Shown here: piece after piece, positions 1-64,000 of the stretch | Numbering within the stretch: position 1 is the stretch's first letter | How the letters are laid out: every line of letters starts with the position of its first letter | DNA from: Patescibacteria group bacterium | Lineage (GTDB): Bacteria; Patescibacteriota; Saccharimonadia; UBA4664 | Length of the DNA stretch: 64,000 nt | Direction: 5' to 3' | Assembly: GCA_028288925.1 (NCBI GenBank) | Contig: JAQGHG010000012.1 | Coordinates: 77,762 to 141,761, forward strand | Translations under genes and position numbers: made by a program | Notes under the pieces: generated by a model | The model's input: only the letters and a program-made list of their open reading frames with translations | What the model was told of the DNA's origin: nothing | The model's database searches: none

Positions 1-26
1 CGGTAGTAGCGGCGCAAGGCATTAAT

Positions 27-1298
27 ATGATGGCGGGCCTGGCGGCGATAGTACTAGCCTACCACCTAGGTGGCCGCCTGCTCGCCAGTCGTCGCGCCGG
101 CCTGGCCGCCGCCGCCCTGCTGGCCGTGTCGTATGGCCCGGTAGTGTGGGGCGGCTTTGTGCTCAGTGAGGCGCTGAGCGTGCTCATGCTGCTGCTCGTT
201 ATTTGGCAGGCGGGGCGCCGGCACGACTTCGCGCTCGGCGCGCTGCTGGCGCTGGCCACCCTCACGCGCTACGAGTACGCCATTTTGCTGCTGCCCACGC
301 TGGCTTTCGCCGTGAGACCGTTTTCATGGGCCCGGGTGGGCGCCGTTCTCGGCAGTTACATGTTGCTCGTGGCCCTGGCCTTCGCTCTCATCCACCCCTT
401 CGCCTACGGCCCGGCTGCCGCTCTGGCTCAGATGGGCGGCCTGCCGCTCATTACATTGGGTCTCATGACGGCTGTTTTGCTCGTGGCTCTTGCTGGTAAA
501 TTTCTTACACAAAATGTAAAAAATTCCCCATTACGCTCCGTTATTGTAGCTCTCCCCGCGATCCTAGCCGTCACCGCTCTCATCGTCCTGCCGTCGGCCC
601 GAGGCTTCCTAGCCACCGATCCACTCATCGCCATCGCGGCAGTCACCGGCCTCACGCTCATGCTGCGCCGGCCGCAGCACCGCGCCCTCGCGCTCTATCT
701 CCTCGCCGGCGTCACCCTCCTGGCCGTCATTTATGCCCGCATCAATCCCACCATGGACCGCTATTGGACCCATCTCATACCGTTCTTGCTCCTGCCGGCC
801 GCCTACGCCGTCATCACGCTGTGCCGCCGCCGCGCCATGCTTGCACTATTTGCCCTATTATTTACCATCCAAGTGATTATCAGCGCCATTGGCCTGCGCG
901 GCGAGCCTGGCAACCCTTGGTTTCAGCCGGGCTACGAGGCTGTAGCGGCCCGGCGTATTACCGGCCTCGTTCCCTCAAACGCCGTCATCGTAGCGGCTCT
1001 GCCCGAGCCCTATTACCTCATTACCGGACGCACCACGCAGTCCATCGCCGATCGGCCGCCGTATATCTTCCTGCCTCCCGAGCTCAAATCCCGCCCGCTC
1101 TACATCATTCAGGACGAGGCCATGCGCCGGCTCTTTCCCCGATTTTCGGCTCTGCTAGATGAAAAACTCCAAGACAATAAGGCCGCGCAGCTCAAGGTTG
1201 GAACGGATTTTCGGTATATTACACAAATCATACCGGAGCACCAACCGCTTACTATGTATAAGACCAACCAGTCAGAACTGACAGCGGTCATTCATTAG
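27..1298 (+). CDS. polytopic membrane protein, GT-C-like (ArnT/PMT-family-like) glycosyltransferase candidate; no in-frame stop upstream of the first ATG, so it may begin before the window
   Basis: 423-aa ORF; Ala/Leu-rich with about 10 hydrophobic helices; first gene of a glycosylation cluster. Confidence 0.45.
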   Translation: MMAGLAAIVLAYHLGGRLLASRRAGLAAAALLAVSYGPVVWGGFVLSEALSVLMLLLVIWQAGRRHDFALGALLALATLTRYEYAILLLPTLAFAVRPFSWARVGAVLGSYMLLVALAFALIHPFAYGPAAALAQMGGLPLITLGLMTAVLLVALAGKFLTQNVKNSPLRSVIVALPAILAVTALIVLPSARGFLATDPLIAIAAVTGLTLMLRRPQHRALALYLLAGVTLLAVIYARINPTMDRYWTHLIPFLLLPAAYAVITLCRRRAMLALFALLFTIQVIISAIGLRGEPGNPWFQPGYEAVAARRITGLVPSNAVIVAALPEPYYLITGRTTQSIADRPPYIFLPPELKSRPLYIIQDEAMRRLFPRFSALLDEKLQDNKAAQLKVGTDFRYITQIIPEHQPLTMYKTNQSELTAVIH

Positions 1299-1320
1299 TG
1301 AACACAAAGGTTAATACCAT

Positions 1321-2634
1321 ATGCAATCCCAGTCAGTAGTAGTAGTGGGTCTGGGGTACGTCGGCTTGCCCCTGGCGCAGTTGGTCCAACGCAAGGGCTA
1401 TTCCGTCACCGGCATCGACACCGACCCGGCCAAGATCGCCGCCATGGACGACCTCCCGGTCGCGTCCAGTTTTGAATCCGTCAAGAGCGCCGGCATTGTC
1501 ATCATCTGTGTCCCCACACCGGTCTATGCCGACAAGCTGCCCAACCTTGAGCCCGTCACCGGCGCTGCCACCAGTGTCGGCAAGCACCTGGCCAAGGGCA
1601 CGCTGGTGGTGCTCGAATCCACCGTCAACCCCGGCGTCACCGAGGCCGTCGTCATCCCTGTCCTGGAGGAGCAATCCGGCCTTACCGCCGGCCAAGATTT
1701 CACCGTTGCTCACTGTCCCGAACGCATCAATCCCGGCGACGCCAAGTGGCATGTCGGCACTATTCCGCGCGTCGTCGGCGCCTCCACCGAGGCCGGTCTG
1801 GCCCGCGCCGTGGAGTTCTACCAGTCCATTATCGAGGCCGACATTTACCCCATGGCCAGCCTCAAAGAAGCCGAAGCCGTCAAAATAGTCGAGAACTCCT
1901 TTCGCGACATCAACATCGCCTTCGTCAACGAGCTGGCCATCTCCTTCGCCAAGATGGACATCGACGTCGTCAATGTCATCAACGGCGCCGCCACCAAGCC
2001 GTTCGCTTTCATGGCGCACTATCCCGGTATCGGCGTGGGCGGCCACTGCATCCCGGTCGACCCCTACTACCTCATCAACCGCGCCAAGCAAAACGGCTTC
2101 GACCACGACTTCCTGCAACTCGCCCGCCGCATCAACAGCCACATGCCGGAATACGCCGTCGCCCTCACCACGGACGGCCTCAACGAGTTGGGTCTAGCCC
2201 TCAACGGCGCCCATATCGCCCTCCTCGGTCTGTCCTACAAACCCGGCGTCGGCGACCTGCGCGAAGCTCCGGCCTTCACCCTCATTGACCTGCTCGAGAA
2301 GAAAGGCGCCCGCATCACCGCCTACGACCCCTACATCGCCAAGGATGCCGCCCTGAGCGAATACCACGAGCACGCCCGGCACCACAAGCACGATGGAACG
2401 TTGGTAGGGGAAAACGGCAAGGCCCGCACCGGCCTCCACCTCGCCGGCAGCCTGACGGACGCCCTCCAGGGCGCCGACGTCGTCATCGTCGCCACCGGCC
2501 ATTCCGAATTCCTCAAGCTCACCCCGGCCCAGCTCCAAGCTCACGGCGTCCGCTTCGTCCTCGACGGCCGCAACTGCCTCGACAAAGCCAAATTCATAGA
2601 GTCCAAGCTACTCTATCGCGGACTCGGGAGATAA
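1321..2634 (+). CDS. nucleotide-sugar dehydrogenase (UDP-glucose / UDP-ManNAc / GDP-mannose 6-dehydrogenase family)
   Basis: N-terminal Rossmann motif VVVGLGYVGLPLA; catalytic Cys motif GGHCIPVDPYY; 437 aa. Confidence 0.85.
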   Translation: MQSQSVVVVGLGYVGLPLAQLVQRKGYSVTGIDTDPAKIAAMDDLPVASSFESVKSAGIVIICVPTPVYADKLPNLEPVTGAATSVGKHLAKGTLVVLESTVNPGVTEAVVIPVLEEQSGLTAGQDFTVAHCPERINPGDAKWHVGTIPRVVGASTEAGLARAVEFYQSIIEADIYPMASLKEAEAVKIVENSFRDINIAFVNELAISFAKMDIDVVNVINGAATKPFAFMAHYPGIGVGGHCIPVDPYYLINRAKQNGFDHDFLQLARRINSHMPEYAVALTTDGLNELGLALNGAHIALLGLSYKPGVGDLREAPAFTLIDLLEKKGARITAYDPYIAKDAALSEYHEHARHHKHDGTLVGENGKARTGLHLAGSLTDALQGADVVIVATGHSEFLKLTPAQLQAHGVRFVLDGRNCLDKAKFIESKLLYRGLGR

Positions 2635-2641
2635 CCGCCCT

Positions 2642-3634
2642 ATGACACAACCAAAACTCATCATCCAAATACCCAGCTATAACGAAGAAAAAACCCTCAA
2701 AGACGTCCTCGACGGCATCCCCAAGCACATCCCGGGTGTCGGCGCTATCGAGACGCTCATCATCGATGACGGCTCACGCGACCGCACCCTCGAGATAGCC
2801 GAGGCCTATCCGGTCGATCACATCCTGCGCCACCGTCAAAACCGCGGCCTCGCCATCACCTTCGCCGATGGCATGCACGAATCGCTCCGCCTCGGCGCCG
2901 ATATTATCGTCAACATCGACGGCGACAACCAGCACCCCGCCAACCGCATCCCGGACCTCATCGCCCCCATCCTGGAGGGCACGCACGACATCGTGGTAGC
3001 CGACCGCGGCGTCCGTGGCATCAAGGAATTCAGCGCCACCAAGAAGCTCTTCCAGCGCCTCGGCAGCAAGGTCGTTCGCTGGGCCTCGCACACCAATGTC
3101 CCTGATGCCCCCTGCGGCTTCCGCGCCTACTCGCGCGAGGCCGCCCTCTCCACCAACATCATCACCACCTTCAGCTACACCATGGAGACCATCATCCAGG
3201 CCGGCCACAAACGTCTGGCCGTCACCCACGTCGCCATCCCCCAGCGCCCCAAAACCCGCGAGTCCCGTCTCTTCACCGGCATCGGCCAGCACATTTCCCG
3301 TTCGGCCGTCGCCATTCTGCGCAGTTACACCATGTATCAGCCCTTCAAGGTCTTCCTCCTGAGCGGCTTCCTGGTGTTCCTTATCGGGACTATTCCGTAC
3401 TGGCTGGTGCTCTACCGCGTCTTCGCCGAACCCTACAACGTCGGCGGTCACGTCCAATCATTAATCCTCGGTGCCGTCTTCATGATCCTCGGCATCATGT
3501 TCGTCATGATCGGCATCGTCGCCGACCTCCTCTCCATCAACCGCAAACTATTAGAGGACACGCTCTATCGCCTCAAGAAGATCGAGTATGGCGAGAGCCC
3601 ACACAAAACGGATCATCCCTTGAGCGGCCGATGA
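2642..3634 (+). CDS. GT2 polyprenol-phosphate sugar transferase (DPM1 / GtrB / ArnC-like) with C-terminal TM helices
   Basis: IPSYNEE...IDDGSRD GT2 signature; DxD region; two C-terminal hydrophobic helices; 330 aa. Confidence 0.8.
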   Translation: MTQPKLIIQIPSYNEEKTLKDVLDGIPKHIPGVGAIETLIIDDGSRDRTLEIAEAYPVDHILRHRQNRGLAITFADGMHESLRLGADIIVNIDGDNQHPANRIPDLIAPILEGTHDIVVADRGVRGIKEFSATKKLFQRLGSKVVRWASHTNVPDAPCGFRAYSREAALSTNIITTFSYTMETIIQAGHKRLAVTHVAIPQRPKTRESRLFTGIGQHISRSAVAILRSYTMYQPFKVFLLSGFLVFLIGTIPYWLVLYRVFAEPYNVGGHVQSLILGAVFMILGIMFVMIGIVADLLSINRKLLEDTLYRLKKIEYGESPHKTDHPLSGR

Positions 3635-4689
3635 ATATCCGATTGCTCTTCATTACCCGCGCTTATCCTCCGTCCGTGGGGGGGATGGAGCAAGTTTCCT
3701 ATAATCTCGCCCAAGCTCTCAAGGAAGAACTGCCGGTCGAAATTATCGCTTACGGAGGCAAAAGAATCGGCCTTCTGTGGTTTCTACCCCAGGCGTTCTT
3801 CCTGGCTCTCTGGAAAATATCCCGGCATGGCATTACGCACATTCATCTTGGGGATGCGGTCCTATCTCCTATCGGACTAGCCTTAAAGATACTCACGCGC
3901 AAAAAAGTTAGCGTCACCGTTCACGGTCTTGATGTCACTTACAAAAACCCCCTATATAGGGCCGTCAATCTGCCGAGCCTGCGCCACCTGGACAACATAA
4001 TCTGCGTTTCCAAACACACCCTAGAGCAATGCACCCAACGTGGCGTTCCTGCTAGCAAATGCACTGTCATACCCTGGGGCGTCGACCCACAAGAATTCCG
4101 CGTCACTGCTAGCCGCGAGGACCTGGAGGGCATCACGGACATGAACCTAAGTAATAAAAAAGTTCTCCTCACCGTCGGGCGGCTCGTCAAACGCAAAGGC
4201 GTCGCGTGGTTCATCGATCAAGTCATGCCCATCCTCGGCCCGGAGTACGTCTACCTGATAGTAGGGGAGGGCCCGGAGCGCCCGGCCATCGAGGCGACCA
4301 TTACAAACCACGGTCTCCACGACCGCGTAAGACTCCTCGGCCAACTACCCGACCGCGAGCGCACGGTCCTCTACAATACCTCCGACATCTTCATCATGCC
4401 CAACATCCCCCTGCCGGGCGACATGGAAGGGTTTGGGACGGTGGCGATAGAGGCATCCGTCGCGGGAATGCCGGTTGTAGGGAGTAATCTAGAAGGCGTA
4501 AAAGATGCGGTGATCGACGGCGAGACGGGCTGGCTTGCCTCGCCGCAGTCGCCGGCTGACTATATTATGTGCATAGGCAAGGCACGCGACACTAATCGTC
4601 TTCGTGTCGCCAGGATCACCGAACAAAAATTCAATTGGCGAGCCACTGCCATTGCTTACCGAAAGACTTTGGAGCACTCGTGCGCATAG
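3631..4689 (+). CDS. GT4 (group 1) glycosyltransferase
   Basis: C-terminal EGFGTVAIEA...GMPVVGS...DGETGWL motif typical of GT4; overlaps the upstream gene by 4 nt. Confidence 0.8.
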   Translation: MNIRLLFITRAYPPSVGGMEQVSYNLAQALKEELPVEIIAYGGKRIGLLWFLPQAFFLALWKISRHGITHIHLGDAVLSPIGLALKILTRKKVSVTVHGLDVTYKNPLYRAVNLPSLRHLDNIICVSKHTLEQCTQRGVPASKCTVIPWGVDPQEFRVTASREDLEGITDMNLSNKKVLLTVGRLVKRKGVAWFIDQVMPILGPEYVYLIVGEGPERPAIEATITNHGLHDRVRLLGQLPDRERTVLYNTSDIFIMPNIPLPGDMEGFGTVAIEASVAGMPVVGSNLEGVKDAVIDGETGWLASPQSPADYIMCIGKARDTNRLRVARITEQKFNWRATAIAYRKTLEHSCA

Positions 4690-5759
4690 CTATTATTTGT
4701 GAGCTCGCCAATACGCAACGACAAGGCGGCGAGCAGCATGCTATGCTTACGCTCGCTCGAGGATTGGCTAAGCAGGCTCATGTGGATGTATTCAGCTACG
4801 CTCCGTCCCAGGGTCAAAAGCTCATAGCAAGCAAAATACCTCTTGGGCTTCGGCTGCTACCATTTATTCGTGATATGTTCTTCCTGCCTATTATCGGGAG
4901 GTTCCTTCTGCGGAAGATTGATCAAGATTACGATGTTATTCAGGCGACATCATCTACTCTCGCGGCTTTTTATCGGCCGCGTACCCGGTTTATCGTTACT
5001 TGTCATATTATCCGCTCTCAAAAAATCCCACTTTTCTACCGCCTACCCAAATACTGGCTTTTATTCAATCCACTTACTTATCGGATCATGAAGCGGCTTG
5101 AGCGGCGAGGTCTGCGTAATGCCGATAACGTGGTCGTAATTCGCGAGCATCAACGCCAATTTCTTATTGACGAACTTAAAATATCGCCCAAAAAGATCAC
5201 TCTCATACCCAACGGTGTCGATGTGGAGATCTTTAAGCCACAAGCCACACCCAAGAAGAATCAGGTAGTTTTCGTCGGCCGTACGACCTTCCCAAAAGGC
5301 TTCAATTTGCTTGTTGACGCGGCTAATTATATCGAGGGCGATATTATCGTCATCACCCAAAAAGGCGCCTCTGAACTACTGGCAAGAGCTCAGAAAACAC
5401 CCAATATGCAAATCATCAAAAGTGCGCCGCCGGAAGTTGTAGCCGGACACTACGCGGAGTCTAAGGTATTTATCTTACCTTCTCTCGACGAGGAGCAGCC
5501 CCTCACCGTTCTGGAGGCACTCGCCTGCGGGCTTCCAATAGTGGTGTCCGAGAAAGCTGCGTCGGATGTGTTTACCAGAGAGAGTACCGTTGAAGGGAAG
5601 GTTCTCGATTATCTTCGGCCAGATACCATCGCTGAAGCGGTTAATTATTACCTGAGAACCAGCATGGGGACCATAAAAAGAAACCGCCAGATTGTTGTTG
5701 ACCAATATTCCCTCGAAAATAACCTGAACCATTACCTGAGGCTTTATGAAGATAGTTAA
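4679..5759 (+). CDS. GT4 (group 1) glycosyltransferase
   Basis: VFVGRTTFPKG...EEQPLTVLEALACGLPIVVS motif; probable GTG start at 4679 (VRIAIICELANT), overlapping the upstream stop. Confidence 0.75.
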
Positions 5760-7413
5760 ATGGATAAAAAGCGAGAAATTCCTTGTCATAATCGGCGGTC
5801 TGCTCGTATTCAGTTTTTATGCCTTAATTACACTCAATCTGAACATACATGGTGATTCTAAATTCCATACTCAATTTGCCAAGGAGAGTGTTGAAAGCGG
5901 GTTTCTCGTAAAGAACCAGCCATACAGGATTTACTCAATAAGTAATGGGCAGATAAGCTTTGAGCCTATCTCATACCCCCTAGGATCGGAGGCCTTATTC
6001 GGCTCTCTCTATGCTATCGGTGGTGAGACCCTACTCCAGTTGCTATCAGCAATAATGGCGCTTGGGGTTTATTTACTCGTCTATGTTTTGCTACGGGAAT
6101 TCGGCAAAAAAGTTGCCCTTCCTACGGCAATTTTATCGGTGTTGGTAGTCGGCGAAAGACTGTTCATGACGCCGTTGCTCGAACCACTCCTTCTGATCCT
6201 ATTACTCGGCGCGGTGGTGTGTGTCAAAAACTTCCTTCGTCAAAATGATAAAAAACAGCTTTACCTGGCGGCGCTTTTTGTAGGCGCGGCGACATGCATA
6301 AAACAACAGGGTCTAGTAGCACTATTCGCCATAGCGGGCTTCCTTACTTGTTTTTTTGTTTGGAAAATTGCCCACAAGGAATGGGGGCTAAGAAAGATAA
6401 GCGCGCTATTTATCTTTATCCTTATAGCGTTTACCGTCCCTGCTCCTTCGATTGCCGAACAAATACATCGGACAGGAACATTTGCTTTTGCGCCCGGAAG
6501 GACGGAACTGCCATCATCGATGCCTTTTTATAATCTGGTGCAACCACTGCTCACAAGTAAATTCGCTGTAAAACCTGAAGCCAAGGCAGCAATAAAGGAA
6601 CAGGTTAAGTACAACCAAAAAAAGCAATCTTTCACCGACAAGGTTAGGGGGTTCCTTTTAGCGCCTATCCTTTTTTACCGGTCTACGGATAGTGGTTTTC
6701 TTTCATCCAGCTACACAATGCTCTTCTACGGAACGCTCACATTGTTGTTACTATTCGTTATCGCATTGATACGACGCGGAGATGTCTTTGGAGGATTCCT
6801 CGTATACTTAATGATTACCGAAATGCTCGTTTCCTTTACCTTGAAAACGCCCATAACTCAGTACCACACCTTTGGAGTAATTCTGGTGGTTATGGTGCTG
6901 GCCCTAGCTCTGAAAAATCTTCTAGCTTTGGCCAAAGTACCCGGCATAGCCTACCTCCTTCTTGCTTTTGGGCTGTTCACATTTAACTACGCGGACTTGC
7001 TGGTCCCTTTGTGGAGCTCATCGGGTAGAGAGGACGGCCATAGCTTAACGGCCTACCAAAGAATAGGGGCATATGTCCAAGAGAGTACGCCCAAGAGCTC
7101 AATCTTTCTCGCTCCAGAGACAAGCTTCAGATATTATGCCAAGCGCGATACGATCTGGCTTACAGAGGACAACGCGGATGTCGTGATGCGCATCATCACC
7201 AACCCCAACCCCGATAATGAGCTGAAAGATTTACGTAGTCTATCCGTAACGCACGTAGTAATAAACGCGAGCCAGTTAAACCGATACGGAGTAAACGATT
7301 ATCTGCCGCCCGACGGGCTTTATGCGGGTATCAAAAACTCACCACATTTTAAGAAGCTCTATGACCCTTATGGTGATGGGCATTTCGTAATCTACGAGGT
7401 GCGCTATGAGTAA
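5746..7413 (+). CDS. polytopic membrane protein with C-terminal soluble domain (GT-C glycosyltransferase or O-antigen-polymerase-like candidate)
   Basis: 555 aa; about 12 hydrophobic helices then a roughly 150-aa hydrophilic C-terminus; lower-GC segment within the glycosyl cluster. Confidence 0.45.
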   Translation: MKIVKWIKSEKFLVIIGGLLVFSFYALITLNLNIHGDSKFHTQFAKESVESGFLVKNQPYRIYSISNGQISFEPISYPLGSEALFGSLYAIGGETLLQLLSAIMALGVYLLVYVLLREFGKKVALPTAILSVLVVGERLFMTPLLEPLLLILLLGAVVCVKNFLRQNDKKQLYLAALFVGAATCIKQQGLVALFAIAGFLTCFFVWKIAHKEWGLRKISALFIFILIAFTVPAPSIAEQIHRTGTFAFAPGRTELPSSMPFYNLVQPLLTSKFAVKPEAKAAIKEQVKYNQKKQSFTDKVRGFLLAPILFYRSTDSGFLSSSYTMLFYGTLTLLLLFVIALIRRGDVFGGFLVYLMITEMLVSFTLKTPITQYHTFGVILVVMVLALALKNLLALAKVPGIAYLLLAFGLFTFNYADLLVPLWSSSGREDGHSLTAYQRIGAYVQESTPKSSIFLAPETSFRYYAKRDTIWLTEDNADVVMRIITNPNPDNELKDLRSLSVTHVVINASQLNRYGVNDYLPPDGLYAGIKNSPHFKKLYDPYGDGHFVIYEVRYE

Positions 7414-8836
7414 TATGGGCCGGGGCGTTATGTATCTTGGCGTCTCATCAATCTTTTTCATGCTCTCTGGCTACCTGATAAATATATTACTCGGACGGCA
7501 CCTGGGGCCAGAATTATATGGTGCCTACGGGGTATTGATGTCGCTAATGACTACGATGAATATCATGCAAGTTTCGGGGATGCCGCAAGCGGTCAGCAAG
7601 TTTACGGCGGAAGATGAAGACAACTCCGAGGCTATCTTGCGCAGCGGCATTATGATTCAGCTATGGTCAACTCTTGTGATCGGATTAACGTTCTTTGTTT
7701 CAGCGCCTCTCTTCGCGGTCATCTTTAAAGATCCTGCCTTCACGGGCTACATGAGAGCCTTGTCGCTGGTCTTCCCTTTCTATGGGCTCTTCGCTCTCTA
7801 TGGTGGTTACTACAATGGCCGGCATAACTTTAAACGGCAAGCGATTATCAATAGCACCTACTCTGTCGTAAAGCTCGGGCTTGTCGTGGGGCTGGCGCTT
7901 GCATCTGGGCTCTATGGCGCCATCGCGGGCTTTGTTATGGCGTCGCTCTTTGCTCTTATTGGCGCTTTCCACAGGCCCAAAACCGTCCGAAGGTTTCCGT
8001 ATCGTCCTCTTATCTTGTACTCACTCCCACTTATCGGATTCGCGGTACTCTCCACCCTTCAGCTCTCCGTCGACCTCTTTTCCCTGAAGGCGATGACATC
8101 AGACGCGCGCTTGGTTGGGTATTACGCGGCCGCCCAAAGCATAGCAATCATTCCTTTCATGGCTATGAGCGCGATAGGACAAGTATTGTTCCCGAGCATC
8201 GCCAGGCAATTGGGCCAAGGCCGCGTACATGATGCGCGGAGGAGCATAAGACAAGCACTTCGCTACCTCTTATTGCTGTTAGTTCCTATTGCCGTGCTAA
8301 TAGCGGCAACAGCGCCTGACCTTATAAGTTTTCTCTTTGGCGCCAAATATTTACCCGCGGTTCCTGCGCTCCGGCTTCTTGTCCTCGGCTATGTTTTTCT
8401 GACGATATTTATGACATTCGCAAACATCCTAAACGGTTCAGGAAGAGCACATGCCTCGGCATTATGGGCCGGCATTGGCGTGGGCACCGCCTTTGTGCTG
8501 TGTATCCTTCTCATCCCTAATTACGGAAGTATCGGCGCCGCGGCGACAACCTGTATCGGGGCTTTTCTCGCGGCGGCGGGGGCGATTATAGCAACTTATC
8601 GCAGCCTCAAATTCAGGCCGCCATATCTCAGTATATTTAGACTGTCGATTGCGGCGATGGTGCTTTATGCGGCGGCCTATTTTGTAAGGCTGCCCACTGC
8701 GGTATTGCCGCTTTGGTATGTAGCATTAAGCGCGGCCTATGTTTGGCTACTTAGGCTTATGGGAGAAATCACCATCCAAGATTGGCAAATGACGAAAGCT
8801 CTATTCTCAAAACAAGACAGAGGAAGCGGATTATGA
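7406..8836 (+). CDS. polysaccharide biosynthesis protein / oligosaccharide flippase (Wzx, MOP superfamily)
   Basis: 476 aa; 12-14 TM helices; typical flippase hydrophobicity pattern; sits with GT genes. Confidence 0.7.
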   Translation: MSNMGRGVMYLGVSSIFFMLSGYLINILLGRHLGPELYGAYGVLMSLMTTMNIMQVSGMPQAVSKFTAEDEDNSEAILRSGIMIQLWSTLVIGLTFFVSAPLFAVIFKDPAFTGYMRALSLVFPFYGLFALYGGYYNGRHNFKRQAIINSTYSVVKLGLVVGLALASGLYGAIAGFVMASLFALIGAFHRPKTVRRFPYRPLILYSLPLIGFAVLSTLQLSVDLFSLKAMTSDARLVGYYAAAQSIAIIPFMAMSAIGQVLFPSIARQLGQGRVHDARRSIRQALRYLLLLLVPIAVLIAATAPDLISFLFGAKYLPAVPALRLLVLGYVFLTIFMTFANILNGSGRAHASALWAGIGVGTAFVLCILLIPNYGSIGAAATTCIGAFLAAAGAIIATYRSLKFRPPYLSIFRLSIAAMVLYAAAYFVRLPTAVLPLWYVALSAAYVWLLRLMGEITIQDWQMTKALFSKQDRGSGL

Positions 8837-10257
8837 ATAAAAACAAAAAGTGGTCACGGCTAACGGCCCTTGCGGGGTCCATGGTGTTAGTCGGATATAT
8901 CTTATTCGTCAACGCGATGCCATTAGGCGTGAGCTACGATTTCAAGCCAGGAAATAAAAATGTGTCATCGCTCGGCCCTGGAACCCGGGTTGAGACGCTA
9001 AATAGAAGTCAACGCCTCATCCAGGATCTCGCGTACTTCACGTCTAATATGACATTTCTTTTTGAACATGCACGAGTTCGCATGGCAATAAAAACTAGCG
9101 ATGTAAACCAGGTGGCTTGGTTGGGGTATAAAGACCAGCAAGCTTGGCATTACAACAATCAAGTTATAAGCGCGCCATTCATAGATTCATTAGGCTGGGC
9201 CAGGGTGGGAGAAGGGCCCTACCTCTATCAGAAACAACCAAGCTATAAGTCCTACGCCGATTTTATGGCTAATACACCTAGGGACAAATTTATAGGGGTC
9301 TATAACTACAGCGATACCGCGCTACGCCAGAGCAAGGCGGACATGTCAGGTTACAAGCCCGCCACCGCTGAAACGGTCGTCTCTACTCCTATCCGTGGCA
9401 AAGTTACAATGTACGCTTACCTCGCCAATGAGCCGTTTCGCCTCGCCGTCGAAAAAAGAGACCTTAATTGGTACAAAGATCCTGACGTTGCTACGGTAAA
9501 AGTCTACAAAGATACGGACAAAGTCTTCGAGACGACAATAGGTGACGACGGCAACACAAACGACGATCATCATCCAGGAGCCTCGCAACAAGCTGACATT
9601 AAGAACCCCGGCCCCGGACTGCCTGAAGCGGGTGTTTACAAAATTGTAATAGACGCACCGGACGACTCGATCATCACCAAAATCGCCACCAACATGCATA
9701 AGATTACGTTTGAAGGTCCTCTCCACCTGGCAGGCAACCATGAGGTTTACGGCGATGTTGTACCGCCGACCGCATCGGTTGACATCTTCACGAATGCCAC
9801 CGATGTCTCGGCGCAAGCATTCTCTAGGTCGGCTCAAACGCTCATAGCAGGTGGAAAATCAGTACCATTAACTCAATCACAAACGTTCATCAATCTCGCG
9901 TCCACGCCACAGATTAGTGCCATCAAGGCCCCCAAGAGTGACATCGTCATCAATGGCGTCGGCTACTTCGCCTTCAGCCAAGATCAATTCTTTGAACCCA
10001 CCCCCTATCACATTCTCCAAATCACCGGCCCCAAAGACCTCGAAAAAGTCGACTATGTACTCACCAACTACAAACCGCCCAAACAGCTCGGCGACGGCTG
10101 GGTAGAGGTGGAGCGGGAGTTTGATCTTAGCGGCGCCGTGGTGCAGAAAGGTAAGCTTAGTTGGGTTATTAGCGCGCCGGGACTGGCCGATAACAAGCGC
10201 AGTATCGAGATTAAGGATATTCAAATGACGCTCACTAAGAAAGGCTGGTTTAAGTAA
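8833..10257 (+). CDS. membrane-anchored extracytoplasmic protein of unknown function
   Basis: ATG at 8833 overlaps the upstream stop (ATGA); N-terminal TM anchor WSRLTALAGSMVLVGYILFV; about 475 aa. Confidence 0.5.
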   Translation: MNKNKKWSRLTALAGSMVLVGYILFVNAMPLGVSYDFKPGNKNVSSLGPGTRVETLNRSQRLIQDLAYFTSNMTFLFEHARVRMAIKTSDVNQVAWLGYKDQQAWHYNNQVISAPFIDSLGWARVGEGPYLYQKQPSYKSYADFMANTPRDKFIGVYNYSDTALRQSKADMSGYKPATAETVVSTPIRGKVTMYAYLANEPFRLAVEKRDLNWYKDPDVATVKVYKDTDKVFETTIGDDGNTNDDHHPGASQQADIKNPGPGLPEAGVYKIVIDAPDDSIITKIATNMHKITFEGPLHLAGNHEVYGDVVPPTASVDIFTNATDVSAQAFSRSAQTLIAGGKSVPLTQSQTFINLASTPQISAIKAPKSDIVINGVGYFAFSQDQFFEPTPYHILQITGPKDLEKVDYVLTNYKPPKQLGDGWVEVEREFDLSGAVVQKGKLSWVISAPGLADNKRSIEIKDIQMTLTKKGWFK

Positions 10258-10661
10258 TGGCGCGGATTACCGATATAGCTGTGGCTCTCGTGGGTGGCGC
10301 CTATGTACTCTTCGCGCCTGGTCTGGTGCTGTCGTTTGTGTTCTTCCGCCGCGACGCCATCGATTGGCTGGAGCGGGTGGCCCTGAGCTTTGCGCTATCG
10401 GTTGCCGTGGTGCCGCTGGTGGTGTTTTACTTGAACATGATAGGGATAAAACTGACGCGTCTAAGTGTGGTGCTGGAGGTTGCGGCGATAATGGTGGTGA
10501 GCGGGGGAGTGGTATGGTGGCGAGTCCGCCGGGTACAGCCGCGTAAGCCGCCGGCCGCCAAGCCCGCGCCGGTGATGGGACCAGAGCCCAGCGTCCCGCC
10601 AACCAAGCCCGCGCCCCGGCGGCGGTCCATGGACGCGGTAGGACGGAGGAACCATGAGTAA
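10257..10661 (+). CDS. small polytopic membrane protein with Pro/Lys-rich C-terminus
   Basis: 134-aa ORF; ATG overlaps the upstream TAA; 3-4 hydrophobic helices. Confidence 0.4.
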   Translation: MARITDIAVALVGGAYVLFAPGLVLSFVFFRRDAIDWLERVALSFALSVAVVPLVVFYLNMIGIKLTRLSVVLEVAAIMVVSGGVVWWRVRRVQPRKPPAAKPAPVMGPEPSVPPTKPAPRRRSMDAVGRRNHE

Positions 10662-10802
10662 CCAAAAGCAAACCCCAAACAACGGCCCCGACAGCCTCGA
10701 TGAGTTGGATTCAACCTTGCGCGGCGCCAAATTCAGCCTCTGGGCGACGGCCCGGGAGGCCTTCCAGCGGCTTGTCCGCAAGCTGACGCGGGGCCGGCGG
10801 CT

Positions 10803-11150
10803 ATGACTACGTGGCGCACCAACACCAATACTTCTAGCCGCGAATTCTTCCAAGTATCACTCGTGACGTATCTCCTGCTTACACTGGCCGAGGCGCTCAA
10901 GGAAGGATTTGTTTCGAACTTCTTTAATATGAATTATCTGCTGCTCGTGGTTTTACTCGCCGGAGTTGCCATGGTGCTCACCGAACCGGCCGAGAGCGAG
11001 ATCAAACGCACCATGGAGGTGGTGCACCAAGCCGTCCGCGCGCGTTTGGTCCGGCCAGCCGTGGATTCCGTCCGGAGAGCCGGCCGCTTCCGCACCATCG
11101 ATCTCCGCGAACAGCCCTCCCGAAAAATACCTACCAGTCGGCATCGTTAA
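10803..11150 (+). CDS. hypothetical small membrane protein (weak)
   Basis: 115-aa ORF with two hydrophobic segments; its ATG overlaps the TGA of an unlisted 50-aa ORF at 10654-10806 (ATGA). Confidence 0.25.
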   Translation: MTTWRTNTNTSSREFFQVSLVTYLLLTLAEALKEGFVSNFFNMNYLLLVVLLAGVAMVLTEPAESEIKRTMEVVHQAVRARLVRPAVDSVRRAGRFRTIDLREQPSRKIPTSRHR

Positions 11151-11177
11151 GACCACCACTACCAGATAAGAATTGCT

Positions 11178-11205
11178 ATTGGTGATTATCCTAATTATCA
11201 CCAAT
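11178..11205. promoter_or_regulatory. inverted repeat ATTGGTGAT-N10-ATCACCAAT, candidate operator upstream of the small secreted peptide gene
   Basis: 9-bp perfect arms read from sequence; a plausible TTGATC-N17-TAGAGT promoter lies about 30 nt downstream. Confidence 0.35.
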
Positions 11206-11296
11206 AATCCATGCCGGAAACCGTCAGATCATCCTGTTGATCAATCGGTTTATATCTATAGAGTAGGACGAGTAGTAGTAAGGAGGGGTGCATTCT

Positions 11297-11542
11297 ATGA
11301 AGCGAAAGCTCGCGTTAACGGCGGCCGCCATTGCAATAACCGGCATGGCAGCTTCCAGCGCACTGGCCGCGCCAGGCAACGACAACGGTAATAACAACAA
11401 CAGTCGTCCTGGCTGGGGTAACGGTGACGCTCAACATGTCCACACCGGACCACCGGGGGAGTCGGTAAACCCAGGACATCATCATTTCTTCTGGTGGTGG
11501 ATCTGGAATTTCTTGCGACATTTCCATTTCCCATGGTCATAA
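11297..11542 (+). CDS. small secreted peptide precursor with Gly/Asn-rich middle and His/Trp/Phe-rich C-terminus
   Basis: SD AGGAGG 10 nt upstream; Sec-type signal peptide MKRKLALTAAAIAITGMAASSALA; mature tail HHHFFWWWIWNFLRHFHFPWS; followed by its own terminator. Confidence 0.55.
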   Translation: MKRKLALTAAAIAITGMAASSALAAPGNDNGNNNNSRPGWGNGDAQHVHTGPPGESVNPGHHHFFWWWIWNFLRHFHFPWS

Positions 11543-11545
11543 AAA

Positions 11546-11571
11546 AGAGCGGCTCCGGCCGCTCTTTTTTT
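11546..11571 (+). terminator. rho-independent terminator
   Basis: AGAGCGGC-TCCG-GCCGCTCT hairpin followed by T7. Confidence 0.6.
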
Positions 11572-11645
11572 GTAACAATGCCCAAGTCGGAGATTATGGC
11601 TTTGAGGATACGATAAGAAGGTAATTAAGAGGTGAGGTAATAACT

Positions 11646-12251
11646 ATGAATGGACGTTCAGTATCAATCGCGCGCTCCATGGCCGTCATTGGCGGCACCG
11701 GAGCATTAATCGTAGCGGCTACATTTGCGGCATTTACGACCAATGCCGTATCGATAAACGGTACTACGCTGGCCGTGGAAGACAGCAGCGACTTTCTGCG
11801 TATCTACGATTTTGCCGGGGCCAACTTTGCCACCAGTACGGCCAACCCGGCCAACGCCGGCAACATCAACCTGACTCTGCATCAAGGGGTAGAGAGCGCC
11901 AAACAGCACTTCTATCTGCAGAACACTAGTACCGACACCGATATTGGCATATCGGTCAAGGCCGCCGGCGTAACCGGCACTATAGATCACACCAAGGTTA
12001 AAGTCAGGTTCTATGACGACGCCGCCAGCCCCCACCTTCTTGGGTCGGACACATTGGCCAACCTGGAGAGCACGGGAGTGGCGCTCAACACCGGCGAAGG
12101 CAAGCTTCCGTTTAACACGCAGGGCGACAGTAGTAGCCTAGGGACCGATCACAACGGTAACTATCTCGTGAGCTTCGAGCTTACCGGCTCCGGCGAAAAT
12201 GGCCACACCTTAAGCGACGTCAACCTGCTGTTCACTGGCACCAGTCTCTGA
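11646..12251 (+). CDS. TasA / camelysin-like secreted protein with SipW-cognate-class signal peptide
   Basis: N-terminus IGGTGALIVAATFAAFTTNAVSINGTTLAV resembles the TasA/CalY GGGT(W/F)A(A/Y)F(N/S)D...GTLDL region; immediately upstream of a SipW-like peptidase. Confidence 0.55.
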   Translation: MNGRSVSIARSMAVIGGTGALIVAATFAAFTTNAVSINGTTLAVEDSSDFLRIYDFAGANFATSTANPANAGNINLTLHQGVESAKQHFYLQNTSTDTDIGISVKAAGVTGTIDHTKVKVRFYDDAASPHLLGSDTLANLESTGVALNTGEGKLPFNTQGDSSSLGTDHNGNYLVSFELTGSGENGHTLSDVNLLFTGTSL

Positions 12252-12273
12252 CTCACGAAGTAAAGGTATAGCA

Positions 12274-13116
12274 ATGAAACGACTCGCACAGGTACTCAAA
12301 TACGCCACCCTGGCCGTTTACGGCCTGTGCGGGCTCGCTTTGCTAGCCTTCATGGTCCCGGCCACCGGCTTGCAGGCCAAGTCGGTCATCACCGGCAGTA
12401 TGCGGCCGGCTATTCCGCCGGGATCCCTCGTAATTATCCGAGAGACGCCTCTGGCGCGGCTGGCTACCGGGGACGTCGTCACTTATCGCAAAGCGCCGGG
12501 GTCGGTCGTCACCATCACGCACCGGATTATTGGAAAAACAGAAAAAGCCGGCATACCGTACCTCATTACCAAAGGTGACGCCAACCCTTCGGCCGATGTT
12601 GGAGTTCCGGGTGGCGCCGTTATCGGCAAAGTTGTATCACACGTGCCGTATGTGGGCGGCCTCGCCACCAGCATGAGGGGGCCGGCGGTGCTCTTGCTCG
12701 TAGTCGTCTTGCCGGGTCTGGTGGTCATATGGAATGAATTAAACCATTTGCGCCGTACCATGAGAGCGCCGGCGTCCAAACCCATCATTCTCCTGGTTCT
12801 GGTGTTGGCGCCGATCGTAGTCGGGGCTACCCGGGCCGCGCTTACTACCAATACCGCTCAGATCACCGGCATTGCCCTGGCTGTTGCGGCCGCCCCCGCT
12901 ACTCCCGCTCCGTGCCCGGGAACGGTCATCGTTCAGAACAATGGACCTGGCTCCGCCAACACGGTCACCTGCCATTCGTCGGTCACGGTCAACGCCCACA
13001 ACACTACGGCCGTCACCGTCACCAACACCTCCACCCAAACCAGTAGTACCGGTAGTGTTTCGGCAGTCCATAACGCCAATACCACCCACAGTAATATAAT
13101 CGTAAACGGCTTCTAG
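12274..13116 (+). CDS. signal peptidase I, SipW-like (ER/archaeal-type S26B), with roughly 118-aa C-terminal TM plus Thr/Asn-rich extension
   Basis: motifs ITGSMRP (SGSMEP-like), THRII (His box), KGDAN (KGDNN-like); N-terminal TM; extension starts MRAPASKPIILLVLVLAPIVVGATRAALTTNTA. Confidence 0.7.
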   Translation: MKRLAQVLKYATLAVYGLCGLALLAFMVPATGLQAKSVITGSMRPAIPPGSLVIIRETPLARLATGDVVTYRKAPGSVVTITHRIIGKTEKAGIPYLITKGDANPSADVGVPGGAVIGKVVSHVPYVGGLATSMRGPAVLLLVVVLPGLVVIWNELNHLRRTMRAPASKPIILLVLVLAPIVVGATRAALTTNTAQITGIALAVAAAPATPAPCPGTVIVQNNGPGSANTVTCHSSVTVNAHNTTAVTVTNTSTQTSSTGSVSAVHNANTTHSNIIVNGF

Positions 13117-13170
13117 AAAATTGGAACATTGTACGTAGATGGCAAATGCGAAAGGCATACCATACACAGC

Positions 13171-13605
13171 ATGCGCAGGAGGATAATCATCGGAATAACG
13201 GCTCTCAGCCTGGCAGTACTGGGCGGATTTGTCGTGTCAGTTCATTCACAACCTATCGCGAAGGCTGCTTCCACTGCCGACCAATCCAACCTCAGGCTGT
13301 CGCTCGATGTTTGGAACGGCCGGATAGTACACCAGGAAGTCAAGGCCACCGGCAACGCCAAAGTGGCCATAAGTACGCCGCCGCCGTGGCCCGCCCCAAG
13401 TGTCCCGCCGCCGGTTCCGCGCGGTACGACAGCTACAGGCTACACCGGCGTAAATGTCTCCAGCGCGCGGGTGAGTATCTCGGATTCTTCCACTCAGATT
13501 ACGAGTACGGGTGACGTCAATATCCACCACTCTAGCAGTAGCTCGTCTTCTAATGGTTCCAGCACCAACCGTAGCTCGGTACATATAACCATTAATAACC
13601 ACTAG
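13171..13605 (+). CDS. secreted Ser/Thr-rich low-complexity protein
   Basis: signal-peptide-like MRRRIIIGITALSLAVLGGFVVSVHS; the ORF track starts it at 13129. Confidence 0.4.
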   Translation: MRRRIIIGITALSLAVLGGFVVSVHSQPIAKAASTADQSNLRLSLDVWNGRIVHQEVKATGNAKVAISTPPPWPAPSVPPPVPRGTTATGYTGVNVSSARVSISDSSTQITSTGDVNIHHSSSSSSSNGSSTNRSSVHITINNH

Positions 13606-13679
13606 TCCCAACATCTGGACCCGCTAGCCATACGGTCGTGTCTAGGAGTATTGTAATAGTTGGATTAATTGGGATACCT

Positions 13680-15098
13680 ATGCTCGCAGCTTCATTTAAA
13701 CGCACTAAAATCGTGGCCACTATCGGCCCATCATCAAACTCGCCGCAGGTGCTCGAGGAGTTGCTGCTGGCCGGGGTAAATATGTTCCGGCTCAACTTCT
13801 CGCACGGCACCCATGAGGAGCACGGCCAAGTGGCCAAATATGCCCGGCATCTCTCCGACAAACACGGCAAGCCGGTGGCCGTTCTGGCCGACATTCAGGG
13901 GCCCAAGATTCGCGTAGGCACTCTGCCTATTGACGGGCTGCCGTTTGTCCGCGGCAACGTCGTGCGCTTCCAGTTTGGCGCCGACTACGAAGCCAGCGGT
14001 GTTATCCCCGTCCAGCACGACATCTCCAAATACCTCAAGAACGGCGAGCGCGTCTTCCTTCGCGACGGCCAGGTACAGATCGAGGTAGAGAAGATTCAAA
14101 AACAGCTCATCACCGGCAAAGTGCTCACGCCGGGCATCGTCTTCTCGAACCAAGGCATGAACCTGCCCGACACCGACCTAGGCGGCGATATCCTCACGCC
14201 CAAGGACATCGCCGATATTGAATTCGCCGCCAGCCAGGGTGTGGATTACATTGGGTATTCCTTCGTACAAACCGCCGATGACATTCATAAGCTGCGCGAG
14301 CGGCTCGTCAAGCTCAAATGTGACGCCAAAATCATCGCCAAGATCGAGACCGCCGCGGCCGTCGAAAACCTCGAAGAGATCGTGGCCGCCACCGACGTCA
14401 TCATGGTAGCGCGCGGCGATCTGGCCATCGAGACCAAGCCCGAAGCCGTCCCCGCCGCCCAGCGCCGCATGATCGAGCTCGGCAAACAATACCGCAAGCC
14501 CGTCATCGTCGCTACCCAAATGCTCGAAAGCATGATCCAGTCGCAGCAGCCCACCCGCGCCGAGGTGTCCGATGTGGCCACCGCCGTCCTCGAAGGCACC
14601 GACGCCGTCATGCTCTCCGGCGAGACCGCCATGGGCCTCTTCCCGGTCGAGGCCGTCAAGATGATGAAACGCGTCATTCTCTACACCGAGCGCGAAGAAA
14701 TCGCCGGCCGCAACAACCTGCCCGAATGGCGCGACTTCGGCCACGAACGCCAAAACGCCATCTCCGCCGCCGCCGTGGTGCTAGCCAACCAACTGCCGGC
14801 CAAGGTCATCATCGCCGAGACCAGCTCCGGCCAGACCGCCCGCAATATCTCCGCGCTGCGCCCCAACATGCCCATCATCATGGTGACCGACCACAAGCGC
14901 GTCTACTACCAAATGGCCATCGTCTGGGGCGGCAAATCCTACTTTGCCAAAGACATGAAGGGCGCCACCGACCACGTCATCCGCCAGCTCAAAGCCGCCG
15001 AAAATATCACCAAAGGCGACGCCGCCGTGGTCGCCTCGGGCAACCAGCCCGGCTTGGTCGGCGGCACCGATAAAGTCGTCATCAAGATCACCGAGTAA
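13680..15098 (+). CDS. pyk: pyruvate kinase
   Basis: KIVATIGP, NFSHG, MVARGDL motifs; about 470 aa. Confidence 0.9.
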   Translation: MLAASFKRTKIVATIGPSSNSPQVLEELLLAGVNMFRLNFSHGTHEEHGQVAKYARHLSDKHGKPVAVLADIQGPKIRVGTLPIDGLPFVRGNVVRFQFGADYEASGVIPVQHDISKYLKNGERVFLRDGQVQIEVEKIQKQLITGKVLTPGIVFSNQGMNLPDTDLGGDILTPKDIADIEFAASQGVDYIGYSFVQTADDIHKLRERLVKLKCDAKIIAKIETAAAVENLEEIVAATDVIMVARGDLAIETKPEAVPAAQRRMIELGKQYRKPVIVATQMLESMIQSQQPTRAEVSDVATAVLEGTDAVMLSGETAMGLFPVEAVKMMKRVILYTEREEIAGRNNLPEWRDFGHERQNAISAAAVVLANQLPAKVIIAETSSGQTARNISALRPNMPIIMVTDHKRVYYQMAIVWGGKSYFAKDMKGATDHVIRQLKAAENITKGDAAVVASGNQPGLVGGTDKVVIKITE

Positions 15099-15106
15099 CG
15101 CGCGCG

Positions 15107-15370
15107 ATGGGGCATCTCGCCGACTCCGAACTCCAAAGCCGCCTAGCTCAGGCGGCCAGTCAGGTCTCGATAGGCGCCGAATATGTGCACTACAAAGGCA
15201 ATATCTACCTAGTGACCGGCTTGGCCATCCTCGAAGCCACCGATGAAGTTGGCATCATTTACGATGCTCGATATGGCGAAGGTCTCACATTTGTGCGGGC
15301 GCTCGAGTCGTGGCTCGAAACGGTTGAATATAAGGGGGAAAATGTGCCCCGCTTTGCGCGCCGTCGCTAA
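15107..15370 (+). CDS. small DUF1653-like protein
   Basis: YVHYKGNIYLVTGLA...IIYDARYG pattern recalled for DUF1653; 87 aa. Confidence 0.4.
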   Translation: MGHLADSELQSRLAQAASQVSIGAEYVHYKGNIYLVTGLAILEATDEVGIIYDARYGEGLTFVRALESWLETVEYKGENVPRFARRR

Positions 15371-15436
15371 GATGGCTAGCTATACATGAGCGCGTCCAAA
15401 TCCGCTACACTACCAATGACAGTAACCGGGGTCCTT

Positions 15437-16633
15437 ATGAAGAAGAAAACCATCCGCGATATCGACATCAAAGGTAAGACCATCCTGGCTCGCCTCGACT
15501 GGAACGTACCCATCAAGGACGGCCAGGTCACCGACGCCTACCGCATCGAGTCCACCCGGCCCACCATCGACTACTTGCTTGAGCAAGGCTGCAAAGTCAT
15601 CATCACGAGCCACCTCGGCCGCCCCGACGGTAAGCCTGATCCCAAGTTTAGTCTCGCGCCGGCCGCCAAAAAAGCCGCCGAAGTCCTCGGCCGCGAGGTT
15701 AAATTCATAGCCGATTGCGTAGGTACCGAAGTCCAGGCCGCCGTCGCCGCGCTCGAGCCCGGCCAGTTGCTCTGCCTCGAAAACGTCAGATTCCACCCCG
15801 AAGAAGAGGCCAACGACCCGGCTTTCGCCAAGCAGCTGGCGGACCTCGCCGAAGTCTTCGTCTACGACGCCTTCGCTTCATATCGCCCGCACGCTTCCAC
15901 CGAAGGCGTCGCGCACTACCTGCCCGCCGTGGCCGGTCTGCTGGTCGAAAAAGAAGTCGATTACATCACCGGCGCCGTCGAGCACCCCAACCGCCCACTC
16001 GTAGCCGTCATCGGCGGGGCCAAAGTCTCGACCAAGCTCGAGATCCTCACCAACCTCGTATCCAAGGTCGACGCCATGCTCCTTACCGGGCCCATCGCCA
16101 GCACCTTTGCTTACACCGAAGGCCGCGCCATCGGCAAAAGTGTCGCCGAGCGCGATCAGACCGAGGCCGTCAAAAAACTCCTCGAAATCGCCAAAACCGA
16201 AAACACCCAAGTCCTCCTACCCGAAGAGGTCGTCGTATCTAAGAGCTTGGAGAAGCCTCAAGACATTCACACCGTCAGCCTCGGCAGCGTCAAAGACGAC
16301 GAATACATCGTCGATGCCACCCCCGCCTACGGCGAGGTCCTCAAGCGCACCATCTACGACTTCCTCGACTTCGACGGCAAGGCCACCATCATCTGGAACG
16401 GCCCCCTCGGCCTCACCGAAGTGCCCGAATTCCGCGCCGGCTCCCGCGCCATGGCCCAGGCCATCATCGACAGCAAAGGCATCTCCATTATCGGCGGCGG
16501 CGACACCGCCAGCTTCCTCGACCAAGAAGGCCTACACGACAAATTTACTTGGGTGTCCACCGGCGGCGGCGCCAGTCTAGAGCTCATGAGCGGCAAGGGC
16601 TTGCCCTGCGTCGACGCATTGCTCGACAAATAG
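15437..16633 (+). CDS. pgk: phosphoglycerate kinase
   Basis: ARLDWNVP, IITSHLGRP, GGGDT and GGGASLE motifs; the ORF track begins earlier at 15386. Confidence 0.92.
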   Translation: MKKKTIRDIDIKGKTILARLDWNVPIKDGQVTDAYRIESTRPTIDYLLEQGCKVIITSHLGRPDGKPDPKFSLAPAAKKAAEVLGREVKFIADCVGTEVQAAVAALEPGQLLCLENVRFHPEEEANDPAFAKQLADLAEVFVYDAFASYRPHASTEGVAHYLPAVAGLLVEKEVDYITGAVEHPNRPLVAVIGGAKVSTKLEILTNLVSKVDAMLLTGPIASTFAYTEGRAIGKSVAERDQTEAVKKLLEIAKTENTQVLLPEEVVVSKSLEKPQDIHTVSLGSVKDDEYIVDATPAYGEVLKRTIYDFLDFDGKATIIWNGPLGLTEVPEFRAGSRAMAQAIIDSKGISIIGGGDTASFLDQEGLHDKFTWVSTGGGASLELMSGKGLPCVDALLDK

Positions 16634-16691
16634 CTCACGGGTCCTGTCACCCGTAAGCCTAGTTGCTCAGAGTGCAATAAAGGTAGGCGGA

Positions 16692-16786
16692 GGGAATATG
16701 CGCTTTGTGCCAGCCAGCGCCGGTCCAGATATTGGCTCCACCGAAGAGAAGGACAGCGTTCGCTGGCCAACAAAGCGCATATTCCC
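16692..16786. repeat. palindromic repeat element, copy A (intergenic pgk-tpiA): 17-bp outer inverted repeat GGGAATATGCGCTTTGT / ACAAAGCGCATATTCCC around a conserved core
   Basis: read directly; the core TGTGCCAGCCAG...GGCTCCACCGAAGAGA...GCGTTCGCTGGCCA is about 86% identical to copy B at 22607-22697. Confidence 0.7.
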
Positions 16787-16883
16787 GCAGCAAAAAAATA
16801 AAAGCTTCTCCCAAGCAAAAACCTGATAGAAACGTGACACAATGCTCGCAAAGCATTACCATTATTAATGAAATGAGGGTAAT

Positions 16884-17648
16884 ATGCGGCTAATCGTCGG
16901 AAACTGGAAGATGAACTTAAACCCGGGCGAGGCCAGCTTGCTCGTGAAGCGCCTAGAGGACAAAATAAAGCCCGATCCTAAAACTGAGATCGTCATTTGC
17001 CCGCCGTTCATCGATCTGTATCCTATCGCCAAAGACCTCGACCGCGGTAAGCTCAAGCTGGGCTCGCAAAACATCCACTACCTCGACGAAGGACCCTTCA
17101 CCGGTGAAATCTCCCCGGCCATGCTCAAGGGCCTGGCCGATTACGCCATCATCGGCCACTCCGAGCGCCGGGCCATGGGCGAAGACGACAAGCTGATCGC
17201 CAAAAAAATGGCGGCCGCCATCCGCAATGACATCACGCCCGTCCTCTGCGTCGGCGAGACCCTGGCCGAGCGCCAGCACGGTCTGGCCAAAAAGGTGATA
17301 GTCGACCAGCTCACCGCCGACCTCACCCAGCTCACCGCCACCGACGTTGCCAAAATCGTCGTAGCCTACGAGCCCGTCTGGTCCATCAACCACGGCGACG
17401 GCAACATCGTGCACGCCAAGCCCGAAGACATCACCTTTGCCTACACCACCATCCGCACTCTCCTGGAGGAACTCTACGGCGAAGAGGGCGTGAGCGGCTT
17501 ACGGCTGCTCTATGGCGGCAGCGCCGATCCCGGCCATTGCCGAGCCTACTTAGAAATGCCTTATGTCGACGGGCTACTCGTCGGCGGCGCCAGCCTAAAT
17601 TACGAAGATTTCGCCAAGATAGTCAAAGTTGCTCAAGGTTTAAAGTAG
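16884..17648 (+). CDS. tpiA: triosephosphate isomerase
   Basis: GNWKMN, IIGHSERR, CVGETL, AYEPVWSI motifs. Confidence 0.92.
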   Translation: MRLIVGNWKMNLNPGEASLLVKRLEDKIKPDPKTEIVICPPFIDLYPIAKDLDRGKLKLGSQNIHYLDEGPFTGEISPAMLKGLADYAIIGHSERRAMGEDDKLIAKKMAAAIRNDITPVLCVGETLAERQHGLAKKVIVDQLTADLTQLTATDVAKIVVAYEPVWSINHGDGNIVHAKPEDITFAYTTIRTLLEELYGEEGVSGLRLLYGGSADPGHCRAYLEMPYVDGLLVGGASLNYEDFAKIVKVAQGLK

Positions 17649-17670
17649 CTATTCGTTCTATAGCTATCGC

Positions 17671-18132
17671 ATGATGCGCCAATATCGTCTAGAATGGTCA
17701 ACTATGAACGTGCAACTCACATCCGACGAATACCGCAAACTGATCGAACTCGCCTACTTGGGCGAGTGGATGATCAACGCCCACCACGATCCAGACTTTC
17801 AGGACGAGGCCGCCGGCAAGGTATTACAACATTTGCTCAGCGCTCACCCCGTCGAAGGCGCCACCCGCGACGATGAGACCGGCGAGTATCTAATGGACAC
17901 CGAGTGGACCGAACGCTTGTACGACGATTATGTTGTCGATTACGACGACCACGTCTTTTGGGATGAACTCATCGAGCGCCTGGCCCAGCGGGATCTCGCC
18001 AAAGACCGGGGAGTCGCGCTCGATGATATCGACCGGGACGATGATCTCTTTGAGCTACGGCCGCTCGAAGACCGCTACCGGGATGAGCTCGAAGAGCACG
18101 GACTCGACCGTCTTGACGTCCGCGAATATTAG
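17671..18132 (+). CDS. acidic hypothetical protein
   Basis: 153-aa ORF; Asp/Glu-rich C-terminus; no recognizable motif. Confidence 0.35.
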   Translation: MMRQYRLEWSTMNVQLTSDEYRKLIELAYLGEWMINAHHDPDFQDEAAGKVLQHLLSAHPVEGATRDDETGEYLMDTEWTERLYDDYVVDYDDHVFWDELIERLAQRDLAKDRGVALDDIDRDDDLFELRPLEDRYRDELEEHGLDRLDVREY

Positions 18133-18181
18133 TTTAGGCGTCACCCGTTCCCCAGCATAAGAACTATGCTATGCTAGAACA

Positions 18182-20113
18182 ATGAAGTGCCCCAATTGTG
18201 GCAAGGACGGAATGGTACAGTCGCGCGCCGGCTGGTTGTGCCTGTCGTGCGGCCATCTCAAGCGTAACGAACCCACGAGCATTAACGCCCAGATAACCAC
18301 TGGCAAAGATGCGCACGCCCAAATGAGCGCTACTATCACCGGACACGATATTCACAAAGCCAAGGACGAGCCCGAAGAACCCAAACCTGAGCCCGAGGCG
18401 CCCCAGCCCGAAGCGGTCACGCCGCCTCCGCCCTCGGCCGCTCCGCCGTGGGTCGCCCCCACTGACGCTCCCGATTCCGATGCGCCCAAGGCTGACGAGG
18501 TCGCCGAGCCGGACCAGCCCGAAGAACCAGGTGTCGCGCCCGAGGTGCCCAAGGCCGAAGAACCGGAAGTCGCGCCCGAGGACGTCAAACCCGAAGCCGA
18601 GCCTGAGCCCGTTGAGGAGCCCGAAGCTAAGCCCGAATTCGCCGAACCGGCCGAATCTCCCGAAGAAGAGCCGGCCGAAGAAGAACCAGAATCAGTTCCC
18701 GAACCGCCCGTCGAACCCGAACCACCGGCACTCCCGGCCGCGCCTACCGAGCCGGAACCCGACGCGGTCGCCGAGCCGAAGCCGGACCCAGATGTTGAGC
18801 CGCCCAAGGATGAAGATGACCCCGCGCCCGTCAAAGACGAATCCAAGCCCACGCCGGAGAAACTTGTAGCGGAGACTGCTCCCGGTGTGCCGGCCCCAGC
18901 TACGCTCCCGCTCAACGGCAAGCCGCCGCTCAAGCCCGTCACCCATCCCCGGCCCGTAAAACCCGCTGCCGTTGCCAAGGTCATCGTGGGGCTAGTTGCC
19001 GTGGCAGTTATCGCCGGCGCCGGTTTCTTGTACCTCTACCAGCCCAAGGTGGCGCTGGCTGCCTACCTCAAGCGTCTTTCGGCCGCCAAGACCGGCGCCT
19101 TTGTGTCCACCTCCACGGGCCAGGCCGGTGGGTACCGCTTCGCATTGCAGGTGAGTGCCAAGGCTAGCCTGGCCGATCCGGCCAAACCCAAGGTCGCCCT
19201 CACCGCCAACGGCGCCCTCAACCCGCTCATCGGCGCCGCGGAGGCCGGAACGCTCTCGGCCAGTCTCACCGTGGTGGACGGCCAGGCGTACATTAAGGCC
19301 AAAAACACGCCCGATAAACTCTTCTCCGGCGTCACCTCCTCCGACCAGTGGCAGAAATATGACCCGGCCTCTTCCGGTCTGAGTCAGTGCCTAGGTTCCG
19401 GCAAAGGCCTGAGCTCGCTCATCGCTAACGCCGGCAACGCCCAGCTACCCGTGACGGCCGCCTCCTTTGCCGGCCTCGACACCGTAAACGGCACCCAGAC
19501 TCTGCATTACCGGGGAAGATTCGACCGCGCCAAACTCCAGACCTACCTGAATGCCGTCACCAAGGACCTGGCGCCGAGTTGCAAGATCGACGCCAGCCAC
19601 CTCACCGCCGCGTACGAAGTCTGGCAGGGTCTACATTCCGACCGTCTCAAGCTCACCCTCTCCGATACCGGCACGAACACCACCACCGAAGTTACGCTCG
19701 ACAGTAATTCCTACAATCAACCCGTCAACATCCAGGCCCCCTCAGTGTCCCAACCAGCTAGCGCCAGCCCGTCGCCCACGGCCGGCGCCACGCCCAAGCC
19801 CGCCTCCGCCGCAGCGCATGATACTCAGCGCAAAGCTGACCTTGCCGCCTACATAGCGGCCTATAAGGCAATCGCGGTCAATGGCTTCTATCCCATCTCG
19901 CCGCCCACCGTCAGCGTAAAAGCCAACGACCCCAGCACTGCCAAGCCCTATGTCGTAAGCCGGGTCAAACCCACTGCCCTCGGTCAAATCGAATATCGCC
20001 CCGGCGGCGCGTGCATCGGCGCCGGCATTACACCCGGTGCGACCGGTAGCCGCTACCTGGCCGTCTTTACCACCCTCGAGAACGGCCAGACCGCCTGCGC
20101 CGACAACCGCTAA
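18182..20113 (+). CDS. bitopic membrane protein with N-terminal zinc ribbon, Pro/Glu-rich linker and extracytoplasmic domain
   Basis: CPNCG...CLSCG zinc ribbon; long PEPE/EPEA low-complexity tract; TM VAKVIVGLVAVAVIAGAGFLYLY; 643 aa. Confidence 0.5.
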   Translation: MKCPNCGKDGMVQSRAGWLCLSCGHLKRNEPTSINAQITTGKDAHAQMSATITGHDIHKAKDEPEEPKPEPEAPQPEAVTPPPPSAAPPWVAPTDAPDSDAPKADEVAEPDQPEEPGVAPEVPKAEEPEVAPEDVKPEAEPEPVEEPEAKPEFAEPAESPEEEPAEEEPESVPEPPVEPEPPALPAAPTEPEPDAVAEPKPDPDVEPPKDEDDPAPVKDESKPTPEKLVAETAPGVPAPATLPLNGKPPLKPVTHPRPVKPAAVAKVIVGLVAVAVIAGAGFLYLYQPKVALAAYLKRLSAAKTGAFVSTSTGQAGGYRFALQVSAKASLADPAKPKVALTANGALNPLIGAAEAGTLSASLTVVDGQAYIKAKNTPDKLFSGVTSSDQWQKYDPASSGLSQCLGSGKGLSSLIANAGNAQLPVTAASFAGLDTVNGTQTLHYRGRFDRAKLQTYLNAVTKDLAPSCKIDASHLTAAYEVWQGLHSDRLKLTLSDTGTNTTTEVTLDSNSYNQPVNIQAPSVSQPASASPSPTAGATPKPASAAAHDTQRKADLAAYIAAYKAIAVNGFYPISPPTVSVKANDPSTAKPYVVSRVKPTALGQIEYRPGGACIGAGITPGATGSRYLAVFTTLENGQTACADNR

Positions 20114-20165
20114 CACCGCAAAAGTCAACCTAGTTCGGTCGCGTTCGGTGCGTTAAAATCAGATA

Positions 20166-23100
20166 GTGCATCCACTTCTAGCCGAACTCAATGAGCCCCA
20201 GCGCAAAGCCGCCGAAACCACCGATGGCCCCGTCTTAATATTGGCCGGCGCCGGCTCGGGCAAGACCAAGGCCCTCACGCACCGCATTGCCTACCTGGCC
20301 GCCGAGAAGCATGTCCGGCCGCAAAGCATCCTGGCCGTCACCTTCACCAACAAAGCCGCCGGCGAGATGCGCGCGCGCGTCCTCAAGCTGCTCAGCCTCG
20401 ACCCCAACAATCGTGGCTATTTTCCGTTTATCGGCACCTTTCACTCGATCTGTCTGCGGCTGTTGCGGCGCGAAGCCACCGAGATCGGCCTGGCCTCCAA
20501 CTTCCTCATCTTCGACGCCGCCGACACCCAATCCGCCATCAAGCGCGCCATGCGCCAAACCAACATCGACGACAAACAATTCACCCCCAACCTCATCCAC
20601 GGCCTCATCTCCAGCGCCAAAAACGAGCTGGTCGATGCCGCGGCCTACGCCAAATTCGCCACCGGCAAGGCCCAAGAAGCCGCCGCCAAAGTCTATCCCG
20701 TCTACCAAGCCACCCTCCAAGAAGCCGGCGCGCTCGACTTCGACGACCTCATCTTCCGCACCGTCAAAATGTTCAAAGACTATCCCGAAATTCTCAAAAA
20801 ATACCAAAATCAATTCCAATACATTATGGTCGACGAATACCAAGACACCAACCATGCCCAATATCAAATCACTAAGCTTCTGGCCCAAGGCCACCACAAC
20901 ATTTGCGTAGTAGGGGACGACTGGCAATGCCTGGTTCCAGGGACCTTGATCGAAACCCCCGCTGGCCCCAGGAAAATTGAGGCCATTACCAGGGGAGACC
21001 TCGTCACCTCGGCGAGCGGTTACGGCCGGTCCGGACAGTTTAAAGTCTTAGCTCAAAAAAAATTCCAATACCAAGGCGAGATAATCCACATTGAGACCGC
21101 TTCGGGCAAGGAGCTGGCATGCACGCCCAATCATCTGCTCTTCTCCCGGTGGAGCCAAACGGACGCCTATTTTGTCTATCTGATGTATTCGCAAGACAAG
21201 GGCTATCGCATTGGTGTCGCTAAAGGCACAAGATTTGATGGCAAAAAGCACGACACCGGCCTAAGGATACGTGCCAACCAGGAACGCGCCGACCGAATGT
21301 GGGTGATCAAAGTTTGCGTCAACCGGGCAGAAGCCATGTACAACGAAGCTCTCTTCGCGTACAAGTATGGAATTCCCATGTTAGTCTTCCGTGCCTTTAG
21401 CAACCGGGCCATGAAATTTGATCAAAAGTACATTGACGCCATCTATGAGGAGATCGACACCGAAACCAGAGCCAAACAGCTAATGACAAGGCTTGGGTTA
21501 GCCTTCGACTATCCGCACTTTGTACCCAGCGCCACCACCAGAAATGACATAAAGCGAGTAGTTGTAAACGTGGTTCTTTTTGGTGATAAGCGCATTACGC
21601 GACAAAGCCCGTGGTCAGCCAGTAGAATTTCCGCCAACACTACCGTCCGCCACGATATTGAAGTGTTTGAGAAGCTTGGACACACGGTAAGAATCGGTCG
21701 GTCGGGCACGTTCCGGGCCGAGATTCACAACCTCGACTATGGTCAAATCGAGCAGACACTTGAGCAGCTAAAGGAAGGTGCGGCCAACCAGCTACAAATC
21801 CACAAATACGCGTTTCTAACCGATAACAAATTCTCGTACATGCCAGCCAGCCAAATACATCTCGGCATGATGGTCCCCACAATCCAGGACGGTGTTATAA
21901 CGGAAGACCGGATAGTCGCGGTCAGTCGGAGCCATTACTCAGGGCCGGTATACGACCTAGATATTGATAAAGTTCATAATTACATCGCCTCAGAGCTGGT
22001 TGTGCATAACTCCATATATTCTTGGCGCGGCGCCAATTTCCAAAACATTCTCGACTTCGAAAAAGACTATCCCGACACCGAAGTCATCAAGCTTGAGCAA
22101 AATTATCGCTCCACCAAGCGCATTCTCGATGCTGCCCACGCTATTATCACCAAAAACCGCACCCGCAGCGACAAAAAACTCTGGACCGACCGCGGCGACG
22201 GCGCCGGCATCAGCATCGTCAACGTCTACAACGAAATCCAGGAAGCCGAGACCATCGTGCGCAAAATCCAAGAGCTCAAACTCGCCGAAACGCGCGAGCT
22301 CTACGACTTCGCCATCCTCTACCGCACCAACGCCCAATCCCGCTCGCTCGAAGAAGCCTTCCTGCGTGCCAACCTGCCCTACAAAATCGTCGGCGGCACG
22401 CGCTTCTATGAGCGCAAAGAAATCAAAGACGCCCTGGCCTACCTGCGCTTCGTCTACCAGCCCGACGACATGGTGAGCTTCGGCCGCATCATCAACCTCC
22501 CGCCACGCGGCCTCGGCGACGTCAGCCTCCAACGCCTCGAGTCCTGGCGCCGCACCCAGACCATCAGGGCAAATAACGGGGAGGAGCGCAGCGGGGTAGA
22601 GGCGCAGGGTGGCTCATCTGTGCCAGCCAGTGTAGGTTCAGATACCGGCTCCACCGAAGAGACGGATGGCGTTCGCTGGCCAGCAGATGAGCCACCCGAA
22701 GCCCAAGCGAATAAGCTGCGCCCCATGTCCCTCCTCGAGGCCTGCCGCCAAGCCGACCGCGCCCCCGGCCTCCAGGCCCGCGCCGTCAACGCCCTCCAAA
22801 CCTTTGCCCTGCTCATCGACGGCCTGCGCCAAGAGGCCAAAACCCTCGCCGTCGGCCCACTGCTGAGCCTCATCATCAAGCGCTCCGGCTACCTCGCCCA
22901 CCTCGACGATGGCTCCATCCAGGCCGCCGACCGCATCGAAAACGTCAAAGAGCTCCTCTCTGTCGCCGAGGCCTACAACGAACTCCCGCTCCAAGGCTTC
23001 CTGGAAGAAATCGCCCTCATCTCCGACATCGACAACTATTCCGAGTCCACCGACGCCGTCACCCTCATGACCCTCCACGCCGCCAAAGGCCTCGAGTTTC

Positions 23101-23621
23101 CCGTGGTCTTCATCCCCGGCGCCGAAGAGGGCATCTTCCCGCATTCCCGCGCACTCTTCGACGGCGAGCAGATGGAAGAAGAGCGCCGCCTTTGCTACGT
23201 CGGCATGACCCGGGCCAAAGAACGCCTCTATATGCTCTATGCCAACTCGCGCCTGCTCTACGGCTCCACCAACCACAACCCACCCTCACGCTTCCTCCTG
23301 GAAATCCCTGCCGAGCTTCAGGCCGATGACAACGAATGGAGCGCCGCTTCCCGTACCGCCGCGGCCGGCCACGGCGCCGGCGCCGCCAGCTGGTCGCCCA
23401 CAGCCATGCGCGCCACCGGCCCCACCACTGAAGCCTCCGCCGCCGCCCACCGCGAAGCCATGCTCGGCCTCAGTCTGGCCCCCGGCGACCGCATCCACCA
23501 CGCCAAATTCGGCGACGGCATCGTCAGCTCCATCTCCGGCGACGAAGTCACCGCCGCCTTCGAAGGCATCGGCTCCAAACGCCTCAGCCTCAGTTTCGCC
23601 CCGATCGAAAAGGTGGAATAA
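20166..23621 (+). CDS. uvrD: ATP-dependent DNA helicase UvrD/PcrA carrying an intein in helicase motif III
   Basis: Walker A AGAGSGKT; DEYQDTN; VVGDDWQ / SIYSWRGAN split by the intein; C-terminal VGMTRAKE and Tudor-like tail; 1151 aa against roughly 740 aa expected. Confidence 0.9.
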   Translation: MHPLLAELNEPQRKAAETTDGPVLILAGAGSGKTKALTHRIAYLAAEKHVRPQSILAVTFTNKAAGEMRARVLKLLSLDPNNRGYFPFIGTFHSICLRLLRREATEIGLASNFLIFDAADTQSAIKRAMRQTNIDDKQFTPNLIHGLISSAKNELVDAAAYAKFATGKAQEAAAKVYPVYQATLQEAGALDFDDLIFRTVKMFKDYPEILKKYQNQFQYIMVDEYQDTNHAQYQITKLLAQGHHNICVVGDDWQCLVPGTLIETPAGPRKIEAITRGDLVTSASGYGRSGQFKVLAQKKFQYQGEIIHIETASGKELACTPNHLLFSRWSQTDAYFVYLMYSQDKGYRIGVAKGTRFDGKKHDTGLRIRANQERADRMWVIKVCVNRAEAMYNEALFAYKYGIPMLVFRAFSNRAMKFDQKYIDAIYEEIDTETRAKQLMTRLGLAFDYPHFVPSATTRNDIKRVVVNVVLFGDKRITRQSPWSASRISANTTVRHDIEVFEKLGHTVRIGRSGTFRAEIHNLDYGQIEQTLEQLKEGAANQLQIHKYAFLTDNKFSYMPASQIHLGMMVPTIQDGVITEDRIVAVSRSHYSGPVYDLDIDKVHNYIASELVVHNSIYSWRGANFQNILDFEKDYPDTEVIKLEQNYRSTKRILDAAHAIITKNRTRSDKKLWTDRGDGAGISIVNVYNEIQEAETIVRKIQELKLAETRELYDFAILYRTNAQSRSLEEAFLRANLPYKIVGGTRFYERKEIKDALAYLRFVYQPDDMVSFGRIINLPPRGLGDVSLQRLESWRRTQTIRANNGEERSGVEAQGGSSVPASVGSDTGSTEETDGVRWPADEPPEAQANKLRPMSLLEACRQADRAPGLQARAVNALQTFALLIDGLRQEAKTLAVGPLLSLIIKRSGYLAHLDDGSIQAADRIENVKELLSVAEAYNELPLQGFLEEIALISDIDNYSESTDAVTLMTLHAAKGLEFPVVFIPGAEEGIFPHSRALFDGEQMEEERRLCYVGMTRAKERLYMLYANSRLLYGSTNHNPPSRFLLEIPAELQADDNEWSAASRTAAAGHGAGAASWSPTAMRATGPTTEASAAAHREAMLGLSLAPGDRIHHAKFGDGIVSSISGDEVTAAFEGIGSKRLSLSFAPIEKVE
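20928..22010 (+). other. intein (361 aa) inside uvrD
   Basis: starts CLVPGTLIETPAG (block A); TPNH (block B); ends VYDLDIDKVHNYIA...VVHN followed by +1 Ser (blocks F/G); the flanks rejoin to GDDWQSIYSWRGA. Confidence 0.8.
22607..22697. repeat. palindromic repeat element, copy B, in-frame inside uvrD: 14-bp outer inverted repeat GGGTGGCTCATCTG / CAGATGAGCCACCC
   Basis: shares the conserved core with copy A; encodes roughly GGSSVPASVGSDTGSTEETDGVRWPADEPP within a non-conserved UvrD loop. Confidence 0.65.
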
Positions 23622-23627
23622 TAAACC

Positions 23628-24054
23628 CATGACACTCCCACCTATCACCCCCTCCCACGAACCCTACCAAAGCCTCATCGACTCGGCCGAAACCTGGCAC
23701 AAGCAAGGCCATTACAAAGAAGCCGTCATCCTCGCCCAGACCGGCCTCGAGCTCTTCACCGAAAAAACCCTCGGCCATCTCTACCAAACCCGCCAGCTCG
23801 AATACCTCAAACCCGAATTCGAGCATTTACTCATCAATTACAATATCGGCAACAGCAAAGTCTCCGGGCTCTACATCGCGCTCTCCGGCGACGAAATCAA
23901 GCAAGCGCCCTTCTGGGCAGCTCTCACCGATCACGTCGAACTCCGCAACAAACTCGTCCACGACGGCCAAGACGCCACCGCCGAGCAATCCCGCAACTCC
24001 CTCGACGCCGTCAAAGCCCTCATTTCGCATGTCCAAGAGCATAATTCCCTATGA
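23628..24054 (+). CDS. hypothetical alpha-helical protein with an Rx4H (HEPN-like) motif
   Basis: 142 aa; ELRNKLVHDG near the C-terminus; the ORF track draws it from 23239, overlapping uvrD, so ATG 23628 was chosen. Confidence 0.35.
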
Positions 24055-24089
24055 GCGGATTGCACCGGGTAATGCTATAATCACAACCA

Positions 24090-24812
24090 ATGCAACCACC
24101 CAAGCGCCAACCCCGCGTACTCCTCAAACTCTCCGGCGAGCAATTCGCCGGCGACCGCGAATACGGCGTAGATCCTGAATTCGTCAACCGGCTAGCCCAA
24201 GAGCTGGCCGAAACTATTGAGGCCACCGGCGTTCAGCTCACCATCGTGGTAGGCGGCGGCAACATCATGCGCGGCGCCAGCGTGGCCAAGAGCGGCATCG
24301 AGCGCGCCACCGGCGACTACATGGGCATGCTTGCCACGGTCATCAACGGCATAGCCCTGGTCGACATTCTGGAGCAAAACGGCGTCTCCGCCCGCGCTCA
24401 AACCCGTCTGCGCGTCGACAGCGTCGCTGAGCCGTATATCCGCCGCCGCGCCATCCGGCACCTCGAAAAGGGGAGAGTCGTGGTGATAGCCGGCGGCACC
24501 GGCAACCCCTACGTCACCAGCGACACCGCCGCTGTCTCCGCCGGTCTCGAGCTCGAGTGCGACATGGTTCTCAAGGCCACCAAGGTCGACGGCGTCTACG
24601 ACAAAGACCCTCACAAACATCCGGAAGCCAAAAAGTTCTCTACGCTCTCTTTCAATCAGGTTCTCACCGATCCGCACATTAAGGTCATGGATAACGCCGC
24701 CATCTCTCTGGCCATGGACAACCACCTGCCCATCGTGGTCTTCGACCTCCTCACCCACGGCAACATCCGCCGCGTCATTAAGGGCGAAGCCGTCGGCACC
24801 AAGGTCGAATAG
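24090..24812 (+). CDS. pyrH: UMP kinase
   Basis: VLLKLSGE, GGGNIMRG, TGNPYVTSDTAA motifs. Confidence 0.92.
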   Translation: MQPPKRQPRVLLKLSGEQFAGDREYGVDPEFVNRLAQELAETIEATGVQLTIVVGGGNIMRGASVAKSGIERATGDYMGMLATVINGIALVDILEQNGVSARAQTRLRVDSVAEPYIRRRAIRHLEKGRVVVIAGGTGNPYVTSDTAAVSAGLELECDMVLKATKVDGVYDKDPHKHPEAKKFSTLSFNQVLTDPHIKVMDNAAISLAMDNHLPIVVFDLLTHGNIRRVIKGEAVGTKVE

Positions 24813-24903
24813 CCCCGTCCGCCTAAGGGCAGGTATGGGAATTATTCCCATACTGCCCCCGACGGGGGTTGAGCCCCCGATATCCTGATATATAATTGCT
24901 CGT

Positions 24904-25422
24904 ATGACATACGACCCTCAAAGCTCTCCCGCGATAAAAGCCCTCATAGCTGTCTGGCAGCCGTTCACTGAAAAGCTCGAAGATTGGCAATCACTGGTCA
25001 AAACTACGGAACCCAAAGAGACCTATTGCGGCCCCGTCTACGAGCCTGCTAGCCCCCTCGACCGGCCCAATGAGAGCTTCGCCATCGCCGACATGCGCCA
25101 GGTCAAAGTCGCCGAACCGCACTACCACGCCAACGGCGAAACCGAAATTTACTTTGTGATCTCCGGAACCGGCCTCACCGTCGTCGGCGGCGAGGAGATC
25201 CCGCTCTCCAAGGGTACGATTGTAGCCACCCCACCCGGAACGGCCCACTTTACCATTCCAAGAGAAAACCTGGTGATGGTGGTCATTAACACCCCACCTT
25301 TTAACCCCGAAAACAACATCCACTTGCCGGCCTCCAATCCTATGGTAAAGTTTGACCATGAACAGTTCGCCCGGCTGTGCATAACTGAACAAGAAAAGTA
25401 TTCAAAACCTGCTCAAATTTGA
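24904..25422 (+). CDS. cupin-domain protein
   Basis: HYHANGETEIYFVISG...GTAHF two-motif cupin signature. Confidence 0.65.
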   Translation: MTYDPQSSPAIKALIAVWQPFTEKLEDWQSLVKTTEPKETYCGPVYEPASPLDRPNESFAIADMRQVKVAEPHYHANGETEIYFVISGTGLTVVGGEEIPLSKGTIVATPPGTAHFTIPRENLVMVVINTPPFNPENNIHLPASNPMVKFDHEQFARLCITEQEKYSKPAQI

Positions 25423-25546
25423 CGCCCACCCAGATGGTGCGATACCATAAGCAAGATCACAGTAAATTCCTGAATTCGAACTTAAAAAAACACCAAAACA
25501 CCCAAAATAAAACGTCCCCTTCGTAATAACGAGAGAGACAACTATT

Positions 25547-26767
25547 TTGCGTAACGCCAACGATTCCCTTACCGCCGCGCTCGACCTGCTCAAGAGGCTG
25601 AAGACCCAGCCGCGCAACCTGGTGGCGATCGGAATCCTCATCACGATAGTTTCATTTGGATTTTCATCCGGCCGGCTACCCGTTTCGCCCGCCGCCAACG
25701 CCGACTCCCAGCGCATGGTGTCGCTGTACGTGGATGGCCAAAAGCGCCTCTTTGCCACCGACGGCACCTCCGTGGGCGATATATTGTCGCGCGCCGGCGT
25801 CAAGCTCACCGCCACCGATCTGGTCGAACCTGGCCTCAAGACCGCCGTTCCCAAAGGCCAGTTCAACATCAACGTCTACCGTGCCCGGCCTGTCCTGGTC
25901 GGCGACGGCGCCCGGACCTACCATCTCAGCAGCGCCTATCAGAGCCCCCGTTTGCTTGCTAAGGCGGCCGGTATCACGGTATACCCCGAAGACACTTACC
26001 GCACCGAAGTCATCACGAACGTGGTCGAAAACGGTGCTATCGGCGAGAAAATCAACATTACCCGGGCCAAGCCTTTCGTAGTCACGGTTGACGGTCACAC
26101 CCGTACGCTGCGCACCCAAGCCAAGACTATTGGCGACGCCCTCAAGAGCGCCAATATCGCTCTGGGCCTCAAAGACACCGTCTCGCAGCCGCTGGCCGCT
26201 CCGGTTTTGCCCGGCGCCAGCCTCTCGATCACTCGCGTCACCGAGGCCTTGGCGACGCTCACCGAGACGATTCCCCGGCCCGTCAAGGTCATCCAGGATC
26301 CGGCCATGCTCAAGGGCCAGACCAACGTTAAAACCGAAGGCGCCGACGGCCAAAAAACCATTACGTACCGCATCCATTACCAAAACGGCATAGAGACCGG
26401 CCGCGAGCAGATTCAGCTCGTCAGCCAGAGCGCTCCTGCAGCCCGCGTCGTGACCGAAGGCACCAAGGTGCTCTTCTCGGGCTCGGTCGAATACTGGCGC
26501 CCCCAGGTCGAAGCCGCCGCTGCCGCCTGGAACTTTGACCCCAACACCATGCTGCGCATCATGGCCTGCGAATCCCGCGGCAATGCCCTAAGCATTAGCC
26601 ATTTTGTAATCAACGGCGAGCATCCCACCGGCCTCTTCCAGTATCTGCCGTCTACTTGGCGGTCATCCGGTGGCACCGATGACAATATTCTCGACGGCGC
26701 CATGCAAATCCAGCTCACCGCCAAAAAGATGGCTACCCAAGGCACCAAAGCTTGGCAATGTAAGTAG
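25547..26767 (+). CDS. RpfB-like protein: TM anchor, DUF348 repeats, G5 domain and C-terminal lysozyme-like transglycosylase domain
   Basis: TTG start; DUF348-like VSLYVDGQKRLFATDGTSVGDIL; catalytic-Glu context ACESRGN in the C-terminal domain. Confidence 0.7.
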   Translation: MRNANDSLTAALDLLKRLKTQPRNLVAIGILITIVSFGFSSGRLPVSPAANADSQRMVSLYVDGQKRLFATDGTSVGDILSRAGVKLTATDLVEPGLKTAVPKGQFNINVYRARPVLVGDGARTYHLSSAYQSPRLLAKAAGITVYPEDTYRTEVITNVVENGAIGEKINITRAKPFVVTVDGHTRTLRTQAKTIGDALKSANIALGLKDTVSQPLAAPVLPGASLSITRVTEALATLTETIPRPVKVIQDPAMLKGQTNVKTEGADGQKTITYRIHYQNGIETGREQIQLVSQSAPAARVVTEGTKVLFSGSVEYWRPQVEAAAAAWNFDPNTMLRIMACESRGNALSISHFVINGEHPTGLFQYLPSTWRSSGGTDDNILDGAMQIQLTAKKMATQGTKAWQCK

Positions 26768-26816
26768 GTTACGGGTCGTAGTTATCCCTGAGAAGGCCAA
26801 GTAGTATACTGGGTCC

Positions 26817-27986
26817 GTGAATATATTAGACCTCTTCATTATTGTGCTCGTAATAGCCGTCATGGCCCGCGGCATCGCCTCCGGTTTCCTCCGGCAGGTG
26901 GGGTCGCTCGGGGGCTTCGTGGCCGGACTTATGCTCGGCGCCGTCATCGCGCCGTGGGTAGCCGGCGCTATGCCTAGTGGCAGCAATCGCGCGCTGGTAG
27001 CGGTGCTGGTGTTCTTCGGGGTGGCGCTCACGGTGGGCGGCCTGGGTGAAGCCCTCGGACACGCGCTTTCGGGGCTGGCCGAACGCTACCGGCTGCGGGT
27101 ACTCGACACGGCGCTCGGCGCCATCTTCGGCGTCGGCATTACGCTGCTGGCGGTATGGCTGCTGGCCGCTACGTTTGCGCGCTCCGCCGGGCCGGCCCTG
27201 GCCGCCCAGATCCAATCCTCGCGCGTGCTTCAGGTGCTCGACCGCTCGCTGCCGCCCGCCCCTGATGTGCTCGCACGGCTGGAGCGGACACTGGGCGTCA
27301 ATGGCCTCCCACGGGTCTTCGCCGGCCTCGAGCCAGCCCCTGCCGCACCGGTTGCCGGGCCGGACGCGCCGGCGGTTAATGCGGTCACCGCTGCCGGCCG
27401 GGCCGCCACCGTCAAAATCCTCGGCGAAGGCTGGGGCGGCGAGGTCGAAGGCTCCGGCTTCGTAGCCGGCCCCGGGCTCGTCGCCACCAATGCCCATGTG
27501 GTGGCTGGCATCGATAGCCCCACGGTCGAAGACGCCGCCGGCTCGCATCGCGCGCAAGTGGTGCTGTTCGATCCCGATCTGGACTTCGCCGTCCTGCGTA
27601 CCGTCGGCCTGGCCGCCGCGCCACTGCCCCTCGACCCCAATATCGAGCCACGCGGCACCGTCGGCGCGGCCCTAGGCTACCCAGGCGGCGGCGATTTCAC
27701 AGCCTCACCGGCCGCCATTCTGGACCGCATCACCGCCACCGGCCGCAACATCTACGACGCCGGCCTCGTCCGCCGCGACATCTACGAACTCCAAGCCCTC
27801 GTCCGCCCCGGCAACTCCGGCGGCCCGCTCGTCGCCCCCGACGGCAGCGTCATCGGCGTAATCTTCGCCACCTCCACCGTCAACGGCAACCTCGGCTACG
27901 CCCTCACCTCCGCCGAAGTACTCCCTGACTTCCGCGAGGCTGCCACCTCCGGCTCTGTCTCCGGCGGGACCTGTATCGCTGAGTAG
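26817..27986 (+). CDS. CvpA-family membrane domain fused to trypsin-like (S1) serine protease, MarP-like
   Basis: 4 N-terminal TM helices; TNAHVV (His), D...AVL (Asp), GNSGGPLV (Ser) triad motifs. Confidence 0.75.
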   Translation: MNILDLFIIVLVIAVMARGIASGFLRQVGSLGGFVAGLMLGAVIAPWVAGAMPSGSNRALVAVLVFFGVALTVGGLGEALGHALSGLAERYRLRVLDTALGAIFGVGITLLAVWLLAATFARSAGPALAAQIQSSRVLQVLDRSLPPAPDVLARLERTLGVNGLPRVFAGLEPAPAAPVAGPDAPAVNAVTAAGRAATVKILGEGWGGEVEGSGFVAGPGLVATNAHVVAGIDSPTVEDAAGSHRAQVVLFDPDLDFAVLRTVGLAAAPLPLDPNIEPRGTVGAALGYPGGGDFTASPAAILDRITATGRNIYDAGLVRRDIYELQALVRPGNSGGPLVAPDGSVIGVIFATSTVNGNLGYALTSAEVLPDFREAATSGSVSGGTCIAE

Positions 27987-28057
27987 TAATTTGCATAAAC
28001 AACAACAATGTGTCATCATAGATAAACCTGTCGACCCGAGAGAGACCAGGAGCATCA

Positions 28058-28813
28058 ATGACAATTCATGTCAGGAGCACAGACGTCACGACCATCCCAG
28101 AGGGTAAGGCTAGGGACTTCGCCCTGGGGTATGCGGACCTTGTGAGACGTTGTGGAGGCAAGGTTACCTCCACTAAGACCATTCTGCAGTCACCCGAGCT
28201 CCTCGACCTGGGCCTTAGCGTCCAGGACGTAGAAGTGCTGGTAGGGCAGGGCATTCACACGGTGGTGCAGCTCACTGCCCTTACTGAAAAACAGGTACTG
28301 GGGCTCAAAAACGTCAAATACCCCCGCCTGCTCAGGATCAAGCTCCGGCTGCACGAGAGAGGCCTGGCGTTGGCCGGCGAACGACCGGAGGACTTTGAGG
28401 GTTCGGTTGAAGCCTTGCTTCAACGGCTCGCAACCCCCGGTCACCTCTACGACCTGCTCAAGTCTGGCGGGTTCGACACGTTGACGCACATTCTGAGCCT
28501 GGAGTACCCCGATGCTCTGGGCTACCGCTGGTGGAAACCTGTCGAGGCCCTACTCGGAGACCGCCGCCTCACGCCCACCAGTCTGAGCCGGCCGCTCTCA
28601 GACTTCGACCCCTATTTCAGCTTCGAGCCCCTCGGAGCTGTCGGAATCGTCAACGGCCAGGATCTGGTAGCGCTCACGGCTGCGGAACTGTTCGCCAGCC
28701 TTCACGAGGCCGAGCAGGGACGCGAACCGGCCCGCCGCAGCGACATCGGGTCCTACGTTGAGAGGCTCGAGACGGTCCTCAAGGCCAACGGCCACTCCCT
28801 GCGCCAGGACTGA
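28058..28813 (+). CDS. hypothetical protein with three helix-hairpin-helix repeats resembling the RNA polymerase alpha C-terminal domain
   Basis: LLDLGLSVQDVEVLVGQGIHTVVQLTALTEKQVLGLKNV and two further similar segments; codon usage looks atypical; own terminator at about 28826-28859. Confidence 0.4.
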   Translation: MTIHVRSTDVTTIPEGKARDFALGYADLVRRCGGKVTSTKTILQSPELLDLGLSVQDVEVLVGQGIHTVVQLTALTEKQVLGLKNVKYPRLLRIKLRLHERGLALAGERPEDFEGSVEALLQRLATPGHLYDLLKSGGFDTLTHILSLEYPDALGYRWWKPVEALLGDRRLTPTSLSRPLSDFDPYFSFEPLGAVGIVNGQDLVALTAAELFASLHEAEQGREPARRSDIGSYVERLETVLKANGHSLRQD

Positions 28814-28896
28814 ACGGCCCGCCCAGGGGCAGGAAAAAGGGCAGAGCGACCACTTGGTCGCTCTGCCCTTTCGCATCTCTGTTAATATAGGTCTAT

Positions 28897-29724
28897 ATGG
28901 ATCTCACTCGCGTCGAAGACGTTCGCACCGCCATGAAACTGGCGGGCATCAAACCCAACAAAGGCCTCGGCCAGCACTTCCTCGTTGATAAACCCAGCCT
29001 GGAAGCCATTATGGATGCCGCCGCCGTCACCAGGGACGACACCGTGCTCGAGGTCGGCCCGGGCCTCGGCGTCATGACGCGCCCGCTCACGCACCAGGCC
29101 GGCCATGTTGTCGCCGTGGAGACCGACCACATCTTGGCCGGCCTCCTGCGCCGCGATGCCCCGGACAACCTCACCGTCGTCGAGCAAGACATCCTCACTT
29201 ACGACTTCAGCCAGCTTCCGCCGCGTTACAAAGCCATCGCCAACATTCCGTATTACCTCACCTCCAAAATCTTCCGCCTGCTCATCGAAAACCCCAACCC
29301 GCCCAGCGTGATGTCGCTGCTCATCCAAAAAGAAGTCGCCGAGCGCATCGTGGCCCCGCCCGGCAAACTCAGCATCCTAGCCTTATCCGTCCAATACTAC
29401 GGCCACCCCGAAATCGTGCGCATCGTCGAGCGCCACAAATTCTGGCCCTCGCCGGCCGTCGATTCGGCTGTGCTGCGCGTCGTGCTCACCGGCCCGGCCT
29501 TCCCGGCCGACCCCGACCGCCTCTTCCGGCTCATCAAGGCCGGCTTCGGCGAGAAGCGCAAGCAGCTCAAAAACGCCCTGGCCGGCGGCCTCAACCTCAG
29601 CTCCGAGCTCGCCGTCGAGCTCATCGCCAAGGCCAAAATCGGCCCTACCGCCCGGGCTCAAGAGCTCGACCTCAAAGCTTGGAAGCGCCTCTATGACCTG
29701 GCAATTAAAAAAGAGCTCATTTAA
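28897..29724 (+). CDS. rsmA: 16S rRNA (adenine1518/1519-N6)-dimethyltransferase
   Basis: GQHFLVD, EVGPGLGVMT, NIPYYLTS motifs. Confidence 0.9.
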   Translation: MDLTRVEDVRTAMKLAGIKPNKGLGQHFLVDKPSLEAIMDAAAVTRDDTVLEVGPGLGVMTRPLTHQAGHVVAVETDHILAGLLRRDAPDNLTVVEQDILTYDFSQLPPRYKAIANIPYYLTSKIFRLLIENPNPPSVMSLLIQKEVAERIVAPPGKLSILALSVQYYGHPEIVRIVERHKFWPSPAVDSAVLRVVLTGPAFPADPDRLFRLIKAGFGEKRKQLKNALAGGLNLSSELAVELIAKAKIGPTARAQELDLKAWKRLYDLAIKKELI

Positions 29725-30327
29725 GTGAAACTTCTGCTACTCTCCCTTGGTCTCGGCGCCGTACCCGAATTCATTCCAGCCCAAGCCAAGCTTGGCTTCA
29801 TCCCCACCGCCGGGAACGTCTATGCCGACCCGTCGTTTGTGCGCCACGACCGCGCACGTCTCGTCAAACTCGGCTATCAAATTACCGATATCGACCTAGA
29901 CGAGCTCACGCCCGCCGAAATCCAGACCCGCCTCGGCGCTATTGACGCCGTCTACGTAGCCGGCGGCAATTCCTTTTACCTGCTCCAGCAACTGCACCAA
30001 AAAGACGCCGCCGATACGCTGCGCCGTCGCGTCCAAGCCGGCCTGCCCTACATTGGCTCTAGTGCCGGTGCTATCATCCTCGGTCCCAGCCTCGAACCCG
30101 TCTCGTCCTTGGACGATCCCGCCGAAGCACCCTTGCTCACCAGCACGAAGGGCCTGGGTCTCATCTCGTTTGTTCCACTCCCGCATTACGGCAAGAAGAA
30201 ATACCTGCCCCGCTATCAAAAAATATTAGACGAATACCGCTATACCTATCAGCTCGTCACCTATAAGGACGATCAAGCTCTCTTGCTGGCCGATCCCAAT
30301 GCCTACCAAATGATCGAATCCATTTAG
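29725..30327 (+). CDS. peptidase E / S51-family dipeptidase
   Basis: GTG start; FIPTAG...YVAGGNSFYLL...IGSSAGAII S51 motifs. Confidence 0.7.
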   Translation: MKLLLLSLGLGAVPEFIPAQAKLGFIPTAGNVYADPSFVRHDRARLVKLGYQITDIDLDELTPAEIQTRLGAIDAVYVAGGNSFYLLQQLHQKDAADTLRRRVQAGLPYIGSSAGAIILGPSLEPVSSLDDPAEAPLLTSTKGLGLISFVPLPHYGKKKYLPRYQKILDEYRYTYQLVTYKDDQALLLADPNAYQMIESI

Positions 30328-30401
30328 CGCTCAAAATCGGCTGTTGGCCGCCTGTCGGCCGATATGATACGATTGACACCGTTAAATGATTCGGACTTCC
30401 C

Positions 30402-31868
30402 ATGGCCAAATACTACGCTACATCCTCCATTGTCTACACCAACGCCGTGCCGCACATCGGGTACGCCATGGAGCTTATTCAGGCTGACGTACTGGCCCGC
30501 TACCACCGCCAGAAGGGCGAAGATGTCCGATTCCTTACCGGCACCGATGAGCACGGCACCAAGATCCAGCGTGCCGCCGAAGCCGCCGGCCAAGAGCCCC
30601 AAGCCTATGTCGACGGCATGAGCGAAGTCTACCGGGACCTCACCAAGACACTCAACATCTCCAACGACCAATTCATCCGTACCACCGATCCCGGCCACAA
30701 ATCAGCCGCCCAAGCGCTCTGGAAAACCTGCGCCAAGGATATTTATAAATCGGACTACGAAGGCTGGTACTGCGTAGGGTGCGAAACCTTCTACACCGAG
30801 ACAGACGTACCGGATCACGTCTGTCCGATCCACAAAAAGCCTCTAGAAAAGATCAAAGAGCAAAACTATTTCTTCAAATTGTCCGCCTACACCGACCAGA
30901 TCAAAGAAGTTATCAAAAGTGACCAGCTGCTCATCCGCCCATCGACCCGCAAAAACGAGATTCTAGCCCTGCTCGAGCGCGGGCTCGAAGACATCAGCAT
31001 TAGCCGCGACAAAAAGCAGCTCAGCTGGGGCGTGCCCGTGCCCGGCGATAGCACGCAGGTGATGTATGTCTGGTTCGACGCGCTGGCCAACTACATCACA
31101 GCGCTAGGCTATCCAGACGGCGAAGCCTTCAAGAAATTTTGGCCGGCCGACATCCAAATAATCGGCAAGGACATCATACGCCACCACGCCGCCATCTGGC
31201 CGGCCATGCTGCTGAGTGCCGGTTTGCCGCTGCCCAAAGCCCTGTACGTCCATGGCTTCATTTCCAGCGAAGGCCACAAAATGAGCAAATCACTCGGAAA
31301 TGTCATCGCCCCGCAAGCCGTGATCGACAAATACGGCGTCGACGGCCTGCGCTACTACCTGCTGCGCGAAATCCCGGCCGACGGCGACGGCGACTTCTCG
31401 TGGGCGCGCATGGAGGCCGTCTACAACGCCGATCTGGCCAACGACCTCGGCAACCTGCTGCAGCGCGTGCAAGTAATGTTCGTTAAATACCTGGGCGCGA
31501 TCATCGGCGACCTGCCGCAGCATTCACACGACATCCAACCCTACCAAGAAGCCATGGACCAGCTGCGCTTCGACAAAGCCCTGGCCGAAGTCTGGCTGCT
31601 CATCCGGGGCCTCAACCAATACCTCGAAGAAGAAAAGCCCTGGAAGCTGGCCACAGACGACGTCGATCATCTGTCCGAGGTCCTGCACCACGCCGTGGCC
31701 GACCTGGTCCAGATCGCCACCCTACTCATGCCGTTTATGCCCGGCACCGCCGCCAAGATCGCCGCTACCTTTGCCGGCGGCGTCGCCCGGCCCGAGGTCG
31801 GCATCCTCTTCCCCAAGCTCGAAGCCGATGCCATCGAAAAGACCGAAATACAGCCCGGGGCCAAATAG
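30402..31868 (+). CDS. metG: methionyl-tRNA synthetase (short form)
   Basis: HIGYAMELIQAD (HIGH-like), KMSKSLGN, zinc-knuckle CVGCE...CPIH. Confidence 0.92.
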   Translation: MAKYYATSSIVYTNAVPHIGYAMELIQADVLARYHRQKGEDVRFLTGTDEHGTKIQRAAEAAGQEPQAYVDGMSEVYRDLTKTLNISNDQFIRTTDPGHKSAAQALWKTCAKDIYKSDYEGWYCVGCETFYTETDVPDHVCPIHKKPLEKIKEQNYFFKLSAYTDQIKEVIKSDQLLIRPSTRKNEILALLERGLEDISISRDKKQLSWGVPVPGDSTQVMYVWFDALANYITALGYPDGEAFKKFWPADIQIIGKDIIRHHAAIWPAMLLSAGLPLPKALYVHGFISSEGHKMSKSLGNVIAPQAVIDKYGVDGLRYYLLREIPADGDGDFSWARMEAVYNADLANDLGNLLQRVQVMFVKYLGAIIGDLPQHSHDIQPYQEAMDQLRFDKALAEVWLLIRGLNQYLEEEKPWKLATDDVDHLSEVLHHAVADLVQIATLLMPFMPGTAAKIAATFAGGVARPEVGILFPKLEADAIEKTEIQPGAK

Positions 31869-31870
31869 CC

Positions 31871-32326
31871 GTGACGCGAGGTTGTGAGGTCTGCGAGGCC
31901 CTATCGGGCGCCACCTCTTCGATCTTCGAAACCGAGCATTGGACCGCGGTCCTCTCGCCCGAGCAGGGCTATTTGGGAAGCACCTTTGTTGGACTCAAAC
32001 GCCACGTGTCGTCGCTGAGCGAGTTGTCTGACGAAGAATGGGCCGAACTCCACCAAGTTATTAAAAAATTTGAGCGGGCTGTGCGCGGGGCCTTTGGCGC
32101 CCAAGTCTTTAATTGGGTTTGTCTCATGAATAATGCCTTTAAAGCGGCCGAACCCAAACCCCACGTTCACTGGAGGGTTCGCCCCCGCTACGACGCCCGG
32201 GTACAAGTAGGGGAGCACGTCTTCGCCGATCCCAACTTTGCCCATCACTACGACAAGCACCATACTGCGCGGGTAGATGAAGTCGTGCGGAGCCAAATCC
32301 AGTCTGCTATCCAGGCTTGTCTTTAA
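31871..32326 (+). CDS. HIT-family hydrolase
   Basis: GTG start; HVHWRVRPR histidine-triad-like motif; N-terminal CEVCE. Confidence 0.65.
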   Translation: MTRGCEVCEALSGATSSIFETEHWTAVLSPEQGYLGSTFVGLKRHVSSLSELSDEEWAELHQVIKKFERAVRGAFGAQVFNWVCLMNNAFKAAEPKPHVHWRVRPRYDARVQVGEHVFADPNFAHHYDKHHTARVDEVVRSQIQSAIQACL

Positions 32327-32402
32327 TGACCCGGACCGTGCCTCTGCTACTATGCCTTGCCGCGGCGCCGTACCCGGTTTTAGATGGTATATAATACATC
32401 CC

Positions 32403-33158
32403 ATGCTTATCGATACCCATGCCCACATCCACTTCGACGAATTCCGTGACGAGCTGGACACGGTGTTGGAGCGCGCCCACGACGCGCGGGTAGAAAAAAT
32501 CCTCTGCGTCGGCGTCAACGATGCCGACTCGGCCCAAGCCATCGCGGTCGCGCGCGCCTACGACCACGTCTGGGCCACCGTCGGCCTCCACCCGCACGAC
32601 GCCGATCGTGGCTACGAGGCGCTCGACGAAGTCGCCCGTCTGGCCGAGTTCGAAAAGGTCGTCGCCATCGGCGAGTGCGGTCTCGACTACTTCAAGAGCG
32701 AGACCACGCGCGAGGACCAAGAACGCGCCCTGCGCTTCCAGATCGAGCTCGGTCTCAAGCGCGATCTCCCCATGATCTTTCATGTGCGCGACGCCTTCCC
32801 CGAATTCTGGCGCATCCTAGACGACTACGACGGCGTCCGCGGTCTCGTCCACTGCTTCACCGCCGGCCTGCCCGAGCTCGAAGGCTCGCTCGATCGCGGT
32901 CTCTCCATCGCCCTTAACGGCATCATGACTTTCACCAAAGACCCGCGCCAGCTCGAGGCCGCCCGCCGCGTGCCGCTCGACCGCCTTGTGCTCGAGACCG
33001 ATTGCCCCTTCCTGACGCCCACACCGCACCGGGGCAAGCGCAACGAGCCGGCCAACATCGCCCTTACCGCCAAATTCCTCGCCGAGCTGCGCGGTGAAGC
33101 CCTCGAAGACCTCGAGCATGCCACCAGCCGCAACGCCGAAAAATTATTCAAAATATAA
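32403..33158 (+). CDS. tatD: TatD-family metal-dependent DNase/hydrolase
   Basis: LIDTHAHIHFDEF, GECGLDY, FHVRDA, ETDCPFL motifs; the ORF track starts at 32277 but the conserved N-terminus begins at ATG 32403. Confidence 0.9.
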   Translation: MLIDTHAHIHFDEFRDELDTVLERAHDARVEKILCVGVNDADSAQAIAVARAYDHVWATVGLHPHDADRGYEALDEVARLAEFEKVVAIGECGLDYFKSETTREDQERALRFQIELGLKRDLPMIFHVRDAFPEFWRILDDYDGVRGLVHCFTAGLPELEGSLDRGLSIALNGIMTFTKDPRQLEAARRVPLDRLVLETDCPFLTPTPHRGKRNEPANIALTAKFLAELRGEALEDLEHATSRNAEKLFKI

Positions 33159-33173
33159 ACAGAAAGCTCACCC

Positions 33174-33695
33174 ATGAAACTCCTCGACGTCATCAACTAC
33201 CAAAACCCCCAAGCCACTGACCTCAAGGAGTTGGGTAAACACCACTTCCGCGTCCGTCGCCGCGCCGTCCGCGCCGTCGCCACCGATGCCGAAGGCCGCG
33301 TTCACATGCTCTCGGTCAGCGCCGACGGCGGCTACCTCAAGCTCCCCGGCGGCGGCGTCGATCCCGGCGAGGAGCTCATCGAGGCGCTGCATCGAGAAGT
33401 CATGGAGGAGCTCGGCTACCTCATCGCGCCGGGCGATCCCATCGGCCGCGTTCTGCAGTACGACCTCGAGGACAGCTTCCTCCAGGAATCACTCTGCTAC
33501 CACGCCACCATTACCGGTGGCGCCGGCGAGCCCACTTATACCGACGAAGAAGCCGCCGACGGCTTTAATCCCATCATTTTCTCCAGCCTTGACCACGCCA
33601 TCAAAGCCGTAGCGCATTTGCCGCACCACAGCGCCAAAATTCATGCCATCAATCGCCGCGAGCTGGTCTTTCTGAAGGCTGCCCAAAGGAACTAA
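33174..33695 (+). CDS. NUDIX hydrolase
   Basis: Nudix box GGGVDPGEELIEALHREVMEELG. Confidence 0.75.
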   Translation: MKLLDVINYQNPQATDLKELGKHHFRVRRRAVRAVATDAEGRVHMLSVSADGGYLKLPGGGVDPGEELIEALHREVMEELGYLIAPGDPIGRVLQYDLEDSFLQESLCYHATITGGAGEPTYTDEEAADGFNPIIFSSLDHAIKAVAHLPHHSAKIHAINRRELVFLKAAQRN

Positions 33696-33711
33696 CCAAA
33701 AGGAGCTATCC

Positions 33712-34380
33712 ATGGAGCCACCAACCGCCAAAACCCCCGTAATCACGATCGCTAAGCCCAAACTGCCCCCAGACCTGCCTGCCCGAAACGCCCCATCGCT
33801 CGAGAACGGCCTCAAGCTCGAGAACGCCGAGATCATCGCGGCGGGCTGGGCGGGCGAGTCGGCGCGGCTCGCGACTTTCGACGTACTCCGCCTGGCCCAG
33901 CCCGATCTCACCGCCACCAAGCTGCGCGAAAGCGGCTGGTCGGACGTGCAAATCAGCGGCGGCCAGCTTGGCGGCCTGGATCTCACCAACGGCGCATGGC
34001 GGCGTGTGACCGTCAGCGGCGCGCGCCTCAGCGGCGTCGTTTTGGTCGAAGCCGAGCTCAGGGATGTTACGTTCGCCGACGCCAAGCTCGACCTAGCCAA
34101 TCTGCGTTTCGCCAAGCTCACGCGCGTGCAGTTCCTGCGCTGCCAGCTCACCGAGGCCGACTTTGCCGGCGCCCAGCTCACCGATGTCAGTTTCACTGGC
34201 TGCGACCTCACGGCCAGCAGCTTTGCCGGCGCCACTCTCGAGGATGTTGATCTGCGCACCTCAACGCTTCGGGATCTCCACGACCTGGCCGGCCTCCGCG
34301 GCGCTACCATCGACACCGAGCAGCTCATCGGCTTGGCGCCGGAGCTGGCCGAGACCCTCGGCCTCAAAGTAGCCGACTAA
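33712..34380 (+). CDS. pentapeptide-repeat protein
   Basis: tandem A(D/N)(L/F)xx repeats, e.g. ADFAGAQLTDVSFTGCDLTASSFAGATLEDVDL. Confidence 0.8.
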   Translation: MEPPTAKTPVITIAKPKLPPDLPARNAPSLENGLKLENAEIIAAGWAGESARLATFDVLRLAQPDLTATKLRESGWSDVQISGGQLGGLDLTNGAWRRVTVSGARLSGVVLVEAELRDVTFADAKLDLANLRFAKLTRVQFLRCQLTEADFAGAQLTDVSFTGCDLTASSFAGATLEDVDLRTSTLRDLHDLAGLRGATIDTEQLIGLAPELAETLGLKVAD

Positions 34381-34394
34381 GCCGGCACCTCTGC

Positions 34395-34981
34395 CGGTCG
34401 TTCGCTCAAGGTCGGACCTTGATATTTGACAGACTACCCTGTAACCTGTCAAATATGCCTAGCCCCAATGCAGTCAAAGAGTCTCTCCGGGATGGCGTCT
34501 ACCACGTCTACAACCGCGGCGTTGAGCGGCGCGACATCTTCATGGATCATCACGGTTATCAGCGGTTTAAACTGCAGATGCGCACGTTTCTGGAGCGCGA
34601 ACTAAACCATTTCCATTTACTTGTCCAGCGAACCGATAACGAGGCGATGAGCCGGTACATTAAGCGGCTCGTGGTGGGCTATGTTATGTATTTCAACAAA
34701 AAATACCACCGTGTAGGGCCACTGTTCCAGGGCAAATACAAGGCTGTCCGGGTGATCGGGCCCCGGCAGCTCATGGAAGTTTCGCGCTATATCCACCTGG
34801 ATCCTGAGCGCGCCGGTCTCGGCTGGCGTCAACACCAGCACTCAAGTATCGCCAGCTATACCCGCGAGGCGGGCGCCGATAACATGGTCGATCCCGGTCC
34901 GGTGCTCGAGCTTTTCGATATACCAGAGGATTATAAGCGATATATGTCAATTGGCGAGGTCCGACCTTGAGCGAACGACCG
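34395..34981 (+). mobile_element. IS200/IS605-family or RAYT-like HUH transposase gene flanked by perfect 24-bp inverted repeats (REPtron-like unit)
   Basis: left CGGTCGTTCGCTCAAGGTCGGACC (34395-34418) is the exact reverse complement of right GGTCCGACCTTGAGCGAACGACCG (34958-34981). Confidence 0.7.
34455..34970 (+). CDS. HUH (Y1) transposase, IS200-like / REP-associated tyrosine transposase-like
   Basis: YHVYNRG, HuH motif HFHLLV, catalytic Tyr context FQGKYKAV, YIHLDPERAGL; about 171 aa. Confidence 0.8.
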   Translation: MPSPNAVKESLRDGVYHVYNRGVERRDIFMDHHGYQRFKLQMRTFLERELNHFHLLVQRTDNEAMSRYIKRLVVGYVMYFNKKYHRVGPLFQGKYKAVRVIGPRQLMEVSRYIHLDPERAGLGWRQHQHSSIASYTREAGADNMVDPGPVLELFDIPEDYKRYMSIGEVRP

Positions 34982-34990
34982 ATATTTTAT

Positions 34991-36145
34991 ATGGACCATG
35001 CGGCCGCCACCCCGCTCGATCCGCGCGTGTTTGAGGCTATGCAGCCGTATCTGGCCGGGCAGTTCGCCAACCCTTCGAGCCTGTATGGCGCGGCCCGCGA
35101 GACCCGCCAAGCCGTGGAAGCCGCGCGCCACACGCTGGCCAACATCCTCGGTGCCAAGCCCACCGAGATCGTCTTCACCAGCGGCGGCACCGAGGGCGAT
35201 AATCTAGCGGTACAGGGCGTACTGCGGGCGCACCCCGGCGCGCACTGGGTCACCAGCTCAATCGAGCACGATGCCATATTAGGCTGCGTAGAGCCATTAA
35301 TGCGTGAAGGTCACGAGGCTACTATCGTGCCGGTCGAGCCCAACGGCCTCGTCGAAGTGGCCGCCATCGAACGCGCTGTCACCGACCAAACCGTACTCAT
35401 CAGCGTCATGATGGCCAACAACGAAATCGGCGCCATCCAGCCCATCGCCGAGCTCGCCAAGCTGGTCGCCAAAGTCCGCGCCGACCGTAGCCAGCGGGGC
35501 CTAGACCGGCCGCTCTACCTTCACACCGATGCCGCCCAGGCCGCCGGCTACCTCGACCTGCACGTGGCACGCCTCCGCGTGGATCTGCTCAGCCTCAACG
35601 GCTCCAAGCTCTACGGCCCCAAGGGTGCCGGGCTGCTCTACGTGCGCCAAGGCACGCGGCTCGAGCCGTTGATGTACGGTGGCGGCCAGGAGCGCGGCCG
35701 ACGCAGCGGCACCGAAAACGTCGCCGGCGCGGTCGGCCTGGCCAAGGCCCTCGAGCTGGCCGCCGCCGCCCGCGAGTCCGAATCGCACCGCCTGGCCGGC
35801 CTCCGCGACGAGCTCATCCGCCGCCTCACCGCGGCCATCCCCCACACTACCCTCAACGGCGACCCCAAGCGCCGTCTCCCCAACAACCTCAGCCTCACCA
35901 TCCCCGGCGCCGAGGGTGAGGCCATGGTGCTCTACCTCGACAACCACGGCGTCCAAGCCTCCACCGGCTCGGCCTGTTCCACCGGCAGCCTCGACCCGTC
36001 ACATGTGCTGCTCGCTCTGGGCCGCACTCCCGCCGAAGCCAATGCCAGCCTCCGCCTCACGCTCGGCCGTGCCACCGATGAGGCCGCCATTGATCATGTC
36101 GTCAAGGTCTTGCCGCCCATTATCGTCCGCCTGCGCGAGCTCTAA
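34991..36145 (+). CDS. cysteine desulfurase (IscS/NifS-like class V aminotransferase)
   Basis: TSGGTEGDN, PLP-Lys context SLNGSKLYGPKG, C-terminal catalytic Cys GSACSTG; ATG 34991 preferred over the track's TTG 34967, which lies inside the right IR. Confidence 0.85.
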   Translation: MDHAAATPLDPRVFEAMQPYLAGQFANPSSLYGAARETRQAVEAARHTLANILGAKPTEIVFTSGGTEGDNLAVQGVLRAHPGAHWVTSSIEHDAILGCVEPLMREGHEATIVPVEPNGLVEVAAIERAVTDQTVLISVMMANNEIGAIQPIAELAKLVAKVRADRSQRGLDRPLYLHTDAAQAAGYLDLHVARLRVDLLSLNGSKLYGPKGAGLLYVRQGTRLEPLMYGGGQERGRRSGTENVAGAVGLAKALELAAAARESESHRLAGLRDELIRRLTAAIPHTTLNGDPKRRLPNNLSLTIPGAEGEAMVLYLDNHGVQASTGSACSTGSLDPSHVLLALGRTPAEANASLRLTLGRATDEAAIDHVVKVLPPIIVRLREL

Positions 36146-36183
36146 GCCATCGCCTCACCGCCACAAGCTGGTACAATAAGACC

Positions 36184-36777
36184 ATGAAGCGCTTTCTATT
36201 AGTGCTAATGTTCGTGGTAATTATCCTCGGCGGTTTGGCCGCCGGAGCCTTTTTCGGCGTCGGCTACTATCTGTCGCCGCAAGACCAGCTCGCCAAAACC
36301 GACGCCATCGTCGCCATCTCCGGCGGCGAGACCGACGCTCGCACCGCCGAAGCCGTGCGGCTCTACAAAGACGGCTGGGCGCCCAAGCTGATCTTCTCGG
36401 GCGCGGCCCTCGATCCCAACGGCCCCTCCAACGCCCAGGCCATGGCCACCGCCGCCGAGCGCGCCGGCGTGCCCTTCCAGGACATCGAACTCGACGAGGT
36501 GGCCGCCAATACCCGCCAAAACGCCACCGGTGTCGCCGGTATCGTTCAGCATCACGGCTATCGTTCGCTCATTCTCGTGACTTCACCCTACCACCAGCGC
36601 CGCGCCGAGATTACCTTTCACCGGGTGCTTGGGTCCACCTTTCCTCTCATTAACCATTCGTCCTACGATCACCAATGGCGCCGCTCGCATTGGTGGGCCA
36701 CCCCCTATAGTCAAAGCGTGACGCTTTCTGAAATTCAGAAGATCGCCTTTGAACTCGCCAGCGGACACGCCCAGTGA
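36184..36777 (+). CDS. DUF218 / YdcF (ElyC/SanA-family) membrane-anchored protein
   Basis: N-terminal TM; AIVAISGGETDAR...LIFSGAA...ANTRQNA pattern. Confidence 0.65.
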   Translation: MKRFLLVLMFVVIILGGLAAGAFFGVGYYLSPQDQLAKTDAIVAISGGETDARTAEAVRLYKDGWAPKLIFSGAALDPNGPSNAQAMATAAERAGVPFQDIELDEVAANTRQNATGVAGIVQHHGYRSLILVTSPYHQRRAEITFHRVLGSTFPLINHSSYDHQWRRSHWWATPYSQSVTLSEIQKIAFELASGHAQ

Positions 36778-37739
36778 TCATCGTCGACCTTGCCATCATC
36801 GGCATTATTGTCTATGCGGCCTACTCCGGCACCAAGCGGGGCATGGTGCTCATCGGGCTCGAGTTGGGAAGCTTCATCATCGCCACGGGAGTGGCTCTCG
36901 CCGGCTATCACATGATCGGAAGCTGGGTTAAGGCTCTCACCGGCACATCGGGAGCCCTCAGTAACGTGGCGGCGTTCATACTCATTTGGATCCTTACTGA
37001 AATAATCTGCGCGGTCATCGTGCGCTTCAAGGTGCTTCCACGCCTCACCCGCCAAGTTCAGCTTTCGCTCGTCAACCAGATCGGAGGCTCGGCCCTCAAC
37101 GCGCTCAAATCACTCATAATCATTGCCCTCGCGCTCATCGTATTCGTGGGAATGCCGCTATCTTCGGGCACCAAACGCACCGTCACCGACTCTTTTCTGG
37201 CCAAAACCTTCCTGGCCTCGAGCGGCCAGCTCCAAAACTGGTTGGCCGGCGGCCTCGGCCACGACCTGAGCGAAAGCCTCAACTTCTTCACCGTCACCGC
37301 CGAGCCCGAAAGCCAGCAGCGCATCGAGCTCGGCTACACCACCACGGCCGTCACCGCCGATCCCCATGACGAGGCCGCCATGCTCGTGCTCGTCAACCAA
37401 GAGCGCACCAGCCGCAATCTCCTCCCCCTCAGCCTCAACACCAAAGCCCGCGCCGTCGCCCGCGCCTACTCCCGCGACATGTTCGCGCGCGGCTACTTCT
37501 CGCACATCAGCCCCGAGGGCAAGAGCCCCTTCGACCGCATGAAAGCCGGCGATGTTAGCTACGAGACGGCCGGCGAAAACCTGGCGCTAGCCCCTACCCT
37601 CGACCTCGCGCACCAAGGCCTCATGAACTCGCCCGGCCACCGCGCCAACATCCTCAACCCCAGCTACCGCACCGTCGGCATCGGCATTATCGACGGCGGC
37701 CCCTACGGGCTCATGGTTACCCAAGACTTCACCGATTAA
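36774..37739 (+). CDS. CvpA-family membrane domain fused to CAP/SCP (YkwD-like) domain
   Basis: 4 TM helices; C-terminal LVNQER...GYFSHISPEG...GENLA...HRANILNP CAP signature. Confidence 0.65.
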   Translation: MIIVDLAIIGIIVYAAYSGTKRGMVLIGLELGSFIIATGVALAGYHMIGSWVKALTGTSGALSNVAAFILIWILTEIICAVIVRFKVLPRLTRQVQLSLVNQIGGSALNALKSLIIIALALIVFVGMPLSSGTKRTVTDSFLAKTFLASSGQLQNWLAGGLGHDLSESLNFFTVTAEPESQQRIELGYTTTAVTADPHDEAAMLVLVNQERTSRNLLPLSLNTKARAVARAYSRDMFARGYFSHISPEGKSPFDRMKAGDVSYETAGENLALAPTLDLAHQGLMNSPGHRANILNPSYRTVGIGIIDGGPYGLMVTQDFTD

Positions 37740-37792
37740 GGGAACCCAGGGTTTTCGACAGACTACAATATTTCTTGTATAATAGGCCGGTT

Positions 37793-38833
37793 ATGAAAAC
37801 CGTCTACGTTGGCATGAGTGGGGGAGTGGATTCCTCGGTGAGCGCCGCCCTTCTAAAACAGCAGGGTTTTAACGTCGTGGGCGTGTATATGAAGAACTGG
37901 ACCCAAGACGTCGCCGGAGTGGCCTGCCCCTGGAAACAAGACCTGGCCGACGCCCGGGCCGCGGCCGCCGTGCTCGACATCCCGTTCAAAGTCTTCGACT
38001 TTCAGGCCGAGTACAAGCAGCACGTCGTCGATGCCATGGTGGCCGAGTACCAGGCCGGCCGCACGCCCAATCCGGACGTGATGTGCAACCAAGAAATCAA
38101 ATTCAACCTCTTCCTCAAAGCGTCCCTGGCCGACGGCGCCGACCTCATCGCCACCGGCCACTACGCCCGGACTGAGGACGGCCAGCTCCTCGCCGGCCGC
38201 GACACCAACAAAGACCAGAGCTACTTCCTCTACCGCGTCACCGCCGAGGCGCTCCGGCGCACCATCTTCCCGGTAGGCGAGCTCACTAAGCCTGAGGTTC
38301 GGCGCCTGGCCGCCGAGGCCGGCCTACCCACCGCCACCAAGCCCGATTCGCAGGGCATTTGCTTCGTTGGCGAGGTCGGCCTGCGCGAATTTCTGCGCCA
38401 ATACATTTCGGCCGCGCCAGGGCCCGTCCTGCACCGCGCTACGGGCGCTAGGCTGGGCGAGCACCAAGGAGCCGTGTTCTACACCATCGGCCAGCGCCAC
38501 GGCTTGGGCATCGGCGGCGGCACACCCTACTACGTGGTCGGCAAAGACATCGCCGCCAACACCGTCTACGTTACTGGCGACCCGTCCGACCTCGAGCTCG
38601 AAACTGACGCCTTTGCCATCGAGCAGACCCATTGGATCGGCGAGCGCCCCCAGGAAGGCCGAGCCTACCAAATCCGCACCCGCTACCGTGCCGGCCTCAT
38701 TGACGGCCAGCTCACCCCGGCGTCCGGCGGCTATCAGGTCCAGCTCGTCCGCTCCGAGCGCGCCGTCACCCCCGGCCAGTCGGCCGTCATTTACGACGGC
38801 GACCGCGTCCTCGGCGGCGGGTCGATCTCGTAG
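37793..38833 (+). CDS. mnmA: tRNA-specific 2-thiouridylase MnmA
   Basis: PP-loop VGMSGGVDSSV; CNQEIKF; catalytic Cys context GICFVGE; the track starts earlier at 37775. Confidence 0.9.
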   Translation: MKTVYVGMSGGVDSSVSAALLKQQGFNVVGVYMKNWTQDVAGVACPWKQDLADARAAAAVLDIPFKVFDFQAEYKQHVVDAMVAEYQAGRTPNPDVMCNQEIKFNLFLKASLADGADLIATGHYARTEDGQLLAGRDTNKDQSYFLYRVTAEALRRTIFPVGELTKPEVRRLAAEAGLPTATKPDSQGICFVGEVGLREFLRQYISAAPGPVLHRATGARLGEHQGAVFYTIGQRHGLGIGGGTPYYVVGKDIAANTVYVTGDPSDLELETDAFAIEQTHWIGERPQEGRAYQIRTRYRAGLIDGQLTPASGGYQVQLVRSERAVTPGQSAVIYDGDRVLGGGSIS

Positions 38834-38880
38834 CAGCCCCGAAGCCGCTCTTATCCTTTTTTGAGTAATAATCTGGTACA

Positions 38881-40773
38881 ATGTCCCCCATGACAGCTAG
38901 TGAAATCCGTTCCGCCTATCTCAAATTCTTCGCCGACCGTGGCCACGCCATTATTCCGCGCGCCAACATCGTGCCGCAAGAAGACGCCACCACACTCTTC
39001 ACCGGCTCGGGCATGCAGCCGATGATCCCGTACCTGCTCGGCGCCACCCACCCCGCCGGCGTCCGCCTGGCCGACAGCCAAGTCTGCTTCCGGGCCGAAG
39101 ACATCGACGAAGTCGGCGACAACCGCCACACCACCGCCTTCGAGATGCTCGGCAACTGGAGCCTGGGCGACTACTTTAAGGACGAGCAAATCCCCTGGAT
39201 GTGGGAATTCCTCACCGAAGTCGTTGGTCTCGATCCGCAAAAGCTCTACATCACCTGCTTCATCGGCGCGCCCGAGTACGACGTACCCAAAGACACCGAA
39301 ACCACCAAGATCTGGCAGAAGCTTTTTAAGACCAAGGGTATCGACGCCCCGGCGGTCGACATCGGCTCCGAAGCTGACGGCTACGCCCGCGGCATCAAGC
39401 CCGGCGAGCGCATCTTCTATTACGACGGCAAGAAGAACTGGTGGAGCCGCAACGGCAGCCCCGAGACCACGCCCATCGGCGACCCCTGCGGCCCCGACTC
39501 CGAAATGTTCTACGACTTCGGCACCGAGCACGATCCCAAATGGGGCAAGCACTGCCACCCCAACTGCGACTGCGGGCGCTTTATGGAAATCGGCAACAAC
39601 GTCTTTATGGCCTACAAAAAGGTTGGCGAAGGCAAATTTGAGCCCTTGCCCAAACCCAACATCGACCACGGCTCCGGCCTGGAGCGCATCGCGGCGGCCG
39701 CCATCAACGACCCCGACTTCTTCAAAATCAGCCTGCACTACCCGGTAATCCAAAAGCTCGAAGCGCTTTCGGGCTTCAAATACGACCAAAACCCGGTCGC
39801 CATGCGCATCATCACCGACCACCTCAAGGCCGCCGTCTTCCTGGCCGTCGACGGTGTCGTGCCCAGCAATACCGCCCAAGGCTATGTGATGCGCCGCTTC
39901 CTTCGCCGCGCCATCCGCCAGGCCTTGGCGCTCGACCTGCGCGAAGACTTCCTGGAGCTCGTCGTGCCCGTCATTACCGAGCTCTACCGCGACGCTTTCC
40001 CCGAAGTCGCCGCCCGCGAAGAATCGATCATCCATGTATTAGTGAATGAAGAGAAACAATTCCGCAAAACCCTCGAACGCGGCGTGCGCGAATTCAACAA
40101 ACTCGCCGGCGACAAACTCACCGGTGAGACCGTCTTCATGCTCTTCGACACCTATGGCTTTCCACCCGAACTATCACTCGAAGAAGCGCATGACAAGCAC
40201 ATCAAAGTCGACCCCGACTGGCGCAAAGATTTCGATCACCTCCTCAAAGAGCAAAAAGACCGCTCCCGCACCGCCACCGTCGGGCAGTTCAAGGGCGGGC
40301 TAGCCGATCACAGCGATATCAGCGTCAAATATCACACCGCCACCCACCTCATGTACAAGGCCCTGCGCCTCGTTCTGGGCGATCACGTCATCCAGCGCGG
40401 CTCAAATATTACGCCTGAGCGCTTGCGTTTCGACTTCTCTCATCCCGAAAAAATGACCCCCGAGCAAATCAAGCACGTCGAAGATCTCGTTAACGAAAAT
40501 ATCGCCAAAGACTGGCCCATGGGCTTCCGCGAAATCCCCACCGAGCAGGCCTTCAAAGAAGGCGCGCTGGGCGCGTTCGGCGATAAATACGGCGACACCG
40601 TCAAAGTCTACACCGCCGGCGATCCGGAAGGGGAGTGGTATTCCAAGGAAATCTGCGGCGGCCCGCACGTGGAGCATACCAGCGCCCTGGCCGAAGACGG
40701 CAAGAAATTTAAGATCAAAAAAGAAGAATCCAGCTCGGCCGGCATCCGCCGTATCAAAGCCATACTCGGATAG
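38881..40773 (+). CDS. alaS: alanyl-tRNA synthetase, short form (catalytic plus editing domains, no C-Ala domain)
   Basis: N-terminal FFADRGHAIIPRANIVP; editing-domain HTATHLMYKAL and CGGPHVEHT; 630 aa. Confidence 0.85.
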   Translation: MSPMTASEIRSAYLKFFADRGHAIIPRANIVPQEDATTLFTGSGMQPMIPYLLGATHPAGVRLADSQVCFRAEDIDEVGDNRHTTAFEMLGNWSLGDYFKDEQIPWMWEFLTEVVGLDPQKLYITCFIGAPEYDVPKDTETTKIWQKLFKTKGIDAPAVDIGSEADGYARGIKPGERIFYYDGKKNWWSRNGSPETTPIGDPCGPDSEMFYDFGTEHDPKWGKHCHPNCDCGRFMEIGNNVFMAYKKVGEGKFEPLPKPNIDHGSGLERIAAAAINDPDFFKISLHYPVIQKLEALSGFKYDQNPVAMRIITDHLKAAVFLAVDGVVPSNTAQGYVMRRFLRRAIRQALALDLREDFLELVVPVITELYRDAFPEVAAREESIIHVLVNEEKQFRKTLERGVREFNKLAGDKLTGETVFMLFDTYGFPPELSLEEAHDKHIKVDPDWRKDFDHLLKEQKDRSRTATVGQFKGGLADHSDISVKYHTATHLMYKALRLVLGDHVIQRGSNITPERLRFDFSHPEKMTPEQIKHVEDLVNENIAKDWPMGFREIPTEQAFKEGALGAFGDKYGDTVKVYTAGDPEGEWYSKEICGGPHVEHTSALAEDGKKFKIKKEESSSAGIRRIKAILG

Positions 40774-40778
40774 AAATC

Positions 40779-42812
40779 CTACAGCGCTACAACCGTCCGA
40801 ACCCCTAAGTTCTCCTGAGGATATTTCAGCCAACCCGGGTAGTCTGAAAGGTGCGCCCGCAGGTAGTGAAGGTTTCTCCCGTCCTTGTATGCGTTGTGGC
40901 CATAATTGGCCGCCATACCCAAAAAGCTCAGCCCTGTTCGGGAGCCGGGTAAAACCGAATAGTATTCGGAGTCAATCACACGGTTGTTCTCGTATAGGTT
41001 CTTTAGGGCAAGCATTATCCACGTATCGTAGTCCATGCCCGACTCGCCGGCGTGGGCTGGGTCGGCAGCAAGCTTCTTCAGTCGGTCATTAAGCCGTAAA
41101 CCCACCGGAAAAAGATACTTGTCACGCAAGATTAAGCCGGGTAACCCGCCGATTTTTACCGTGTAGTTATCTGGGCGAGCCTCGGCAAAGTCCTGAACTA
41201 ACACCACCTTCCAGCCTGGTATCGTTAGCTCGCCACTCTCCAGGGTCTCCTTTTTGGTTTTGGATGGCTTGCCAAAACCCGGGCTGTATTTAACGTCTGC
41301 GCGCACATCTGGTCCTCCCCAGCCTTCCGATGACTCCACCACGGGTTTACTCTTGTGGGGCTTCAACGGCTCGCCCTCATACGTCCGCGGGGGGTCAGTT
41401 TGAGCTCGCTCTTTCACAGCTGCGCCATATTTCTTCCATGATTCCTCCAGCGGCAAGCCAAACGGCACAAGCAGCAGGGTGTCAAAGCCTTGGCGAAGCT
41501 TGGTATCAAGCTCGCCATTACGATTAGCCGCCTCAACGGCACCGGCGACTTGTTCTTGGGTGGGCACCGGATACGACCGGGCGTCGACCCCCCGGTAGCC
41601 CAGCTCGCCTGAAGGCAAGTTCGTAACTAGGCCGGTCTCGCGTAGCAACGATATCTGCCCTTGATACTGCTCGCCTAGCCGCAGGTTTTCGGCCAGTTTT
41701 TTGGATTCATCGACCGGCTCAACGTGTTCAATCTTCGCCCATCTGGCCTCCTCGATGGCCGGGTCTTGTCGGGTGTCATACTTCCAGAGCTCCTGGTCGA
41801 GCTCAAGCTGTATGGCCGCCGCATCCCGTATGGTATGGCCCATTCTTTCGAACATTTTTATCGGATGGCGAAGAACGCCAAGCGCGCCATTGCCATACTG
41901 TTGTTCTAGCTGCCAATTATTGTAGCCAGTTTGGACGTTATGGATGTCGTTATGGGCCAAGGCCGTAATGCGGGCTCGCTCTTTGTCGTGCTCCAGTCCG
42001 TCCCAGCGCTGCTGCTCCGTCTTGGTACGACGAGGCCACCCTGAGTTGGGATTCTTTTCCTCATGCAGATTATCAAACAGCTCATCGCGTTCTTCGATCA
42101 GCTTCTGCTTGCTCCAGCCTAGCTTGTGGCCTTCAACGATCGCCCGTTTCATTGCGTCTCGCGCCTGCGCTACCTTGAGGGGATGGCCGGTTGCACCCGC
42201 CAAAAGCTCAGCGCTTTCCCTCAAGTGCTGTTGTACTATCTCCCCGCGCGAGTCAGAAAAATCGATCCTGCTTCCCTGATTGACAACATCCAAGAAGTGA
42301 CCTTGCAGAATATCGGCTTCATAACGCTTCATGCCGGCCTGTTCAGTGAGGTCCCGGGCTGCCTCCCGGGCTTTTTTAGCCTCTTTGTAGAACCGCCAGG
42401 TCTTCGGGCGAAACATGTTGCTATGGTTAGCCTCTACGATCAAATCCGTACTGCGCTGTATATGCTGCTTAATATCCTGGTATGCCGCCGCTGCCTCTGG
42501 GCCTCGCTGGGGGACCTCTTGGTCTAGGGCGGCCGATACAGCTGCCCGGGCGCTCACGATGTCCAGCGGTGTGTCCTCGATATCTGGTGGGGACGGCGGA
42601 GTGGCGCCACCATGATCCAATTGCTCAGCCTCTACTGGTCTAGGGCGAACTTCCGCATGCTCAAATGCCGGGTCCGGGGCAGGCTCAAAAGATTCCGACG
42701 ACATAAAAACTCCGAGATATAGTTGACAACATCTTAGCAGAAATGCCAAAAGACCGCCTCCCAAAGCAGCGGAAGTGTCCACGATGTTGTAATCAATACG
42801 TTTCCCCGCCAA
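40779..42812 (-). CDS. large soluble hypothetical protein; the only minus-strand gene in about 45 kb
   Basis: 677-aa ORF with a TTG start as drawn by the track, more likely starting at internal MSSESFEP; no TM and no recognizable motif; composition visibly less GC-skewed than neighbours. Confidence 0.5.
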   Translation of the reverse strand: MAGKRIDYNIVDTSAALGGGLLAFLLRCCQLYLGVFMSSESFEPAPDPAFEHAEVRPRPVEAEQLDHGGATPPSPPDIEDTPLDIVSARAAVSAALDQEVPQRGPEAAAAYQDIKQHIQRSTDLIVEANHSNMFRPKTWRFYKEAKKAREAARDLTEQAGMKRYEADILQGHFLDVVNQGSRIDFSDSRGEIVQQHLRESAELLAGATGHPLKVAQARDAMKRAIVEGHKLGWSKQKLIEERDELFDNLHEEKNPNSGWPRRTKTEQQRWDGLEHDKERARITALAHNDIHNVQTGYNNWQLEQQYGNGALGVLRHPIKMFERMGHTIRDAAAIQLELDQELWKYDTRQDPAIEEARWAKIEHVEPVDESKKLAENLRLGEQYQGQISLLRETGLVTNLPSGELGYRGVDARSYPVPTQEQVAGAVEAANRNGELDTKLRQGFDTLLLVPFGLPLEESWKKYGAAVKERAQTDPPRTYEGEPLKPHKSKPVVESSEGWGGPDVRADVKYSPGFGKPSKTKKETLESGELTIPGWKVVLVQDFAEARPDNYTVKIGGLPGLILRDKYLFPVGLRLNDRLKKLAADPAHAGESGMDYDTWIMLALKNLYENNRVIDSEYYSVLPGSRTGLSFLGMAANYGHNAYKDGRNLHYLRAHLSDYPGWLKYPQENLGVRTVVAL

Positions 42813-42842
42813 GCATAAGTTTGATACAATAAACGCACCTAA

Positions 42843-43409
42843 GTGGTGGAGAAGAAGCTTATGGTAAGAAGTAAGGTCATATCCGTGACCCGAGAGCTTA
42901 TACCTGTATTTATGGTAGCCGTTGGTGTAGCGCTGGTGAGCACGCTAGCCGGTTCAGTATTTGACCGTGTGCACCAAGTCGACGCCGAAGCTCTCGTGCG
43001 CGATACAGTTGCTGCCCGTCCGGCCGGCGACCAACAAACGCTTGTCGTACCAGAATGGGGCGTCCAGGCCACCATCCCGCTCGCGGCCGAGATGCCGCTG
43101 CTCAGCTACTCGGCCCATGGCCAGTCCAGCATTGGGCTTTCATCGGCCGGCCTCGTGTCGTATGGCCCGCTCTGTAGCGCGGCCCGCAACGCACTTGGCG
43201 TTCTCGTGCGCTACCCCCTCGGTGGTTTTGACCAGCGGTCCGAAGGCGCGGTAATGCAATACTTCCTCGCCCAAGTGGGCCAATTCGAGTACGCCTACCA
43301 ATTGCCCCAAACCTCTTGCCTGCAGGCCGATCCCCACCGCCCGCTCATCAACCAGCAGACTTCGGTTTTGCGCGAGGCTCTGGGCACCCTCTCTGCCATC
43401 CAGCCATAA
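42843..43409 (+). CDS. membrane-anchored hypothetical protein
   Basis: GTG start; N-terminal TM LIPVFMVAVGVALVSTLAG; 188 aa. Confidence 0.4.
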   Translation: MVEKKLMVRSKVISVTRELIPVFMVAVGVALVSTLAGSVFDRVHQVDAEALVRDTVAARPAGDQQTLVVPEWGVQATIPLAAEMPLLSYSAHGQSSIGLSSAGLVSYGPLCSAARNALGVLVRYPLGGFDQRSEGAVMQYFLAQVGQFEYAYQLPQTSCLQADPHRPLINQQTSVLREALGTLSAIQP

Positions 43410-43427
43410 GTTTGATATACTTTTGAT

Positions 43428-44045
43428 ATGTCACAGCGGGGTTTTATTCGGTTGCCAATTCTCATCGCCATAGTACTCGGGCTAGGGTTCGGCGCCTCAG
43501 GCTATCTTAATTACTCTCAGCATCAGCGGGCCGAGCAAGACAAAAAGCTGCTCCAAGGGCAGATTACTGACCTGCGCTACCAGCTTAAGCAAGATCAACA
43601 GGCCGTCGGCAGTCCCAGCCCTTCGCCCAGTGGCAGCGTGGAACCCGCCCCTACGCCGTCACCCAGCCCATCACCGGCCGTGGCAGGTACCGCCAGCGTG
43701 GCGATTAGCCAGTTTGGGGTCAGACTCACCGCCACTGACCCTCTGCTCGATCTCACCTATGCCCCCATACAATCTGCCGGGCTAACAGTGGCCGGTTTTA
43801 CCACTGAGAGCTTGTTGGCCAAATATCCCAGCTGTAAGCCGGGCGCCCTCGGGGCATTGGTAAGGCGTCCCCAAAGCCAAAAAGCCCCTTCATGGAACAA
43901 ACTTGTGAAAACACTTGGCAGCTACAGTTACTACTACTCAGCCGCTTCGGCTTCCGATTGCACCAACGATCAGGCCGGCCACAACACCTATGCCGCGGCC
44001 AAGGCGGCCCTCGCCAACGGCGTATTGCCAACGCTATCAAACTAA
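43428..44045 (+). CDS. bitopic membrane protein with coiled-coil and PTPSP-rich linker (FtsB/DivIC-like topology)
   Basis: TM LPILIAIVLGLGFGASGYL; heptad-like LLQGQITDLRYQLKQDQQ; sits upstream of ftsA. Confidence 0.4.
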   Translation: MSQRGFIRLPILIAIVLGLGFGASGYLNYSQHQRAEQDKKLLQGQITDLRYQLKQDQQAVGSPSPSPSGSVEPAPTPSPSPSPAVAGTASVAISQFGVRLTATDPLLDLTYAPIQSAGLTVAGFTTESLLAKYPSCKPGALGALVRRPQSQKAPSWNKLVKTLGSYSYYYSAASASDCTNDQAGHNTYAAAKAALANGVLPTLSN

Positions 44046-44063
44046 TACTCCAAGGAGATTTCC

Positions 44064-44348
44064 GTGCGTAATTCCGGCCAAAAACTTATTTATATGCTCT
44101 GGGGCGTAATCACGGTATTGGTGGTCGGCGGAGGAATCATCGCCTTTATGCTCCTGCACAAAGCCGACGAGCTCGACCAAACCAACAACCAGCTGACCGG
44201 CAGTAATTCCAGCCTGCGCGAGCAACTCCGCCAAGCCAAGGCCTCGCCAACCCCCAGACCCACACCTACGCCCGACTACAGCGCCTCGGCCACACCTACG
44301 CCCAGCCCGGCGGCTACCGCGACACCAAAACCACCAACTAGCCGCTAG
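44064..44348 (+). CDS. small bitopic membrane protein with coiled-coil and Pro/Thr-rich tail (FtsL/DivIC-like topology)
   Basis: TM IYMLWGVITVLVVGGGIIAFMLL; LDQTNNQLTGSNSSLREQLRQ; 94 aa. Confidence 0.35.
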   Translation: MRNSGQKLIYMLWGVITVLVVGGGIIAFMLLHKADELDQTNNQLTGSNSSLREQLRQAKASPTPRPTPTPDYSASATPTPSPAATATPKPPTSR

Positions 44349-44390
44349 CCGGGTTTGTCATCGGGCGGCAGGAACAACCTTCCATACGTC

Positions 44391-44469
44391 TATATATCGG
44401 CAAACGACATATACTACAAATTTTCTGAGCCCGACCTTTACGATCCTATATATCGTTTGACGACATATA
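44391..44469. promoter_or_regulatory. two copies of a 23-bp near-palindromic motif TATATATCG-N6-CGACATATA upstream of ftsA
   Basis: copy 1 at 44391-44413 (tatatatcggcaaacgacatata); copy 2 at 44447-44469 (tatatatcgtttgacgacatata). Confidence 0.3.
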
Positions 44470-44573
44470 GCCGGGTGAGCGAGTCGCCACCCTCAGTCGA
44501 ACCGCCCATTCCCGTTTGGAGCCAGCGAGCATAAGCGCTACAATCAGACAGAAGGTTAAGAAATCTACCAATC

Positions 44574-45860
44574 GTGAAATTACTCGAAAAATTTGTGAAA
44601 ATCCGGGACAAAGCCCAGGCTCCGCGCTACCTGGTGGCGCTTGATATTGGCACCGAATTCGTCAAAGCTCTCATCGGCGAGATCAAAGTAGATCCGGCCT
44701 CAGGCGCGCCCTCCAAGGTCGAAATCCTCGGCGTCGGCCGCCAGCGCCAGCGCCTTTCGGATATGCAATCCGGCGCCGTCACCGACATTACCGGCGTGGT
44801 CGAAAACTGCGACGCCGCCCTCAAGATGGCCGAAAAGATGTCCGGCGTAGTGGCCAAAGACGTCGTTATCGGCATCGCCGGCGAGCTGGTCAAGGGCGCC
44901 AGTACCATCGTCCGCTACAAGCGCGCCGATCCCAGCGACCCCATCGACATGCCCGAGCTGCGCAAAATCCTCGACCGCGTCCAATACCGAGCCTTCGAGC
45001 GCGCCCGCGAGCAGCTCACCTGGGAGACCGGCTACAAGGAACTCGAGGTCAAGCTCGTCAACACCGCCATCGTCGACGTCCAGATCGACGGCTACCGCGT
45101 CACCAACCCCGTCGGCTTCCAAGGGCGCGATGTCTCAATCCAGCTCTTCAACGCCTTCGCGCCCATGGTTCACCTCGGCGCGCTGCAGTCGGTGGCCCGG
45201 GACCTCGACCTCAACCTTATCAATATCGCCGCTGAACCCTTCGCTGTCGCCAAATCCGTGGGCGGTCAAGATTCCGGCGAATTCTCGGCCATCTTCATCG
45301 ACATTGGCGGCGGCACCACCGACATCGCGCTCGTCAACAACGGGGGAGTCGAAGGCACCAAAATGTTTGCCATCGGCGGCCGCAGCTTCACCAAACGCAT
45401 CGCCCAGGTCGCCAACACCAGCTTCGAAAAAGCCGAAGAAATGAAGATTGCCTACAGCGCCGGCAAACTCGGCCCCCGCGCCAAGAAAGTCGTCGAAGAA
45501 GCCGTCAACGCCGACATCCAAGTGTGGCTCTCCGGCGTCGAGCTCAGCCTAGCCGAATTCGACCGCGTCGACCACCTGCCGGCCAAAATCCTGCTCTGCG
45601 GCGGCGGCACCGGTCTTCCTCAGATCATGGATGCCCTCAAGGGCAAAGAATGGTACAAAAACCTGGCCTTTGCCCGCAAACCCGTCGTCAACCACATTAG
45701 CCCCACCGAAGTAAACCGCGTCTTCGACAAAACCGGCAAGCTCACCAGCTTTGCCGACATCACCCCCATGGGCCTAGCCAACATTGGCCTCGACCAAGCC
45801 GGCGGCGAAACCACAACCGACACCCTTGTCCGCAAGCTCGCCCGCGCCATCTCGGCATAA
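44574..45860 (+). CDS. ftsA: cell division protein FtsA
   Basis: actin-fold motifs VALDIGTEFVKALIGE, FIDIGGGTTDIALV, LCGGGTGL. Confidence 0.88.
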   Translation: MKLLEKFVKIRDKAQAPRYLVALDIGTEFVKALIGEIKVDPASGAPSKVEILGVGRQRQRLSDMQSGAVTDITGVVENCDAALKMAEKMSGVVAKDVVIGIAGELVKGASTIVRYKRADPSDPIDMPELRKILDRVQYRAFERAREQLTWETGYKELEVKLVNTAIVDVQIDGYRVTNPVGFQGRDVSIQLFNAFAPMVHLGALQSVARDLDLNLINIAAEPFAVAKSVGGQDSGEFSAIFIDIGGGTTDIALVNNGGVEGTKMFAIGGRSFTKRIAQVANTSFEKAEEMKIAYSAGKLGPRAKKVVEEAVNADIQVWLSGVELSLAEFDRVDHLPAKILLCGGGTGLPQIMDALKGKEWYKNLAFARKPVVNHISPTEVNRVFDKTGKLTSFADITPMGLANIGLDQAGGETTTDTLVRKLARAISA

Positions 45861-45934
45861 GTATTGACTTCTATAGCATTTCATGCTTAAATAATTAAAT
45901 GTAGCTTCACAACACGCGACCACAGGGAGGTCAC

Positions 45935-46624
45935 ATGTCAGAATGGTGGCAGCGGATTGCCGCATGTCAGGTCCCTGTTGCTCGACAGATCGAGCAACTC
46001 CATGAGCTCAACGCCGGCGTCTGGAAAGGTGCCATCCCCAAGGAGTGGTTCGGCGCCGCGCTCACGCCCCCGAACGAGCTCGAGACGGGCCAGATCTGGG
46101 TCGTCTACGTCGAATTCGGGACCCCCGAAGATACCTACGACCGTTGGCGCCAGGCCCTTGAGGCGCGGTTCCCACATTACTTCTGTCGTCTCCTCGCCCG
46201 CCAGGTGCGGCTTGCTCCGACCGCCCGCCGGTACAACCCAGGCATCCACCTGGTCTGTCTGGACCCTCGGACGAGTCCTGAGTGCGAAACCTTCGAGGAA
46301 GTCTGCGCCGAGGCGAAAGGTGACGGCACGGTCCTGGCCGCCGCCGAAGGCCTGTGCGCCTACGCGCTACTGGGAGACCAGTATGCGAAGGTAGTGCCTC
46401 AGGCGAATCTCGCCGGGTACCAGGCGACGGTCGACGCCCGAGATGGGAACGTTCCCTTCCATTTGCTACCGGTCGTCGACTACGACCATGGTCTCGACTG
46501 GACCGGCTCCAACGAAACCCTCAGGTCGACACCTCAGCCACACAGGACCTTCTCCATCACTCCGCGGTGGGCCTTCAACAAGGAAGCCCATGGGGCCCCG
46601 ACGCCGGTGATCATCACCCCCTAG
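45935..46624 (+). CDS. hypothetical protein
   Basis: 229-aa ORF with SD AGGGAGG; codon usage looks different from the flanking housekeeping genes. Confidence 0.45.
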   Translation: MSEWWQRIAACQVPVARQIEQLHELNAGVWKGAIPKEWFGAALTPPNELETGQIWVVYVEFGTPEDTYDRWRQALEARFPHYFCRLLARQVRLAPTARRYNPGIHLVCLDPRTSPECETFEEVCAEAKGDGTVLAAAEGLCAYALLGDQYAKVVPQANLAGYQATVDARDGNVPFHLLPVVDYDHGLDWTGSNETLRSTPQPHRTFSITPRWAFNKEAHGAPTPVIITP

Positions 46625-46825
46625 TCCCTCACGGGGCACGAAGCAGGGGTTGCGAAAGCAACGCCAGGCCTTCGTGCCCCTTCTTCGTGCGTATTCTTAT
46701 ATAAACGAAAATGACGCCGTTGGCCTATCCTGATGCCTCAAGCCTAGCTTGAGATCTCGGGGTAGGCTCGGCCCGGCACATGAGCGCCGGGCCGAGAACG
46801 GGTGAGGGCAGCCGCCGGCCGGTTC

Positions 46826-47737
46826 CTACCAGATGATGACCGGCCACAGCTGGATGACCAGGACCACGGAGTAGAAGCCGCAGGCGGTGATGATGCGCGT
46901 TATCCTCAGGGTGAAGATGACGCTGTGCGCTTCTTCCGGTGACCGCCCGGCCCTTACCTGACGGCAGTACAGCGCCAGCATCATCCGCTGGCTTGGCACG
47001 GCCGTGAGGAGCGTGAGGAAGGGGAAAAACACCCGCGTCTGCAGCCAGAGGCTGTAGATCACGCTGGCGCGCCAGCGCTGGCGGCCGGTCCAGCTCTCTG
47101 ACCCCGCGATGAAGGCGAGGATGGTCATGGCGGCCTTATCGACGCCTCCAACGTGCGATCCGTCGCGCGAGCCAGCACGGCGATGGCGACAGATCAGCCA
47201 GACTGCGAGGATGGTCATGGCTGCTGCGGCGCCGAACTGCCAAGGCAGCCGGTGTCCAATCTGGACCGCGATGTAGAGCGGCCCCAAGGCCACTTCGTGG
47301 CCGACAGCCCATAGCAGCAGCCAGTACGGCAGGGATGTCATCAGGAACAGGCCGGTTCCCGCGCCCCACCAGCGCCAAGCGTTGAGCTGATGGAGCTGAA
47401 GGCTGTAGGCTCCATCGGGTGCGGGCGGCAGGTACCGAGCCAGCCATGAGCCGACTACAACCTTCCGGGCGTTCATCGCCGTCAGATGAGACGTGGCATA
47501 CAGCCGGATCGATGTGATGGCGCGCCAAGCAAAGAAGGCGCACAGGATCGCAGCCGTAGCTGCGATGGCCATGTGAAAGCCAATTCTGGCCCACGGCGGC
47601 GCAGCCGCCACATGCGGTATCCAGTCGAAGCGTCCGGTTGAAACCTCGGCCGTTCGCCACACCTGATAGACGACCGCCACGAAGAGTACGAAGGCCAACA
47701 GAGCGAAGCAGCGGTTAATCGTCAATGATCGCGTCAC
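46826..47737 (-). CDS. polytopic membrane protein
   Basis: GTG start with AAGGAG 7 nt upstream (minus strand); N-terminus VTRSLTINRCFALLAFVLFV; about 8 TM helices; the track ORF extends to 48064 with no plausible upstream start. Confidence 0.5.
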   Translation of the reverse strand: MTRSLTINRCFALLAFVLFVAVVYQVWRTAEVSTGRFDWIPHVAAAPPWARIGFHMAIAATAAILCAFFAWRAITSIRLYATSHLTAMNARKVVVGSWLARYLPPAPDGAYSLQLHQLNAWRWWGAGTGLFLMTSLPYWLLLWAVGHEVALGPLYIAVQIGHRLPWQFGAAAAMTILAVWLICRHRRAGSRDGSHVGGVDKAAMTILAFIAGSESWTGRQRWRASVIYSLWLQTRVFFPFLTLLTAVPSQRMMLALYCRQVRAGRSPEEAHSVIFTLRITRIITACGFYSVVLVIQLWPVIIW

Positions 47738-48647
47738 GGTTGACTCCTTCGAGCCGGGGGTAGGGAGACAGGTCAAGGAACGCAGTACATTGTGCCACCG
47801 TCCAAGCGAATAGTCAATAACTCCCAAAAGCCCCCGGCCGCAATAGGCTGGGGGCTTTGATGCATTAAACAAGAAGAAGGGGGTGGGCAAGCGGAAAACC
47901 GCTGCCCACCCCCAGAATTGGGGTACCTTGCTTACGCAGAGTGTTGGATCCTGCGCCCAACTGCGTTTCGCTGGATTTATCCCCTTTGCCCACCGGACCA
48001 GGTTGCCCGGCGGACGTGGCATAGAACTCTCCGAGAAAAAAACGGAGAGCGACGTATGTGCCACAACAACACGTCGTTACTCATTACAAGACGGAGAATG
48101 AACCTCGAACGAGGGTAGCATCTCCGCGGCCGCATGGCGGCCTGTGGTGACGGTAGAACCGTCATAGGACGCGCCCGATGGGCGACTTAGGCTGCCTGTG
48201 GCAGCCAGCTCGACCTAATAGTCGGCCTCTCTTAACAGAGCAGGCCGCATTGTCGAGGCAACAACATAGTAGCACATAAGCGCTATAATGTCAATGTCTC
48301 TAGCGAATTACACCCTGAGTTACCGAAATATAAATCGTCATAAAGGCGCCCATCGTCACCAGCAACAGAGTCGCCATTAGCCGCAGCTTGCGCTCCGGAT
48401 GACTACTGGCAGTACGAAATGACCAGATGGCGCCCATCATGAAACCCGCCACGAGTAGCGCTATCCCGACCCACGAATTGAGCACAATGTACCCTGATGA
48501 TGCGAATAATAGCGCCGAGAGCAGTACCCGGTCTTGGAGAATGAACGGTTCTTTGACCCTAATCCGCGCCAGTTATGCACCTCTTACGCTTAACAACTAA
48601 TTGGCCACACTATAACGTAACCGTAACAATTATGGTAGTCTAAGAGC

Positions 48648-50324
48648 ATGAAAGATAATGCCCTGTATCTAGAAGTCGACGAGGATATTACCTCGGCTAT
48701 CGACAAGCTGACCAAATCGACCGGCGATTCCGTCCAGATCGTCGTCCCCAAGCGCTCTAGCATGCTGCAGAGTGTCATCAACCTCAAGCTGCTCAAGAAA
48801 GCCGCCGGTCAGCAGGGCAAAGAGCTGGTACTCGTCACGAACGACCGGATCGCGAGCGATCTGGCCGCCCGGGTAGGTCTGGCCGTGGCGCCTTCGCTCG
48901 GGGCCAAGCCGGTGCTGGCCGATGTCCAGATGCCGGAGCAGCTCAAATCCGTCGAGGAGGTCATCGACGCCGGTGACCCGGCTCCGCCCGTAGCCGGTCC
49001 CGCCCCGGCCGCCGCCCCGGCCAAATCCAAACGCCCGCTCCTGTTGCGCCGTCGCGAGGTCGGTGACGGTCCGCCCGCCCCGCCGCCCACACCCGATCCG
49101 GCACCCGCCGCGGCTGGTGGCGACCCGGCCAAAAAAGGCCCCAAAATTCCGAATTTCAACCGGCTTCAGCGCCGGGTAATATGGCTCGTCGTGGCCGCCC
49201 TGCTGGTCGGGAGCTACATGGCTGGCATGTACTTTCTGAGCAGCGCCAAGGTCACTCTCTACGCCAACGGTTCTAAGGTCGACATCGACACCACGTTCGC
49301 CGTCGATCCGGCCGCCAAAACCAGCGACAAGAATAAGGCCGTGTTGGCCGGGCAAGTAGTGAGCACGAGCAAGGATCTCTCCGGCTCGTTTGCCCCTACC
49401 GGCAAAAAAGACGCCGGAACCAAGGCCACCGGCACCATATCTATCAGCAACTGTCTCGACAACAATCCCCATACGTTCGTATCGGGGACCCGCTTCCAGG
49501 CTCCCGACGGCAAAATATTCCGCTCCACCGCCGAGGTGGTGGTTCCGGGCGGGCAAGGCAGTTTCTTCGGCTGTACCGCACCGGGCATGGCCACCGCGAC
49601 CGTCCAGGCGGATCAAAACGGCGACAGTTACAATGAGGGGCCCAGCACATACACTATGCCCGGCTTGCCCGCCAGCCAACAGACCGGTCAAAACAGCATC
49701 ATCTCCAAGGGCGCTCAGATGAGCGGCGGCACTACCAAGACCGTATCAGTCGTGACCCAGGCCGACATCGACACCGCCAAAGCGGCACTGATCGCCAAGG
49801 ACAAAGACAACGCCGGCCGCGACCTCCAGAGCCGTGTTCCCAAAGATTACACCGGGCTTACCTCCTCGCAGTCGACCATTACCGGCGATGTAGTCTCCTC
49901 GCCGGCCGTCGAAACCGAGGCTACTACCGCCAACCTGTCACTCAAAGTCACCTATACCGTATTGGCCGTCAAAAAGAGCGAATATCAGGAAATGGTGAAG
50001 GCGCAGGAGCTCAAGCAAGTCGGCGCCGAAAACCAGATCTACGACGACGGCTTGGCCAACGCCCAGGTGACGGCCAACGAAAAAGACTCCTCCGGGCGCC
50101 AGACCTTTCACCTCACCACCGAGGCTTCCGGCGGCGTTAAGATCGATACGGCCGGCTTGATCGAGAAGTTGCGGGGCAAACGCTACGGCGACGCCGCCGA
50201 TCTGTCCTCGCACACTTCGGGCGTCACCCGTGCCGACATCGTACTTTGGCCGAGCTGGGCCTCGAGCCTGCCGGGCCGGTCGGATAAAATTACCGTTAAG
50301 ATTCAAGTAGAAGGCACGAAATAG
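48648..50324 (+). CDS. bitopic membrane protein: cytoplasmic N-domain, Pro-rich linker, TM, large extracytoplasmic domain
   Basis: 558 aa; TM VIWLVVAALLVGSYMAGMYFL; immediately upstream of ruvX-mltG. Confidence 0.5.
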   Translation: MKDNALYLEVDEDITSAIDKLTKSTGDSVQIVVPKRSSMLQSVINLKLLKKAAGQQGKELVLVTNDRIASDLAARVGLAVAPSLGAKPVLADVQMPEQLKSVEEVIDAGDPAPPVAGPAPAAAPAKSKRPLLLRRREVGDGPPAPPPTPDPAPAAAGGDPAKKGPKIPNFNRLQRRVIWLVVAALLVGSYMAGMYFLSSAKVTLYANGSKVDIDTTFAVDPAAKTSDKNKAVLAGQVVSTSKDLSGSFAPTGKKDAGTKATGTISISNCLDNNPHTFVSGTRFQAPDGKIFRSTAEVVVPGGQGSFFGCTAPGMATATVQADQNGDSYNEGPSTYTMPGLPASQQTGQNSIISKGAQMSGGTTKTVSVVTQADIDTAKAALIAKDKDNAGRDLQSRVPKDYTGLTSSQSTITGDVVSSPAVETEATTANLSLKVTYTVLAVKKSEYQEMVKAQELKQVGAENQIYDDGLANAQVTANEKDSSGRQTFHLTTEASGGVKIDTAGLIEKLRGKRYGDAADLSSHTSGVTRADIVLWPSWASSLPGRSDKITVKIQVEGTK

Positions 50325-50332
50325 AGGCGGCA

Positions 50333-50722
50333 TTGGGCAAATACCTGGGAATTGATTATGGCGCGAAGCGGATTGGCCTGGCTACCGCCGACGCCGAAAC
50401 CAAGCTGGCTACGCCCCTCGCCACGGTGGGGGCGGCCGAGCTGATCGCAACCATTAAGCGCGAGGGACCGTTCAAGGCAGTCGTGGTTGGCCTTCCGCGC
50501 AGCCTCGACGGCCTCGAGACCGCCCAGACCTTGGCCGTGCGCCGTTTCACCGATGACGTGCTGTGGCGGCACTTGCGCATCGAGGCCGAGTTCCAAGACG
50601 AGGCCGGCACCTCGTCGCTCGCCGAAGAGCGCCTCAAGGGTGCCGGCAAGCCCTACGCCAAAGGCGCCATCGACGCGGAAGCCGCCGCTATCATTTTGCA
50701 AGATTACCTGGACGCGCTATGA
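50333..50722 (+). CDS. ruvX: Holliday-junction-resolvase-like RNase YqgF/RuvX
   Basis: YLGIDYGAKRIGLA N-terminus; VVGLPRSLDG; TTG start. Confidence 0.85.
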   Translation: MGKYLGIDYGAKRIGLATADAETKLATPLATVGAAELIATIKREGPFKAVVVGLPRSLDGLETAQTLAVRRFTDDVLWRHLRIEAEFQDEAGTSSLAEERLKGAGKPYAKGAIDAEAAAIILQDYLDAL

Positions 50723-51735
50723 AGTCTAGCTACTCTCGGCGGCCGTGGCTCACGCCGCGCAAGGTCTATGGCACGCTGCTCATCCTCGTCCTGGCCGCGG
50801 CGCCGGTGCTATACGCCAAATACCGCCTGGATCTGCGGCCGGTCGCCGCGCAAGGGCAGAGTCAGCAGTTTGTGGTGGCGGCCGGCGAAAACGCCCAGGG
50901 TATCGCCACCCATCTCCGGGCCGCCGGCCTCATTCGCGACCGTAACGCCTTCATTACGTATGTGAACCTGCACGGCTTACGCCCCCGGCTCAAGGTCGGG
51001 ACATACGCCATTGTGCCCAATCTCTCGGCCGCCCAAATCGCCGAGCTCCTAGCCGGCGGCAAAACTATCTCGAAGCGCTTGCTCGTGCCCGAAGGCTACC
51101 GACTCAGCCAGATTACGGCCGCCGCCGCCAGCCTGGGCATCGACAAAACAGCCTTCGCGGCCGCCCTAACTGCCGCCCACCGCCAGACATTCCTGACCGG
51201 CAAACCGGCCAATGTCGACCTCGAGGGCTACCTCTTCCCGGATTCCTACGCCGTCGACGCCGACACCACCCCAACTCAGCTCGTAAACGCCATGCTCGAT
51301 AACTTCGGCAAGCGCGTCGGCCCCGAGTACACCCAAGCCTTTGCCGCCGAGGGGCTCACCCTTCATCAGGGTCTCACGCTCGCTTCGGTGATCGAAAAAG
51401 AAGTCCACAACCCCGCCGACCGCCCCATTGTGGCGCAGGTCTTTCTCAAACGCTTCAAAACCGGCATGCCGCTGGGCTCCGACGTTACCACCCAATACGC
51501 TGCCGACCAGCTCCATGTACCCTTTGATACTAATCTCGACTCCCACTACAATACCCGCCGTTACCCCGGCTTGCCGCCCGGGCCCATCTGTAGCCCCGGC
51601 CTTGGCGCTCTCGATGCCGCCGCCCACCCTGCTACTACCGATTACCTCTACTTTCTAAGCGACAAAAACGGCAAAACCTACTTTGCCAAGACATACGCTG
51701 AGCACCAGCAGAATATCGTTAAGTATCTCCAGTAG
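50719..51735 (+). CDS. mltG: endolytic murein transglycosylase MltG (YceG family)
   Basis: ATG overlaps the ruvX stop (ATGA); N-terminal TM; YceG-like GxYxxxPN and LVPEGYRL motifs. Confidence 0.85.
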   Translation: MKSSYSRRPWLTPRKVYGTLLILVLAAAPVLYAKYRLDLRPVAAQGQSQQFVVAAGENAQGIATHLRAAGLIRDRNAFITYVNLHGLRPRLKVGTYAIVPNLSAAQIAELLAGGKTISKRLLVPEGYRLSQITAAAASLGIDKTAFAAALTAAHRQTFLTGKPANVDLEGYLFPDSYAVDADTTPTQLVNAMLDNFGKRVGPEYTQAFAAEGLTLHQGLTLASVIEKEVHNPADRPIVAQVFLKRFKTGMPLGSDVTTQYAADQLHVPFDTNLDSHYNTRRYPGLPPGPICSPGLGALDAAAHPATTDYLYFLSDKNGKTYFAKTYAEHQQNIVKYLQ

Positions 51736-51985
51736 CGTAACGGGTCCTGGCAGCTTCGGAATATCTCTCCTCGGGCGAGCGAGCGCTGCCCGTCTCTTCG
51801 GTGGACACGATATCAGTATCCGCACTCGCTTCCTCGGAGAGACATTCCTGCGCCGCCACCCGTAAAAAGCGCCACATGGAGCTCAAATTTGACAACGTGT
51901 GGAACATATCATACCGGTGTGTCGTGATGTTTATTTGATGCCGTGAAGGGCCGCATTTTCCCCTTGGCAAGGCTCTTTAACATGG

Positions 51986-52014
51986 TTGACAGATACGGAT
52001 GAGAGAATTAGACT
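51986..52014 (+). promoter_or_regulatory. candidate sigma70-type promoter TTGACA-N17-TAGACT ahead of the LysM-CHAP gene
   Basis: hexamers read from sequence; would give a leader of roughly 230 nt. Confidence 0.3.
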
Positions 52015-52252
52015 ACGAAAGTAAATCGATAAGCGTTAGCGGAATGGTGATGTAACCGCCGGCTGCGAACCGATTTACTACCTGAACCGTCGATACGAAG
52101 GATTAACTAAGGTCGAAATACTTCTGCCCTGTCTCAGATAGGGGAAGGACCCAGTAAGGTAGTACTCGCTCAAGTTTATGAGCGGGGTGGAGAGAAACGT
52201 TATTAGTAGAGATGCCCTTAGTGTCTCCCTTGAAGGATTCCCATCGGTTCAA

Positions 52253-53389
52253 ATGAGCCCGGGGATCGGAGCCACGCCAGAGACATTTTCGAACATAAAA
52301 ACTCCGGCAGCGGCCCAGAAGAGCCGGACTGCGTCCAAACTCGAAATCTCGAAAAAAGTCCAAAAAATCTATCGTTCGCGCTATTTAGCCCACGTTGGCG
52401 TGCTCAGCATCGCCGCTCTCCTCGTCCTCAGCCATGATCCGGCTAAGGCCCATTCGGTCTCGGTACGGCTAATGTCGGCCCACGCCGGCATGAGCACCAC
52501 GCTCGACGACGTCGCCACGGCTAGCATGGCCGCCGATATCGCCGGCGCCGGCAGTATGCTCGTAGACGCCGAGGCGGCCAAGACCGCTACGAGCAAAAAC
52601 GAGCAGGTAGCCTTGCTTACAAGCGATGACAGCACGCTCGCCAAGCGCCAGGTCGTTTCAACGGCCGGCAACGCCACCCGCGACATCAGCACCTACGCCG
52701 TACAGCCCGGTGACACCCTCTCCGGGGTCGCTAGTAAATTTAATATCACCAGCTCCACCCTCAAGTGGGCCAATGAGCTCGATGACGCCGATGCCATTAA
52801 GCCCGGCCAAGAGCTAACCATTCTGCCCGTCAGCGGCCTGCTCTATACGGTGCAATCCGGCGACACCGCCGATAGCTTGGCGGGTAGCTACAGTGCCAAC
52901 GCCGCCCAGATCCTGTCGTTCAACAACGCCGAGGTCAAGGGCCTGGCCGTCGGCATGAAGATCATCATCCCCGACGGCGTCAAGCAGGAGGCTCCCAAAG
53001 CCGCCCCGGCCGCTCCCGCCACCAGTAGCTACGGCCGCGTAGCCGGCGCCAGCACCATCCGCCCCACACTTACCAACTTTGCCGGCGGCGCCAATGGTTA
53101 CTCCTATGGTTACTGCACCTACTACGTGGCCGGCCGCCGCAGCGTCCCCTCTAGCTGGGGCAATGCCAGCTCCTGGTACTACAACGCCCAAGCCTCCGGT
53201 TTCTCAGTGGGCTCCCAGCCCGTACCCGGCGCCATAGCCTGGACCGGCGCCGGCTACTACGGCCACGTGGCTTACGTCGAAGGCGTCTCCGGCGGCATGG
53301 TGACCATCAGCGAGATGAACTTCAACGGCAACTGGAACCGCGTTACCTCCCGCACCGTCTCCGCCTCTAGCTTCCGCTACATTTACTAG
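52253..53389 (+). CDS. secreted peptidoglycan hydrolase with two LysM domains and C-terminal CHAP domain
   Basis: LysM YAVQPGDTLSGVASKF / YTVQSGDTADSLAGSY; CHAP-like GYCTYYVAGRR...YGHVAYVEGV; the track starts at 52178. Confidence 0.8.
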   Translation: MSPGIGATPETFSNIKTPAAAQKSRTASKLEISKKVQKIYRSRYLAHVGVLSIAALLVLSHDPAKAHSVSVRLMSAHAGMSTTLDDVATASMAADIAGAGSMLVDAEAAKTATSKNEQVALLTSDDSTLAKRQVVSTAGNATRDISTYAVQPGDTLSGVASKFNITSSTLKWANELDDADAIKPGQELTILPVSGLLYTVQSGDTADSLAGSYSANAAQILSFNNAEVKGLAVGMKIIIPDGVKQEAPKAAPAAPATSSYGRVAGASTIRPTLTNFAGGANGYSYGYCTYYVAGRRSVPSSWGNASSWYYNAQASGFSVGSQPVPGAIAWTGAGYYGHVAYVEGVSGGMVTISEMNFNGNWNRVTSRTVSASSFRYIY

Positions 53390-53515
53390 GGTAAAGGCCA
53401 TATAAACACAAAGTAGAGCCCGGTTGCATTTGCGGCCGGGCTTTCAGGTAGCGTTACAGCCGATTTTCAACATAACTAGTACAAAAAATCAAGTTCGTGG
53501 TACAATGAGCACAAC

Positions 53516-54784
53516 ATGTTTGCAGATACAGCCACAATCGAAGTAAAGGCGGGCAAGGGCGGCGATGGCCGCCTCAGTTTTCGTCACGAGAAATACCGCG
53601 CCATGGGCGGCCCAGACGGCGGCGACGGCGGCCGTGGCGGCGACATCATCGTGCGCGTGGACCACAACCTCAATACGCTTTCGGCCTATCGCAACTCCCG
53701 CATCATCCGCGGCAAGGACGGCGAGGCCGGCGGCGGCAACCGCATGCACGGCGCCAACGGCGAAGAGGCCGTCGTACGCGTGCCCCAGGGCACGCAGGTC
53801 TGGGAAGGCGAGCGGCTAATAATAGACCTCTCAGAAGGCGACCAGGAGACCATTATTGCCAAGGGCGGCCGCGGCGGCTTCGGCAACGCCCACTTCAAAT
53901 CCAGCACCCGCCAGGCCCCGCGCAACGCCGAGCTCGGCGAACGCGGCGACGCCTATCAGCTCCGGCTCGAGCTCAAGATGGTGGCCGATGTCGGCCTGGT
54001 GGGCCTGCCCAACGCCGGCAAATCCACCCTGCTCTCGGTAATCTCCAATGCCAAGCCCGAAATCGCCGATTATCCCTTTACCACCCTCGTGCCCAACCTC
54101 GGCGTGGTTGACGTCGACGAATATGGCTTCCTGGTAGCCGACATCCCCGGCCTCATCGAAGGCGCCAGCCAAGGCAAGGGGCTAGGCGACGAGTTCCTGC
54201 GCCACATCGAGCGCACCGCCGTCCTCCTGCACCTCATCGACGCCCGCTCCGAAGACCCGGCCGCCGACTACAACGTAATCCAAGGCGAATTGCGCGACTA
54301 CCAGGTAGATCTTTCGGCCAAACCTCAGATCATCGTCCTCACCAAGCAGGAAACCGTCGACGCCGAACAGCTCAAGGCCGCCGAAAAAGCCGTCAAGAAG
54401 GCCGCCGGCAAGATCCCCATTTTCGTCATCTCCGCCCAGACCCACGCCGGCCTCCTGCCGCTGCTACGCGCCGCCGCCGAGCTCGTTAAAGCCGCCCGCA
54501 TTCGCCACGAAGAAGAACTGGCAAATGCCGCCGTGCCCGTCATCGACACCGTCGACCAACCTGATTTCTGGCGCGTCACCGCCGAGGGCGAAGGCGTCTG
54601 GCGCGTTACCGGCGAGCATATCCAGGGCTTTGCCCGCCGCACCAACTTTGAGCAAGACGACGCCGTCCGCCGCCTGCGCGACATTTTGGTCAAGACCGGC
54701 GTCGCCCGCGAACTCCGCCGCCAAGGCGCCCAAGACGGCGACATCATCCACATCGACGACACTGAGCTTTCCTGGCTCGACTAA
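53516..54784 (+). CDS. obg: GTPase Obg
   Basis: Gly-rich Obg fold KAGKGGDGRLSFRHEKY...GGDGGRGGD; G1 GLVGLPNAGKST; G4 TKQE. Confidence 0.92.
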   Translation: MFADTATIEVKAGKGGDGRLSFRHEKYRAMGGPDGGDGGRGGDIIVRVDHNLNTLSAYRNSRIIRGKDGEAGGGNRMHGANGEEAVVRVPQGTQVWEGERLIIDLSEGDQETIIAKGGRGGFGNAHFKSSTRQAPRNAELGERGDAYQLRLELKMVADVGLVGLPNAGKSTLLSVISNAKPEIADYPFTTLVPNLGVVDVDEYGFLVADIPGLIEGASQGKGLGDEFLRHIERTAVLLHLIDARSEDPAADYNVIQGELRDYQVDLSAKPQIIVLTKQETVDAEQLKAAEKAVKKAAGKIPIFVISAQTHAGLLPLLRAAAELVKAARIRHEEELANAAVPVIDTVDQPDFWRVTAEGEGVWRVTGEHIQGFARRTNFEQDDAVRRLRDILVKTGVARELRRQGAQDGDIIHIDDTELSWLD

Positions 54785-54856
54785 AAACCGAACATTAGCC
54801 AAATACCCTAGAGCTTGTTATACTGTCAAACATTGTTATAAATAAGCCCAAGTACA

Positions 54857-56674
54857 ATGTCGCAGGTTAAGCCCCATTACACCAAACAGACACTCAGTCT
54901 TTTTTGGCAACATATCAAGCGGTATCCCCAGCATCTCTGGCCGTTACTGTTCACGATTCCCGCTACCGTTCTGGTGGGGGAGTTTCTGCGCCCCTACGTT
55001 ACGGCCGATATTCTCAATCGCCTCAGTACCGGCTCCTATGATCACCACAACCTCTTAGCGAGCTTTGGCTCCCAGCTGCTGATCTTCGCGGCGGCTAGCA
55101 TCTTCTATGGCGTCATCGGCTGGCGCGTCACCAACTGGATCTCGTGGCGGCTTGAGCTCAAGGTAATGCGCGAGCTCACGCAACGTGTCTTCGGTCACCT
55201 CTTGGCCATGAGCCCCAATTTTCATGCCAACCGGTTCGGTGGCTCGCTAGTCTCGCAGACCAATAAACTCAACGGCGCCTACATCCGTTTGATGGACTCG
55301 ACCGTTTTCGCGGTAATTCCCCTCGTAATATCGGTGATAGCTACGGTTGTAATCTTGGTGCCGCGAGCTCCCCTCTATGTGGCCGCGCTGCTCGTGATCT
55401 CAGCGGTTTATCTCGTGGGTACCATTCACTTTTCCCGCGCGGTCCGAGACGCCAACGCCGAAGAAGCCGCCGTCCAGAGCCGCCAAACCGGCTACCTATC
55501 CGACAGCATCACCAATGTCTTCGCGATTAAAACCTTTGCGGCGGCGGATTACGAAGGCAAGCGCTTCTGGAAGATGAGCGGACTCGTGCAAGAAGCCGGC
55601 CACAAATCCATGCGGGCCACCCTCAAGCGCGAAAACTATGCCAGCCTCCTTACACAAACTCTAGGCATCGTGGCGCTCTGTATCGCCGTAATAGGTGTGG
55701 GCGTACTCAAGGCCGACATCGGCACCATCTTCCTGGTCGTCAGCTACACCGCCTCCATGGCCGAGCGCCTGTGGAACTTCCAGAATGTCCTGCGCCAGTA
55801 CAACCGGGCTATGGGTGACGCCAGCGACATGGTAGAGATTCTACAGATTAAGCCGGGCATTCAGGACCCGGCCCGGCCGGAGCCGTCGCGCATGCGCCAG
55901 GGCGCCATCACCTTTACCGGCGTAACGTTCACCCACGGCGACGCCGACGAAACCCTCTTCGAAGACTTCAGCCTCAAGATTAAGCCCGGCGAAAAGATTG
56001 GCTTGGTTGGGCATTCCGGCTCCGGCAAGACCACCCTCACCCGGCTGCTGCTGCGTTTCTCCGACCTCGATAGCGGCCATATCACGATCGACGGCCAAGA
56101 TATCGCCGCCGTCACCCAGGACGACCTGCGCCGGGCTATTAGCTATGTTCCGCAGGAGCCGATGCTCTTCCACCGTACCCTGCGCGAAAACATCGCCTAT
56201 GGCAAGCTCGACGCGCCGGAAGAGGAGATCATGCGGGCGGCCACGCGCGCCCACGCTCACGAGTTCATCGGCAAAATACCCAAAGGCTATGAGACGATGG
56301 TGGGCGAGCGGGGTATCAAGCTTAGTGGCGGCCAACGCCAGCGCATCGCCATCGCCCGGGCCATGCTCAAGGACGCGCCCATTCTGGTGCTCGACGAAGC
56401 CACTAGCGCTCTCGACAGCGAATCCGAACATCTCATCCAAGACGCGCTCTGGAGCCTCATGGAGGGCCGCACCGCCATCGTCATCGCTCACCGCCTCAGC
56501 ACCATCCAGCACATGGACCGGATCATCGTGCTCGAAGACGGCCGCATCACGGAGCAAGGCTCGCACGCCAAGCTCCTAGCCAAGGGCGGCGCCTACGCCA
56601 AGCTCTGGTCGCGCCAGTCGGGCGGCTTCATCGACGGCGACGAAGAGGCGGCAGCGGAAGACTCCAAGAGCTAG
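54857..56674 (+). CDS. ABC transporter permease/ATP-binding protein (MsbA-like exporter)
   Basis: 6 TM N-domain; Walker A GHSGSGKTT; signature LSGGQRQRIAIARA; Walker B ILVLDEATS. Confidence 0.88.
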   Translation: MSQVKPHYTKQTLSLFWQHIKRYPQHLWPLLFTIPATVLVGEFLRPYVTADILNRLSTGSYDHHNLLASFGSQLLIFAAASIFYGVIGWRVTNWISWRLELKVMRELTQRVFGHLLAMSPNFHANRFGGSLVSQTNKLNGAYIRLMDSTVFAVIPLVISVIATVVILVPRAPLYVAALLVISAVYLVGTIHFSRAVRDANAEEAAVQSRQTGYLSDSITNVFAIKTFAAADYEGKRFWKMSGLVQEAGHKSMRATLKRENYASLLTQTLGIVALCIAVIGVGVLKADIGTIFLVVSYTASMAERLWNFQNVLRQYNRAMGDASDMVEILQIKPGIQDPARPEPSRMRQGAITFTGVTFTHGDADETLFEDFSLKIKPGEKIGLVGHSGSGKTTLTRLLLRFSDLDSGHITIDGQDIAAVTQDDLRRAISYVPQEPMLFHRTLRENIAYGKLDAPEEEIMRAATRAHAHEFIGKIPKGYETMVGERGIKLSGGQRQRIAIARAMLKDAPILVLDEATSALDSESEHLIQDALWSLMEGRTAIVIAHRLSTIQHMDRIIVLEDGRITEQGSHAKLLAKGGAYAKLWSRQSGGFIDGDEEAAAEDSKS

Positions 56675-56705
56675 CCGAGCCGGGGTTTCTCCACGCACCA
56701 TCCGA

Positions 56706-56745
56706 TTTTACTTAGATTTCCGATGCATCGGAAATCTAAGTAAAA
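56706..56745. repeat. 40-bp perfect palindrome TTTTACTTAGATTTCCGATGCATCGGAAATCTAAGTAAAA
   Basis: read directly; lies between the ABC transporter stop and tRNA-Ala. Confidence 0.55.
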
Positions 56746-56818
56746 TGGTGAGTCCTGTCCCCACTGGGCGTAGTGCGGATTGACGAACTGCCCGCGACCA
56801 GGCACAATAGACCAGTTC

Positions 56819-56895
56819 GGGGCATTAGCTCAGCTGGCTAGAGCGCTGCATTCGCATTGCAGAGGTCAAGAGTTCGAATCTCTTATGCTCCACCA
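56819..56895 (+). tRNA. tRNA-Ala (anticodon CGC), CCA-encoded
   Basis: GGGGCAT acceptor stem with G3:U70; anticodon stem CTGCA/TGCAG, loop TTCGCAT; T-arm GGTCAAGAGTTCGAATCTCTT; 3' ACCA. Confidence 0.88.
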
Positions 56896-56924
56896 TTTTA
56901 GTTTCTTTTACTTCTTTTTAGTTT
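56885..56924 (+). repeat. direct repeat DR1 (40 nt: tRNA-Ala 3' end ATGCTCCACCA plus TTTTAGTTTCTTTTACTTCTTTTTAGTTT), identical to 57463-57502
   Basis: read directly; each copy is followed by a GAGCC-GNRA-GGCTC hairpin plus T-run. Confidence 0.75.
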
Positions 56925-56965
56925 TCATTAAGAGCCGTGAGGCTCTTTTTGATATACTCATGCAT

Positions 56966-57434
56966 ATGGAAATTATAGACATAGTAGATTTAGGCGATAA
57001 TGTTATCGGGTCGGCCGAAAAGTCGGATGTTTTGGGGCCAAGGATTAACCTGCCGTGTCTCATTTATCATGATTCAAAATGATGCCGGTGAATTTTTCTT
57101 ACAGCAGCGCAAGTCAACTAAGAAAACGTACCCTTTATATTGGTCTGGTGCGGCTGCGGGCCACGTCGCAAGTGGCGAAACGTATGAGCAGGCTGCCCTG
57201 CGAGAATTAGCCGAAGAACTCGGCGTATCAGTGAAACTTCAAAACATTGGTAAGCAATATTCTAAAGATGATAAAGAATTCGTAAGCTTCTTCATTGGAA
57301 AGAGCAACGGCCCATTTAAGCTCGAGGAAGATGCTATCGAAAAAGCTGAGTTCTTCTCCTTGGAACGATTAAAGAATCAAACCACGGAGATAAAGGTAAC
57401 CTCCTGCCTACAAGCTGCACTCTTGCTGATTTAG
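56966..57434 (+). pseudogene. NUDIX hydrolase gene with apparent frameshift (cassette 1)
   Basis: the N-terminus MEIIDIVDLGDNVIGSAEKSDV...(stop at 57082) continues in another frame as ...RVSFIMIQNDAGEFFLQQRK...Nudix box GHVASGETYEQAALRELAEELGV; shift near the GGGG run around 57035. Confidence 0.5.
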
Positions 57435-57462
57435 CACAAGCTCAGCGCTAACAGCGCCCACA

Positions 57463-57502
57463 ATGCTCCACCATTTTAGTTTCTTTTACTTCTTTTTAGT
57501 TT
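57463..57502 (+). repeat. direct repeat DR2, 40/40 identical to DR1
   Basis: read directly. Confidence 0.75.
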
Positions 57503-57553
57503 GAGTTAGTTTTCCCTTAAGAGCCGCGAGGCTCTTTTTGGTATCATAGCCCT

Positions 57554-58154
57554 ATGACGAAACAAGCAACCATTCACGCCTATGACCGCTACTCGGATAT
57601 TTACGACCGAGAAGTAATAGATTTTTGGGCTAATTTTCCTACATCAACTATCGAGGCATTTCTGCAAAGCATCTCGGGCAAAAAGATTCTGAATGTGGGC
57701 AGCGGTAGCGGACGAGACGCGTTGCTGCTACGCCAGCACGGATTGGATGTGGTTTGCGTTGATGGTTCCGAAGAAATGGTCTGCCACGGAGCATCTGGGT
57801 TTCAAAAGCCACGCCCAAACATTTGATGTGCTGGAATTCCCAAAGAACTCCTTTGACGGAGCCTGGGCCTATACATCACTTATTCATGTTCCTCCAGCCG
57901 AGGCTAGCGCGACAATTAACAAGATAGCCACATTTCTACGGCCCAAAGGAACGTTGCTCACCGGAATTATTATTGGCAAGGGTTCCAAAACGGTAGAAAG
58001 AGAATCGATGCCAGGCGTCAAACGATTTTTTCAGTATTACCAGCCTGATGAAATAGCCTCGCTTGTAGAATCGGCAGGCTTTAAAATGGTATTCCAAGAA
58101 GAATATCAACCTCATAGCACGGTCTATCTAAACCAGGTTTACGAACTGGCATAG
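57554..58154 (+). pseudogene. class I SAM-dependent methyltransferase gene with apparent frameshift (cassette 2)
   Basis: SAM motif ILNVGSGSGRD...LDVVCVDGSEEMV in frame 1 continues in frame 2 (...HLGFKSHAQTFDVLEFP...); shift near 57780. Confidence 0.55.
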
Positions 58155-58191
58155 CCACGAGTCGCTGAGACATCGCCACGTAGCGTGGCGT

Positions 58192-58224
58192 TAACAGCGC
58201 ACACAATGATCCACCATATTTTAG
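58192..58224 (+). repeat. degenerate copy DR3 (TAACAGCGCACACAATGATCCACCATATTTTAG), similar to the sequence at 57449-57479 overlapping DR2
   Basis: about 29/31 matches to the DR2-flank, read directly. Confidence 0.5.
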
Positions 58225-58432
58225 ATAATTTCTATCAGAAGCCAAAACCAGCTTTCCTGTTTTAATAGAAACTGGAGTTATTTTTGGGTAGCTAGCCCCT
58301 CAAAGAGATAAAAGCGAATTCAAATCCTATCGATCGGCTCACTCTCGAAGATTATGCCCTACGTTGCCCTCCAGAACCTAGCTTTGGTACCCTCGTCATA
58401 CGTGGCTTGACGGGATCTGATATTATTTTTAC

Positions 58433-60160
58433 ATGGCCCATAAACCTAAAAAGTTTCGGCAGAAAACGGACGCAATACTCGCCAGTAGGTCGGTCACGGC
58501 CACAACTCATGAGCTTACCGATGTACGAATCATACGTAGCCGGTGGTGGCAGCTACGGCCGCCGTTTTGGTTGGCGGTAGCGGTAATTATACTGGTTGGT
58601 TTTGCGGTATATTTCTCAGGTTTATCAAATGACTTCGTATTAGACGATGCCCGGCAGATCGTCAATAACCCCTCGATCCAGTCAGGAACAAATTGGGGAC
58701 AGCTATTTAGTGGCAGCACTGGCTATTCCGGGTACGTCGACGGCAAGCTCATCGGCGCCTACTACCGCCCATTGATGATGGTCTCGTATTCCTTTATATA
58801 CTCAATGTTCGGTCAAGATCAGGTCGCGTTTCATGTCATTCAACTCTCATTACACATCGCCGTAGCCGTTGTTCTGCTCATGTTTCTCCGCTATACTTTT
58901 AAGCCTGTTCTGGCGCTTGGCTTGGCGTTAATTTTTCTCGCCCATCCTGTCAATAGCCAATCAGTATTCTACATCGCTTCACTACAAGAGCCGCTCTATA
59001 TGCTATTCGGGCTATTGGCTCTGTGGCTGCTATTAAAGTTTGACTCAAAGAAGAGCCTCGTGGCCGTTGCGGTCTGTCTGTTTGTGTCGCTCCTCGCCAA
59101 AGAGTCAGGCATCTTGTTTGTTGTCATGTCGGCGGTTTACTTGTTCATATACAATCGCCAGCGGTTATACACATTCCTGGTGCTCATGGCCTTGCCGCTT
59201 GTCGTATACGTTGCGCTCCGCACCCACGCCCTCGGGCTACCTCACAATCCTCACCTTGCTCAAATTGATGATCTCTCTATTTGGGGCCGCCTAGCATCAA
59301 TGCCGGCCATTCTTTTCTGGTATATATCAGTTTTCTTCTTACCGTTCCAGTTCGCTCACGCATATTACTGGACCGTACCGACACTCTCCATTACAGGTTT
59401 TTGGCTACCGTTATTGGCTGATAGTCTCTCCATTGCAGCATTGTCGTACCTGACCGCTGTAGTTAAGCGAAGGTTACCAAACGCATATTACCGGACCTAC
59501 TTATTCTTTGGGATTTGGTTTGCTCTAGGGATGATGCTGGTTTCGCAAGTCTTCCCACTTGATCTGACTGTCAGCCCGTCATGGTTTTATTTTCCAATCA
59601 TCGGGCTGCTAGGTATGCTTGGCATTGCTTCGATGCTGATCCGGTGGCCTCGGCTTCCGGGCTACGTACCAATTATCGTTATCTCTGTTATTATTGGGCT
59701 GTTAAGCATGAGGACGGCGGTCAGGGGGTTTGATTGGGTCAATGACACTACCTTGGCTGCCCGGGACGCTAAACTCTCACCCGATGACTACAACGCGCAA
59801 TTTGAAATTGCGCACGGTCTAGTACTAAGGGGTAAGTTTAATGAGGCGAGGCCATATGCCCAGCGAGCAGTAGAACTCTACCCAACCGCCGTTAACTATG
59901 AGTTATTGGCGGACATCTGCTTATGGAGTGGCGACATCCAATCTAATCGCGCTACCATTAAAAGTGGCCTCAAACACTATCCCGGCCATCCAGCATTGTG
60001 GCTGGATCTGGCCATTATTGATGAGAACAGCGGCCTCCAGGATGAGGCGAAGGACGCCATCGCTCAGGCCTATAGACTAGCGCATACCTCGGGCATGGAA
60101 AGCTACTACACGAGCATCATGAATGGTGAGCACATTAATGTCTCGCCGGTCAGCAACTAA
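58433..60160 (+). CDS. TMTC / GT39-like (DUF1736-type) membrane glycosyltransferase with C-terminal TPR repeats
   Basis: FVLDDARQIVNNP motif after the first TM; about 11 TM helices; C-terminal TPR-like YNAQFEIAHGLVLRGKFNEARPYAQRAVELYP. Confidence 0.65.
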   Translation: MAHKPKKFRQKTDAILASRSVTATTHELTDVRIIRSRWWQLRPPFWLAVAVIILVGFAVYFSGLSNDFVLDDARQIVNNPSIQSGTNWGQLFSGSTGYSGYVDGKLIGAYYRPLMMVSYSFIYSMFGQDQVAFHVIQLSLHIAVAVVLLMFLRYTFKPVLALGLALIFLAHPVNSQSVFYIASLQEPLYMLFGLLALWLLLKFDSKKSLVAVAVCLFVSLLAKESGILFVVMSAVYLFIYNRQRLYTFLVLMALPLVVYVALRTHALGLPHNPHLAQIDDLSIWGRLASMPAILFWYISVFFLPFQFAHAYYWTVPTLSITGFWLPLLADSLSIAALSYLTAVVKRRLPNAYYRTYLFFGIWFALGMMLVSQVFPLDLTVSPSWFYFPIIGLLGMLGIASMLIRWPRLPGYVPIIVISVIIGLLSMRTAVRGFDWVNDTTLAARDAKLSPDDYNAQFEIAHGLVLRGKFNEARPYAQRAVELYPTAVNYELLADICLWSGDIQSNRATIKSGLKHYPGHPALWLDLAIIDENSGLQDEAKDAIAQAYRLAHTSGMESYYTSIMNGEHINVSPVSN

Positions 60161-60271
60161 CTAGTGTAACAAAGCTCGTACAAACAACTTAAAACTCTTG
60201 TGTCTATTGACAAACGTATTCTTGGGGTAGAACCTAAAAGCAACATCAAAACTCGAAAGGTCCTAACAAAA

Positions 60272-63109
60272 ATGCGCCCCAGAATGAGTAATATCTTTTT
60301 TAGGTTAGCAATACCTGGAGTGCTAGCTTTTTTGTTTGCCGTCTTTAACCACGTCGGAACTGCATCAGCTGCAGTATGCGATCCGAGCGCGTCGGTTCAC
60401 ATTACGGGCAGTATCACAAGCCAGAATGGGGCCGGAGTAGGAAACGTAACTGTGACGGCTAATGCGGCGGGCGCAAGCACGGCAGAGTATGGTCCATGCT
60501 TCTCGCTTACCAATGGTACGTATGAGATTGATGTGGCGCCGGGCACGTATGATTTACATTTCAATCCGCCAAGTACCAGTAATCTCAATCCTGTCATCGA
60601 CACTAACTATACGGTGATGACAGACCAAGTGCTCAATATCCAGTTCGCCCCCGTCACCCGTACCTTCTCGGGCGTCCTGCGTGACCAGACCGGCGCTCCC
60701 ATTCCGGGTGTCTCTCTGGAGCTGGATACGAGTTCCGGCAGCACAGCCAAGAGCGTCTGCACTGACGCCAACGGCAACTTTAGCATGACGGTCTCGGCCG
60801 GAGCATATGTTCCCTACGTTTCCTGGGCATCCTACTACTGCGGCGGTGCTACAAACATATTCACCAACAAGTTTAATACCATTGCCCTCAGGGGCACTTC
60901 CGCTGACATCGACCTCACAAATAGCGACATGGCCCAGGACCTCCAGCTTAGTATTGCTACAGTCACAGTCACGCTAAAAGATGCCAACGGCAACCCCATA
61001 AGCGGGTCTAACGTCACTGCTCAGCCAGGCACAAGTACGAATACACCGTTACTGCCAGGAGGCCCAGGTGAGCTCAAGCCCATCGACGCAAACTTTGCCG
61101 CCAGCCATGCTACTACAGACCAGAACGGCACCGCCCAATTACCGGTATTCAAAGGCCTCTCGTTTGCCCAAAATCAAGGCAAACAGTCGCTAGGAGATAA
61201 CCTCTGTGGCTCGTCGAGTGCTGGCCCAATCTGCATAGATTCTCCGCTAACGGCCAGCGGGGATGTGGCCGTCGTTCTCCAGCGAGCTCCTTCTACTCCC
61301 GGCACACCCACAAGCCTCTCCGCTACTACCCCTACCCCCACAGCACCAGTTCTTACCTGGAACGCCGTAACTGGCGCCGCCAACTACCGCGTCTACCGCG
61401 ACGGACTGCAAACCGGCACAGCTACCACCCCCAACTTTGTCGACTCAGCTCTTAATACGAGCGGTTCATACAACTACACCGTTACCGCCGTGAATGCCCA
61501 GGATATCGAAAGCGCTAGTTCCGCACCGGTAACTGTCATTTACGACATCACCCCACCCGCGGTCATCAATGCCGCTGTAAGCCCCACTACTGTCGATCAA
61601 GGCGGCAGCACTATCCTCAGCGCTGACGTCACCGATAATCTCACCGGCGTCACAAGCGCGGAATACTTCGAAGGCACCGACCCTGGGCAAGGGAGTGGTA
61701 CCGCTATGACCATTAGTGGCGACGCAGCCACCGCCACTGTCGGTAGCACGCTCAACCCAGGTATCCACACACTCAGCGTTCGCGCCAAGGACGGTGTCGA
61801 CAATTGGAGTAATCCCGTTACCGTAACCCTCACCGTTAAACTTGCCGCACCCGCAGGTCTCCATGCTGCTACTCCCACTAACAATCCCAGCCTTAGTTGG
61901 AGCGCCGTCATCGGCACCAACCATTACGACATCTACCGCGATAGCACAAAAGTCGGCTCAGTCGCTACAGTCAGCTACACCGATGCCGCAGCCACCGAGG
62001 GTAGTCGCACCTACTACGTCGTAGCTGTCACCGCCGACAATGTCGTAAGCGATCCCTCTAGCACCATTACGATAGTAATCGACAAAACCAACCCCACCAT
62101 CACTACCGCCGTTACGCCTACTCCCAACGCTGCCGGCTGGAACAACACGAGCGTCACAGTCACTTTTACCTGCTCCGACGCTTCCGGTGTTGCCTCCTGC
62201 ACCTCACCCATCGCCTTCGTCTCTGAAGGCAAGAACCAAACCACTACAGGCACCGCCACGGACAATGCTGGCAATACCGCTACCGTCTCAACGACCATTC
62301 GCATCGACAGAACCGCCCCCACTGTCTCAAGTCCCACCTGGTCCGCTAACCCCATACCCGCCAACGCCACTACCACACTCACAGTCCCCACAGCCGACGC
62401 TCTCTCTGTGGTAACCGGTGGTGAGTACTTCATTGGCACCGATCCCGGACAGGGGAGTGGTACGGCCATGACCTACAGCGCCGGTAATCTCTCGGCCACA
62501 CTTGGCTCAAGCCTGTCAGTTGGCGTGTACGACATCGGCGTTCGAGCCAAAGATACCGCTGGCAACTGGAGCCTCACTACCACCACAATGCTTGTCGTCA
62601 ACGACCCCACTACGACTCTGGGTATCTCCGGTAAGAACAAAAAAGACCTTGTACCCAGACTCGCCGCTGGCGACATCCTGCCCGGTCTCACCAGCCCCAC
62701 CCAAACTGATGCCGCCGATTATGGCATGACCGTCAGCTACAAGAACGGTGTCCTCGACACTCACAACGCCTTCCACCTCACCTACGCCACCGGCGCTAAT
62801 TGTGGTAAGCCCACCGCCCAAAACTGTCATACCTTCACGCTTGATGCTACCAGCTTCGATTGGCTCATCGTTGACCAAGCCAACAATTCCCGAGGTCGGT
62901 TCCAGGGACTCGCCACTCTTACCATTGATGGCGTTACTACCGCCAATCCCTTCACCATAATGAGCATCGACGGCGACCGTTTAACGCCCAACGCCAACGA
63001 CTCCCTCGTTCTCAAAGTCTATGCGCCTGGTGCCAACCCTGCCACCACCGCGGCTATTTATCAGGCCTCTGGGTCTATGGCTAAGGGGAACGGTGTAAAG
63101 ATTCAGTAA
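60272..63109 (+). CDS. large secreted surface protein with prealbumin-like, fibronectin-III and Ig-like repeat domains
   Basis: signal peptide MRPRMSNIFFRLAIPGVLAFLFAVFNHVGTASA; two FN3-like units (LTWNAVTGAANYRVYRDG, LSWSAVIGTNHYDIYRDS); two roughly 100-aa repeats sharing EYFxGTDPGQGSGTAMT...VRAKD..NWS; the track starts at 60200. Confidence 0.65.
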   Translation: MRPRMSNIFFRLAIPGVLAFLFAVFNHVGTASAAVCDPSASVHITGSITSQNGAGVGNVTVTANAAGASTAEYGPCFSLTNGTYEIDVAPGTYDLHFNPPSTSNLNPVIDTNYTVMTDQVLNIQFAPVTRTFSGVLRDQTGAPIPGVSLELDTSSGSTAKSVCTDANGNFSMTVSAGAYVPYVSWASYYCGGATNIFTNKFNTIALRGTSADIDLTNSDMAQDLQLSIATVTVTLKDANGNPISGSNVTAQPGTSTNTPLLPGGPGELKPIDANFAASHATTDQNGTAQLPVFKGLSFAQNQGKQSLGDNLCGSSSAGPICIDSPLTASGDVAVVLQRAPSTPGTPTSLSATTPTPTAPVLTWNAVTGAANYRVYRDGLQTGTATTPNFVDSALNTSGSYNYTVTAVNAQDIESASSAPVTVIYDITPPAVINAAVSPTTVDQGGSTILSADVTDNLTGVTSAEYFEGTDPGQGSGTAMTISGDAATATVGSTLNPGIHTLSVRAKDGVDNWSNPVTVTLTVKLAAPAGLHAATPTNNPSLSWSAVIGTNHYDIYRDSTKVGSVATVSYTDAAATEGSRTYYVVAVTADNVVSDPSSTITIVIDKTNPTITTAVTPTPNAAGWNNTSVTVTFTCSDASGVASCTSPIAFVSEGKNQTTTGTATDNAGNTATVSTTIRIDRTAPTVSSPTWSANPIPANATTTLTVPTADALSVVTGGEYFIGTDPGQGSGTAMTYSAGNLSATLGSSLSVGVYDIGVRAKDTAGNWSLTTTTMLVVNDPTTTLGISGKNKKDLVPRLAAGDILPGLTSPTQTDAADYGMTVSYKNGVLDTHNAFHLTYATGANCGKPTAQNCHTFTLDATSFDWLIVDQANNSRGRFQGLATLTIDGVTTANPFTIMSIDGDRLTPNANDSLVLKVYAPGANPATTAAIYQASGSMAKGNGVKIQ

Positions 63110-63572
63110 TACGATATCGGTTACGTACTCAAGGTGAAATCGTCCGATATCCCCTCGACTCGATCCGACCACAATCTCGCAACTACCATTATGAGATAGG
63201 ATCTTGGAATTGGGTAATCGCATCTCCGGCCTGCGCGCCATAAACTACATCATGCTCGACAGGATGTCGCGTATTCATGACAGTCCGCAAGTTCGATTAA
63301 TAAGAAGATTTGAAACGGATAAAAACCGAGGTATCATGATGCTGACTACTCGCTGTCGGTACTGGCGCTTTCATCCAAGAGTTCGCGTGTCTCTTTTGCC
63401 TCGTATTCAGGATCATCGCCAAAAGTTATATTAACGTCTCCCATGCTCCACCATGGAATCATCCAACAAAGAGAGAGCCTTCGCGGCTCTTTTTTGTTAT
63501 TTATGACAAAGCTCCTCGACTTTCTCAGCTTATACTTAATAAATACTAGCAAAAACACAGGAGGTAGCCGAT

Positions 63573-64000
63573 TTGAAGCAAATATACCTAAAGATCCTAG
63601 CCATAGTAACGATAACGCTCGGGAGTATGGCCGCGCCAATTGTTTCGGCCGCAAACTCCAGCCCGGGTTCAGGTGGCCTCGCGGACTATAACGCCAGCGG
63701 TAAAACCACCGCGGATGGCACGCCGCTCACCCACTGGGCCGCGGGACGGGGCGCCGGACCCGTGGCTACCCTAAAGTCGGCTCCCGATTTAACGGCGCTC
63801 GCCGCCACCACGCCCGAGCCAGAATGTCCGTTGGAGCTCAAGCGCAAATGCCACTTTGTGCCGGCCGCTTATCAGCAAGTCGATCCTAACGATTCATCAA
63901 ATTACGGCAACTACGACTTGGCCGAGCGCCCATCCAACGGCCTCAAGGTAAATTCGGTGGTGATCCACGACACCGAAGGCTCGCTAGCCGACACCTTGGC
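63573..64000 (+). CDS. secreted protein, 3'-truncated by the window end
   Basis: SD AGGAGGT 7 nt before TTG; signal-peptide-like KQIYLKILAIVTITLGSMAAPIVSA; open to the window end. Confidence 0.4.
   Translation, partial: MKQIYLKILAIVTITLGSMAAPIVSAANSSPGSGGLADYNASGKTTADGTPLTHWAAGRGAGPVATLKSAPDLTALAATTPEPECPLELKRKCHFVPAAYQQVDPNDSSNYGNYDLAERPSNGLKVNSVVIHDTEGSLADTL

Follow-up and report, generated by a model that had tools for sequence, protein, structure and literature searches.

In a Saccharibacteria (CPR) genome, a tRNA-Ala gene is followed by an island in which genes of foreign composition alternate with copies of the tRNA 3′ end. How was this arrangement built, and was a recombinase involved? 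We analysed the 64-kb stretch of DNA that carries it (the window) and compared it with related loci.

Anatomy of the tRNA-Ala island

The island comprises 6,558 bp in three segments of 578, 743 and 5,237 bp (Table 1). The last 11 nt of tRNA-Ala(CGC), ATGCTCCACCA, form the core (O), a copy of which caps each segment at its distal end. Matches with at most one mismatch were counted across the 64 kb and compared with shuffled sequences. Four were found, all on the + strand (56885, 57463, 58206 with one mismatch, and 63443), a number never reached in shuffles; the first lies within the intact tRNA gene. With X denoting the module downstream of a core and P the arm upstream of it, the order is tRNA-O-X1 / NUDIX-P1-O-X2 / MTase-P2-O*-X3 / segment 3-P3-O-X4 / native DNA. 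The first-pass annotation had placed an array of two cassettes at 56819-58224. Its elements are present, but their number and extent fell short: because of the fourth core copy, missed earlier, at 63443, the feature has three segments and extends over 56819-63495.

Table 1. Features of the tRNA-Ala island, with coordinates of the window
Feature	Position	Strand	Evidence or remark
tRNA-Ala(CGC), intact, CCA encoded	56819..56895	+	ARAGORN; Rfam RF00005 66.9 bits
Core copy 1: 3′ acceptor strand, discriminator and CCA (ATGCTCCACCA)	56885-56895	+	
X1: spacer, hairpin AAGAGCC-GTGA-GGCTCTT (56930-56947), T-run, extended -10	56896..56958	+	
Extended -10 of X1, TGATATACT	56950-56958	+	7 nt ahead of NUDIX ATG
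NUDIX hydrolase gene, frameshifted; GC 0.45, GC3 0.47	56966..57434	+	PF00293, 4.5e-19
P arm 1, CTCAGCGCTAACAGCGCCCACA	57441..57462	+	abuts 5′ side of core copy 2
Core copy 2, exact, with X2	57463..57547 (core 57463-57473)	+	
Extended -10 of X2, TGGTATCAT	57539-57547	+	6 nt ahead of ATG
Class I SAM-methyltransferase gene, disrupted	57554..58154	+	Pfam scan
P arm 2, CGTAGCGTGGCGTTAACAGCGCACACA	58179..58205	+	abuts 5′ side of core copy 3
Core copy 3, ATGATCCACCA, one mismatch, with degenerate X3	58206..58426 (core 58206-58216)	+	
Extended -10 of X3, TGATATTAT	58418-58426	+	6 nt ahead of next ATG
Intact 575-aa membrane protein, C-terminal TPR repeats; GC 0.50, GC3 0.57	58433..60160	+	
Intact 969-aa secreted protein, Ig-like and carboxypeptidase-regulatory-like repeats; GC 0.56, GC3 0.60	60200..63109	+	
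333-nt stretch with short ORFs only, no family match; left arm of copy 4	63110..63442	.	
Core copy 4, exact, with terminator hairpin; distal island end	63443..63495 (core 63443-63453)	+	
Copy-4 terminator hairpin, AAGAGAGAGCC-TTCGC-GGCTCTTTTTT	63469-63495	+	

The similarity between copies extends beyond the core. The 40-mer at 56885-56924 recurs at 57463-57502 with 40 of 40 positions identical (shuffle expectation 0), as expected from the earlier claim of an exact repeat of 11 tRNA nucleotides plus 29 nt downstream. The degenerate third copy, originally recognized by its match to the flank of repeat 2, was recovered as well, since 58188-58220 matches 57445-57477 at 88%. The pattern CACAATGNTCCACCAT was found only at the junctions of copies 2 and 3. 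Rfam searches over 55000-61000 returned nothing besides the tRNA.

Downstream of copies 1, 2 and 4, and nowhere else, lies a terminator hairpin of the form AGAGCC-loop-GGCTCT (0.02 occurrences expected by chance). The GAGCC-GNRA-GGCTC hairpin and T-run that had been described after both exact copies were indeed seen, with the loops GTGA and GCGA. X2 consists of the same 29 nt as X1, an 11-nt insertion, the hairpin AAGAGCC-GCGA-GGCTCTT (57519-57536) and a T-run, and copy 4 carries AGAGCC-TTCGC-GGCTCT followed by a T-run. X3 is degenerate and retains a TTTTAG motif, weak hairpins and a T-run. The first gene of every unit is preceded by an extended -10 box 6-7 nt ahead of its ATG, in each case a consensus match only. 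Within the array the X modules resemble each other, and this extends to the last of them, next to native DNA.

A conserved 18-nt arm, GCGYTAACAGCGCMCACA, precedes core copies 2 and 3 (16 of 18 positions identical) and is not present 5′ of the core in the tRNA copy. Copy 4 differs in that its left arm shows no homology to the remaining P arms, and the 5.2-kb segment may therefore be another kind of element. We also considered whether every junction could represent an internally deleted tRNA, in which the D arm would join the 3′ acceptor strand directly. One junction of the window gave p = 0.001 and one of the related array L090 (see below) was marginal (p = 0.04). Significance was not reached by the tRNA-Lys junctions or by most of the others tested, and we did not adopt the idea.

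The island differs from its surroundings in composition. Its GC content is 0.51 over 56896-63453 versus 0.60 in the flanks, with values of 0.43, 0.46 and 0.52 for segments 1 to 3, and GC3 of its genes is 0.47-0.60 versus approximately 0.75 for native genes. The fall in GC is confined exactly to the interval from the first to the last core copy. Beyond copy 4, DNA of native composition (GC 0.60) resumes, and a secreted-protein gene begins at about 63573.

One gene had been predicted between each pair of repeats, a NUDIX hydrolase and then a SAM-methyltransferase. Both are present, but both are pseudogenes, which had been missed. In the NUDIX gene a +1 shift is located near a T4G4 run (57030-57040); the repaired product of 155 aa shows 62% identity to full-length homologues of approximately 165 aa. 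The methyltransferase gene has lost 2 nt after 57781 by comparison with a 73% homologue, and its repaired product of 200 aa shares 73% identity with P0060 of L090. Distant methyltransferase homologues (53-56% identity) occur in ordinary or variable chromosomal contexts in which the repeats are absent; the family is thus not diagnostic of such arrays. In the third segment, the 575-aa protein is identical to NCBI MDB5178703.1, and its relatives are named protein O-mannosyl-transferase or GT39 in the sources. The 969-aa protein probably starts at 60273.

Related arrays and the search for a recombinase

An independent metagenomic contig, L090, opens inside the 3′ half of a tRNA-Ala with compensatory T-stem changes, so that the T arms of the two tRNAs differ. 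It has the same core, at 31, 3235, 3969 and 4674, and the same P arm as the window, and these separate about eight single small genes, all on the + strand, with a GC content of 0.44-0.50 versus 0.55-0.61. One of its units contains a methyltransferase gene and the arm, and at the DNA level it is 73% identical to the methyltransferase unit of the window; the homologous units stand in a different order in the two genomes. When a model was built only from three L090 junctions and then run on the window, the two P-arm sites were the top two matches (E = 1.2e-6 and 6.8e-6), and they kept this rank when the core was removed from the model. The X modules behave differently from the arms: they are unrelated between the window and L090, the orthologous methyltransferase unit included. 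The X hairpin is preserved in L090 through compensatory changes (three pairs), which points to a functional structure. Two L090 linkers, at 3235 and 4674, are 90% identical over arm and X. Rfam returned nothing on the L090 array.

Arrays of comparable design follow tRNA-Lys genes in other Saccharibacteria. In L089, six or more units, each 0.4-0.75 kb long, lie behind tRNA-Lys(CTT), and L046 and L034 contain junctions of the same tRNA-Lys family; in L031 a NUDIX unit follows tRNA-Lys(TTT). Among contigs with available context, NUDIX homologues lie downstream of tRNA-Lys in four (L030, L031/L032, L089, L046), three of which have evident partial-tRNA junctions. In total, the arrays of the window, L089 and L090 hold about 15 units of 0.4-1.4 kb, and the cargo in L030, L089 and L090 includes NUDIX, methyltransferase, GNAT, APH, RibD_C and SRPBCC genes. 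By eye, the arms of the tRNA-Ala and tRNA-Lys arrays look alike (AGCG..CAC.ATG). A leave-out HMM test, in which the window sites scored E of about 59, gave this likeness no support, and the idea was dropped.

For the window, Pfam scans covered the non-overlapping ORFs that reach 90 aa or more, together with some overlapping or short ORFs. They detected no tyrosine or serine recombinase in the 64 kb, in agreement with the first-pass annotation. Accordingly there is none in the array or within 56 kb upstream of it, and none is found in the gene tables of five related loci (L030, L031, L089, L090, L094). The 333-nt stretch at 63110-63442 gave no Pfam match to an integrase remnant even at E ≤ 1, and integrase fragments were not detected in the arrays of the window, L089 or L090. 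The sole Y1_Tnp-like gene of the window (34419-34970, 23.9 bits) lies 22 kb away.

Wider searches returned little outside these loci. The neighbouring ABC transporter has relatives at 29 loci, the best of them 60% identical, but none of these loci had tRNA-Ala downstream and the downstream genes were absent. The exact pattern of arm and core had no match in JGI metagenome contigs, and viral contigs scanned for core plus X, arm plus core and the tRNA-Lys family motif gave none either. Blastn of 56819-58300 against phage and plasmid collections hit only the tRNA itself. A related ICE or IME was found neither in the window nor in the phage and plasmid collections or viral contigs.

Origin of the array

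On balance, we consider it somewhat more probable than not that an unlinked recombinase inserted integrase-less mini-cassettes site-specifically and in tandem at the 3′ end of the tRNA, and that the resulting array is now decaying. Three foreign segments would have entered the last 11 nt of tRNA-Ala(CGC) one by one, each insertion restoring an intact tRNA and leaving an extra 11-nt core distally. Each of the two small segments is a true mini-cassette, made up of a terminator hairpin, an extended -10 promoter, one ORF and a conserved 18-30-nt arm abutting the core. The terminator may end the transcript of the tRNA or of the upstream unit, and as the extended -10 lies only 6-7 nt ahead of the start codon, the mRNA would be leaderless. 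The likeliest chemistry would be conservative site-specific recombination between the core of a circular cassette and the chromosomal core. The gene for the recombinase would lie in another part of the genome or on a helper element, since none was found in the array or upstream of it. If insertion always took place at the tRNA, the NUDIX unit would be the youngest and the 5.2-kb segment the oldest.

The anatomy fits the original proposal of successive, att-duplicating insertions at a tRNA attB; the site-specific recombination itself we infer, as we do the circular intermediate, the class of recombinase, the placing of the crossover in the core and the sequence in which the segments arrived. 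That proposal had offered two options, a decayed island array or cassettes dependent on a trans-acting recombinase. The cassette option is favoured here because L090 has the same core and P arm and an orthologous methyltransferase unit, and because the tRNA-Lys arrays are of the same design. In the source genome the cassette system is decaying, as is evident from the frameshifts in both cassette genes, the substitution in core 3 and the degenerate X3. Against this reading, neither a recombinase nor an attP circle nor an empty attB was observed. A further counterpoint is that array-specific X modules are not what one would predict if the cassette simply carried X along; they call for gene conversion, for cassettes that circulate among close relatives, or for some other mechanism.

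The X modules, array-specific and similar to the native tRNA terminator, thus leave room for homologous recombination or gene conversion, and turnover might even proceed with no dedicated enzyme. The linker (arm, core and terminator/promoter, 70-120 nt) would then act as a repeated intergenic module, and RecA-mediated recombination between linkers, together with natural transformation with DNA of related strains, would bring in, remove and reorder the genes that lie between them and homogenize the linkers themselves. We regard this as rather unlikely. It accounts for the array-specific, homogenized X modules, including the copy next to native DNA and the first and last copies of L090, as well as for the near-identity of the two L090 linkers and for the failure to find a recombinase near any array. 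The 40 identical bases common to copies 1 and 2 should suffice for RecA-mediated recombination, and Saccharibacteria are naturally transformable. It leaves unexplained, however, why the 11 terminal tRNA nucleotides are found in every linker of two genomes with differing T arms, each time cut off sharply on the left at the acceptor strand, and why the short arm is kept across genomes and the adjoining X is not. Moreover, the founding events would still require an insertion that restores the tRNA end. Slightly less probable again is that the segments are remnants of ordinary integrase-bearing tRNA islands or prophages, accumulated by accretion as CIME-like relics. Such tandem accretion with decayed, integrase-less, att-flanked elements is well documented (PMC5704250; tycheposon preprint 10.1101/2020.12.28.424599). 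Both small genes of the window are pseudogenes, as this explanation would have it, and the 5.2-kb segment agrees with it in having a left arm of another kind and 333 nt of non-coding debris. Yet repeated deletions would each have had to spare one ORF, a promoter, a terminator and both att arms, an outcome that must recur in all of the approximately 15 units described above, and no array retained a detectable integrase fragment.

Two further explanations are very improbable. Unequal crossing-over that duplicated the tRNA 3′ end and trailer locally in tandem, with later divergence, would produce repeated blocks of tRNA end and terminator, as in E. coli tyrT, and could account for the hairpin common to copies 1, 2 and 4. 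The genes between the repeats are unrelated, however, so that the array is not a duplication of one unit, and this, with their foreign composition, already contradicts the idea; in addition, the tRNA copy is without an arm 5′ of its core, and another genome has homologous units, differently ordered. An assembly artefact, whether low-GC sequence of one population joined chimerically into a high-GC contig or a repeat resolved wrongly, would be conceivable in a metagenome-assembled genome, as conserved tRNA genes can attract mis-joins. It is hardly credible for this island, which has DNA of native composition on both sides within one contig. The shared 11-40 nt flank different genes (a mis-resolved repeat would be expected to collapse such copies, not create them), and the same architecture is seen in independent assemblies from other samples.

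Comparison with known systems

Judged as an island targeted to a tRNA gene, the locus has the insertion at the tRNA, the distal direct repeat and the deviant composition, but not an integrase of its own. CIMEs are flanked by attL and attR and are without integration and transfer genes (PMC5704250), and the same holds for the units described here, which are flanked by att-like repeats. Insertion at a tRNA 3′ end, direct repeats of the tRNA end, tandem units and the requirement for a recombinase in trans are further points of likeness. CIMEs derive from ICEs or IMEs by deletion and can be mobilized by a related element in tandem (PMC5704250; Pavlovic 2004 and Bellanger 2011, as reviewed there). 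They are multi-kb remnants that adjoin, or are mobilized by, a related integrase-bearing element, whereas the small units of the window measure 0.6-0.75 kb and hold one ORF equipped with its own terminator and promoter. The 64 kb yielded neither a parental element nor an integrase, and the miniature format recurs in other genomes.

The tycheposons and tRNA islands of Prochlorococcus are similar in that variable cargo lies next to tRNA genes in streamlined genomes, partial tRNAs stand between elements, newer arrivals push older ones inward and degenerate partial tRNAs are scattered in the island (10.1101/2020.12.28.424599). Tycheposons are kilobases long, with partial-tRNA flanks and their own tyrosine recombinase and replication module (10.1101/2020.12.28.424599). 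In the window, by contrast, the partial-tRNA repeats are present but recombinase and replication genes were not found, and the repeat comprises only 11 nt, accompanied by a conserved arm on the element side.

Two other systems were also compared with the array. IS200/IS605 elements contain tnpA (a Y1 HUH transposase gene), have similar subterminal hairpins at their two ends and are not flanked by a direct repeat. In the units here, the hairpin on the left (AAGAGCC..GGCTCTT) bears no relation to the right arm GCGCTAACAGCGC; every unit is bounded by a direct repeat of 11 nt, and the only Y1_Tnp-like gene is distant. In E. coli tyrT, 178-bp trailer repeats each contain the 3′ end of tRNA-Tyr. Terminal tRNA nucleotides and trailer are thus repeated downstream of the gene in both cases, but tyrT units copy one another. 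At the locus studied here, only junction modules of 70-90 nt are alike, and they separate unrelated foreign genes.

There are parallels with integrons (PMC4889954): co-oriented, mostly single-ORF units of 0.4-1.4 kb, a sequence like a recombination site at the 3′ side, one fixed chromosomal site and cargo of small-molecule-modifying types. The parts differ from the IntI, attI, Pc and attC of integrons. No intI lies beside the array, and the anchoring site is the 3′ end of a tRNA. RYYYAAC/GTTRRRY pairs of the attC type were absent from all seven junctions examined, which fold into short hairpins and the terminator only. Instead of promoterless cassettes under a common Pc, each unit has its own -10 box, and a terminator stands ahead of units 1 and 2.

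The genomes of CPR/Patescibacteria are tiny, and little is understood of the ways in which accessory genes reach them; we know of few characterized mobile elements in these bacteria. The similar arrays elsewhere in Saccharibacteria suggest a capture site for small gene cassettes, and the literature that we searched contains no description of such arrays in Saccharibacteria or Patescibacteria. Tentatively, Saccharibacteria, and perhaps other CPR, might possess an integron-like gene-capture platform on tRNA 3′ ends, although we think this rather doubtful in its full form. Single leaderless ORFs, each with its own terminator, promoter and short 3′ site (the arm plus the last 10-11 nt of the tRNA), would be inserted and excised by an unlinked recombinase, in arrays behind tRNA-Ala, tRNA-Lys and possibly other tRNA genes. 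The motif of arm and core offers a search handle for the cassette pool and, through co-occurrence, for the recombinase, and a defined insertion site with promoter and terminator would be of use for genetics in the few cultivable Saccharibacteria. Even if homologous recombination alone drives turnover, the arrays would still mark a hotspot of accessory-gene exchange. If the platform exists, recurrent expression-ready mini-cassettes at tRNA ends would constitute a testable route of gene flux in CPR/Patescibacteria, and a second, independently evolved answer to the problem that integrons solve.

The repeated 3′ end of tRNA-Ala and the extent of the island

ARAGORN found tRNA-Ala(CGC) as the sole tRNA of the window. 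Its last 11 nt (ATGCTCCACCA) open an exact 40-mer (56885-56924) that recurs at 57463-57502, as the first-pass annotation had described; no such match arose in shuffled sequences. Past the 40-mer, where copy 2 carries an 11-nt insertion, both copies are still 88% alike through a hairpin. The earlier reading of hairpins with GTGA and GCGA loops was borne out: a T-run lies 3′ of both AAGAGCC-GTGA-GGCTCTT (copy 1) and AAGAGCC-GCGA-GGCTCTT (copy 2), and both scored as terminator-like. A degenerate third copy, likewise claimed before, was recovered as an 88% match of 58188-58220 to 57445-57477, and CACAATGNTCCACCAT is confined within the window to the junctions of copies 2 and 3. The copies described were thus present, but a fourth had been missed. 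With at most one mismatch, the tRNA end gave four matches in 64 kb (56885, 57463, 58206 and 63443), all on the + strand, a number never reached by shuffles; the core at 58206 differs by C to A. Copy 4 is followed by 15 nt and then by AAGAGAGAGCC-TTCGC-GGCTCTTTTTT. The pattern AGAGCC-N3-6-GGCTCT occurs three times in the window, only 3′ of copies 1, 2 and 4 (0.02 expected).

GC content of the three segments is 0.433, 0.464 and 0.523, compared with 0.60 on the upstream side and likewise 0.60 beyond the island (from 63573), and the shift falls exactly at the outermost core copies. GC3 of the island genes is 0.47-0.60 versus approximately 0.75 in neighbouring genes. Because of the fourth core copy and the GC change at the outer copies, the feature is an island of 6,558 bp (56896-63453), made up of three segments that measure 578, 743 and 5,237 bp.

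The NUDIX hydrolase and SAM-methyltransferase families, previously assigned one gene each between the repeats, were both found. The NUDIX frame shifts near a T4G4 run (57030-57040); its repaired product (155 aa) matches homologues of approximately 165 aa from end to end. In the methyltransferase gene, comparison with the closest homologue shows a 2-nt deletion after 57781, at a site that is not homopolymeric. Since all remaining long ORFs of the window are intact, these lesions look real rather than general sequencing noise; both small genes are pseudogenes, and the array in this genome is decaying. No family match was obtained for the 333 nt of segment 3 (63110-63442) that lie 3′ of both its genes.

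The source of the window is a Saccharibacterium; the best relatives of the flanking ABC transporter (≤60% identity) are found in Candidatus Saccharibacteria/Saccharimonadales MAGs. Elsewhere in the window, a second block of low GC (0.45-0.51) has the look of a glycosylation cluster gained by horizontal transfer, with neither tRNA nor core repeats at its borders, and a helicase gene carries an intein.

Coordinates of features in the window and on two comparison contigs (L021, L094)
Feature	Location	Strand	Remarks
tRNA-Ala(CGC)	56819-56895	+	ARAGORN; Rfam 66.9 bits
NUDIX hydrolase gene	between copies 1 and 2		segment 1
Class I SAM methyltransferase gene	between copies 2 and 3		segment 2
575-aa membrane/TPR protein	segment 3		intact; identical to NCBI MDB5178703.1 ('Patescibacteria group bacterium' MAG)
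969-aa Ig-like secreted protein	segment 3		intact
Palindrome	56705-56746		perfect, 42 nt; loopless 21-nt arms ATTTTACTTAGATTTCCGATG/CATCGGAAATCTAAGTAAAAT
Second low-GC block	~4600-10300		GT4 glycosyltransferase, PMT_2-like membrane glycosyltransferase, polysaccharide flippase, unknown 491-aa protein
UvrD/PcrA-type helicase	20166-23621		1,151 aa; Intein_splicing and Hint domains at about residues 255-615, between helicase N- and C-terminal domains
Second NUDIX gene	33174-33695		intact, 173 aa; native-GC region; adjoins pentapeptide-repeat protein gene
Y1 (HUH) transposase-like gene	34419-34970		IS200-like, PF01797
Gene-less units, L021 (tRNA-Pro)	7412-7606; 9493-9686
Gene-less unit, L094 (tRNA-Arg)	6322-6507

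Anatomy and promoters of the units

With O for the 11-nt core (O* for the one-mismatch copy 3), X for the module 3′ and P for the arm 5′ of it, the order is tRNA-O-X1 / NUDIX-P1-O-X2 / methyltransferase-P2-O*-X3 / segment 3-P3-O-X4 / native DNA. X1 and X2 each consist of a spacer, the hairpin, a T-run and an extended -10 box (TGATATACT, 7 nt 5′ of the ATG, and TGGTATCAT, 6 nt 5′ of the ATG, respectively). X3 is a degenerate form of this module and ends with TGATATTAT, 6 nt before the 575-aa gene. P1 (GCGCTAACAGCGCCCACA) and P2 (GCGTTAACAGCGCACACA) are identical at 16 of 18 positions, and P3 is unrelated to them.

The TGnTAnnnT motif precedes array genes (including 57554 and 58433) and also native genes at 18182, 36184, 38890, 43428 and 48648. 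These boxes lie 5-7 nt, in most cases 6, ahead of the start codon, without a Shine-Dalgarno sequence, and most cassette genes of the related contigs L030, L089 and L090 show the same arrangement. The TGnTAnnnT-N6-ATG layout implies leaderless mRNAs and suggests that leaderless transcription is widespread in this organism. Because native genes carry it as well, the layout is the host's normal style and no peculiarity of the cassettes.

The interval that separates the ABC transporter stop from tRNA-Ala holds, 72 nt 5′ of the tRNA, a perfect palindrome (-37.5 kcal/mol, z = -5.0) without a T-run, whose half-site is unique in the window. It may be a protein-binding site with a role in the array, or may terminate the gene upstream.

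Related arrays behind tRNA genes

P0060, a homologue encoded on the 43.8-kb Logan contig L090, shares 73% identity with the repaired methyltransferase. This contig starts within the 3′ half of a tRNA-Ala (...GGTCAACGGTTCGATCCCGTTATGCTCCACCA) that differs from that of the window by compensatory changes in the T stem and is identical at the acceptor end. About eight small + strand genes (GC 0.44-0.50) follow, and then housekeeping genes (0.55-0.61). Core copies are located at 3235 and 4674 (exact) and at 3969 (one mismatch), and the sequence just 5′ of them, GTGCTAACAGACGACACA, GCGCTAATAACACACACA or GTGCTAACAGCGCACACA, is the P arm of the window. When an HMM trained on these three junctions only was searched against 128 kb of sequence, its two best matches were window copies 3 and 2 (E = 1.2e-6 and 6.8e-6), which kept this rank after removal of the core columns. 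At the DNA level the methyltransferase units match at 73% in the ORF and at 76% in arm plus core; position and neighbours of the unit differ between the two arrays.

Arrays also occur behind other tRNAs. On L031/L032, a NUDIX homologue directly 3′ of tRNA-Lys(TTT) is laid out in the same way (hairpin/TGGTATACT/ATG), with a downstream arm ending GGCCCTCCA. L089 (L033 extended) carries at least six units of 0.4-0.75 kb behind tRNA-Lys(CTT), separated by ...AGTTGCRATAGCGTGCACGA-TGGCCCTCCA, and a model built from it alone found a junction of contig L046 as best match in 946 kb (E = 0.0047). Cargo of the related arrays includes GNAT, APH, RibD_C, SRPBCC, GyrI-like, NUDIX and pterin dehydratase proteins. 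Gene-less units of approximately 185 nt were observed behind tRNA-Pro(TGG), tRNA-Pro(CGG) and tRNA-Arg(TCG) of other Saccharibacteria; they comprise a terminator and an arm of about 130 nt, and their last 16-23 nt repeat the 3′ end of the tRNA. They could be att units that are empty or cassettes that have lost their cargo.

The arm before copy 2 (57435-57462) aligns with 56822-56846, i.e. tRNA-Ala positions 4-28 with the 5′ acceptor end and D arm (GCACAAGCTCAGC--GCTAACAGCGC against GCATTAGCTCAGCTGGCT-AGAGCGC; shuffle p = 0.001), and a copy of tRNA-Ala with an internal deletion is a possible reading of this junction. One L090 junction aligned in the same register (p = 0.04); the same test was not significant for the tRNA-Lys junctions and most others.

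Origin of the array and comparison with known systems

Pfam scans of the window covered non-overlapping ORFs of at least 90 aa, some overlapping ORFs and the short ORFs in 63110-63442. They revealed neither a recombinase of the tyrosine or serine type nor a DDE transposase, in agreement with the first-pass annotation, which had seen no integrase. No integrase is listed in the precomputed gene tables of L030, L031, L089, L090 and L094, and cassettes or arm plus core were absent from the phage, plasmid and viral-contig sequences searched. The sole transposase-like match in the window was a weak Y1_Tnp hit (23.9 bits) to a solitary gene among housekeeping genes; a similar gene is present in L094 (1397-2002), and no connection with the cassettes was shown.

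Conservative site-specific recombination at the 3′ end of a tRNA yields just such a structure: a regenerated tRNA, a copy of the crossover region at the far end, and the element-side arm P at internal junctions only. The earlier interpretation, successive integrations at the tRNA, is supported in part: its structural signature holds. In the proposed mechanism, circular mini-cassettes would be inserted at the tRNA 3′ end by a recombinase unlinked to the array. We lean slightly towards this explanation. One-ORF units with complete flanking modules recur in three arrays, the P arm is conserved across genomes and the methyltransferase unit is differently placed in different arrays, which argues for genuine cassettes, and against islands eroded independently of one another, as the nature of the small units and hence favours an unlinked recombinase. 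As for the 5.2-kb segment, it may be an element of another kind and of greater age. A tyrT-type tandem duplication of the tRNA end is excluded by the unrelated cargo between the repeats, and an assembly error is unlikely to have made the array.

The X modules do not fit site-specific insertion simply: they are homogeneous within an array, including the copy bordering native DNA, and unrelated between the window and L090, even at the orthologous methyltransferase unit. To account for this, gene conversion between linkers, circulation among close relatives or homologous recombination independent of a recombinase is needed. For the last, the 40 bases that copies 1 and 2 share exactly would probably suffice. 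Alone, however, it explains neither the last 11 nt of the tRNA in every linker nor the same sharp core boundary in two genomes. Beyond insertion by an unlinked recombinase, a gene-capture platform like an integron, anchored on tRNA 3′ ends, is a tentative and rather doubtful extension.

The literature searched, with incomplete coverage, did not describe such arrays in Saccharibacteria or Patescibacteria. Classical islands have their own integrase and tycheposons their own recombinase and replication genes, all of which the locus lacks; it is probably not a CIME (cis-mobilizable element) in the strict sense either, as a parental ICE or IME is not known. Like an integron, it strings together single-ORF units of one orientation that have a site at the 3′ end, at one fixed point of insertion and with comparable kinds of cargo, but it has no adjacent intI, no attC motifs at its junctions and unit-specific promoters. 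The locus resembles tRNA-targeting elements that accrete in tandem and include att-flanked members devoid of an integrase (CIMEs; PMC5704250), and also the Prochlorococcus island elements separated by partial tRNAs; its point of interest is that a miniature cassette format, expression-ready and anchored on tRNA ends, recurs in a CPR phylum.
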